From contig NC_057718.1 of the NCBI RefSeq assembly GCF_004010195.1, positions 2,050,122-2,107,496 of the forward strand: a stretch of DNA of 57,375 bases, in the 5' to 3' direction. A program made the translations under genes and the position numbers. Source of the DNA: Chiloscyllium plagiosum (Eukaryota). The notes below the pieces were generated by a model. The model saw only the letters and a list, made by a program, of their open reading frames with translations, ran no database searches and had not been told where the DNA came from. Shown here one piece after another: positions 1 to 57,375 of the stretch (position 1 is its first letter; each line of letters begins with the position of its first letter).

Positions 1-315
1 CAGACCCACACCCCATAATAAACCCAGACCCACACCCCACAATAAACCCAGACCCACACCCCATAATAAACTCAGACCCACAACCCACAATAAACCCAGA
101 CCCACACCCCACAATAAACCCAGACCCACAATCCATAATAAACCCAGACCCACACCCCACAATAAACCCAGACCCACAACCCATAATTAACCCAGACCCA
201 CAACCCCATAATTAACCCAGACCCACACCCCATAATAAACCCAGGCCCACACCCCATAATAAACCCAGACCCACACCCCACAATAAACACAGACCCACAC
301 CCCATAATAAACCCA
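1..315. repeat. 24-bp minisatellite (CAGACCCACACCCCATAATAAACC), about 13 copies, runs off the left edge
   Basis: Tandem unit is directly visible with minor variants; it explains ORFs 72..431 and 212..427. Confidence 0.95.
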
Positions 316-1354
316 GAGGCACAACGAGGTGTTTGACTCTTAACAGCATTCTGAAACAGCCCTGGTGGATCATTCCATTTAACGGTAATTTGGGATTGTG
401 GACAAACTCTGATTTTACCAGTGACACTCACATCCCATGAGAGAAAGAGGAAGCATGGTTTGATAATACAACGTCATTGAGAAAACGTACTGCAGAGGTC
501 AAAGGGACAGCCTAATGGAACAGGGCAGACACCAGCAACAGAAGCTGTGGGCACTGATAGGGCTTGGCCCAGGGAGTTCCCTGCATTCTGCCACTGTTTC
601 ATCAGCTGAATGGGTCAGGGTGTACGCGTTTAACCTAAAGTGGCGAGTTGGATTATGATCCTGCCACTGGGTCACTGAGTTCCAGTTGGTTCTGGCAGGC
701 TGTGATTCAGATTCCCACTGGTCAGGTCTTTCAGTATGGAGTCAGTCTCAGTGCCTGTGGGATGGGATATCTAATGCTGTTCCCTTTACACCTGCGGAAA
801 GGAGTCATTGCTGCAGGGTCAGTTTCCTGTGCAGCCCCTCACAACAACACGCCGTGTCAAGGTACATGTCGTGATCTCGACAGTGTCTCAGCGCAGCCTG
901 CTTGAGTTTCAGGAGCTCCTCAGGCTGTTGAGAATAATCCAGTTTGTCCATAAGTGACACCAGCAGCACTCCAACTCTGTCCCTTGGGTATGGCACTAGC
1001 TGTTTGACACAGAAACCTGTATTTAAATATCAGCCAAAGCCCAGAGCCTACTATGGGGAACAGTATCTGCCTGTGTCCGTACACTATTGTATCAACTTCC
1101 AGCTGAGCAGGCAGCCCAGGAACTGGTTCTCTTTGTTTGGAATATTTCATTTTGTACTTTTTGTCCTGTCCAGCTGTTTTCTTTCTGATACACAGACTCT
1201 GCTACATGGTTATTAATATAAATTCATCCCCCCCCCCCCCCCCCCCCCCCCTCCTGCCCCTCCGTGTTAGTTTAGATTACAGATTAGATTACATTACAGT
1301 GTGGAAACAGGCCCTTCAGCCCAGCAAGTCCACACCGACCCGCTGAAGCGTAAG

Positions 1355-2050
1355 GGCTCTCTGTGTTTATTTCAGATTTGCAGCATCTGCAGTATTTTGC
1401 TGAATGAAAAGTCGAAATGACTGGAAAACATCAGCAGGTCTGGCAGCATCTGTGAAGAGAAATCATTGCATTTTGCGTCAGTAACCCTTCCTCAAAACTA
1501 ATAGTAACTTGGAAAATGTTTTTAATGTGAGGATAAGGTGGGAGGGGGAAGGGGAAGTAAGGAGTAAAGAATAGGTGGGAATAGGGCCAAAGAGAGAACA
1601 GCTGGACAGACAAAAGTGTGGATAATGATCAGCTGGGGAAAACAAATAGCTGCTAATGGGGGTTGTTAGTGGATTGTGTGTAATAGCAGACAATGTGGTA
1701 ACAAGGCCTGGTGTGTAGGGGTTGGGGTAAGGACATGGAGAAAGATGAGCCTCATTTCTGATGAAGGGCTCTTGCCCGAAACGTTGATTCTCCTGCTCCT
1801 CAGATGCTGCCTGACCTGCTGAGCTTTTCCAGCAACACACTCTCGACTCTCATCTCCAGCATCTGCTGTCCTCACTTTCAGCTTGGGGAAAGACGTTCAA
1901 GCCCTAAAGTTACTGAACTCGATATTGAGTGCGGAGGGCTGCAGGGTCCCCGAGTGGAAGGTGAGGTGCTGTTCTTCCAGCTTGTGCTGAGCTTCACTGG
2001 AGCACTGCAGCCAGCCTGAGACAGAGATGTTGGCCGGGAACAGGGTGGGG
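1355..2050. mobile_element. Cluster of shark Penelope-derived/SINE-like fragments, including a hammerhead-core element at about 1755-1880
   Basis: The motif 'ctgatgaagggctcttgcccgaaacgttgattctcctgctcctcagatgctgcctgacctgctg' recurs many times in the window; 1400-1750 and 1900-2040 match the reverse complement of 53915-54360. Confidence 0.75.
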
Positions 2051-2182
2051 GGCTGAAGTTCTTTCAGTATTTTGTTAATTTCAGTACCTGCTCGAGAGAT
2101 TAAGTTGTTCTCTGCATGTTGCTGTGTGTCTGATTATCCCATGATACTCCTGCTGGTCAGATAAGTCAGAAATTGCATTGGC

Positions 2183-2396
2183 ATGTGTCTGTGTGCGTGT
2201 GTGTCTGTGTCTGTTTTTGTGTGTGTATCTGTGTGTCTGGGAGTGTCTGCGTCTGTGTGTGTGTGTCTGTGTGTATGAGTGCGTGTGCGTGAGTGTGTAT
2301 CTGCGTGTGTGCATGAGTGTCTCTGTGTGTGTGTGTCTGTGAGTGTCTGCATCTGTGTGTGTGTGTTTGTGTGTGTGTGTATGTGTGTGTGTGTTC
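2183..2396. repeat. Degenerate (GT)n microsatellite
   Basis: Directly visible. Confidence 0.95.
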
Positions 2397-2451
2397 ACAT
2401 TTTTAGAATATCTCTATGCGGACTATGCAGAGTAAGAGTGGGTTTGCAGTT

Positions 2452-2670
2452 TTAGAGTCAAGAGCGTGGTGCTGGAAAAGCACAGCAGGCAACATCTGAG
2501 GAGCAGGAGAGTTGATGTTTCAGCAAAACCCTTTATCAGGAAGCCTGATGAAGGGCTTATGCCCGAAATGTCAATTCTCCTGCTCCTCAGATGCTGACTG
2601 ACCTGCTGCGCTTTTCCAGCACCACACTCTCGACTCTCATCTCCAGCATCTGCTGTCCTCACTCTCTCCT
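2452..2670. mobile_element. Palindromic Penelope-derived short element (family 1)
   Basis: Inverted arms 'gagcgtggtgctggaaaagcacagcagg...' and '...cctgctgcgcttttccagcaccacactctc'; the flank 'ggtttgcag' is repeated on both sides. Confidence 0.8.
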
Positions 2671-4584
2671 GGTTTGCAGCTTTCGTTCAGTGTAGGCTGT
2701 TGCATTCTGTCTGTGGACTCTAAACATTTCCAAACCCTTTTCATCCATTCTTAGAAGAGATGAACTTTGTTCTGATTCTGAAATCAAACAGTAAATACCC
2801 CAGATGCTCCTAATGGAATGACAGCAGCATTCAGCTCTTTAGGAACCCCCATGTGAACAAGGAAGTGAGATCATTAGAATGTTCCTGAGGTTGTAAGAAA
2901 TGTTTCATGGGATTTCAGGCATCTTTGGACAAGATGATAAACCCTGTTCTTTATTCCTATTCTATTTTCTCCATCTAATCAGCCCTCAAACGAATGTACT
3001 CCCTTTCCCCAGATACGATCATGCTTTATCTTCTCCAATAGCTGCTGTGCAGTAAGTACCTCTCAGAAAGTTCAGCTCGACCAGATCCACTGTATTTCCC
3101 AACCCTCATATAGGTTAGCTCCTTCAAAAATACAATCAGCTTTGTCAAGGATAATCTTCCCTTCTGGAAACTTTATTGGATCTTTCTGTGTTCTCTTCAT
3201 CCAGCTATTTAATCATTGACAGGAGGTTACATGGAATGTTCAGCACAAAACTAGGCTCATCTAAGGTAATGGTTGGTGTTTCTGCCTCAGAAAGACCCCC
3301 TCCTATCCCTCTTTATCTAACACTAACACCACATCCTACTGTTTTTTCCACCCTCTTATGTTTATCCTACTTCCCTCTTTAAATACTTCAAGACTGTTCA
3401 CCTCAACTACTCCCAATGGGAGCAGATCCTACATTTTCCCCCCTCCCTGAGAGAATGAGTCCCATATTTGCCCCCATTCCCTATGAGAGTGACTCCCACC
3501 ATGCCCAACTTCCTGTGGGAGCAAGTCTCACATTCTTCTCAATTTCAGTGGGAGTGAATCTCCCATTCTCCAGAATTCGAGAGTGGATTTCTTGGTGACT
3601 GCCTTAAATCAACATTCTATCCCAGCCCTAACCAGTGAAATCCCTTCTCTACATCTCTCCAAGTGATCATATTGTCACGAAGGCCTCCAAGAGGTCATCC
3701 CGAAGCATTCCCTAACTATAGCCCTCCTTGTTCAGCATTTCCTCACTCTAATTAATACATAGGATGTAGGTGTCGCTGGTTGGGCCAATATTTATTGCTA
3801 AGGGTAGGATGGTGAGTGGATAAGCACAGCCCGGCGATGCACTACCTTTATGACAAGAGGAGCAAGTTTTAATTACATTGTCAATAAAAATCTTAAGATT
3901 TGATTTGTTTTGATTTATTACTGTCACATGTACCTCAGTACAGTGAAATGTTTTGTTGTGCGTACAGTACAGGCAGACCATCCTGTACAAACTACATTAG
4001 GGTAACAGAACAAAGCAGGGACTACAATATTACAGCAGCAGAGAAGGTGCACAGACAGTGAAATCAATATTAAATTTAAAATTAGAGAAGTCCATTCAAA
4101 AGCCAAATAGCAGCGGGAAAGAAGCTGATCTTGAATCTGTTGTAATAATCACCAAAAGCAGAACAGGGAGATGTTGCTGGATATCAATGCTACCACTTCC
4201 TGCTAAAGTCTGAAAGTTTTTTGCTGCAAGTTGTATATTAAGTGATGTTTTCTTGCAAAAAGCTGTTTAATTCACATCAACCCCATCCTGAAAGCAAAAG
4301 AGAGTCCAATGTTCTCCTCCGGTTGCTGCTGCTGGTTTTGTCTGGAGAGTTACAGTTATAGAGTCATAGAGATGTACAGCAAGGAAACAAACTCTTCGGT
4401 CCAACCCGTCCATGCTAACCAGTTATCCCAACCATGAGTTGCAGTCACTCAAACAGCGTCCTGAGGAGGTCACCCACGAAGCAAAGGGCTCAGAGAATGT
4501 CTCCACCACAGTCTTGGTCAGAGACAAAAAAAAATTGCCGATGCGGGAATCCAAAATAGACAGGCAGGAGGCTGAGAGAACACA

Positions 4585-4797
4585 GCACACCAGGCAGCAT
4601 CAGGAGGGAGAGGGACACAGCAAGGCAGGCAGCATCAGGAGGGAGGGGGAACACAGCAAGGCAGGCAGCATCAGGAGGGAGAGGAACACAGCAAGGCAGG
4701 CAGCATCAGGAGGGAGGGGGAACACAGCAAGGCAGGCAGCATCAGGAGGGTGAGGGAACACAGCAAGGCAGGCAGCATCAGGAGGGAGAGGGATACA
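4585..4797. repeat. About 29-30-bp minisatellite (GGAACACAGCAAGGCAGGCAGCATCAGGAGG), about 7 copies
   Basis: Directly visible; the unit resembles part of the family-1 short element. Confidence 0.9.
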
Positions 4798-5619
4798 GCC
4801 TTTATTCTGGAGCCAAGCACTGGACCCCGGGTCACTGACCACCTTCAGCGTTTAGATGGATATTTAATCCTCAAACAGCTGCCCAAGATCACAATGGGGG
4901 CAGTTTTACTGAGCTCCCCCACCTCACCCCACCAGCTGATTGGAGGGTGGAGGGGGCCACAAAAATAAAATGGATGTGCTTCTGCTCTCACTCCATCCTG
5001 ACCCCTGACCTGTTCCTTATTGCAGTGGCTGGGGTGGGGTGTTGGGGAACTCATCAACCCCGATTCCTCTCCATTGTGTACACCACTCTCCTCTCCTACC
5101 TCTCCAACCCACCCTGCCCACATACATTGGGATCCCTGATCTTCCAAAATTGCTAAACCCTCCTCTTTGTCAACTGCAATGCCATCTAATCTAGTCGCCT
5201 GTATCTCCGTGTTCTCACTAACATTGCCCTTTTCCAATGTGAATACTGACAAAAATTATTCATTAATCCCTATATCCTCAGATTCCACACGCAACTTTCC
5301 ACTACTGTCTTTGATTGGTCCTAATCTTATTCTAGTCATTCTTTTATTCCTGATTTACCTATAGAAGGCCTTAGAGCATTCCTTGATCTTATCCACCAAC
5401 AACTTCTCATGTCTCCTCCTGGCTCTTCTTAGCTCTCTCTTTAGATCTTTTCTGGCTAACGTTTAACTCTCAAGCTTACTGAGCCTTCACGCCATCTCTA
5501 ATGTTGTTAAGGACTACAGAAGCGATATGTTGCTTAGATGATCTAAGAGGGACATTGGAAGTAATAACAAACTTTGTAGAATTGTCAGTGCTTTGAACTA
5601 TCAATGACCCCACTGACCT

Positions 5620-6330
5620 CCAACACCAACTGTATTGGTGGAGTTGTGGATTGTGAGAATGTTGTCAAAGGTTACAGCAGGATAAAGATCATTTGGAAAG
5701 TTGGCCAGAAAAATACCAGATGGAGTTCTGGTTGTTGCACGATAGAAGGATGTAGAAGCCTTTCTAAACTTTCTAAACCATCTGCTTGCACATGGTCCAT
5801 ATCCCTCTGCTGCCTGCCAGTTCATGTGTCTGTGTAAATGCCTCTTAAACATTGCCAGGAGATTATGCAAAAGTGGTTCACCAGGATGTCATCTGGATTT
5901 GTGTTTATTAGCTACAAGGAGAAGGTGGATACACTTGGATTGTTTTCACTGGAGTGTCAGATGCTGCAGGGTGACCTGACAGAAGTTTATAAAGTTTTTA
6001 AGGGGATGGATAGGATGGGTAGTCACAGAATCGTTCCCAGAGTAGAAATATTTAGTACTAGGGGCATAAATTTAAGGTGAAAAGGGGTAAGTTTAAAGGA
6101 GGTGTGCAAGAAAAGTTTTCTACACGAGGGTGGTAGGTACCTTGAATGTGCTGCTGGGGGAGACGGTAGCAGCAGATACAACAGTAAGGTTTAAGTGTCA
6201 TTTAGACAGAGACATGAACAGGCAGGGAACAGAGGGATATGGACCATGTGCAAGCAGATGGCATCCTGGTCAGCACAGACATGGCAGACCGAAGGGCCTG
6301 TTTTTGTCCTGTTCTATGTTCTATGCATCC
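5620..6330 (+). mobile_element. Decayed CR1/L2-clade LINE 3' fragments
   Basis: The translation LGLFSLECQMLQGDLTEVYKVFKG matches the conserved C-terminal motif of CR1 ORF2. Confidence 0.8.
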
Positions 6331-6709
6331 TCCCCTCCTCATACCCTTCCACACTAAATTTCATTTGAGAATTACAAACTGATCCTGTCAAGTTTATTCA
6401 CATCTTCCTGTCTTTTGTCACAATCACCCTCTGCATCAAGCCCCAATCCCAATCAACCTACAATTATCCACAAAGTTTGAAAGTTTGTTGTCAGTTCCTG
6501 TGTTCTAATTGGAAGATATTGCATTCTCTACATTACCTCTGTCCACTCCTCCATATCCCACTAAAACAAATGGAAAACACCACAGTGGTCAAAGTATCTG
6601 ATCTACAGTTACCTTCACCAAAACTATCTCTGTATTTGACCATGGGTACGACATTGGCTGCTCTCTGCATTTGTAAATTGAAACATTCTTGATGAAAAGC
6701 TTATGCTCG

Positions 6710-7900
6710 AAACATAGAACATTACAGCGCAGTACAGACCCTTCGGCCCTCGATGTTGCACCGACCTGTGAAATTAATCTGATGCCCATCTAACCTGCAC
6801 TGTTCCATTATTATCCAGATGTTTGTCCAATGCCCATTTAAATGTTGTTAACATCGGTAAGTCTACTACCACTGCAGGTAGGCCATTCCACGCCCCAACA
6901 AGTCTCTGGGTAAAGAAAATACCCCTGATATCTGTCCTAAATCTATCAACCCTCTGTTTAAAGCTATGTCCCCTTGTACTAGCCATCACCATCCGAGGAA
7001 AAAGGCTCTCACTGTCCACCCTATCTAACCCTTTGATTACCTTATACGTCTCAATTAAGTCACCTCTCAACCTTCTTCTCTCCAATGAAAACAGCCTCAG
7101 TTCCCTCAGCTTTTCCACGTAAGACCTTCCCTCCATACCAGGCAACGTCCTAGTAAATCTCCTCTGAACCCTTTCCAAAGCTTCCACACCCTTCCTATAA
7201 TGCGGTGACCAGAACTGTACGCAATACTCCAGGTGGGGCCTTACAGTGCCTTGTACAGCTGAAGCATGACCTCGTGGCTCCGAAACTCAATCCCCCGACC
7301 AATAAACACCAACACTCCATATGCCTTCTTAATAACCCTATCAACCTGGGTGGCAACTTTCAGGGATTTATGAACCTGGGCATTGAGATCTACACTGCCA
7401 AGAATTTTACCATTAGCCAAGTACTCTGCATTCCTGTTATTTCTTCTGAAGTGAACTATCTCACACTTTTCTGCATTAAACTCCATATGCCACTTCTCCG
7501 CCCAGCTCTGCAGCTTATCTACGTCCCTCTGTAACCCACAATATCCTTCAGCACTATCCACAGCTCTGCCTACCTTAGTGTCAACAGCAAATTTACTAAC
7601 CCATCCTTCCGCGTCCATATCCAGATCATTTATAAAAATGACAAACAGCAGTGGCCCCAGAACAAATCCTTGCGGCATACCACTGGTAACTGAGCTCCAG
7701 GATGAACATTTCCCATCAACCACCACCCTCTGTCTTCTTTCAGCTAGCCAACTTCTGATCCACTCCACTAAATCACCCTCAATCCCATGTCTCTGTATTT
7801 TGTGCAATAGCCTACCGTGGGGAACCTTATCAAACACCTTACTGCAATCCATATACACCACCTCCACTGCCTTACCTTCACCCAGCTGTGTTGTCACCTT
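6710..7900 (-). mobile_element. CR1 LINE 3' portion (RT domain plus C-terminus), frameshifted
   Basis: ORF 7241..7897 (VYMDCSKVFDKVPHGRLL, GMPQGFVLGPLLFVIFINDL, KFAVDTK) and ORF 6774..7187 (LFSLERRRLRGDLIETYK). Confidence 0.95.
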
Positions 7901-8214
7901 TCTCTGTTGAAACTACAATGTTGGAGGCTGAAACAAATAAGCAGTTTAAAACAAAAACCCACTTAACCCTTCACTCGGCTCCCCCTCAGCACATTTTACT
8001 TCCTGCCGGTAAACCTTAAAGTATTTCATCCCCACAGTGCAATGAATTCCCACTTTCCACCAAAATCCCAGATGTACCCACTCACTCAGTTGCTGCCTCA
8101 CAAATGAAAGATTTCATTGTAACTTCTTCTGCTCCCAGTAAGGGCAAAACATCTTTGAAAGCTGCTCTGCAAGTCCAGTTTTCACAACCACACTTCTGCT
8201 ATCACCAAAGACGA

Positions 8215-9260
8215 TTAGAGTCATACAGCATGGAAACAGACCCTTTGGTCCAAAGTTTGTGCGAAGATTTGTAGCTCGTTGTTGTGGTTCTGTTCGCCGA
8301 GCTGGAAGTTTTTGTTGCAAACATTTCGTCCCCTGGCTAGGCGACATCATCAGTGCTTGGGAGCCTCCTGCGAAGCGCTTCTGTGGTGTTTCCTCCGGTG
8401 TTTATAGTGGCCTGTCCCTGCCGCTTCCGGTTGTCAGTTTCAGCTGTCCGCTGTAGTGGTTGGTATATTGGTCCAACTTGTCCATGCTGATCACATATCC
8501 CAAATAATCTCGTCCCAGTCATCAGCATTTGTCCCATATCCCTTTAAATCCCACTCCCCCTAATTCACGCACTCATCCAGATACCCTCCAACTGCCGCAA
8601 CTGCACCAGCCCCCACCATCTCCCCTTGCAGCCCACTCCACACATACACCACCCTCAGCGCGAAAAAGCTGCCCCTCAGGTCCCATTTAAATCACTCGCC
8701 TCTCACCTCAAAAATATGCCCTCTAGTTTAGGATTCCCCTAACATGGGGAAAAGACCCTGGGTGTTCACCCAATCCATGCCCCTTACAAACATCTATAAG
8801 GTCACCCCTCAGCCTTCAATGCTCCAGGGAAAATATCTCTGGCCTGTTCAGCCTCTCCCTGTAGCTCAAACTTTCCAAATCTGGCAACTGCTTTGTAAAT
8901 CTTTTCCCACACCTTTCAAAGTTTCACAACATCTTCCCTATAACAGGGAGACCAGAACTGAACACAATATTCCAAATGTGACCGAACCAATGTCCTGTAC
9001 AGCTGCAACATGACCTCCCAACTCCTGTACTCAATACTCTGACCAATAAAGGAAAGCATACCAAATGCCTTCTTCACTATCCTATCTACCTGGGACTCCA
9101 CTTTCAAGGAGCTATGAACCTGCACTCCAAGGTCTCTTTGTTCTGCAGCACACTCCTTAACTGTGTCAGTCCTGCATGGATTGCTTGACCAAAAGGCAAC
9201 ACTCACATTTCTCTAAATTAAAGTCCATCTGCCACTCCTCAGCCCATTGACCCATCCAAT
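8215..9260 (-). mobile_element. CR1 LINE 3' fragment interrupted by a Penelope-like fragment (about 8258-8470)
   Basis: ORF 8916..9206 (RDLGVQVHSSLKV...LYRTLVRSHLEYCVQFWSP); the insert is near-identical to 41410-41600 and 'ttggtccaa' appears on both sides. Confidence 0.85.
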
Positions 9261-10289
9261 CAATTCCAAAAACATTGACTCTCTTACTCCTCAGATGCTG
9301 CCTGAGCGGCTGTACTTTTCCAGCTTTTTGACTCTGCTCTCTGTATTTGTAAATTAAAACACTTCATTCATCATTTCAGTACAAAACCACTCACTGGGCT
9401 TTCTCTTGTTACTGCCCTCTCCCTCTAAGCAACAACATTCAATGTGAATCTGTTTAAATTGGTCCATTTTAAAGGGTAGCTTTTAAAACATTCATCATAT
9501 TTTTTTCCTGACTTATTTCAAATGGATTTAAAAAAAATTCTATCAAATGATGTCTGCATCACTGGCTGGGCCAGAATTTGTTGCCCGTCCCTAGTTGCCC
9601 CTTGAGAAGATGGGGGTGAGCTACCTTCTTGAACTGCTGCAGTCCATGTGCTGTGGGATGATCCACAATGCTCTTAGGGAGGGAATTCCAGGATTCTGAC
9701 CCAGTGAGAGTGAAGGAACGGTGATCTATTTCGAAGTCAGGATGGGGAATGTTGACTGATTCAAAAATGGTTATTTCTACACAGCTGACTGCTGTCAATG
9801 GTGTAGGGTGCTGGGAGTATCACTGAACAGTATAAGTTCTCTAGTACAGTGTGGAGTTTGGGAGTGGAGTCAGTATTGTGGGGTGGGGTGAATATTAACA
9901 TTGTGGGAGGGAGGGTGTGAGTCAGCAGATGACTCCTCTTGCTCATTCTGTGTTGCCCTCCTGGATGGTTCACATAACCTTGCCAGCTGCACAATCTCCT
10001 CACATCCTTCACAGCCCTGGAACTGACTCGGACAACTGAAGCCATTTCTGACAGAGAAAAGGTCTCAGTCTGTCCAACGCTAACTGCTGATGGAAAGTTT
10101 ACCACGACCTTATTCCAGAGATTCCAACAATTGGTCAGATGCAAATTTCAGATCCAAGTGTTTAATTTATCCCGCACCTTTGTCACCTCTATTTATGTAA
10201 CATTTTCTTTTCAATGTTAATTGAACCATATTTATTAAAGAATGACAAGTATCAAAAGTGGACTGATTGCACAGTATTAATCTTACATT

Positions 10290-10620
10290 GGGCAGCACGG
10301 TGGCTCAGTGGTTAGAGCTGCTGCCTCACAGCGTCAGGGACCCAGGTTCGATTCCAGCCTCAGGTGACTGTCTGTGTGGAGTTTCTCCCCCTGTCTGCGT
10401 GGGTTTCCTCCGGGTACTCCGGTTTCCTCCCACAATCCAATCCAAAGATGTACAGGTTAGGTGAATTGGCCATGCCAGATTTCCCATGGTGTTCAGGGAT
10501 GAGTAGGTGAGGTGCATTAGTCAGGGACCAATGCAGAGTTACAGGGTTGGGAAATTGGTTTGGTTGGGATACTCTTCGGGGGGGTCAGTGTGGCCTGTTT
10601 CCACACTGCAGGCATTCCAT
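10290..10620 (+). mobile_element. HE1-like tRNA-derived SINE (elasmobranch V-SINE)
   Basis: A-box TGGCTCAGTGG, B-box GGTTCGATTCC, then the V-domain-like core 'gtctgcgtgggtttcctccgggtactccggtttcctcccaca'. Confidence 0.85.
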
Positions 10621-10639
10621 GATACAAATGTAAACATGA

Positions 10640-12080
10640 TAAAACTAAATGAACATTAATGATGAGTGGGAAGTGATTAATGAATGAAGGATGCAGGGTC
10701 AGACATTAAAACCCATGGGGTGCAGGGAGCTGAGAGCCTTGGATGGACATGTGAATGAATCAATGAGAGGGCAGGTTCAGAGAGCAGTTAAAAAGATACA
10801 AACTTCTGGGCTTTATTAATCGGGTGATAGAAAAAAAGAGCAATGAATTTAGTTCAAGCTGTATTAAACACTAGTGGAGCACTGTATCCAGTTCTGGATT
10901 CCACACTTTCAAAGAGTATGAGGGCTTTGGAGATGGTCCAGCAAGGATTGATAAGAATGGCCTCAAGGCTGAGGAACATCAGGGAGGTGGAGAGATTGGT
11001 GGGGCTGTGACTGCTCTCTGGAGAAGAGAAGGTGGGAAGGAGATCTGATCAGGGTGTTCAAAATCAAGGTGTTCAGTACAATGAGGAGTCTGGACAGAAT
11101 GACAGGGAGAAACATCTCATTAGTGCAAGGATTGAGATTTAGGTGTAAGGTGATTGGCCAAAGAAGCAATTGCGATAAGACGACTAACCTTTTCACCCAG
11201 CGAGTAGTGAGGGTCTGGAATACCCAGCCTGGAAACGTGGTGGAGGCAGGTTCAACTGAGGCAGTGAAGAGGGCCTTTGATGATCAGCCTGAGAAAAACC
11301 ACATTGTAGAGCCACGGGCAAAAGGCAGAGCAGTGGCACTTGGTGAATTGTTCATGTCAGTGTTGGCATGTTGGCCTGGATGGCTTCCTTCTGTTATGTG
11401 ACCATTCGATGATTAAGATCAGAGGAACATTCAGCCCCTCAATCCTGCTCTACTATTCCAGAATTTGGCTGACCATCGGCTCTAACACCATTTTCTGTGA
11501 TTCATGAGTAAATAGAAATCTATTGATCTCTGGCTTGAAATTACTCGATAATTTCACAGCTCTTCCTCTGGAAGAGTGAATACCAAAGATTCACCAGCCT
11601 CTGACTGTGTCACCTGGTCAGTCCCTACTGTCAGGCCAACATCCTTCCAGTACTGAGCTTGTCTCGCCCTATAAGAATATTGTTCATTTCTATAAGATCA
11701 CCTCTCATTGTTCCAAACTCTCGAGATTACAGACCAAGTCTCTTCAATCTCTCTTCATGTGACAGTCCCACCATCGCAGGGGTCAGTCTAATGAACCTCT
11801 GCAGCAAGACTATCCTTCCTCAGGCAAAGGGACCAGTAGTGCTCGCAATATTCCAGCAGCACTTCCACTAGCGTTTTCTACAACTGAAGCAAGACCATGC
11901 TGTTGCTATGATGGACACTAACATTCCTTTAAGTTTAGTATTGCTGGTTCCATCTCCATGCTAGCTTTCAATGACTTACAAAGGCATCCAGCTCCCTTCG
12001 GACACCAACACAATCTCTCATCGTTTAAGAAATAATCTGCACCTTTCTTCCTCCTGCTGAAGTGGATAACCTCATGTCAC
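10640..12080. mobile_element. Old CR1 fragments (+ strand about 10640-11420; - strand about 11420-12080)
   Basis: FTQRVVRVWN motif in ORF 11054..11401; reverse-complement CR1 3' sequence downstream. Confidence 0.7.
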
Positions 12081-12559
12081 ACTCTGACAAATGCTTGGTT
12101 CTTGTTTATGTGTGGGATAAACGGACTCCCTTTAATCCAATTGCTTCTGCACAAACTCAGCAAAAGATTAAATCCAGATGTGAAAGTGACACTTTGCAAG
12201 CCACAGTTAAAAATAACCCTTTGCTCAAAATAACTCAAGCTTCCTTTTTATCTTTAACGTTTCATTGTAAATTATTTCAAACCTAGCAATGTAATCCAGG
12301 CTAGTACACACAGTACAGTACAGTACAGTGCCTGGCTTCCATCACATTGGTGATTAAACAGAGGCTCCTCTCTAATAATTTCTAATAATAGAAGGTTTTT
12401 AAATGTCCTTTGGTTACTTTCGATACATTTTGTGCTGGTGTAGTAAACTCTTCCATGGTTATGTGACTGTCACGGGGGGAGGGGGGAGGTGAGGTCCACC
12501 CAGGAACCATGTTGTCTGTTGCTCCCAGGGCTGTAAGTTGTGTCTCAATGAGGCTGCCA

Positions 12560-13190
12560 CCCAATCACAAAGACTCAGGTTTGAACATGTCACCTGAGAA
12601 TTCAGCAGGTAGTCCACGCTGATGCGCCAGTGTGGTACAGGAGGAGGCCATCCTTTTGAATGAAACAAACTCTTCTCAGAACCCTGACTGATACTTCTGT
12701 GTCAACCGATATTTTGGCCATTTTCTCATTGCTGATTGTGGGATCTTGCTGTGCACAGGCTGGTTCCCATCAGAAAGGTAGAAGATGAGGACAATGCAGT
12801 GTTTCCCCCTCCCCCTGAACGAAGTGCCATCACCATCATTAGAGACATACGATCAGATGACCTAATGGGGCTAAAGGCAGAGATGTCCTCTGGCCCTAAT
12901 GACTTGCAGCCCATAAGACGGAGCTGCAGAGAGACAGTGGGTGCATTGGTTGTAATTTTGAAACAATCCTTCGATGGCCTTGCCCTGCTCCTACATCGTG
13001 CAGTGTTCTGGATTCGAGAGGAGGGTGCTTCCCACTAACTGCCAGCCAGTCCCTGTACTAACCGGGGGAGTGCTGCACTGCCAGACATGCTGTGGTGTTA
13101 AACCAAGGTTCCTGCCTACCCTGGCAGGGGGAAGCTAAGAATGCTGTGGCAATAATTCAATAAGGAGCAGGGGAACTCTGCCCGGTGCCT
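12560..13190 (+). mobile_element. Deu-domain SINE (SacSINE/AmnSINE-like) fragments around a short CR1 piece
   Basis: 'cattgctgattgtgggatcttgctgtgcaca' and 'gggagtgctgcactg...gttaaaccaagg' resemble the Deu-SINE consensus as I recall it. Confidence 0.6.
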
Positions 13191-13424
13191 GTGATGTGGA
13201 GGATATGTTGTGCTTATGTTATCTTTCAATTGTAAAAAAACCTAGGATATGGGTAATGTGCTATTGAAAGATTCAACAATGCTTATTACAGCTGGTTATT
13301 ATAGACATACAATCACATTCACAGCAACATCACTGTTTGGGCTAACCTTAAGCTATTAGCTGACACTGAGCATCATGCTTTCAATGGAGTGTCATGCTCC
13401 TGGTGATTGGAGGTAAAGTGGAAC

Positions 13425-14895
13425 AAAGACCCAAGAACATTACAGCACAGGAACAGGCCCTACGGCCCTCCAAGCCTGTGCTGATCCAGATCCTCTATCT
13501 AAACCTGTCACCTATTTTCTAAAGATCTGTGTCTCTCTGCTCCCTGCCTATTCATGTATCTGTCTAGATGCAGCTTAAATGATACTATCGTGCCCACCTC
13601 TACCACCTCCACTGGCAATGCATTCCATGCACCCACCACCCTCTGTGTAAAGAATTTTCCACGTTTATCTCCCTTGAACCCTTCCGCTCTCACTTTGAAC
13701 TTGTGACCCCTAGTAATAGAGTCCCCCACTGTGGGAAAAAGCTTCTTAGTATTCACCCTGTCTCATGATTTTGTAGACATCAATCAGGTTCCCCCCTCAA
13801 CCCTTATCTTTCCAATGAAAATAATCCTAATCTACTCAACCTCTCCTCACAGCTAGCACCCTCCATACCAGGCAACGTCCTGGTGAACCTCCTCTGCACC
13901 CTCTCCAAACCTACCAGAACTGTACGCAGTATTCTAAATGTGGCCGAACCAAACTGTAACATGACCTGTCAACTCTTGTACTCAATGCCCCGTCCATGAA
14001 GGAAAGCATGCTGTATGCCTTCTTGACTACTTTACTGACCTGCGTTGCCACCTTCAGGGAACAATGGACCTGAACACCCAGATCTCTCTGTACATCAATA
14101 TTCCTCAGGGCTTTTCCATTTACTCTTTGCTCTGGAATTGGATCTTCCAAAATGTATCACCTCGCATTTGCCCAGATTTACCTCCATCTGCCACTTCTCT
14201 GCCCAACTCTCCAATCTGTTTATATTCTGCAGTATTCTCTGACAGCCCCCTTCACTATCTCCTACTCCACCAACCTTAGTGTCATCTGCAAACTTGCTAA
14301 TCAGGCAACTGATACCTTCCTCCAGATCATTTATGTATATCACAAACAGTAATGGTCCCAGCACAGATCCCTGTGGAACACCACCGGTCACAGGTCTCCA
14401 TTTTGAGAAACTCCCTTCCACTACCACTCTGTGTCTCCTGTTGCCCAGCCCGTTCTCTATCCACCTAGCGAGAACACCCTGGACTCCATGCGACTTCACT
14501 TTCTCCATCAGCCTACCATGGGGAACCTTATCAAACACCTTACTAAAGTCCATGTATATGCCATCTACAGCCCTTCCCTTGTCAATCAACTTTGTCACCT
14601 CCTCAAAGAATTCTATTAGGTTTGTAAGACATGACCTTCCCTGCACAAGACCATGCTGCCCATTACTGATAATCCCATTTCCTTCCAAATGGGAACAGAT
14701 CCTATCCCTCAGTAACTTTTCCAGCAGCTTTCCTACCACTGATGTCAGGCTCACTGGTCTGTAATTACCTGGATTATCCCAGCTATCCTTCTTAAACAAG
14801 GGGACAATATTAGCAATTTTCCAGTCCTCCAGGACCTCACCTGTGTTCAAGGATGCTGCAGTTATTTCTTCTCCCGCTTCCCTCAGTAACCTGTC
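13425..14895 (-). mobile_element. CR1 LINE ORF2 (reverse transcriptase) 3' portion
   Basis: ORF 14095..15006: DWKIANIVPLFKK, NYRPVSLTSVVGKLLE, GVPQGSVLGPLLFVIYINDL, KFADDTK. Confidence 0.95.
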
Positions 14896-15097
14896 TGAGA
14901 TCTTTATTCTAGGAGAAAATGAGGACTGCAGATGCTGGAGATCAGAGCTGAAAATGTGTTGCTGGAAAAGCGCAGCAGGACATTTCAGGAAAGAAGAAGG
15001 GCTCATGCCCGAAACGTCGATTCTCCTGCTCCTTGGATGCTGCCTGACCTGCTGCGCTTTTCCAGCAACACATTTTCAGCTCTGAGATCTTTATTCT
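14896..15097. mobile_element. Palindromic Penelope-derived short element (family 1) with target-site duplication
   Basis: 'ctgagatctttattct' flanks both ends; internal inverted arms. Confidence 0.8.
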
Positions 15098-15349
15098 GTC
15101 AAGCCACATGCTATGACCCAGTGATAACCTTAATGGGATACTGACACCCTGAATGTGAGATAAGATCTGGCCTGATATTCATCTCTCAGCCAACAGCACC
15201 AAAACGGATTATTGTGTCACCAACTTATATGCATAAATTGACTGCCAAGTTTTTAATTTATTTGCTATACAGTTAATATGAATGTCTTGAAGGTAAGAAA
15301 GATGCCATATAAATTAAATGTTTATCTTCTTTTTGTATCGAATTTTATA

Positions 15350-15615
15350 TGGAATCCCTATAGTGTAAAAGCAGGCCATTTGGTTCATCACGTCCACACC
15401 ATCCATCTGAGGGGCATCCCCTCCCCTATTCCTGCAACCCTACATTTCCCTTGGCTGATCCACCTAACCTGCACATCTCTGGACTGTAGGAGGAAACCCT
15501 TGCAGACGCGGGGAGAATGTGTAAACTTCATACAGATAGTGAACCCGAGGATGGAATCAAACCTGTTCCCTGGTGCTGTGAGGCAGCAGTGCTAACTACT
15601 GAGCCACCATGCTGC
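15350..15615 (-). mobile_element. HE1-like SINE, reverse orientation
   Basis: The reverse complement has the tRNA-like head ('cagcatggtggctcagtagttagcactgctgcctcacagcaccaggg') matching the element at 10290. Confidence 0.8.
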
Positions 15616-16260
15616 TGTAATTGGTGTATTATAGAAACATAGAGGGCTCGAGGTCAGAAAAAAGGCCCTTTGGCCCATCACATCCACACTGGTCAAAAAC
15701 AACTGCTATTCTAATTCCAATTCCCAGCACTTGGCCCATAGACTTGTGTGTGTTTGCTGTAACTCTCAGTTCTGTCTTTCTCATACAGCCTACATTAGCA
15801 GACACATTCACACACTGTTCCCCACCCGAAATCTCAGCAGAAAATTCCTAACTCTATCCACTCACCGACTGACAAGATTCTATAAGACCATGCGATGTAG
15901 GAGCAGAAATTAGGCAATTCAGCCCATTGAGCCCACCATTCAATCATGGCTGGTAAGTTTCTCAACCCCATTCTCTTGCTTTCTACCCATTACCTTTGAA
16001 CCCCTCGTTACCCAGTAGCACTTTGCGAAGCCGGAGTGAGAAGGAGAGGGATGGTGTGTCGGCAAGTGTGTGAGAATGCTGGGTAGTTGGAGGCAGGTGG
16101 GTGAAGGGGAGCTGGGAGGGTGCAGGTGGGTAAGGGGGTAGGGGGATAGCTCGGTGAGAGGGAGTGGGGCAGCATGATGGAGATGGTGAGGGAGAAGGGA
16201 GGGCAGGGTGAGGTGGAGTGGGAGTGTTACATGAGGTGGGTAAAGCTGATGGGGGATCAG

Positions 16261-17216
16261 NNNNNNNNNNNNNNNNNNNNNNNNNNNNNNNNNNNNNNNN
16301 NNNNNNNNNNNNNNNNNNNNNNNNNNNNNNNNNNNNNNNNNNNNNNNNNNNNNNNNNNNNNNNNNNNNNNNNNNNNNNNNNNNNNNNNNNNNNNNNNNNN
16401 NNNNNNNNNNNNNNNNNNNNNNNNNNNNNNNNNNNNNNNNNNNNNNNNNNNNNNNNNNNNNNNNNNNNNNNNNNNNNNNNNNNNNNNNNNNNNNNNNNNN
16501 NNNNNNNNNNNNNNNNNNNNNNNNNNNNNNNNNNNNNNNNNNNNNNNNNNNNNNNNNNNNNNNNNNNNNNNNNNNNNNNNNNNNNNNNNNNNNNNNNNNN
16601 NNNNNNNNNNNNNNNNNNNNNNNNNNNNNNNNNNNNNNNNNNNNNNNNNNNNNNNNNNNNNNNNNNNNNNNNNNNNNNNNNNNNNNNNNNNNNNNNNNNN
16701 NNNNNNNNNNNNNNNNNNNNNNNNNNNNNNNNNNNNNNNNNNNNNNNNNNNNNNNNNNNNNNNNNNNNNNNNNNNNNNNNNNNNNNNNNNNNNNNNNNNN
16801 NNNNNNNNNNNNNNNNNNNNNNNNNNNNNNNNNNNNNNNNNNNNNNNNNNNNNNNNNNNNNNNNNNNNNNNNNNNNNNNNNNNNNNNNNNNNNNNNNNNN
16901 NNNNNNNNNNNNNNNNNNNNNNNNNNNNNNNNNNNNNNNNNNNNNNNNNNNNNNNNNNNNNNNNNNNNNNNNNNNNNNNNNNNNNNNNNNNNNNNNNNNN
17001 NNNNNNNNNNNNNNNNNNNNNNNNNNNNNNNNNNNNNNNNNNNNNNNNNNNNNNNNNNNNNNNNNNNNNNNNNNNNNNNNNNNNNNNNNNNNNNNNNNNN
17101 NNNNNNNNNNNNNNNNNNNNNNNNNNNNNNNNNNNNNNNNNNNNNNNNNNNNNNNNNNNNNNNNNNNNNNNNNNNNNNNNNNNNNNNNNNNNNNNNNNNN
17201 NNNNNNNNNNNNNNNN
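16261..17216. other. Assembly gap (N run) flanked by G-rich low-complexity sequence
   Basis: N characters. Confidence 1.
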
Positions 17217-18455
17217 GTCAGGGTGAGGGGCTGGGTGTGTCAGGGTGAGGGGGTGGGTGTCAGTGGGTGTGGAGTCTCAGTCTGACCCAATGTGGTCTCT
17301 GCCTGTCACAGCTACCTCCTGGCCTACTGAGAATCTCCTACGTTTTCAATAACTGCAATATTTTGCAGTCACCTGTTTATGTCAGAATTTGAATTCTTAG
17401 TCACATTGTCACAAAGCCTGCTATTTATTAACGATTAAATGTTACACTCACAACCAACACTGAAGTTAATAAGTACCTTTCCGCACCGAAAATACTCACA
17501 TTCCCAACTTGAGTCCAGGCTTCCAGTTGCCTCCTCTTATATTCCAACTCCACTTTCTAATTTTGTTATTCTGATGAATCCCAACTGCAAATAACTGACA
17601 TGATATAAACAAATATTCCACCAGTTCCCACCAATAATCATTCAGCATTTTCTGCACAAAAACATTTATCTCTGGTAATGTTTCGTGTTCGGTGACTCTT
17701 TTAACTTGTCCCATGTATTCCGAGCCGATTTGTAGCCTTGTATGTTGTGGTTCTTTAGCTGATTGGCTTATTAAGCACTCCTTCAATATTGTGATGGGCC
17801 CCATCCCCACATCCTTTCAGGTACACCCCCGGCCTCAGTGTGATACAATTCATCCTTAAATCGCCTCGAAACCTGCTGTCAGCCCCAGGCTCTGTCCAAA
17901 TTCCTAACCAGGGTCCCCATGGCATCATTTGGTTCTGAGCAGTTTGGTGAAAGAAGATAACAAGAAATAGACCTTTTGCTCCCTCAAGCCCGCTCCACCA
18001 TCCAGTAGGATCGCAGCTGATCCAACATTCCTCGTATCCACTTTCCTGCCCTTTCCCCATAACACCTGATTTCCCGATCGATCAAGAACTATCAATCTCA
18101 GCCTTCAATAGGATAGATTTCAGACAGAGCCTGTAGACTGAAGGATGGCACTAGGAATGAGTTAACATCTCACCAGCTGTCCTTTCATTCCCAATGAATT
18201 CAGAAATCGCGAGATAAACTCATGTTGATCCGCCCTGGATAGGAGCTTCATCTCCAAGCGGTGTTTACGCTGTCAGATTGCATTGAACGTACGGCACAGA
18301 AAAGGCCGTTCTGCCCATCTCGTCAATGCTGTGTGACATGAACGTCCTCCCACTTTGACCAGTGTGGTGACAGAGCCAGCAGAAACCAGTTATAGAAGGA
18401 TCATGTTAAAGAGTGAGGCAATTTAACTGGTTGTCAACTATTTTCCTATTGGCAG

Positions 18456-18803
18456 AATTTAAGACAATTCCACTCCTCCTTCAGCATCCAGAAGTGATGC
18501 AGGTCAAAGAGGGAATGACAGCACAGATGCAGTGCACCATGGACGGCCACAGTGTGGGTGACACTACTGTATACTGGGAACGGCAGATACGGGGAAACCA
18601 GAGGCGCTGGCTGCTGACTCACTCCGTCTATAACTACATCACCAGGTCTCACCGAGTGGCTGACCATATCCAACCATCCAGAGACCTCACCAGTAACAGC
18701 TTCGTCCTGACCATCAGCACTGTGCAGCCCAGTGACACTGGCACATACATCTGCAGTGTGTGGGGATCGGTATATGGAACAGGAACTCAACTAAATGTGA
18801 CCA
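18456..18803 (+). CDS. Exon: germline-joined VJ-type Ig V domain 1 of an IgSF membrane protein
   Basis: Acceptor ttttcctattggcag| and donor ACCA|gtaag, both phase 1. Translation has V-set hallmarks: QxP..V.EG.TAQMQC, VYWERQ, FVLTISTVQPSDTGTYIC, and the J motif YGTGTQLNVT. Confidence 0.93.
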
Positions 18804-19138
18804 GTAAGAACATTTCAGATAATATTCACACCCACTGCACTGGCAATCTGTTAGATAACACTGGGATAATTATATTGGCAGCCAACATGTTCAGTTTTAA
18901 TGTATGTGTTGCTTTGGGATCCCCTCTTGCGAACACCTAGTGATGATTCTGACTGGGAATGGCAGTTTGACCCCAGCCCTCCTATTCCTTGCATATTCCC
19001 AAAACATTGGTGATACTTGAATGTATACCTGCAATGCCAGAAAATCTTTACACACCTCAACAGGCGAAAGTGAGGACTGCAGATGCTGGAGAGTCAGACT
19101 CGAGAGTGTGGTGCTAGAAAAGCACAGCAGATCAGGCA

Positions 19139-19854
19139 GCATCTGAGGAGCAGGAGAATCGATGTTTCAGGCATAAACTCTTCACCAGCCTTTTGTAAGC
19201 CTTCCTGATGAAGGGCTTATGCCCGAAACATCGATTCTCCTGCTCCTTGGATGTTGCCTGGCCTGCTGAGGGTTTCCAGCACCATACTCTTGATACCTCA
19301 ACAGGCCCCATCCCACACTCAAATTCACCTTCCAAACAGAGGACTTGACCAAGTCTCATTCCAGGAAATGTGTAGTCAATGTACTGCTGGGTTCCCTCCT
19401 GTTAACACCCATGATCTCCCTTGCTCCTCCCCACACACCCAAGTCCTTTTCATTGGGCACTGCACACACTGAGAGCCAACTGTATGATAAGATGAGGCAT
19501 CTGAGGAGCAGGAGAATCGACGTTTCAGGCATAAACTCTTCACCAGCCTTTTGTAAGCCTTCCTGATGAAGGGCTTATGCCTGAAACATCGATTCTCCTG
19601 CTCCTTGGATGTTGCCTGGCCTGCTGAGCATTTCCAGCACCATACTCTTGATACCTCAACAGGCCCCATCCCACACTCAAATTCACCTTCCAAACAGAGG
19701 ACTTGACCAAGTCTCATTCCGCCAATGTGTTAGTCAATGTACTGCTGGGTTCCCTCCTGTTAACACCCATGATCTCCCTTGCTCCTCCCCACACACCCAA
19801 GTCCTTTTCATTGGGCACTGCACACACTGAGAGCCAACTGTATGATAAGATGAG
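19139..19854. repeat. 358-bp direct tandem duplication (2 copies) starting inside a family-1 short element
   Basis: 19139-19496 and 19497-19854 are nearly identical with a few substitutions. Confidence 0.9.
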
Positions 19855-20809
19855 CATTATCAGTTCAGAAAAAACAACCCGAACCAATTGCTGAGGGCTC
19901 AATCCTGAAGGTCAGCGATATCTCAAATGAAGACAGCTCAAAGACACTAGATTCATTTGGAAGCTGGAGATTAATCCCTGGGCAGTAACTAATAGAGAGG
20001 GGATCCCAGTCTGATTCCTGGCAATGTGATTCAGGACAAGATCATAGGTACAAACACATCAGCCAGTGGACGATAATCTTCTCTTTGGTCTAGCCAATAA
20101 AAACTATTGATTGTCTCTAGAATACTGAATTTTTTAAGAAAGTGGTAAACAATAATATAGTTGCAAGCAACAGTAGTGGAAGGAAGGGAGTTCTCACTGG
20201 GTTACTCTGACAGGAGAGAGGGTTGAGGGCTTTTAGCAGATGGCACTCTGTTATAACTATCCCCTGCACAGAATCCTGATCACACACTAAGTCCCAGATC
20301 AAAGATAACACCTTAATTGTTCCAGGTCTCTGTTTAAGACATAAAAGTTGAACCAATGGGCACTTTTCACAGCCTTTAGAATGGCCCAGTGAAATGTAAG
20401 CTTTGTTCCATCAGAAACACAAACTCAATTTGTGTACAGTGAGATCCCAGAGTAGCAAAAGAATCTGGTTTAATAATGCTAATAATGATAAACATTGAGT
20501 AAGAGAACTGGCCTCCTGCTCTGCTTCAAATAAAATTAAAGGATATTTGACTCAAAGTATAAGAGCAAACCTGACCCTGGTTTAACATCATATCTGAGAG
20601 ATGTTGTCTCCAGTAGTGCAGCAATCCCTCAGTACCCTCAAAGTCTCAGCATAGATTGTGTTTCAAGATGAACTTGAAGCAATAATTGTCTGTTTGAGAG
20701 GAAGGAGTAAGTGTGCTATCCTCTCCCAAAGCAGGCAGCATCGTATTGAGTGGCTGAGCAGATTCAATGTGCCAAATAGCCAGCTGTTTTACCTTTTTTG
20801 GATGTCTTC

Positions 20810-21095
20810 AGAACCACCACCTTCAGCATTCCCCTCCCTCCACCACTGACACTCAGTAGCAGCACTATGTACTATCCACAAGATGCAGCCCAAAAATTCA
20901 CCAAAGATTCTCAGACAGCACCTTCCAAATCCACGACCACTTCCATCTGGAAGGACAAGGGCACCAGATACATGGGAATACCACCCCCTGCAAGTTCCCC
21001 TCCAAGCTGCACACCATCCTGACTTGGAAATATATTGCAGCTCCTTCAGTGTCACTGGGTCAGAATCCTCGCATTCCCTCCCCAAGGGGCATTGA
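20810..21095 (+). mobile_element. LINE 3'-tail-like interspersed repeat (also at about 53160-53580 and, reversed, 9560-9750)
   Basis: Shared 'cattccctccctccaccactgacactcagtagcagc...ccaaagattctcagacagcaccttccaaatcc'. Confidence 0.65.
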
Positions 21096-21281
21096 ATAGA
21101 ATTGAATTTATTGTCACGTGTACCGAGGCACAGTGAAAGCTTTGTCTTGTGAGCAATACAGGCAGATTACAGAGTTAAGTCACATAGAAAGGTAAATAAT
21201 AGGTAAACAGCGGCAAAAACCAAAACACAGGTACAGGTGAATGTTAAGAGTCTGTGAGTCCATTCAGTATTCTAACAACAG

Positions 21282-22264
21282 NNNNNNNNNNNNNNNNNNN
21301 NNNNNNNNNNNNNNNNNNNNNNNNNNNNNNNNNNNNNNNNNNNNNNNNNNNNNNNNNNNNNNNNNNNNNNNNNNNNNNNNNNNNNNNNNNNNNNNNNNNN
21401 NNNNNNNNNNNNNNNNNNNNNNNNNNNNNNNNNNNNNNNNNNNNNNNNNNNNNNNNNNNNNNNNNNNNNNNNNNNNNNNNNNNNNNNNNNNNNNNNNNNN
21501 NNNNNNNNNNNNNNNNNNNNNNNNNNNNNNNNNNNNNNNNNNNNNNNNNNNNNNNNNNNNNNNNNNNNNNNNNNNNNNNNNNNNNNNNNNNNNNNNNNNN
21601 NNNNNNNNNNNNNNNNNNNNNNNNNNNNNNNNNNNNNNNNNNNNNNNNNNNNNNNNNNNNNNNNNNNNNNNNNNNNNNNNNNNNNNNNNNNNNNNNNNNN
21701 NNNNNNNNNNNNNNNNNNNNNNNNNNNNNNNNNNNNNNNNNNNNNNNNNNNNNNNNNNNNNNNNNNNNNNNNNNNNNNNNNNNNNNNNNNNNNNNNNNNN
21801 NNNNNNNNNNNNNNNNNNNNNNNNNNNNNNNNNNNNNNNNNNNNNNNNNNNNNNNNNNNNNNNNNNNNNNNNNNNNNNNNNNNNNNNNNNNNNNNNNNNN
21901 NNNNNNNNNNNNNNNNNNNNNNNNNNNNNNNNNNNNNNNNNNNNNNNNNNNNNNNNNNNNNNNNNNNNNNNNNNNNNNNNNNNNNNNNNNNNNNNNNNNN
22001 NNNNNNNNNNNNNNNNNNNNNNNNNNNNNNNNNNNNNNNNNNNNNNNNNNNNNNNNNNNNNNNNNNNNNNNNNNNNNNNNNNNNNNNNNNNNNNNNNNNN
22101 NNNNNNNNNNNNNNNNNNNNNNNNNNNNNNNNNNNNNNNNNNNNNNNNNNNNNNNNNNNNNNNNNNNNNNNNNNNNNNNNNNNNNNNNNNNNNNNNNNNN
22201 NNNNNNNNNNNNNNNNNNNNNNNNNNNNNNNNNNNNNNNNNNNNNNNNNNNNNNNNNNNNNNNN
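21282..22264. other. Assembly gap between the V1 and V2 exons
   Basis: N characters. Confidence 1.
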
Positions 22265-22420
22265 AACTGACAACCGGAAGCAGCAGGGACAGGCCACTAC
22301 AAATGCCGGAGAAAACACCACAGAAGTGCTTCACAGGAGGCTCCCAAGCACTGAGGATGTCACCTAGACAGGGGACGAAACGTTTGCAACAAAAACTTCC
22401 AGCTCAGCAAACAGAACCAC
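22265..22420 (+). mobile_element. Penelope-like element 3' end (family 3) with hammerhead core at 22348-22387
   Basis: Reverse complement of 41410-41570, which is contiguous with GIY-YIG-like coding sequence. Confidence 0.8.
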
Positions 22421-22587
22421 GGCAGTGTAAAATCATGATGGGTCTGAAAAAGATAGAGAGGGAAACCTCTGCCTGCACAGGATTTGCTTGTGATTTTGAG
22501 CAAGAGGCACAGAGGGAGATATGAGTGAGAGCAATTTTACACAGTGTTTGATAATGACCTGAAACCTATCAAACATTTGGCTGGAGG

Positions 22588-22790
22588 AAGTCAGAAGTCA
22601 TACAACACCAGGTTATAGTCCAATAGGTTTATTTGAAATCACAAGCTTTCAGGTTAAGTGGCTTCACCTGATGAAGGGGCAGCGCTCCAAAAGCTTGTGA
22701 TCTCAGATAAACCTGTCGGACTATAATCTGGGGTCATGTGACTTCTGAACTTGTCTAGCCCAGTCCAATACTGGCACCCCCACATCTTGG
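22588..22790. mobile_element. Palindromic short element (family 2) with apparent TSD ttggctggagg
   Basis: Inverted arms 'caacaccaggttatagtccaataggtttatt' and 'ataaacctgtcggactataatctgg'; same family as 41040-41170 and 43320-43530. Confidence 0.75.
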
Positions 22791-23347
22791 CTGGAGGCAA
22801 ATAGACAAGGGGCAAATAGGGACAGGCAATAAAAATTTGCCGTGTCTCACAAGTGAATAAAAGAAAAAGACATGTTAAGTGATTGGGTACAAACCAGCCA
22901 AATAGGATATAATGTGGAGAACTTTGGCAGGAATAGGGGAAATGAAGATTATATGAATGGAGAAAAACTGCAGAAAGCTACAGAACAGTGGGATTTGAGA
23001 GTCCTCATCCACGAATCATAAAAAAGCTGGCATCCAGTTCTGTAGGTTGCGGGGAGGAAAAATGGCAGCTGTCCTTTATTTCAAAATGAATGGAATATAA
23101 AAGTAGGGAGGTTTTGCTAAAACTCTGCAAGGTACTCACTGGACTATAGCTGGAATATTGTGAAGTTTCTGGCCCCTTATCTAGGGAATGATATATTGAC
23201 ATCAGCGTAGTCTGGAGCAGGATCACTGGGCTGAACCTGGTATGGAGGGACTGCTTTATGAGAAGAGGTTACATTCATTGGGCCTGTACTCATTAGAATA
23301 TAGAAGAATGAGAGACAACTTTACTGAAACATAAAAGATTCTGAGGG

Positions 23348-23925
23348 TGTAAGTCTGGAACCCTGGGAGAGGCCCCTTGGTTCCCTGATTGGTCAAATAA
23401 ACACTAGCAGCTCGGTCTGATTCAACAATTTATTATGACGCCAGGCATAGGTTATCCAGCAACACCCGGGTTAAGCACCTCTGAGTACTCTGAAAAAGCT
23501 GCTATGTCTTAACTTAAACACAAGCAACTTTTATAAGTCTCTTAACAACCAGAACAGCCTTAACTGCAAAATTAATCCAATAAAATGAAATAAAATGATA
23601 AATAGACATAAAGTTAAACCAATGATATTTCCTGGGAACTGACTTGTTTTGCACGTCTTTATCTCCAGGACACCTGGTTTCCACGGTTAATTTAGGATAC
23701 TTTAATAATGTCATATCTTACTTAGTTAATTCATACTATGAACAGGGCATTGTTTTGCTAATCTCTTTCAATTAGTTCAGGAATGCAGTTTTCAGCAGAG
23801 TTAGATACCATTGCTCCTTGAAGCCATCTTGTTACTTGCATTAAGAAGCCATTTTGTGGTTAATAAAAGCATGCATTAAATGGTTGCTCCTGACAACAGC
23901 CTAAATCCAGATTTTTAGGTCCTCA
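23348..23925. mobile_element. Probable solo LTR (578 bp)
   Basis: Begins TG and ends CA, flanked by the 4-bp direct repeat AGGG (23344-47 and 23926-29), and cleanly interrupts the CR1. Confidence 0.7.
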
Positions 23926-24012
23926 AGGGGACTTGACAAGGTCAATGCAGAGAGATTGTTCCCCTTGTGGGAGAGTCTGAGGCTGGAGAGCAGAAACTCA
24001 GAATAAGGGTCA

Positions 24013-24245
24013 GAGCTGAAAATGTGTTGCTGGAAAAGCGCAGCAGGTCAGGCAGCATCCAAGGAGCAGGAGAATCGACGTTTCGGGCATGAACCCTTCT
24101 TCAGGAATGAGGAAAGTGTGTCTGAAGAAGGGCTCATGCCCGAAACGTCGATTCTCCTGCCCCTTGGATGCTGCCTGACCTGCTGCGCTTTTCCAGCAAC
24201 ACATTTTCAGCTCTGATCTCCAGCATCTGCAGTCCTCACTTTCTC
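24013..24245. mobile_element. Young palindromic Penelope-derived element (family 1) with a 16-bp TSD and a hammerhead core on each strand
   Basis: TSD ctcagaataagggtca at 23997-24012 and 24246-24261; about 90-bp near-perfect inverted arms. Confidence 0.88.
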
Positions 24246-24735
24246 CTCAGAATAAGGGTCACCCATTTAAGACAGAGATGAGGAGGAAATTCTTCTCTCA
24301 GACAGTTGGTGTATCTGTGGAATCCTTCACAAAGAAGGCTGTCAAGGCTGGGTAATAAGATCTATACAAGGCTGAGAGAGACAGAGCTTTAAAGGAAGGG
24401 AATTGAGAGTTATAGGGAAAAGGCAGACAAGTGGAGTTGAGGATCAGCCACAATCTGACTGATTGGCAGAGTAGATTGAATGGGCTGAGTGGCCTTGTTC
24501 AGCTCCTATCTTTTATAGACTTATGATTTGAAAGAATGCTGGATAGGCATGAGGGCCGTCAACTTTCAGGACTACATGAACAGACAGGAGGAATGGAACT
24601 GATGCAGAGGTTGCAGAGACTTGATGGACTTCACTTTAATAAATCTATGTGTAAAACATTGTCAGATTTAGTTTGACAGAAAACAGTGAAGACACTAGAC
24701 CTGGTTTTAATTTGTTCACATGTTTTCTCTTAAAG

Positions 24736-27700
24736 GTGCAAACGCCCCAGTCATTTACCAGTCTCCGATCCTGGAACGTGTCACTGAGGGTCACACTGCC
24801 CGGTTACAGTGCACCGTGATGAACGCCGCAGTGACACACACTGATGTTCACTGGTACCGGGAACAACAAGAGAACAGCACGGAGTGGGTTTTAACAGATG
24901 ATGTGAGGAACATCACACAATGGAGCCCAGGATTCACTGAGCGGTTCCAGTCTTCCAGAGAGCCCTCCAATAACAGCTTCATTCTGACCATCACAAACGT
25001 GCAGCCTAATGACACTGGGGTCTATTTCTGTAAAGTGTGGGGAGACATCAGTGGGAATGGAACCCAGTTGATTGTAACCAATGAAGGTGTCTCCAGAATT
25101 AGAACTGGAATGAATGGAACCGGTGAAGAAAAATTGAGGAATGGGAATGAGCTGGATGCAGGCAGAGGTGAACTGTCCACCACCGTGTCGAACTGCAATG
25201 GAACTAGACAACAAGCCGGGAATGTGTACAACTGGAATGTAGCTACTGGAGAGAAATCCGGGATTGGGAATGAATCAGAGATCTCTGGTCATGTGTCCAG
25301 ACAGAATAAAACCATTGGAGAGAAAACCAGGACTGAGAATGAGCTGCAAGCTGTTACTGGACAGTTTTCCTGGAATGTGTCTGAACAAAATAGAATCAAC
25401 ATGGATGATCCCAGGAATGGGAGTGACCTGATATTAAGCAATGAACAAGTACTTGGAAATGAGCTGAAACAAAATGAAACCATTAATAAGATTATTAGAA
25501 ATGAGAATGAATTAAATGCAAATGGAGGTGGCCAGTTCAAAACTAGGAATGAGCTAATTGCAGTCAGTAGAGAGTTATCCGGTATTGTGTCTATCAGGAA
25601 TGGAGCCAATGGAGAAATATCTGGGAATTTTACCAACTGGAATAGAACGAGTGGAGACATATTGAGCAATGCATCTATTGGGAATGGAACCAGTGAAGTG
25701 ATATTCAGGAATGTGTCTATTGGGAATGGAACCGGTGAAGTGATATTCAGGAATGTGTCTATTAGGAATGGAACCGGTGAAGATATATCCAAGAATGTGT
25801 CTATTGGGAATGGAACCAGTGAAGTGATATTGAGGAATGTGTCTATTGGAAATGGAACCGGTGAAGATATATCCAAGAATGTGTCTATTGGAAATGGAAC
25901 CGGTGAAGTGATATTCAGGAATGTGTCTATTGGGAATGGAACCAGTGAGGTGATATTCAGGAATGTGTCTATTGGGAATGGAACTGATGAAGATATATCC
26001 AAGAATGTGTCTATCAGGAACGGAACCAGTGAGGTGATATCGAGGAATGTGTCCGACGGGAATGGGACCTGTAGAGAGATATCTGGGATTGTGTCAAACA
26101 GGAATGGAACCAATGAAGGGAAATCTGGGATTGTATCCATTGGGAATGCAACAAGTGGAGAGATATCTGAGATTATTTCAAATGGGAATGGGACCAGTGG
26201 AGAGATATCCAGGATTTTGTCTATTGGGAATGGGACCAGCGGAGAGATATCTGGGATTTTGTCTATTGGGAATGGGACCAGCGGAGAGATATCCGGGATT
26301 GTGTCTATTAGGAATGGGACCAGTGGAGAGATATCCATGATTATGTCTATTGGGAATGAAACCATTGGATTAATATCCGGGATTGTGTCCAACTGGAATG
26401 GAACTGGTGGAGATATATCTGGGGTTGTGTCTATTGGGAAAGGAACCATTAGAGAGTTATCTGGGATGGTTCCTATCGGGAAAGGAACTACTGGAGAGAT
26501 ATCCGGGATTGTCTCTATCGGGAATGGAACCAGTGGAGAGGTATCCGCAATTGTGTCTATTGGGAATATACCCATTGGAGTAATATCTGGCAATGTGTCC
26601 AACTGGAATGGAACCAGACGAGAAATTTCCAGGATCATGAATGAATCAAATGCAGTCACTGCAAACAATTCAAGCAATGGGAATGAACTGAAAATAGCCA
26701 ACAGAACAGCATCAATCCCTGGATCCAAATGGATAGAAACCAGTCGGGCAATAAATGTGACAAGGAATATGCTGAACACAAGCAGTGGAGAAATATCACG
26801 GAATGTTCCAAATATATCCAGCGGAGAAGTCACCAGGAATGTGTCACAATGGAATAACAGCAGAGGACAGATATCCAAGACTGAGAATGAACTGAATTTC
26901 ACAAGTGGAGAGGTGAACAGGATTGTGTCCAACTGTAGTGTAACGAGTGCAGCAATTCCCAGGATTCGGAATGAATCAGATGCAGTAATCAGAGTGACTT
27001 CATACGTTGGGAACAATCTGAGTGCAGCCAGTGGAGTGATCTCCAAAACTGGGAATGAGCTGAATACATCCAATCTAAGGGCATCCAGCATTGGAATCAG
27101 GCCAAAAGCAATCAATGTAGAGATCTCCAAGACTAGAAGTGACACAAATGCAGGAAATAGAAAGCTTTCTTGGAAAATGTCCAAACGATATAGACATCGT
27201 GGACAACCCTCCAAGCCTGGGAATCAATTGAATTTTGCAAGTGGAGCATTACCCAGCATTGTTTCCAAATGGAATGGAACTATTGGGGAGATTTTCAGGA
27301 TTGGAAGTGAATTGAAATCAGCCAGCAGAGAGATCTCCGGGACTGGGAATGAGACAAATATTGCCAGTGCAGAGATCTCCAGGATTGGGAATGAGACAAA
27401 TCTTGCTAGTAAAGAAATCTCCAGGATTGGGAATGAGACGAATGTTGCCAGTGCGGAGATCTCCGGGATTGGGAATGAGACTAATGTTGCCAGTAGAGAA
27501 ATCTCTGGGACTGGGAATGAGACAAATATTGCCAGAGCGGAGATCTCCGGGATTGGGAATGAGACTAATGTTGCCAGTGCGGAGATCTCCGGGATTGGGA
27601 ATGAGACTAATGTTGCCAGTAGAGAAATCTCCAGGATTGGGGATGAGACTAATGTTGCCAGTGCGGAGATCTCCAGGATTGGGAATGAGACAAATCTTGC

Positions 27701-29238
27701 TAGTAAAGAAATCTCCAGGATTGGGAATGAAACGAATGTTGTCAGTGCGGAGATCTCCGGGATTGGGAATGAGACTAATGTTGCCAGTGCGGAGATCTCC
27801 AGGATTGGGAATGAGACAAATCTTGCTAGTAAAGAAATCTCCAGGATTGGGAATGAAACGAATGTTGCCAGTGCGGAGATCTCCGGGATTGGGAATGAGA
27901 CTAATGTTGCCAGTAGAGAAATCTCTGGGACTGGGAATGAGACAAATGTTGTCAGTGCGGAGATCTCCGGGATTGGGAATGAGATGAATATTGCCAGTGC
28001 AGAGATCTCCAGGATTGGGAATGAGACAAATATTGCCAGTGCGGAGATCTCCAGGATTGGGAATGAGACTAATGTTGCCAGTGCGGAGATCTCCGGGATT
28101 GGGAATGAGACTAATGTTGCCAGTAGAGAAATCTCCTGGATTGGGAATGAGATTAATGATGCCAGTGCGGAGATCTCTGGGATTGGGAATGAGACTAATG
28201 TTGCCAGTGGAGGAATCTCCGGGACTGGGAATGAGACTAATGTTGCCAGTGCGGAGATCTCCAGGATTGGGAATGAGACTAATGTTGCCAGTGGAGGAAT
28301 CTCCGGGACTGGGAATGAGATTAATGTTGCCAGTGCGGAGATCTCCGGGATTGGGAATGAGACTAATGTTGCCAGTGAAGGAATCTCCGGGACTGGGAAT
28401 GAGACTAATGTTGCCAGTCCGGAGATCTCCAGGATTGGGAATGAGACAAATATTGCCAGTGCGGAGATCTCCGGGACTGGGAATGAGACTAATGTTGCCA
28501 GTGGAGAAATCTCCGGGACTAGGAATGAGACTAATGTTGCCAGTGCGGAGATCTCCGGGATTGGGAATGAGACAAATGTTGCCAGTAGAGAAACCTCTGG
28601 GACTGTGTCTAAAGAGACTAGAATCATTGGTGAAATAAGTATGAATGATAATGTGCTGAATGTATCCAATGATAAAATATCTGGAAATGAACGAAATGCA
28701 GCTCATGGAGCAATTACAAAAAATGGGAATGAAGTGACAGCAACCAGTGGGAAGAAATCTAGCAATGTGTCTAAAGTTAATGTAATTCATGGAAATACCT
28801 CCAGGTCTGGGAATGAACTCAGTGCAGCCAGAGGAGAGCTGGCCAAAACTGACCTGGAAGAAATCAGTGAAACATTTACAAGGAATGAGTTGAATACAAT
28901 CAATGGAGAAGTTTCCAGGAACATGTCTAAATGGAATGGCACCAGTATAGAGAGCTTCAGAAATTGGAATGTACTGAATGGATCCATTGGTGACATTTCA
29001 AGGGCTGCGAAGAAACTGGAGACAGTGAATGAGGAGATGGAGGGCAGAGCAGTTCAATGGAATAGAACCAGTGAAGACAGATCCAGGATTGAGAAGGATC
29101 TGAATGTAACAAGCGGTAATTCAGCAAAGAATCAGTCTGAAGAAAAAGGAACCATTTTGGAGCGTTCCAGGAACAGGACAGAAATGAGTGTAACGATTGC
29201 AGAGATCTCCCGGAATATCACTCAGCTGAGCACAATCA
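24736..29238 (+). CDS. Giant exon (4,503 bp): VJ-type Ig V domain 2 (to about 25080) plus an about 1,390-aa repetitive N-glycosylated stalk
   Basis: Acceptor tgttttctcttaaag| in phase 1 joins V1 as ...NVTS-ANAPVIYQSP. V-set motifs LQC, VHWYRE, FILTITNVQPNDTGVYFC and SGNGTQLIVT are present. The frame is uninterrupted for 1,500 codons. Donor ATCA|gtaagt is phase 1. Confidence 0.92.
25670..26620 (+). repeat. Coding 42-bp tandem array A (SIGNGTSEVIFRNV / SIGNGTSGEISGIV), about 22 units
   Basis: Visible in both DNA and translation. Confidence 0.9.
27330..28605 (+). repeat. Coding 42-bp tandem array B (GNETNVASAEISGI), about 30 units
   Basis: Visible in both DNA and translation. Confidence 0.95.
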
Positions 29239-30363
29239 GTAAGTAAACTTCAGCATTGTTTAGTGTGACTTTAAGAAAGGCAGGATTATATTTACACAAC
29301 ACTTGGTCATATTTCCCAGAAACATGACATTGAACTGCATGCCAGTGTTGAATCTTGGCCATAACCTCTTGCAAGTTGGGGAGTGTGACACCTTTCTACC
29401 AACTATGTCATAGATGTATTGCCATTTTTGCTCCCAAGCTCAGTTTGTCAGGCCAAAGCAATCTTCTAAGTGGGTGCATTGAGTAAACTGCATCAACAGC
29501 CAGCATGCATTGAAATACGGGAGAGGAAATTTCAATTGAGACATACAAGAAGGCATTAGATGATTATTTAGATAGAAATTATGTACAAGCATACAGGCAA
29601 AAAAACGGGAGATCGGCACAATGTCAGGATTCATATTGGCAGAGACAGTGGAGTCACATTGGGCTGAATGGCCTATTTCTGTGTCATAATAATTCCCAGG
29701 TTCTGTGAAACTATGTTAACATGAAACCTTCACAGAGCTACAAAAACAAATGAAATGCAGAGTAATAATTTACACAATAACCTAATACACATACTGAGTA
29801 ATGTACATCATCATCTAAGCCAGCTACAGCATAATAACATACATTATACCTACAGAGTAATGCGTAAATACTAACTGCACAACTACAGAGTAATAGTGTA
29901 AATAATCATTTAACATTGCTACAGAGTAATAATGCATAAAATAACCAAAGATCGCTCCAGAGTAAAAATATACATAATAACCTACAGGGTAATAATTTAC
30001 ATCAAAAACCAAATTCACCTACAGAGTAATAATGTACACATTAAACTACCACACCTACAAAGTAATAATCTACATATTAATCTACCATACCTGCAGAGTA
30101 ATAATGTACATATTAATCTATTGCACCTACAGAGGAACAACATACATATTAACCTACTACTCCTATGGAGGAATAATGCTCAGAATATCCCAACATAGCC
30201 ACTGAATAATAATGTATGCAATAACTAAAAGAGCTACTAAGAAATAATGTATATAATAACCTAAAGCTACTACAGCATAGTAATGTATAAGATAACCTAA
30301 AGCGTCTGCAGTGTAATAACATACATATTAAACTACTGCATATACAGAGAAATAACGCACGTA

Positions 30364-30577
30364 CAGTCATTTCTTTGATAGTGTGATAGTCGTGTTCCTG
30401 TGTGAGCACATGCTTTACAAGAATTCCACGGTACAAATAACAAAGTGTTGGTGATGCAATCACACTATAGCCAACACCGGTTTAAAAAGTTCACCCTTTA
30501 GATACAGCATCCCCTTTCGTCAATTGTGTTACAGTGAATTTGTGTTGACAAAATGTACGTTATAGCAGAATGACCTG
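30364..30577. mobile_element. Small TA-flanked MITE-like element
   Basis: TA|CAGTCATTTCT...AGCAGAATGACCTG|TA with imperfect terminal inverted repeats, interrupting the satellite. Confidence 0.55.
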
Positions 30578-30775
30578 TATTAACCCACTGCTTCTACAGA
30601 GGAATAATGTTCAGAATATCCCAACATAGCCACTGAATAATAAGGTATAAAATAACTAATACAGTTACTGACAAATAATGTATGGAATAACCCAAAGCTT
30701 CTAAAACATTAGAATACACATATTAACCTGCTGCACCTACAGAGTAATAATGTATGTAGTACCCCAACATAGCTA

Positions 30776-31097
30776 CAGGTAGACGATCCTTCATCTGAAC
30801 ATGCAAAAACCGAAAAGCTCTGAAGTCTGAAGGTTTTTTTGTGAAGTTTTTAACTCATTAACAAGGCTGTTTGGCGAGCAAACAGTTAACCCCAGGTTGA
30901 CACCCACTCCATGTGTGTCATTCAGATACGACGTGGGGGGACGTAGCCAAGCACGTTCTTAGTTAGAAGTCTGCTTCTCTGGTAAGATTTTTTAAAAAAT
31001 TTCACCATTAAACTGTCACATTCTGAAAACTGAAAAATTCCGAATTCCGAAAAAAACAGCTGGTCCCGAGCTTTTCAGATAAAGGATCTTCTAGTTG
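30776..31097. mobile_element. Tc1/mariner-pogo-type MITE
   Basis: TA|CAGGTAGACGATCCTTCATCTGAA ... TTCAGATAAAGGATCTTCTAGTTG|TA terminal inverted repeats with TA duplication. Confidence 0.7.
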
Positions 31098-31765
31098 TAT
31101 GGAGTAGTAATGGATACAATAACTAACAAGTGACAGAGGAATAATGTATATAAGATACAACCTTGCAGAATAATAATGTACACACACCTTCAAATAATGT
31201 TGATAATAACAGAACACACCTAGAGATTCATAATCAACTTAATAACCCGAGATACCCACACAGTAATCATGTATATAGTAACAGAGTACATCTACAGAAG
31301 AAAAAGATTTATAACATATTAAAAGAATAACAATGTCCATAAGGAGCAAGCACTGCTACAGACTAATAGTGTACATAATAACCACAGTAAAAATGTTAAT
31401 TACAACCTAAAACAGCTACAGCTTAATAATGTATATAATAACCTCATACAAGTGCAGAGTAATCCGTTACATAGTAATTCAACATACCCACATAGACATA
31501 ACGATAACCGAACAGAACTACAGAATAGTAATGTGGATATTAACATAACACATCTTAATCATAATAACACATATAATGTTCAAACACAGCTACAGAGAAA
31601 TAACGGATATAGTACCTCAACCCAGCTACACAGTAATAATGATAATGGTACCCTAACACAGCAACAGAGTAATAATGGAAATGATACCCTAACCTAGATA
31701 CACAGTAATATTGGGCATGGTACCCGAACCCAGCTACAGATTAAAACTGGATATGATACCCTATT

Positions 31766-32070
31766 AAGGACAAAAGGGTAACTAGGGAGAGAATAGGCCC
31801 CTTAAAGATCAGCAAGGTGGCCTTTGTGTGGAGCCACAAAAAATGGGAGAGATACTAAATGAATATTTTGCATCAGTATTTACTGTGGACAAGGATATGG
31901 AAGATATAGACTGTAGGGAAATAGATGGTGACATGTTGCAAAATGTCCAGATTACAGAGGAGGAAGTGCTGGATGTTTTGAAACGGATAAAAGTGGATAA
32001 ATCTCCAGGACCAGGTGTACCCGAGAACTCTGTGGGAAGCTAGAGAAGTGATTGCTGGGCCTCTTGCTGA
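31766..32070 (+). mobile_element. CR1 ORF2 internal fragment
   Basis: MGEILNEYFASVFT...ITEEEVLDVLKRIKVDKSPGP. Confidence 0.9.
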
Positions 32071-32145
32071 GAGGAGAAAGTGAGGTCTGCCGATGCTGGA
32101 GATCAAAGTTGAAACTTTATTGCTGGAACAGCACAGCAGGTCAGG

Positions 32146-35100
32146 CAGCTACACAGTAGTAATGGATATGACACCCTAACCCAGCTACACAGTAGTAATG
32201 GATATGACACCCTAACCCAGCTACACAGTAGTAATGGATATGACACCCTAACCCAGCTACACAGTAGTAATGGATATGACACCCTAACCCAGCTACACAG
32301 TAGTAATGGATATGACACCCTAACCCAGCTACACAGTAGTAATGGATATGACACCCTAACCCAGCTACACAGTAGTAATGGATATGACACCCTAACCCAG
32401 CTACACAGTAGTAATGGATATGACACCCTAACCCAGCTACACAGTAGTAATGGATATGACACCCTAACCCAGCTACACAGTAGTAATGGATATGACACCC
32501 TAACCCAGCTACACAGTAGTAATGGATATGACACCCTAACCCAGCTACACAGTAGTAATGGATATGACACCCTAACCCAGCTACACAGTAGTAATGGATA
32601 TGACACCCTAACCCAGCTACACAGTAGTAATGGATATGACACCCTAACCCAGCTACACAGTAGTAATGGATATGACACCCTAACCCAGCTACACAGTAGT
32701 AATGGATATGACACCCTAACCCAGCTACACAGTAGTAATGGATATGACACCCTAACCCAGCTACACAGTAGTAATGGATATGACACCCTAACCCAGCTAC
32801 ACAGTAGTAATGGATATGACACCCTAACCCAGCTACACAGTAGTAATGGATATGACACCCTAACCCAGCTACACAGTAGTAATGGATATGACACCCTAAC
32901 CCAGCTACACAGTAGTAATGGATATGACACCCTAACCCAGCTACACAGTAGTAATGGATATGACACCCTAACCCAGCTACACAGTAGTAATGGATATGAC
33001 ACCCTAACCCAGCTACACAGTAGTAATGGATATGACACCCTAACCCAGCTACACAGTAGTAATGGATATGACACCCTAACCCAGCTACACAGTAGTAATG
33101 GATATGACACCCTAACCCAGCTACACAGTAGTAATGGATATGACACCCTAACCCAGCTACACAGTAGTAATGGATATGACACCCTAACCCAGCTACACAG
33201 TAGTAATGGATATGACACCCTAACCCAGCTACACAGTAGTAATGGATATGACACCCTAACCCAGCTACACAGTAGTAATGGATATGACACCCTAACCCAG
33301 CTACACAGTAGTAATGGATATGACACCCTAACCCAGCTACACAGTAGTAATGGATATGACACCCTAACCCAGCTACACAGTAGTAATGGATATGACACCC
33401 TAACCCAGCTACACAGTAGTAATGGATATGACACCCTAACCCAGCTACACAGTAGTAATGGATATGACACCCTAACCCAGCTACACAGTAGTAATGGATA
33501 TGACACCCTAACCCAGCTACACAGTAGTAATGGATATGACACCCTAACCCAGCTACACAGTAGTAATGGATATGACACCCTAACCCAGCTACACAGTAGT
33601 AATGGATATGACACCCTAACCCAGCTACACAGTAGTAATGGATATGACACCCTAACCCAGCTACACAGTAGTAATGGATATGACACCCTAACCCAGCTAC
33701 ACAGTAGTAATGGATATGACACCCTAACCCAGCTACACAGTAGTAATGGATATGACACCCTAACCCAGCTACACAGTAGTAATGGATATGACACCCTAAC
33801 CCAGCTACACAGTAGTAATGGATATGACACCCTAACCCAGCTACACAGTAGTAATGGATATGACACCCTAACCCAGCTACACAGTAGTAATGGATATGAC
33901 ACCCTAACCCAGCTACACAGTAGTAATGGATATGACACCCTAACCCAGCTACACAGTAGTAATGGATATGACACCCTAACCCAGCTACACAGTAGTAATG
34001 GATATGACACCCTAACCCAGCTACACAGTAGTAATGGATATGACACCCTAACCCAGCTACACAGTAGTAATGGATATGACACCCTAACCCAGCTACACAG
34101 TAGTAATGGATATGACACCCTAACCCAGCTACACAGTAGTAATGGATATGACACCCTAACCCAGCTACACAGTAGTAATGGATATGACACCCTAACCCAG
34201 CTACACAGTAGTAATGGATATGACACCCTAACCCAGCTACACAGTAGTAATGGATATGACACCCTAACCCAGCTACACAGTAGTAATGGATATGACACCC
34301 TAACCCAGCTACACAGTAGTAATGGATATGACACCCTAACCCAGCTACACAGTAGTAATGGATATGACACCCTAACCCAGCTACACAGTAGTAATGGATA
34401 TGACACCCTAACCCAGCTACACAGTAGTAATGGATATGACACCCTAACCCAGCTACACAGTAGTAATGGATATGACACCCTAACCCAGCTACACAGTAGT
34501 AATGGATATGACACCCTAACCCAGCTACACAGTAGTAATGGATATGACACCCTAACCCAGCTACACAGTAGTAATGGATATGACACCCTAACCCAGCTAC
34601 ACAGTAGTAATGGATATGACACCCTAACCCAGCTACACAGTAGTAATGGATATGACACCCTAACCCAGCTACACAGTAGTAATGGATATGACACCCTAAC
34701 CCAGCTACACAGTAGTAATGGATATGACACCCTAACCCAGCTACACAGTAGTAATGGATATGACACCCTAACCCAGCTACACAGTAGTAATGGATATGAC
34801 ACCCTAACCCAGCTACACAGTAGTAATGGATATGACACCCTAACCCAGCTACACAGTAGTAATGGATATGACACCCTAACCCAGCTACACAGTAGTAATG
34901 GATATGACACCCTAACCCAGCTACACAGTAGTAATGGATATGACACCCTAACCCAGCTACACAGTAGTAATGGATATGACACCCTAACCCAGCTACACAG
35001 TAGTAATGGATATGACACCCTAACCCAGCTACACAGTAGTAATGGATATGACACCCTAACCCAGCTACACAGTAGTAATGGATATGACACCCTAACCCAG

Positions 35101-38100
35101 CTACACAGTAGTAATGGATATGACACCCTAACCCAGCTACACAGTAGTAATGGATATGACACCCTAACCCAGCTACACAGTAGTAATGGATATGACACCC
35201 TAACCCAGCTACACAGTAGTAATGGATATGACACCCTAACCCAGCTACACAGTAGTAATGGATATGACACCCTAACCCAGCTACACAGTAGTAATGGATA
35301 TGACACCCTAACCCAGCTACACAGTAGTAATGGATATGACACCCTAACCCAGCTACACAGTAGTAATGGATATGACACCCTAACCCAGCTACACAGTAGT
35401 AATGGATATGACACCCTAACCCAGCTACACAGTAGTAATGGATATGACACCCTAACCCAGCTACACAGTAGTAATGGATATGACACCCTAACCCAGCTAC
35501 ACAGTAGTAATGGATATGACACCCTAACCCAGCTACACAGTAGTAATGGATATGACACCCTAACCCAGCTACACAGTAGTAATGGATATGACACCCTAAC
35601 CCAGCTACACAGTAGTAATGGATATGACACCCTAACCCAGCTACACAGTAGTAATGGATATGACACCCTAACCCAGCTACACAGTAGTAATGGATATGAC
35701 ACCCTAACCCAGCTACACAGTAGTAATGGATATGACACCCTAACCCAGCTACACAGTAGTAATGGATATGACACCCTAACCCAGCTACACAGTAGTAATG
35801 GATATGACACCCTAACCCAGCTACACAGTAGTAATGGATATGACACCCTAACCCAGCTACACAGTAGTAATGGATATGACACCCTAACCCAGCTACACAG
35901 TAGTAATGGATATGACACCCTAACCCAGCTACACAGTAGTAATGGATATGACACCCTAACCCAGCTACACAGTAGTAATGGATATGACACCCTAACCCAG
36001 CTACACAGTAGTAATGGATATGACACCCTAACCCAGCTACACAGTAGTAATGGATATGACACCCTAACCCAGCTACACAGTAGTAATGGATATGACACCC
36101 TAACCCAGCTACACAGTAGTAATGGATATGACACCCTAACCCAGCTACACAGTAGTAATGGATATGACACCCTAACCCAGCTACACAGTAGTAATGGATA
36201 TGACACCCTAACCCAGCTACACAGTAGTAATGGATATGACACCCTAACCCAGCTACACAGTAGTAATGGATATGACACCCTAACCCAGCTACACAGTAGT
36301 AATGGATATGACACCCTAACCCAGCTACACAGTAGTAATGGATATGACACCCTAACCCAGCTACACAGTAGTAATGGATATGACACCCTAACCCAGCTAC
36401 ACAGTAGTAATGGATATGACACCCTAACCCAGCTACACAGTAGTAATGGATATGACACCCTAACCCAGCTACACAGTAGTAATGGATATGACACCCTAAC
36501 CCAGCTACACAGTAGTAATGGATATGACACCCTAACCCAGCTACACAGTAGTAATGGATATGACACCCTAACCCAGCTACACAGTAGTAATGGATATGAC
36601 ACCCTAACCCAGCTACACAGTAGTAATGGATATGACACCCTAACCCAGCTACACAGTAGTAATGGATATGACACCCTAACCCAGCTACACAGTAGTAATG
36701 GATATGACACCCTAACCCAGCTACACAGTAGTAATGGATATGACACCCTAACCCAGCTACACAGTAGTAATGGATATGACACCCTAACCCAGCTACACAG
36801 TAGTAATGGATATGACACCCTAACCCAGCTACACAGTAGTAATGGATATGACACCCTAACCCAGCTACACAGTAGTAATGGATATGACACCCTAACCCAG
36901 CTACACAGTAGTAATGGATATGACACCCTAACCCAGCTACACAGTAGTAATGGATATGACACCCTAACCCAGCTACACAGTAGTAATGGATATGACACCC
37001 TAACCCAGCTACACAGTAGTAATGGATATGACACCCTAACCCAGCTACACAGTAGTAATGGATATGACACCCTAACCCAGCTACACAGTAGTAATGGATA
37101 TGACACCCTAACCCAGCTACACAGTAGTAATGGATATGACACCCTAACCCAGCTACACAGTAGTAATGGATATGACACCCTAACCCAGCTACACAGTAGT
37201 AATGGATATGACACCCTAACCCAGCTACACAGTAGTAATGGATATGACACCCTAACCCAGCTACACAGTAGTAATGGATATGACACCCTAACCCAGCTAC
37301 ACAGTAGTAATGGATATGACACCCTAACCCAGCTACACAGTAGTAATGGATATGACACCCTAACCCAGCTACACAGTAGTAATGGATATGACACCCTAAC
37401 CCAGCTACACAGTAGTAATGGATATGACACCCTAACCCAGCTACACAGTAGTAATGGATATGACACCCTAACCCAGCTACACAGTAGTAATGGATATGAC
37501 ACCCTAACCCAGCTACACAGTAGTAATGGATATGACACCCTAACCCAGCTACACAGTAGTAATGGATATGACACCCTAACCCAGCTACACAGTAGTAATG
37601 GATATGACACCCTAACCCAGCTACACAGTAGTAATGGATATGACACCCTAACCCAGCTACACAGTAGTAATGGATATGACACCCTAACCCAGCTACACAG
37701 TAGTAATGGATATGACACCCTAACCCAGCTACACAGTAGTAATGGATATGACACCCTAACCCAGCTACACAGTAGTAATGGATATGACACCCTAACCCAG
37801 CTACACAGTAGTAATGGATATGACACCCTAACCCAGCTACACAGTAGTAATGGATATGACACCCTAACCCAGCTACACAGTAGTAATGGATATGACACCC
37901 TAACCCAGCTACACAGTAGTAATGGATATGACACCCTAACCCAGCTACACAGTAGTAATGGATATGACACCCTAACCCAGCTACACAGTAGTAATGGATA
38001 TGACACCCTAACCCAGCTACACAGTAGTAATGGATATGACACCCTAACCCAGCTACACAGTAGTAATGGATATGACACCCTAACCCAGCTACACAGTAGT

Positions 38101-39416
38101 AATGGATATGACACCCTAACCCAGCTACACAGTAGTAATGGATATGACACCCTAACCCAGCTACACAGTAGTAATGGATATGACACCCTAACCCAGCTAC
38201 ACAGTAGTAATGGATATGACACCCTAACCCAGCTACACAGTAGTAATGGATATGACACCCTAACCCAGCTACACAGTAGTAATGGATATGACACCCTAAC
38301 CCAGCTACACAGTAGTAATGGATATGACACCCTAACCCAGCTACACAGTAGTAATGGATATGACACCCTAACCCAGCTACACAGTAGTAATGGATATGAC
38401 ACCCTAACCCAGCTACACAGTAGTAATGGATATGACACCCTAACCCAGCTACACAGTAGTAATGGATATGACACCCTAACCCAGCTACACAGTAGTAATG
38501 GATATGACACCCTAACCCAGCTACACAGTAGTAATGGATATGACACCCTAACCCAGCTACACAGTAGTAATGGATATGACACCCTAACCCAGCTACACAG
38601 TAGTAATGGATATGACACCCTAACCCAGCTACACAGTAGTAATGGATATGACACCCTAACCCAGCTACACAGTAGTAATGGATATGACACCCTAACCCAG
38701 CTACACAGTAGTAATGGATATGACACCCTAACCCAGCTACACAGTAGTAATGGATATGACACCCTAACCCAGCTACACAGTAGTAATGGATATGACACCC
38801 TAACCCAGCTACACAGTAGTAATGGATATGACACCCTAACCCAGCTACACAGTAGTAATGGATATGACACCCTAACCCAGCTACACAGTAGTAATGGATA
38901 TGACACCCTAACCCAGCTACACAGTAGTAATGGATATGACACCCTAACCCAGCTACACAGTAGTAATGGATATGACACCCTAACCCAGCTACACAGTAGT
39001 AATGGATATGACACCCTAACCCAGCTACACAGTAGTAATGGATATGACACCCTAACCCAGCTACACAGTAGTAATGGATATGACACCCTAACCCAGCTAC
39101 ACAGTAGTAATGGATATGACACCCTAACCCAGCTACACAGTAGTAATGGATATGACACCCTAACCCAGCTACACAGTAGTAATGGATATGACACCCTAAC
39201 CCAGCTACACAGTAGTAATGGATATGACACCCTAACCCAGCTACACAGTAGTAATGGATATGACACCCTAACCCAGCTACACAGTAGTAATGGATATGAC
39301 ACCCTAACCCAGCTACACAGTAGTAATGGATATGACACCCTAACCCAGCTACACAGTAGTAATGGATATGACACCCTAACCCAGCTACACAGTAGTAATG
39401 GATATGATACCCTAAC
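32146..39416. repeat. Perfect 36-bp tandem satellite CAGCTACACAGTAGTAATGGATATGACACCCTAACC, about 202 copies
   Basis: Printed lines repeat with an exact 180-bp (5-unit) period; no variant seen until the last unit. Confidence 0.98.
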
Positions 39417-39934
39417 ACATTCTGCAGGGGAATAATGTATGTAATAATGTTAATAGAAACCTCACCCACCTCCAGAGTAACAATGTAGAATTAACCTTAC
39501 AAATTTAAGTATGGTTTAGTCTACATAACACACCTACAGAATAATAACGCACATGAAAATATAATACATTGACATAGAAATAACGCCCATAATAACCTAA
39601 TGCAAGGTAGTAATGTTCGAAATAACCTCACATATCTACGGAGTAATATTGAACATAACAATGTAACAGGCCCATAGAGCAATAAGGTATGTAATAGGTT
39701 AATGCACCCTAAGAGTAATAATGGGCATAATAACAGGAAATAGGTACAGAGTAATAATGGACAAAGAAATATAATGCATCCAGAGAGTAATGCTGTATAT
39801 AATAATGAAGTAGACCAATAGTGTAATAATCTATGTAATATCCCAGAGCTACAAAGTAATAATGTGTATAATAACTATCACAGTCATAAAGCTACATGGT
39901 AATAATGTTCATTAATGATATACATAATAACTAA

Positions 39935-40150
39935 GATTAGAGTGGTGCTGGAAAAGCACAGCAGGTCAGGCAGCATCCGAGGAGCAGGAAAATCGATGTT
40001 TTGGGCAAAAGTGCTTCATCAGGAATAGAGGCAGGGAGCCTGCAGAGTGGAGAGAGATTTTCCTGCTCCTCGGATGCTGCCTGACCTGCTGTGCTTTTCC
40101 AGCACCACTCTGATCTCTGGTTTCCAGTATCTGCAGTCCTTGATTTTACC
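39935..40150. mobile_element. Palindromic Penelope-derived element (family 1 variant) with 14-bp TSD tacataataactaa
   Basis: TSD at 39921-39934 and 40151-40164; inverted arms. Confidence 0.85.
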
Positions 40151-41043
40151 TACATAATAACTAACACATTCTATCGAGTAATGACATAATATTGTAACAC
40201 ATCGCACATACAATATACAGAATACCTGACCCAACCTGCACAGTAAGAATATATATTTTAACCCAATAAACCCACAGAATGATAACGTGCTGAATAACTG
40301 AACACACCTACAGAGGAATACCGTAAATATTAACCCAGAACAGCAGCAGAATAATAACACATATAGTGACCTGACACACCTATAGAGTAACCATCTTCAG
40401 AATAACGTTAGTTACAGAGTAATAATGTTTATAATAACTGAACACATCGACATAGTAATAACACACAGAATAAGCTAACACATGTACAGTGTAATAATGT
40501 TCATAATATGTTAACATATAACTTCAGAATAACGATGCAGATAATAAAGTATTCTTATGGCGTAATTATGTACGTATTAAACCAACACAGCTACAGAGTG
40601 ACAATGTACAAAGCAAGCTAAAATATCTCCAGAAGAAAAGTGGATATAACACAGCTAAAGGGTAATAACACATATATTAATGCAAAACACCTACAGAATA
40701 ATTATATATATAATATATATATCATATCACTCCTATAGAGTCATTATGTCAAAAACTAAGCAAGTTGCAGAGGGAAAATGTACATAACGACTGAAAGCAG
40801 CTGAGTAATAATGTGTACAATAAGATAACCCACCCAGAGTGTAATAGAGTACATAATGAGCTCACACACCTACACAGTAATAATGTACATAAGAAACAAA
40901 CAGACCTACAGATTATCAATGTACATTATAACATTACACAGGCCAAGAGTGAAAATAAACACATCTGCCTACAGTAGAATAAACTACATAATTATTTAAC
41001 AGTTACAGAATATAATATACATAGCATCCAGGCACATGACAAC

Positions 41044-41078
41044 CACCTGATGAAGGAGCAGTGCTCCGAAAGCTAGTG
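41044..41078 (+). ncRNA. Minimal type I hammerhead ribozyme motif in a family-2 element
   Basis: CAC-CUGAUGA-A-GGAGC-AGU-GCUCC-GAAA-GC-UA-GUG: intact core, 5-bp stem II, 3-bp stem I (CAC/GUG) and palindromic AGCU stem III. Confidence 0.7.
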
Positions 41079-41409
41079 TGCTTCCAACTAAACCTGTTGG
41101 ACTATAACCTGATGGTGTGTGATTTTTAACTTTATACACCCCAGTCCAACACTGGCATATCCACACCATAACATCCAGGAAGACTGACACAGTAATACTG
41201 TATATATAATATTGTATATAACTAATGATGTACACAAAAACATGACATGGATACTGAAGAATAATGTATGTAATGATCTATTATAGACACACAGTAACAA
41301 TGGACATCCAAAACGACCACATCTATGGGGGAATAATGTACAGAATAACCTACTGCATGTACAAAGTAATAAAATGTGTAATAAGCTAAAACACCTACAG
41401 TGTAATTAT

Positions 41410-41690
41410 GTTGTGGTTCTGTTCGCCGAGCTGGAAGTTTTTGTTGCAAACGTTTCGTCCCCTGGCTAGGCGACATCATCAGTGCTTGGGAGCCTCCTGC
41501 GAAGCGCTTCTTTGATGTTTCCTCCGGTGTTTATAGTGGTCTGTCCCTGCCGCTTCCGGTTGTCAGTTTCAGCTGTCCGCTGTAGTGGTTGATATATTGG
41601 GTCCAGGTCGATGTGTTTGTTGATGGAGTTTGTGGCTGAATGCCATGCCTCTAGGAATTCCCTGGCTGTTCTCTGTCTGGCTTGCATTTG
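41410..41690 (-). mobile_element. Penelope-like element 3' end (GIY-YIG C-terminal region plus hammerhead core at 41446-41485)
   Basis: ORF 41466..41705 (AREFLEAWHSATNSINKHIDLDPIYQPL) is typical of the PLE endonuclease C-terminus. Confidence 0.8.
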
Positions 41691-43319
41691 AGATGATGAC
41701 AGCATTTGAGAATGGAAGGGTTCTTTAAATAAGTAAATGGATTGCTCTACGTGACATTTTATTTTAAAGTGTTATCAGTGCTCCTGATTAGGTTTCACAG
41801 ATTGACACTACATTTTTAAAATGCATAAATACTGGAGTTGGTAAGGTGGAAAATAATTTGTAGCTCTAATTTAAAATATTTCCTCATTTTACTAGTTTGT
41901 GCATCTCATGTACATTGATGACATTCTATAGTTTATCAAAACAAGATAATCATTAATGAATCAAATAAGGAATTCAGGAACAGAAACTGGTAGTAGTGAA
42001 TAATTGAGGCAACCATGAGGTAATTGAGGTAACCATGAAGGTCTTTACAAGACCAGACAAACTCGGCATATGTATTTTCTGTCAGACCTGTTGAATTTTT
42101 CAAGCACTACTTTGTTTCCAATATCCAACATCTGCAGTTCTTTGCTTTATTAAAGGAAATCAAGAGAACTGCCTTTACTCTGAGATTAGTAAAGCAATGG
42201 AATACATTGTCACAGGGAGTGTTTGAAGAAGGTGGCATGGATGAATTAAAACTGCACAATTTTTTTGAGGGAAATATTTTGCTGTGTTTTGTCTAACTCT
42301 GTATAGTCTCCCAAAGTGCTATTAGCCTTCATGGAAATTCTTGCAAGAACTCTTTATTTGCAGCTTACGTGTTCTTTTCATATTACGTTCATTTTCAGTT
42401 CCTTTGTCATTGTTAACCTTGCTGGCAAAATTGCCCTTCTTTCAAGTCTGCTGAATTTTGTTTGCTTCTTAAATTTCTTATAGCTCACTTCTGCATTTTA
42501 GAAAACTACTACTCCATCTTTAATCACCCAAGTACCTCTAAACTCCTCAAACACGGTCTTGTCAAGACCTTCATGGTGGCCTCAATTAGTTTTTCAGTTT
42601 AAAAGGGAAATAAATAATCAAGATCTCTTTTCAGGCAGTGGGTCATGAAGTATAGCCTTCCAGAAGGAATGAAAACCCTAAAATCTGTGAAGTATGAATA
42701 CTGGTCTGACTTGTTTTATATACCTAACAGTGCTCCAGGGCAACCAGTGCATTCATTTCCAAGTACTGCTGTTTATTTTTACTGGTTTGTCCCTCTGGGA
42801 AGTGTCAAAAAATGTGGTGCTGGAAAAGCACAGCAGTCAGGCATCATCTGAGGAGCAGCAGAATCTGGGAAGTGTGTCCATTTGCACTGAGGCAGGCAAC
42901 ACACTGTCTTTGGTGTGCTGCCTCATCTAAATGATTTTATTGTGCAGTTCAGCATGGAACATGCTGCTGACTGGCAGAATGTCAAACAGGACGACCAAAA
43001 GGATGTCTCAGAGCCAAAAGTGTTACCAACCAAGTCATGACTAAAATCGCGTTCAACTGAGAATATTCATGAGTGTACTATGGACCTACATGGTCCAAAG
43101 GAGCAGGTATTGTGCCAAAGAAGCCTCAGCGGTTGCATTATATCTTGATGTACCCTGTGGGTTGCTGGAACTCACATTAGTGAGTCACGAATATGAAGAA
43201 ACCTGACTGGGAAGTAACTAGAAATACTTTAGTCAATGTTTTTTTTGTTTGGGTGTTTCATGGTTCCAACACCAGCAGCAGGTCAGCACCCAATTTTACA
43301 GTCTTAAAGAGGGATATGC

Positions 43320-43530
43320 AAAGTTAAAAATCACACAACACCAGGTTATAGTCCAACAGGTTTAATTGGAAGCACTAGCTTTCGGAGCACTGCTCCTTTA
43401 TTAGGTGGTTGTGGAGTGCAGTGCTCCAAAAGCTAGTGCTTCCAATTAAACTTGTTGGACTATAACCTGGTGTTGTGTGATTTTTAACTTTGTCCACCTC
43501 AGTCCAACATTCGGCATCTTGAAATCATTA
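43320..43530. mobile_element. Palindromic short element (family 2)
   Basis: About 70-bp near-perfect inverted arms aagttaaaaatcacacaacaccaggttatagtccaac... and ...gttggactataacctggtgttgtgtgatttttaactt. Confidence 0.85.
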
Positions 43531-44180
43531 AAAAGGGATGCATTTTCTAAACAAATGCAAACATTTCAGAAATGGAGTTATGAGTCCTTTACAGATTCTT
43601 GGAATTTATTCAGTTTTTTTGGCTTGGCAAAGGTGAAAAATCTATAAGTGCAGTGCATGAAAAATCATAACAATTTAGATAATCTACAAATTCCTTGAAA
43701 AGCTTTGAATGACTGGGATATCTTCCATTTATTGTAGGGAGTCTAACTCATTAATTTTAAATTTGGTCAGACACTCTGTCTGATCTTTTACAGAAAAATG
43801 CACCACATCTTTGTCTAATCACCCATACGGACAAATTAGTTTAAAAAAACAGGAAATGAACATGCTGATTGGACTGGAGTTTTGTGTAGCATTATGTAAG
43901 GGGTGTGATGGCCCAGTGGTATTATTGCTGGCCTATTAATTTAGGAAATTTAACTAATTCTCTGGAGACTTGAGTTCAAATCTTATCATGGCAGATTAAA
44001 ACATATTTTGAATTAAGAATCTACTGATAATCATGAAACCATTGTCAGGAGAAAAAAAACTCATCTGGTTCACTCATAGAGATATACAACATGGAAATAG
44101 ACCATTTGGTCTAACTAGTCCATGCTGACCAGCAATCCTAAATAAATCTAGTCCCATTTCTAAGTATTTGGCCCACGTCC

Positions 44181-45655
44181 ACCCTGCTCTGGGGTATTTA
44201 CAGGGGATTACCCTGCTCTGGGGTATTTACAGGGGATTACCCTGCTCTGGGGTATTTACAGGATTTACCCTGCTCTGGGGTATTTACAGGGGATTACCCT
44301 GCTCTGGGCTATTTACAGGGGTTTACCCTGCCCTTGGGTATTTACAGGGGATTACCCTGCTCTGGGGTATTTACAGGGGATTACCCTGCTCTGGGGTATT
44401 TACAGGATTTACCCTGCTCTGGGGATTTTACAGTGGTTTACCCTGCTCTGGGGTATTTACAGGGGATTACCCTGCTCTGGGGTATTTACAGGGGATTACC
44501 CTCTTCTGTGGTATTCACAGGTTTACCCTGCTCGGGGTATTTACAGGGGATTACCCTGCTCTGGGGTATTTACAGGGGATTACCCTGCTCTGGGGTATTT
44601 ACAGGATTTACCCTGCTCTGGGGATTTTACAGTGGTTTACCCTGCTCTGTGGATTTTACAGTGGTTTACCCTGCTCTGGGGTATTTACAGGGGATTACCC
44701 TCTTCTGTGGTATTCACAGGTTTACCCTGCTCTGGAGTATTTACAGAGCATTACCTTGCTCTGGGATATATACAGAGTTTACCCTGCTCTGGGGTATTTA
44801 CAGGGGATTACCCTGCTCTGGGGTATTTACAGTGGTTTACCCTGCTCTGGGGTATTTACAGGGTTTACCCTGCCCTGGGGTATTTATAGGCGATTACCCT
44901 GCTCTGGGGTATTTACAGGGATTACCCTGCTCTGGGGTATTTACAGGGGATTACCCTGCCCTGGGGTATTTACAGGGATTACCCTGCTCTGGGGTATTTA
45001 CAGGGGATTACCCTCTTCTGTGGTATTCACAGGTTTACCCTGCTCTGGGGTATTTACATGGGATTACCCTGCCCTGGGGTATTTACAGGGATTACCCTGC
45101 TCTGGGGTATTTACAGGGGATTACCCTGCTCAGGTGTATTTACTGGGTTTACCCTGCTCTGGGGTATTTACAGGGGATTACCCTCTTCTGTGGTATTCAC
45201 AGGTTTACCCTGCTCTGGGGTATTTACTGGGTTTACCCTGCTCTGGGGTATTTACTGGGTTTACCCTGCTCTGGAGTATTTACAGGGGATTACCCTGCCC
45301 TGGGGTATTTACAGGGATTACCCTGCTCTGGGGTATTTACAGGGGTTTACCCTGCTCAGGTGTATTTACTGGGGATTACCGTGCCCTGGGGTATTTACAG
45401 GGGTTTACCCTGCTCTGGGGTATTTACAGGGGATTACCCTGCTCTGGGTTATTTACAGGGGATTACCCTGCCCTGGGCTATTTACAGGGATTACCCTGCT
45501 CAGGTGTATTTACTGGGGATTACCCTGCTCTGGGCTATTTACAGGGATTACCCTGCTCAGGTGTATTTACTGGGGATTACCCTGCTCTGGGGTATTTACA
45601 GGGGTTTACCCTGCTCTGGGGTATTTACAGGGGTTAATCCAGTTCTCTGGGGTAT
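44181..45655. repeat. 28-29-bp minisatellite CCCTGCTCTGGGGTATTTACAGGGGATTA, about 50 copies with variants
   Basis: Directly visible; it explains ORFs 44168..45637 and 44334..45680. Confidence 0.97.
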
Positions 45656-46664
45656 TCATAGACAACACAGAATAGTATAACACAGGAACAGGCCCTTCGG
45701 CCCACCATTTTTATGCTGATCATGGTGCCATTCTGAACTGCCTGCACATGGTCCATATATCCCTCTGTTCTCTACCTGTTCGTGTGTCAGTCGAACTGCC
45801 TCTTAAACATTGCTTCTCCCACCTCTCCCAGAGGCACGTTCCCAGCACCTACCACCCTCTGTGTAAAATAACATTCCCCCCCGACATCCCTCTCACAATC
45901 AGCTCCATAGCTGGATCCTGTATAATACTGAGTTCCCACAAATGTCAACAGCATCCCCTTTCTCTTGGGACCTGTGCCACCTTCAGTAATTCATCTGCAG
46001 AAAGACCCAGTTCCCGTCTGTGAGGGGGATTTAGCAGCTTACAATCCACCAGAGTGTGAATGCTAGCTAGTGCTGACCCATTCACCTGTGTCACCCCCTG
46101 GGACACTGGGAAGCAGAGACCATCACTTCCTCATTCACCACATCAGTTTCAGAATACCCTTGACTGAATGGAACGCTGAAGCATTGCCTGGTTAGGATGG
46201 GGTACAGTCATCAGGCACTGCCTTGAGATGGTCACTCAGCCGATTGGTCACTTTCACCAGGTGAAAGTGAGGTCTGCAGATGCTGGAGGTCAGATGCTGG
46301 GCATAAGCCCTTGATTCCTGAAGAAGGGCTTATGCCCGAAATGTCGATTCTCCTGCTCCTTGGATGCTGCCTGACCTGCTGCGCTTTTCCAGCAACACAT
46401 TTTCAGCCCCACTTTCACCAGGTTCCAGGCTAAAGCGGAATGTGTGATGAAGATGTGGCCCTTGTTACTGGGGGGGACAGTGTGTGTATGGTGAGAGCTG
46501 TATACCTGCCCCTGACTACTAGGAGCTAACAACTTGTTCCACATTGACGTGATTTCAAGCAAGAGCCTTGTGTCCAGCTGTGGGTGGGTTATTGCTCACT
46601 GCAGCAGGAGGTCTATGTGCTGAGTGTGTTGTGTGTGTTATGAAAGCAACACACAAATGAAGTT

Positions 46665-46884
46665 GCATCAAGACACTGTTCAAAAGGGCCACAACACACT
46701 GCAGTACACCAGAACTGCAAAAAGAGGAAGAGGAACACCTATACAAGGTATTCGCCAAAAACGGATATCCTCGCAATTTCATCAACAGATGCCTAAGGGA
46801 AAGACAACAGAACGAGGACATGCCGCAACCCAAAGGACTAGCCACACTACCATACATCAAGAACATCTCTGAACTGACAGCCAG
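46665..46884 (+). mobile_element. Penelope-like element RT C-terminal fragment
   Basis: Hand translation TLFKRATTHCSTPELQKEEEEHLYKVFAKNGYPRNFINRCL...ATLPYIKNISELTA; the NGYP and LPY motifs are typical of PLEs. Confidence 0.85.
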
Positions 46885-46995
46885 NNNNNNNNNNNNNNNN
46901 NNNNNNNNNNNNNNNNNNNNNNNNNNNNNNNNNNNNNNNNNNNNNNNNNNNNNNNNNNNNNNNNNNNNNNNNNNNNNNNNNNNNNNNNNNNNNNN
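46885..46995. other. Assembly gap
   Basis: N characters. Confidence 1.
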
Positions 46996-47557
46996 CTCTT
47001 TGTTCAGCAACACTCCCTAGGACCTTACCATTAAGTGTATAAGTCCTGCTAAGATTTGCTTTCCCAAAATGCAGCACCTCGCATTTATCTGAATTAAACT
47101 CCATCTGCCACTTCTTAGCCCATTGGCCCATCTGGTCCAGATCCCATTGTAATCTGAGGTGACCCTCTTTGCTGTCCACTACACCTCCAATTTTGGTGTC
47201 ATCTGCAAACTTACTAACTGTACCTCTTATGCTCGCATCCAAATCATTTATGTAAATGACAAAACGTAGAGGACCCAGCACCGACCCTTGTGGCACAGGC
47301 CTCCAGTCTGAAAACCAACCCTCCACAACCACCCTCTGTCTTCTATCTTTGAGCCAGTTCTGTATCCAAATGGCGAGTTCTCCCTGTATTCCATGAGATC
47401 TAACCTTGCTAATCAGTCTCCCATGGGGAACCTTGTGGAACGCCTTACTGAAGTCCATACAGATCACATCTACTGATCTACTGTCATCAATCTTCTTTGT
47501 TACATCTTCAAAAAACTCAATCAAGTTTGTGAGACATGATTTCCCATGCACAAAGTC
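46996..47557 (-). mobile_element. CR1 RT fragment
   Basis: SCLTNLIEFFEDVT, MDFSKAF, PQGSVLGP, KFADDTK. Confidence 0.95.
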
Positions 47558-47699
47558 ATTCAAATGAAGAGTAATTATATACACAATAATCTCACACAGC
47601 TACACGGTGCAATAATTTACATGTTACCCTGATTTGTATTCAGAATAATAATGTCTGTAAAACCCTCATACAAACATCATAACAAGCTTACATACAAAG

Positions 47700-49210
47700 A
47701 AAGATCAAAGAATACAGCTCAGGAACAGGTTCTTTGGCCCCTCTACCCTGTGCCAATTTCTAATGTTTATTTAGACTCTCTACCTGAAGTCCATCGTGGT
47801 TTCTATCCCTCTGTTCACCCTCTGTTCATGTGTCTATCAAGATACCCATTGAGCATTGCTAACATACCTGTTTCTACCATCTCCACAGGCAGTGAATTCC
47901 AGGCACCCACTACCCTCCATGTGAAAGCATTCCCTGCACATCTCCTTTAATCTTTCCCCTCTCACCTTGAACCTGTGCCCTCTTGTAGTTAACCTTCCAC
48001 ACTGGGGAAAACCATCTGACTATCCACCCTATCTATGCTTCTCATAATTCTGTAGACCTCTATCAGATTGTCCCTCCAGTGAAAACAATTCGAGTTTATC
48101 CAACCTCTCTTCATAATTAAAGCCCTCCAGACCAGGCAACATTTTGGTAACCCTTCTCTTCACCCTCTCCAAAGAATCCAAATCCTTCTGATAAAGTGGC
48201 ATCCAAAACTGCACACAATATTCTAAATGTGGCCCAATTAAAGTTTTATACAGTTGCAACATAACTTGTCATCATTTATATTTGATGTCCTGGCCTGTGA
48301 AGGTAGCATACTGTATGATTTCTTAAACGCTTTATCCACCTGTGTTTCCACTGTCAAGGATTTGTGGACCTATACACCCAGATCCCTCTGTATCTCCACG
48401 CTGCTAAGGGTTCTGCCATTTATTGTATAACTCACACCTGAATGTGATCTTCCAAATTGCACCACCCTACATTTGTCCAGTTTAAACTCTACCTGCCATT
48501 TCTCTGCCCAGGATCTGCAATCTATCTATATCTTGCTGTATCCTTTGATAATCCTCTTCACAATCTGCAATTCCATCAATTTTGGTCTCATCTGCAAACT
48601 TACAAATCAAACCACCTATATTTTCCTCTAGATCAATTATATATATATTACAAACGTCAAAGGTCCCAGCACTAATCCCTGCAGAATACCACTAATTACT
48701 GATCTCCACTCCAAAAAGCACCCTTCCACCATGACTCTCTGTCTTCTATGACTAAACCAGATTTGTATCCATCTAGCAGCACAGCCTGATTCCCATGATC
48801 TTTTTTATCAGCCTGACATGAGGTACCTTATCAAATGCCTTACTGAAGTCCCTCATCAATCATTCTTGTCATTTCCTCAACAAACTCAATCAAGTTGGTG
48901 ACACATGATGTTCCCCACAGAAACTCACGCTGCCTTTCACTAACAAGACCATTAACTTCCAAATGTGAATACATCCGCTCTCTCAGTATCTTTTCCAATA
49001 GCTTCCCCACCGCTGACTTCAGGCTGTAATTACCTGAATTATGTCTCTTTCCCTTCATAAACAAAGGAACAACATTTGCCACTCTCCAGTCCTCTGGAAC
49101 CTTGCCTAAGGCCAAAGAGGTTGCACAAATATCTGTTAAGGCCCCAGCTATTTCTTCCTTTGCCTCCCACATTATCCTAGAATAGATCCCATCTGGCCCT
49201 GGGGACTTGT
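47700..49210 (-). mobile_element. CR1 LINE 3' portion, decayed
   Basis: ORF 48840..49364 (KSPGPDGIY, VPEDWRVANVVPLF) and ORF 48029..48262 (LYKTLIGPHLEYCVQFW). Confidence 0.92.
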
Positions 49211-49491
49211 TAATACCTACAGAATAATATTTTAGGGAATAACTGAACATAGATTGAGAGGCCCAATGTGTAAAATAACATACAACAGCTACAGAGTAAT
49301 AATGTGCAGAATAAATTAACACATCTATAGATTGTATATGTACATAATAACCAGTCACTTTCACAAAATGGCATTGTGGGGTCCTTCTGCTTGAACATTG
49401 GTTGTGTGTTCCTCAAATTATACAATGAGCACACTCCACTTTGGCAGCTCTCTGTGTTGTTAAATGGGTAATGATTGTTGTAATTTTACAG

Positions 49492-49627
49492 AGAGCCAAA
49501 CTATCGACCTGTTTCCTATCATCCTGGGCTCCCTGCTGGGCTTCCTGATATTGCTGGCTGTTAACATCATCGTTTTGTTTTACGTAAAACGTTGGTCAGC
49601 TTTCTCAAGCAGATCGACGTGGAATCG
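49492..49627 (+). CDS. Transmembrane exon of the VJ-VJ-stalk IgSF gene (not in the ORF track)
   Basis: Acceptor taattttacag| in phase 1 matches the 29238 donor. Translation (K)SQTIDLFPIILGSLLGFLILLAVNIIVLFYVKRWSAFSSRSTWNR has a hydrophobic span followed by a KR stop-transfer. It ends at CG|gtaaat (phase 2) or reads into TAA at 49629-31. It is an island of unique sequence among repeats. Confidence 0.8.
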
Positions 49628-50199
49628 GTAAATTAAATTGATTTCCTTCTCATTTCTATCAACAGCTCTTCCACTTGCGCTGTTTTTGTACCCTTAGTCT
49701 CTCACTCTCTTTCATTGCCATCCCTATGTTCACCTTTAGCTTAAACTTAATCTTTATTTCTTTCTCTGCCCAGCTTGTGATCTCTCTCAGTGTCTGGTAA
49801 TCTCTGTCTGTGTCTCACTTATCTTGTGATATCTCCCTATCTCTCTTCTGATCTTTATCAATGTCTTCAATTTCATGCCCTTGAGCTTACCTCCCAATTT
49901 GCATGTTTTCTGCACCCCCTTACTCTCCCTAATGGTGCTGAATGCAAATTCTCCAGTTCATGTGAAAGATCACATTGTTTTTCAATTCTCCATCTCATGC
50001 TGTCCCTGTTTCTCGATCGGTGCACTCTCAGGTTTCTCCATCACTTTCCCCTTTTCCTCTTTAGTGTTTCTTCTTTCTCACGGTAAATGTCACAAATTCC
50101 ACTTTGAATCAATTACTGCTCCTGGAATGACAATGGGATCTGAGGAATGGGGGTTAATAGGGAAAGGACATTGGGGAATGGGAGAGAGAGAGAGAGAGG

Positions 50200-53100
50200 A
50201 AGTAACTCCACAGAGGCCGGTATCCTGTCACCAAGTCACCCCTTTTTTCACACGTGGAGAGTCCTTGACACTGATCCAGCTCCCTCAGAGTGTCAGACTG
50301 TTTGACACTCCTCCTTTTATCTGTAAGGGCTCCCTGATTGGACCAGGTTAACAGCCCCAATCAGGGAACTCATCTTCTGTGAGGTCCACCTGGGTGACCT
50401 CATTACAGTCACAACATCCCTCCCCCTGTGAGGCTGAGGACATAGGCTGGTGTTTTTCTGTAGCTGCTCCTGGGGTGTTTCAGCACTGGGTCAAGTTCCT
50501 CCAACTCTGCCTCTGATACAGGCAGCAGCCAACACACAGTGGCTTGACTCAAGTACCCGGAGGGTCTTGGTACAAATTCATTCCGTTTTTCAAGCGGCAA
50601 AGGCATTGAGGTAGCACCATCCACTGTGTCCATCTCAGATACCAAAGAATCGTCAATGCTTGGTGAAGAGGGAGAGCCCATGGGTTCTTAGCAGTTAGAA
50701 AGGCTGTCGAGGAGCTGGGCACGGCTTGCTCCCACACTGTGAGTTTGCAGCTTTCATATGGTCCACGTGCTTGTTCAGGGCACTCACACTGACCCCATCT
50801 TTATACATCACAGGACCTGACCTTGTGTTGACCATGCCTCCTACCCATGCAGGGTCATCCCCAGGGTACTCACACCAAACTTCACCCCCTGTTGTAAACT
50901 GTCTCTCTCATTCGGCAGAACCTGGCATTCAGCATTGGAGTTCTTGATGCTGTTTCACTCTTCTCCCCAACCTGGGGTCCGGGAAGATCAGCTTGAACCT
51001 GATGCGCAGCCCCCTCCCCATTAGAAACTCTGCTGGAGCTATCCCTACAGCTACACGAGGGGTGGTCCTAGAATCAAACAGGAACCAGGACAGTTGGACA
51101 ATGGATGGGATGGAACTGTCGTTATGTGTCCAATTCCATTCAACTTTAGGAAATACTCAAATTCCCTGCTGGTAAACGATGGCCCATTATCTGTGACCAA
51201 CACTTCCAGGAACTTGTGTACTGGAAATGATGTACGCAGTTTATCTAACATTGTCCCCATGTTTAACGAATGAGCTCTCTGCACATCCAGCCACTTTGAG
51301 TGGGTGTCTACAATGACTAAGGACATTGTACCCATGTTTGGACCAGCATAGTTAATGTGTAACCGAATCCAGGGTTTACCCCGCCATTCCCACCAACATG
51401 GGGCAGCTGTTGGGGGTACGTTTTGTCCTTGTGGGCACTGCCCCACCAACATGGCTATGCCAGCGTTGAATCCTGGCCACCAGACATAACCTCTCACCAG
51501 CATCTTCATTTTGGTGACCCCTGGATGACCCTGGTGGAGATCAGCCAGTATCTGGTGGTGACCTTTGCTGGGGACAATCACTCTTGCGCCCCCATAATAA
51601 GATGCCATCCTTGACTGTGATCGGGTCTCTCCAGGTCCAGAAAGGTTTCCGTTCTGGTTGTGATGACCCTTTGGTTTCCCCCATCACCACCAGCTGGTTC
51701 AGTTTCGCCAGGGTGGGATCTTTCTGCGTCCACAGTCTGATATTGTCAGCTGTGCCTGGAAGTGTGTGCAGAAAAGTTTAAACCATTACGGAGTCTTCCA
51801 ATGGCAGTACCCCCCGGGGTGTATCTGGGGTGTCTGACCACCAGACCTTTCTTCTCTATCTGGGCTGTACATTTTCTGAACTCCTGGAATCATGCTTTAT
51901 TGGGTGTTCCTCTCCATTGGGCCACCTCAGAGCTAATACCCCCCTGATGCATTGTATGTTAATACCAGATCTCACTTGGGATCATCGTGTGCCAATACCT
52001 TGGGGGACAATAGCTGATTCTTCACTTCCCTGAAAGCTCTAGCTTGGCTACACAGCCACTCCCAAAGCTGCCCCTTTTATAAGAGTTGATGGAAAGTTGC
52101 CAGGATAGAGGCCCAGGTAACGTCTGAACTTGCCGTAATAATCCATCAGCCCAAGGAAAGACATTAGCTGCGTAAGATGTGGGAGCTGGCACTCAATTGA
52201 TCACCCTCACTTAATCTTCCAACCGATGTAACCTGGTCTTATTGATTCTGTAACCCAAGTAGGTCACTTGGGGTTTCCTGTAAAGACCTCATTCCATTCT
52301 CCCAGTTCCTCCGGCTCTATCATATCTGTTCCAGGGAGGCCACTTTGACAAGAGAGCCTCCGAAATATCCACCTTTCTCCTCAGCCCAGGATTCCCCAGC
52401 ACCATTATTGACAGGGCCCTCAACTGGGTCCAACCCATCTCCCACACTTCCATCCTCTCCCCTCTTTTCCCTCCCTCAGCAGCGGCAGGATTTCCCCTTG
52501 TCCTTCCCTCCCATCCTCTGCAGCATCCACATCCAGAGGATCATCAGTTACCATGTCCACCACCTCCAGTGAGATGCCTCCACAAGACACATATCCCCCT
52601 CCCCTCACTGCAGGGACCATTCCCTCTGGGACACCTTGGTCCACTCCTCCTTCTTGTATACCCTTGAGTTTAGAAGACTGAGAGGGGATCTGATTGAGAC
52701 ATATAAGATTATTAAAGGATTGGACACTCTGGAGGCAGGAAACATGTTTCCGCTGATGGGTGAGTGACGAACCAGAGGACACAGCTTAAAAATATGACCA
52801 TTTAGGACAGAGATGAGGAGAAACTTCTTCACCCATTTCCTGTATACATTCCCCTTGTATTTAACCTCCCCAAACGCATCACCTCACACTCGTCTGGATT
52901 GAATTCCATCTGCCATTTCTCTGCTCAACTTTGCAATGGAGCTATATCCTGCTGTACCCTTTGACAAACTTCTGCACCATCCACACCTCCACCAACTTTC
53001 ATGTTGTCTGCAAACGTACTAATTGTGCCATATACACTTCTTTCCAAATCATTTCTATATATTACAAACATGAGCGGTTTCAGCACAGATCCTTGCAGAA

Positions 53101-56100
53101 CATCAGTGCTCACAGACCTCCAGTCAGAAAAACACCAGTCCACAAGTCAGCTGGACTCACCACATAAACACTGTGGCTACAAGAGAAAGTCAGAGACTAG
53201 GGATACTGCGGGGAGTAACTCCCCTCATGACTCCCCAAAGCCTGTCCACCATCTGAAAGGTAACAGTCAGGAGGGTGAGGGAATATTCCCCACTTGCCCT
53301 GGATGGGGGCAGCTCCAACAACACTCAAGAAGCTCAACACCATCCAGGACAAAGCAGCCGCTTAATTGGCACCACATCCACAAACATCCCCTCCCTCCAC
53401 TGCCAACGCTCAGTAGCAGCAGTGTGTAACATCTACATGATGCTCTGCAGAAACTCACCAAAGATCCTCGGACAGCACCTTCCTAACCCACAGCCACTTC
53501 CATCTGGAGGGACAAGGGCAGCAGATAAATGGGAACACCACTCGGCGCAAGTTCCCCGCCGAGCCCCTCCCCATCCTGACCTGATTTTCCTACCAGTGAA
53601 GTAGGGATCACTGGCCTATAATTTCCTGGATGACCCCTGTTGCTCATTAACAGGGATTTACCCAGTTCCCTGGGTATTTACAAGGGATTATCCTGTTCCC
53701 TTTTTGCTGATGTGGATGATGTTGATAAGTCACCACCAGATGGTGCTATGTCACAGAGAATCAAACCTGACAGAACAGCGTTGGGGAAACAGAGCGTTGA
53801 CTGGGGTGACCCCTTCACAGAGCATCGACAGTCACTCAGCAAAATATACCCCCTGTTCCCTGTCCCTGTAACACCCCTACCCTACCCTGTTCCCCGGCCA
53901 ACATCTCTGTCTCAGTGAAGCTCAGCACAAGCTGGAAGAACAGCACCTCACCTTCCCCTCGGGGATCCTGCAGCCCTCCGCACTCAATATCGAGTTCAGT
54001 AACTTTAGGGCCTGATCTCCCCCATGTCCTAGCCCCCTACCCCACACACCAGGCCTTGTTATCACATAGTCTGCCATTACACACAACCCATTGTTAACCA
54101 CTAACAGTCTCCATTAACAGTGATTCACCCTCCCAGCCTGATCATTATTCACTCCTTTGTCTGTCCAACTGCTGTTCACTCCCTTTGGGCTCTATCTCCA
54201 CCTATCGTTTACTTCTAACCCCTTGCCCCATCCTTTCTTCTGCATATAAACTGACATTTTCCTAGTTACCATCAGTTCAGAGGAAAGGTCACTGAACCCA
54301 AAACGTTAACTCTGATTTCTCTTCACAGATGTTGCCAGACCTGCTGAGCTTTTCCAACAACTGTTTTTGTTGCTGAGTTACAACATGCATAGTTCATACG
54401 GATTTTATTTAGGTCACTTGGGCTGCCTGGAACACGCATTGTTTCTTTCTAAGGTGTACGCCCACCTGGGAGAAACAACTCAGCACTGTGTCCAAGTTCT
54501 CGAAGTGCTCCTTATTAGTGTCCCCTGTTATTAGCATGTCAGCTCGATAAATGGTGACCTGGGCTAGACCTTATAAAGTGTTCCCCATCATCCGCTGAAA
54601 AATGGCAAAGGCTGATGACACCCCAAAAGACAGTCTTGTACATTGGCCCAAACCTGTAAGGGTATTAATTGTAGTATAGCTCTGGGAATCCTTATTGAAC
54701 AGTAATTATAACGATACATGGCTCATGTCCAGCTTTGTGAAGTACAGCTCCTGCCAGTTTTGTTTATAAATCCCCTATACGAGGGAATTGGGAAATTATC
54801 CAGCTGCAAGAAGCAGTTTACTGTTTGTATAAAATCCCCACAAAGGTGCACTGACCCGTCAGGTTTCACAATCAGTCTGATCGGTGTTGCCCATTCCACA
54901 ATCTGGGCTGGTTTGATGTTCCCTTTGTTGCCCAGCCTCTGATTTCTGCCTCTACTTTTGCCCGGGAGGCAAATGGCACTGGGCAGGCCTTGCAGGATCA
55001 TGGGATTGCTTCCTGGTCAATACACAAGGTGCCTTGGCTTCATTGACAGTCCCTTGACCTTCCTGAAAAATGTCCAGGTATTTAATTAGAATTCACCCAG
55101 GCAGCCGTTTTCTAATTGAGAAATGTTGAGCCCCAATCAGGGTGAATCTTTCTGAACCGATATCAGTCCGTCAGCCTTGAACCCGAGCCTTTTACTACAA
55201 TCAGTGGGAACTGAAGCAGCTGCTTCTCATACAAGACCAGAACCAAAGTTTTATCCTGAATCTGTAAAGGTTCCCTGGGATAGGTTCGCAGTCTAGACAA
55301 GGTCATATGCAAACTTAAGGGTTAGAGTGCAGAGTGAATCTTGTTAGAGCCACACCAGTATCAAGCTCCATTAGAACCCGGTCACCATTTAACCAGATGT
55401 TTATTTTGGTTGGTTCTGATATGGATGTTGCTGAGTAATGTAACTGCTCCAAACCAGCTGTAGGTGGGCTTTCCAGTCTCCTGGATATCAGCCTACACGT
55501 TCCCTGACTCAGTCCAGGTCTGGTTAGACTCCTTTACTGTCTCGAGTCCACATAGCGCTGCACCTACAATGCCGTGAGGGGCAGGATCCTGAAGAAAAGG
55601 TTAACCATTTGGCTGAGACTTGGCTTTGTTTTGGTGTTTTGCTATTGGCTGACATGGAGTCCCTCTGTTCAGGATATGTCCAGAGTGAGGCTGGGCAATT
55701 GCCTTTGTTCAAGTGATGTCCCCCAAGGTCAGTCAGCCTGAGGAGGGTGTCCCCTTCCATCAGTGTACCTTGTAATTCATATGCTCCACTTGCTGCCTTT
55801 TCCAATGACAAAGCCAGTTGTAGTGTCTGTCTGAATTCCAGCTGGGCTTCAGCAATAGGCACTTTTGTAAGGTTATACTATTCATCCCACATAGTGAACG
55901 GTCTGTCAGCATCTCATTAAGGGTTAAAACAAAGTCACATGCTCTTTCAGTTGTCATAACCTCATCAAAAATCCTGATACAAATTCCCCTGTATCTTGAA
56001 TTCCTAAGTAAACCCCATAGCGTCTCAGGAGGCTTGGGGGTAACATTATTCCTTAACTAAATCTGTCAACTCTCAAAAGGTTTTAGTAATCTGGTGCCTC

Positions 56101-56601
56101 AGGGAAAGTTAGGTTTCAAATCACCAAAAGTATTGTGGATCTGTGAGCTGTCTGAAGAATTACCAGTTGCTTTTCATGAGCCCCAGTGTTATTTACTTGG
56201 TAAAATAATGCATTCTTTCCACATCCTGGGCCCAGTCTTTGACAACAGGATCAAACACGTCAAGATTCCCAAATATTGGCCCGATGTCAGAAATACTTAC
56301 CCCAACTCAAAGACAATTGTTGTCAGCAAATTTCTTCAGGAACATGCTTTGCTCTCGTCACCACTGAAATAACTTCACAGAGGTTAGTATCCCCATCACC
56401 AAGTCCCCTTTTACTTACTTGTGGAGAGTCCTTGACCCTGTTTCAACTGTCTCAGAGCCAGCTCTCAGAGTGAACACAACCCCTGAAACTCCAGTTTATA
56501 TCTGTCAGCCAGGATTCCCTTATTGACCCTGGTTCACAGCCCCAATCAGGGAACTCATATTCTCTGATATTCACCTGGCTGACCCCATTCCAATCTGAAC
56601 A
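50200..56601 (-). mobile_element. Decayed Gypsy/Ty3 LTR retrotransposon with both LTRs (about 50200-50416 and 56365-56601) and nested CR1/PLE insertions (about 52280-54370)
   Basis: The diverged LTR pair shares 'tcaccaagtc...gtggagagtccttgac...cagccccaatcagggaactcat'. PBS-like TGGTGACGAG (minus) lies next to the 5' LTR and a polypurine tract AGGGGGAGGGA precedes the 3' LTR. Integrase ORF 51051..51608 (LHQGHPG, VTDNGPSFTSREF); RT remnant ATPI..IVKPDGSVHLCGDF. Confidence 0.92.
53729..53748 (+). promoter_or_regulatory. Candidate CTCF-binding motif
   Basis: GTCACCACCAGATGGTGCTA resembles the vertebrate CTCF core CCACCAG(G/A)(G/T)GGCGCT; matched by eye only. Confidence 0.35.
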
Positions 56602-56746
56602 AGAGCGACCGAGAGAAAGACTGAGGAACAAGGTGAGATGGTGGGAACACTGAGATTGGGGGAGGCTGTCCTGAAATGGGTGAATGCAATTAAACCCCCA
56701 GCTGCTGCTGTTTTTCACAGGTTTATTGGGTTTTTTTAATGTTCAG

Positions 56747-56810
56747 TGAGGAGAACGATGTGCTGCCCAAAGCTCATACTGTGCCTGGGTCACCGAGTGA
56801 GGAAGTGTAA
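56747..56810 (+). CDS. Candidate terminal cytoplasmic exon (R)EENDVLPKAHTVPGSPSEEV*
   Basis: Acceptor tttttttaatgttcag|; phase 2 matches the TM-exon donor; first unique sequence after the Gypsy insertion. An alternative acceptor at 56720 and an internal donor at 56797 are also possible. Confidence 0.45.
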
Positions 56811-56949
56811 GACCCTCAGACCATGTGCAGTCCCCCCTCCCAGCTTCAGGTGGTCTGGAATGATGAGGCCCACATGTTGGGATCACACATAATTCTTCAC
56901 TAAAATAACTGGAGGTCCCTCTGCCCCCTTCCTGGTTTGTATATATTGA

Positions 56950-57375
56950 TGCATGGGTGTGACAATATGATTGTGAATGCTTGTGTGTTAGTGTGTACCT
57001 GTGTAAGTGAGTGTGAGTGAGCATGTATGTTAGTGTGAGAATGTCTGTGTGTATGGGGTGGTCTGCACATGTATGGTGAGTGGGCATGTATGGAGTTGCT
57101 GTGTGCGGAGGTAGTGAGTGGGTGTGGATATGTGCTGGAGGTGTAGTTGTGTGTGTGTGTGTGGGAGGGGCTGGTGTGTACGGGGGTGATGGGTGAGTGT
57201 GGATATTTTGGTGGGAGTGCAAGTGTATGTGTGTGTGGGTAGGGGTGGTTATGGGGGTGTGCGTGCATTTATGGGTGGCGTGCGTGTGTTGAGGTGCTGC
57301 ATGTGTGCAGTGCAGGGGTCAAGCTGTGTGTGTGTGGGTGTGTGCGTGCGCACGTGGTTGGGTGGATGTGTGTTG
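56950..57375. repeat. Degenerate GT-rich simple repeat
   Basis: Directly visible. Confidence 0.9.

What the first reader, a model, noticed from the sequence alone, without database searches (positions are those of the whole stretch)
25080..29238. 'N-glycan mucin': proline-poor 14-aa repeats with one or two N-x-S/T sequons per unit
Seen: array A units carry NGT and often NVS, array B units carry NET, and the degenerate flanks keep NRT, NIS, NVT and NES sequons. Pro is rare and Ile/Val recur at fixed positions. Known: classical mucin stalks (TIM, CD8, CD43, MUCs) are Pro/Thr/Ser-rich and O-glycosylated. Inference: this is a different solution, either an N-glycan bottle-brush or a regular beta-solenoid rod with inward Ile/Val and an outward Asn-glycan ladder, as the 7+7 periodicity (IGNETNV/ASAEISG) suggests. 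The frame stays open through the highly diverged parts, which implies selection on the protein.
Basis: partly seen in the sequence, partly recalled or inferred. Interest (0 to 1): 0.7.

Follow-up and report, generated by a model that had tools for sequence, protein, structure and literature searches.

The report
Shark receptor stalk from repeated J-segment
A shark antibody-like surface receptor gene carries a 1,388-residue stalk made of about 100 copies of a 14-residue unit that matches the tail end of its own antibody-type domain; skates have the same stalk, which likely becomes a sugar-coated spacer built on N-linked rather than the usual mucin O-linked sugars.

Summary
25080-29238 is a stop-free 1,388-aa stalk in the same exon as a VJ-type Ig V domain: 92 sequons (shuffles 39±5), 0.8% Pro, 14-aa period throughout. 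Gene model: V1-V2-stalk-TM-short tail, the only stalk-bearing member seen in a cluster of >100 V exons; two skate proteins share the unit, period and sequon excess.

New here: the unit matches the last 42 nt of the V exon (J-like G strand). Stalk-only profiles pick out that segment in 10 of 11 paralog loci; paralogs splice right after it, whereas here the GTAAGT donor follows the last repeat. The seed already held two sequons, so they are inherited, but degenerate units keep 34 (neutral 8-13) and no stops (neutral 18-32). Array B lost the ancestral sequon and gained another.

The 7+7 period is unsupported. AlphaFold2 gives a beta-solenoid for near-perfect array B (pLDDT 80; a known bias) and nothing for degenerate units (29). 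Expression, splicing and glycan occupancy are untested. N-glycan tandem-repeat proteins have a precedent (hyosophorin); I found no description of this gene or origin in 10 searches.

The parts
18456..18803 (+). Exon for Ig V-set domain V1 (VJ-type), phase 1 to phase 1
   Evidence: Pfam V-set E 1.6e-16; AG/GTAAGA boundaries; 59% identical to V1 of skate P0004; joins in frame to V2. Splicing inferred.
24736..25079 (+). Ig V-set domain V2, 5' part of the 4,503-nt exon; lacks the splice donor that paralogs have after the G strand
   Evidence: Pfam V-set E 2.1e-18; 11 of 11 paralog exons L002-L012 have GTAAG right after this segment, this one does not
25038..25079 (+). J-like last 14 codons of V2 (WGDISGNGTQLIVT), the inferred seed of the repeat
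   Evidence: Stalk-only DNA profile finds the equivalent segment as best site in 10 of 11 paralog loci; skate-stalk protein profile ranks it first in 7 of 9 family proteins
25080..25638 (+). Degenerate 14-aa units (subtypes X and Y), 8 sequons; includes possible cryptic donor after 25086
25639..26617 (+). Array A, about 23 units expanded from subtype Y; sequons at unit positions 1 and 6 (the seed's positions)
26618..27329 (+). Degenerate middle units, X/Y tending to alternate; net-basic, sequon-poorer patch near 27000-27300
   Evidence: AlphaFold2 pLDDT 28.8 for 26820-27323
27330..28586 (+). Array B, about 30 units expanded from subtype X; ancestral position-6 sequon lost (0 of 30), new position-3 sequon (26 of 30)
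   Evidence: AlphaFold2 beta-solenoid model pLDDT 79.5
28587..29238 (+). Degenerate terminal units; the last unit (29196-29237) is followed by one base and a GTAAGT donor, phase 1, as in paralog V exons
   Evidence: last 44 residues 43% identical to the stalk end of skate P0004
49492..49630 (+). Transmembrane exon, in frame with the stalk exon; reads to a stop 16 residues after the TM if its GT at 49628 is not used; no tyrosine motif
   Evidence: tblastn to skate P0005 tail E 6e-5 and paralog P0012 tail E 6e-8; joined model of 1,662 aa with no internal stop. Splicing inferred.

Best explanation
The region is the 1,388-residue repeat stalk of a predicted type I membrane receptor (V1-V2-stalk-TM) of a shark, likely born by tandem amplification of the last 42 bases of its own V exon and likely acting as an N-glycan-coated, mostly unfolded spacer that holds the two V domains away from the cell. 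Shown: open frame, 14-aa period, sequon excess, match of the unit to the J-like G-strand segment, position of the donor after the last unit, single copy in the genome, skate homologues. Inferred steps: (1) before sharks and skates split, the 3' 42 nt of V2 duplicated in frame, pushing the original donor downstream, and unequal crossing-over grew it to about 100 units, with later lineage-specific expansions (A, B; a different array in skates); (2) the seed's two sequons gave every unit an N-glycan site from the start; (3) selection kept the frame, about one sequon per 14-15 residues and near-absence of Cys while letting most other positions drift; (4) in the ER most sites receive N-glycans whose bulk extends the chain into a bottle-brush; (5) with no tyrosine motif in the modelled tail the protein would work as an adhesion, tethering, decoy or steric-barrier member of a family whose other members carry tyrosine-motif tails.
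For: Sequons 92 vs 39±5; skate P0004 75 vs 38±5, Pro 2.3%, lag-14 peak; skate P0005 60 vs 29±5. A profile trained only on the skate stalk scores the shark stalk 910 bits vs 16±11 shuffled. 96 of 96 units placed by an unconstrained DNA segmentation are in the coding frame and the 4 register shifts are multiples of 3. Neutral simulations under three ancestor models: stops 0 vs 17.8-32.1, sequons 34 vs 7.7-12.9, none of 1,000-2,000 runs reaching the observed value; Cys 2 vs 6.6-11.1 (p 0.001-0.039). All 18 window sequons in the first 256 stalk columns are kept in Chiloscyllium punctatum P0007 despite 25 differing columns; 35 of 37 kept between the two skates. Seed match: 10 of 11 loci, 7 of 9 proteins. 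Donor displacement. Degenerate units give no confident fold; skate stalks fall on the disordered side of the charge-hydropathy boundary (0.385-0.393 vs 0.425-0.43).
Against: No informative RNA: only two depth-2 contigs in one run guessed to be RNA cover the stalk. The skate sequences are gene-model predictions. The shark stalk lies on the folded side of the charge-hydropathy line (0.447 vs 0.422; array A 0.498) and has 24% large hydrophobic residues, which is high for a bottle-brush; 3 of 5 AlphaFold2 models of array B are confident beta-structures. Between skates, better retention of sequon Asn (37/37 vs 56/62, p 0.08) and Ser/Thr (35/37 vs 124/146, p 0.17) is not significant on its own. The simulations assume independent sites and a star history, which repeats that convert each other violate. 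The paralog loci are not independent of each other. No leader exon was found. No ligand or cell type is known.
Confidence: 0.65

Rival explanations
1. The stalk folds as a parallel beta-solenoid rod, one 14-residue coil per unit, with Ile/Val inside and N-glycans on the Gly-Asn turns; about 100 coils would give a rod near 50 nm (at 0.48 nm per coil, textbook value).
For: AlphaFold2 on 10 units of array B: pLDDT 79.5, 77.6, 76.0 in 3 of 5 models, 12-residue strands with a Gly-Asn break each 14 residues; matches beta-helices such as antigen 43 (Z 14.0, rmsd 2.6, 140 aligned) and TibA (Z 13.0, rmsd 3.0). The seed is a beta-strand of an Ig fold. Pro is rare; Ile at unit position 12 is kept in 29/30 B and 16/18 A units. 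Both arrays independently carry an I-G-N-x-T motif at different registers. Only 4 register shifts in about 100 units.
Against: AlphaFold2 confidently folds random perfect repeats into beta-solenoids and its MUC22 model is doubted for this reason (PMC11795689, abstract and section 3.2.8). The alignment was 20 overlapping pieces of the same stalk. 2 of 5 models failed (36.4, 28.2). Twelve degenerate units gave pLDDT 28.8. Position 12 is often Thr in skate (17 of 81) and position 13 often Pro (16 of 81). dN/dS in flanks 0.81. No 7+7 period.
Confidence: 0.2
2. The stalk is an alternatively used extension: the main transcript splices at the phase-1 site after 25086 to the TM exon and gives an ordinary V-V-TM receptor, with the long form minor or tissue-restricted.
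For: AAG|GTGTCT at 25086 is phase 1 and so compatible with the TM exon. No raw RNA reads on the exon in two single-cell runs of which 2-6% was read (the tool calls this no test).
Against: The site is a weak donor while the end-of-stalk site is the family's GTAAGT. The stalk must be translated often enough to purge 18-32 expected stops. Skate models include it.
Confidence: 0.1
3. The region is a non-coding intronic minisatellite that is open by chance.
For: Such cases exist in this genome: a 36-bp array at 32146-39416 is open in three frames, and a V exon on G000:C101085 runs into a 1,466-aa frame of satellite that is open in several frames.
Against: Here only one of six frames is open (0 stops vs 7-142); degenerate units at 64-68% identity to consensus have no stop; skate homologues keep frame, unit and sequons; a canonical donor closes the exon in the right phase.
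Confidence: 0.02

Closest known systems
Transmembrane mucins and mucin-stalk Ig receptors (MUC21/MUC22; TIM, CD8, CD300-like stalks, recalled)
   Same: Type I membrane protein with a long tandem-repeat stalk in one large exon; the two best language-model look-alikes of skate P0005 are MUC22 (0.83) and MUC21 (0.81), both below the tool's 0.9 mark and leads only.
   Different: Ser+Thr only 21.5%, Pro 0.8%, Asn 13.3% with one sequon per 15 residues; unit matches an Ig G strand. That MUC21/22 repeats are themselves Pro-poor is recalled, not checked here.
De novo mucin evolution by exonic repeats (PMC9417175; abstract and section list seen)
   Same: A glycan-dense stalk arises by gain and copy-number change of exonic repeats.
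   Different: That paper describes O-glycosylated repeats gained by secreted proline-rich precursors in mammals; here the precursor is an Ig V-domain end carrying N-sequons, on a membrane receptor, shared by a shark and two skates.
Hyosophorin of fish eggs (PMC3528131, PMC9630641, PMC12753239; passages seen)
   Same: Tandem peptide repeats carrying bulky multiantennary N-glycans, 80-90% carbohydrate: a precedent for an N-glycan repeat protein.
   Different: Cortical-alveolus polyprotein cut up at fertilisation; no Ig domain or membrane anchor in the passages seen; no homology tested or suspected.
Non-rearranging VJ-type antigen-receptor-like genes of elasmobranchs, UrIg/UrIg2 (PMC12227049; abstract, outline and term search seen); NITR, MDIR, NKp30 (largely recalled; MDIR passages in PMC3031540)
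   Same: Single-exon V domain with a germline-joined J-like end, no rearrangement evident; multigene cluster with tyrosine-motif tails in paralogs.
   Different: UrIg2 has C domains and forms Ig-like dimers; this gene has two V domains and a repeat stalk, no C domain. 'mucin' and 'stalk' occur 0 times in that paper's main text. Relationship to NITR/MDIR/NKp30 was not tested.
Beta-helical adhesins (antigen 43, TibA)
   Same: Fold of the AlphaFold2 model of array B (Z 14.0, rmsd 2.6 and Z 13.0, rmsd 3.0, 140 residues aligned).
   Different: 8-10% identity; generic solenoid likeness of a model from a method biased to this fold; Foldseek gave no match at E<=0.001.

Membership tests
Mucin (PTS-domain) stalk | Tandem repeats rich in Pro, Thr and Ser | tested here: not met
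   Pro 0.8%, Ser+Thr 21.5%, Asn 13.3%, Gly 12.5%, Ile 11.8%
Mucin (PTS-domain) stalk | Dense O-glycosylation | not testable with these tools
   Needs glycoproteomics; Ser/Thr are present
Mucin (PTS-domain) stalk | Repeat domain in one large exon, upstream of a TM segment | tested here: met
   4,503-nt exon with phase-compatible TM exon at 49492; splicing itself inferred
VJ-type non-rearranging V-set receptor | V-set Ig domain with canonical Cys, Trp and DxxxYxC | tested here: met
   Pfam V-set E 2.1e-18 and 1.6e-16; C24, W38, D91, Y95, C97 invariant in 8 of 8 aligned domains
VJ-type non-rearranging V-set receptor | J-like G strand (GxGT-like) in the same exon as V | tested here: met
   G105, G107, T108 invariant, contiguous in genomic DNA
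VJ-type non-rearranging V-set receptor | No recombination signal sequences | tested here: inconclusive
   Only an exact 12-spacer consensus (recalled motif) was searched: 0 matches, 0 expected
Paired inhibitory/activating receptor (NITR/MDIR/CD300-like) | ITIM/ITSM tail or charged TM residue | tested here: inconclusive
   No tyrosine motif in the modelled tail or in skate P0004/P0005, and no tail exon found by tblastn in the 7.7 kb left in the window plus 30 kb beyond; a further exon after the GT at 49628 is not excluded. Paralogs do carry tyrosine motifs.
NITR / MDIR / NKp30 | V domain groups with the family in a tree; synteny | not tested
   No reference sequences in session; MDIR paper PMC3701310 not held
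UrIg/UrIg2 | V followed by C domains | tested here: not met
   Skate P0004 is V-V-stalk-TM; the only Ig match in the 1,511-aa ORF is residues 13-116
Beta-solenoid repeat protein | Stable parallel beta-coil with inward hydrophobic ladder | tested here: inconclusive
   pLDDT 79.5 for array B, 28.8 for degenerate units; known AlphaFold2 bias
Hyosophorin | Cortical-alveolus glycopolyprotein of identical tandem repeats | tested here: not met
   Has Ig domains and a TM exon; repeats are diverged. Works-like resemblance only.

The most novel reading that the evidence does not exclude
A J-like Ig G strand was amplified about 100 times into a new polymer that folds as an N-glycan-studded beta-solenoid rod in a vertebrate immune-type receptor, with arrays A and B converging on an I-G-N-x-T glycosylated turn from different registers: a new repeat fold born from the end of an antigen-receptor-type domain and kept since the shark-skate split.
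Probability: 0.2. Interest if true: 0.82.

Novelty: new variant of a known kind. Interest (0 to 1): 0.62.

Why it matters
It gives a traceable origin for a mucin-like domain: the seed, the displaced splice donor and about 100 descendants of different ages all sit in one exon, with homologues in skates. It extends the exonic-repeat model of mucin birth (O-glycans, proline-rich precursors) to an N-glycan route from an Ig domain, and offers a natural test of selection on glycan density rather than sequence (array B swapped one sequon for another). It also flags a cluster of more than 100 VJ-type V exons in a shark, of which I found no description, relevant to the origin of antigen receptors and paired innate receptors. 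Array B is a clean natural case for deciding whether AlphaFold2's solenoid models of mucin-like repeats are real.

Tried and rejected
RNA: no RNA holder listed. X1-X3 cover introns and exons alike and behave as DNA; single-cell runs X5 and X6 gave 0 reads on the exon with 2-6% of each run read (no test). X7 (RNA is a guess) holds paralog V sequence at depth about 260 and two stalk contigs at depth about 2 (27133-27397, 27543-27654): too thin to count. No joint at 25086 was listed, but there was no coverage to show one.
Homodimer fold of 10 array-B units: no answer.
Foldseek against PDB: no match at E<=0.001. PDB sequence search returns antibodies only in the top 60 of 9,907. The Pfam WEMBL hit on array B (E 1.9e-10) is rejected as a composition match to a plant coiled-coil family.
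G000:C101085 V + 1,466-aa frame looked like a second stalk gene; it is a V exon followed by a satellite open in several frames, then a C domain: rejected.
Stalk-region hits in the 1.84-billion search other than P0007: 5 inspected (P0045, P0053, P0056, P0102, P0145), all unrelated low-complexity repeats; the rest not inspected.
7+7 period: rejected. Furin-type R-x-K/R-R site in the basic patch: 0 in shark and both skates. Leader exon: not found by tblastn or a hydrophobic ATG-donor scan. My first exon join was off by one base; corrected.
The window's own stalk could not be read by the protein atlas, so the atlas hits are those of skate P0005. No DNA of other sharks was available, so between-species indel and dN/dS tests are protein-level only.
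Literature: 10 searches; none listed a paper on this gene, cluster or origin. Term search of PMC7677710 for five family terms: 0 hits. The library lacks most subscription papers; no supplements were opened, and gene tables there could name the cluster.
Full report
1. The observation. The frame 24711-29246 (+) is open for 1,511 codons. Its first part is an Ig V-set domain (Pfam E 2.1e-18); from 25080 it is a 1,388-aa stalk of Ser 13.8, Asn 13.3, Gly 12.5, Ile 11.8, Glu 9.9 and Pro 0.8% with 92 sequons against 39.2±5.2 in 2,000 shuffles. The other five frames have 7-142 stops. Two young 42-bp arrays, A (25639-26617) and B (27330-28586), sit in older units of the same period: an unconstrained DNA segmentation places 96 units, all in the coding frame, with 4 register shifts of 24, 36, 36 and 30 nt. 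The proposed 7+7 sub-period is not seen. DNA runs cover the exon in pieces with few differences; the six listed for X1-X3 are five missense and one silent, and no indel is listed for X4.

2. The gene. A second V exon lies at 18456-18803 and a TM exon at 49492; the three join in frame into 1,662 aa ending 16 residues after the TM if the GT at 49628 is unused. The leader was not found. The organism is a bamboo-shark-like elasmobranch: Chiloscyllium punctatum P0007 is 91% identical over V2 and the first 255 stalk residues. The V2 query has 151 matches in G000, most on C9 between 2.0 and 4.3 Mb, many with stops; only this one and a rejected satellite case have a long open frame. The degenerate stalk query matches only this exon (4 of 4 matches). 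Paralog proteins are V(n)-TM with tyrosine-motif tails. Skate P0004 (Rhinoraja, 1,999 aa) has the same V1-V2-stalk-TM plan with a 1,662-aa stalk, 75 sequons vs 38±5, Pro 2.3% and a lag-14 peak; P0005 (Leucoraja) has the stalk and TM, 60 sequons vs 29±5. A 14-position profile trained on the skate stalk alone scores the shark stalk 910 bits vs 16±11 for 20 shuffles. Both skate entries are gene-model predictions.

3. Where the unit came from. The consensus of the old units translates as SGEISRNGNELNAT; the paralog V exons end in WGDISGNGTQL[N/T]VT followed by one base and GTAAG in 11 of 11 loci. A DNA profile built only from 36 internal degenerate units, scanned in all 42 rotations over both strands of each 3.3-kb paralog locus, has its best site on that exon end in 10 of 11 loci (18.8-24.0 bits, next best 11.3-18.1; L008 missed). 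The skate-only protein profile ranks the same 14-mer first in 7 of 9 family proteins. In this gene V2 has no donor after its G strand; instead the last repeat is followed by one base and GTAAGT in phase 1. The simplest history (inferred) is in-frame tandem duplication of the V exon's last 42 nt, which moved the donor 4.16 kb downstream. The paralog loci are related to one another, so 10 of 11 is not ten independent tests.

4. Selection. The seed holds up to two sequons, at what are unit positions 1 and 6. In-unit sequons fall at position 6 (32) and 1 (11) of 52 in skate, 6 (12) and 1 (5) of 21 in shark flanks, 6 (18) and 1 (10) in 18 scored A units; array B has none at 6 and 26 of 30 at position 3. 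So density was inherited, and B replaced the lost site with a new one, possibly by chance in its single founder unit. In 42 degenerate units the observed 0 stops and 34 sequons compare with 17.8-32.1 stops and 7.7-12.9 sequons under three neutral ancestor models; Cys is depleted (2 vs 6.6-11.1), Pro only mildly (7 vs 12.6-15.0, p 0.016-0.067). These simulations assume independent sites. Overall dN/dS to consensus is 0.81, 0.74 and 0.43 for flanks, A and B: most positions drift. All 18 window sequons are shared with P0007 across 256 columns with 25 differences; 35 of 37 are shared between skates, though residue-level tests give only p 0.08 and 0.17. Old units come in two subtypes that tend to alternate (27 of 39 neighbours vs 19.5, p 0.0055); A expanded from one, B from the other.

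5. Structure. AlphaFold2 on ten B units, with an alignment of 20 overlapping stalk pieces, gives pLDDT 79.5, 77.6, 76.0, 36.4, 28.2 and a regular 14-residue beta pattern that matches parallel beta-helices (antigen 43 Z 14.0, rmsd 2.6, 140 aligned). Twelve degenerate units with skate sequences in the alignment give 28.8. AlphaFold2 is reported to fold perfect repeats into confident but unrealistic solenoids, MUC22 included (PMC11795689, abstract and one section read). Charge-hydropathy puts the shark stalk slightly on the folded side and the skate stalks on the disordered side. I give the solenoid 0.2.

6. How it most likely works (inferred). A leader-bearing transcript makes a type I glycoprotein; up to about 90 N-glycans, plus some O-glycans, extend a largely unfolded stalk and lift V1-V2 tens to a few hundred nanometres from the membrane. 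Without a tyrosine motif in the modelled tail it would tether, act as decoy or form a steric barrier beside signalling paralogs. Expression, splicing, occupancy, ligand and tissue are all untested; the phase-1 site after 25086 could give a short form.

7. Known and new. N-glycan tandem-repeat proteins exist (hyosophorin; passages in PMC3528131, PMC9630641, PMC12753239), mucins arise by exonic repeats (PMC9417175 abstract), and non-rearranging VJ-type genes are known in sharks (PMC12227049 abstract and term search). The region fails the PTS composition test, so it works like a mucin stalk without being one. In 10 paper searches I found no account of this gene, of the cluster, or of a stalk derived from a J-like strand; coverage of subscription journals is poor. 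Verdict: real, conserved, a new variant of a known kind; interest 0.62.

Noticed in passing
G000:C9 about 2.0-4.3 Mb: Cluster of more than 100 VJ-type V exons on both strands, many with stops, encoding V(n)-TM receptors with tyrosine-motif tails; smaller groups on C39, C25 and C8. Public names are generic; no paper found.
   Followed up: partly
window 32146-39416: 36-bp array, 202 copies at 99% identity, open in three frames, inside the intron between stalk and TM exons; such uniformity may be an assembly artefact. Degenerate copies flank it (about 29700-31800, 40400).
   Followed up: no
window 25668-26600 and 27342-28600: Arrays A and B both carry an I-G-N-x-T motif but at registers three residues apart relative to the shared EIS anchor: possible convergence on one glycosylated turn.
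   Followed up: partly
window about 27000-27300; P0004 stalk residues about 350-490, 1120-1190, 1400-1540: Net-basic, sequon-poorer patches interrupt the acidic stalk in shark and skates; no furin-type site. Could be a shedding or polyanion-binding site.
   Followed up: partly
L013:4971-9368 and L014 (G000:C101085): Germline-joined light-chain-like VJ exon and a C domain separated by a satellite that is open in several frames.
   Followed up: partly
L017:3855-7400 (G000:C9 about 2.020-2.023 Mb): Separate upstream paralog with two V exons, its own TM exon and a tyrosine-containing tail exon.
   Followed up: partly
P0004 stalk residues about 530-780; P0005 1-220: Skates have their own young array with mixed 13/14-residue units (27-residue period) and more Trp and Pro.
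   Followed up: partly
window 6774-7912, 14095-15075, 46847-47599, 48840-49412, 51051-51683: Fragments resembling LINE reverse transcriptases and an LTR-element integrase (by eye; class names recalled).
   Followed up: no
window 16261-17216, 21282-22264, 46885-46995; 44181-45656: Three assembly gaps, which could hide a small exon, and a 29-bp array of 52 copies.
   Followed up: no
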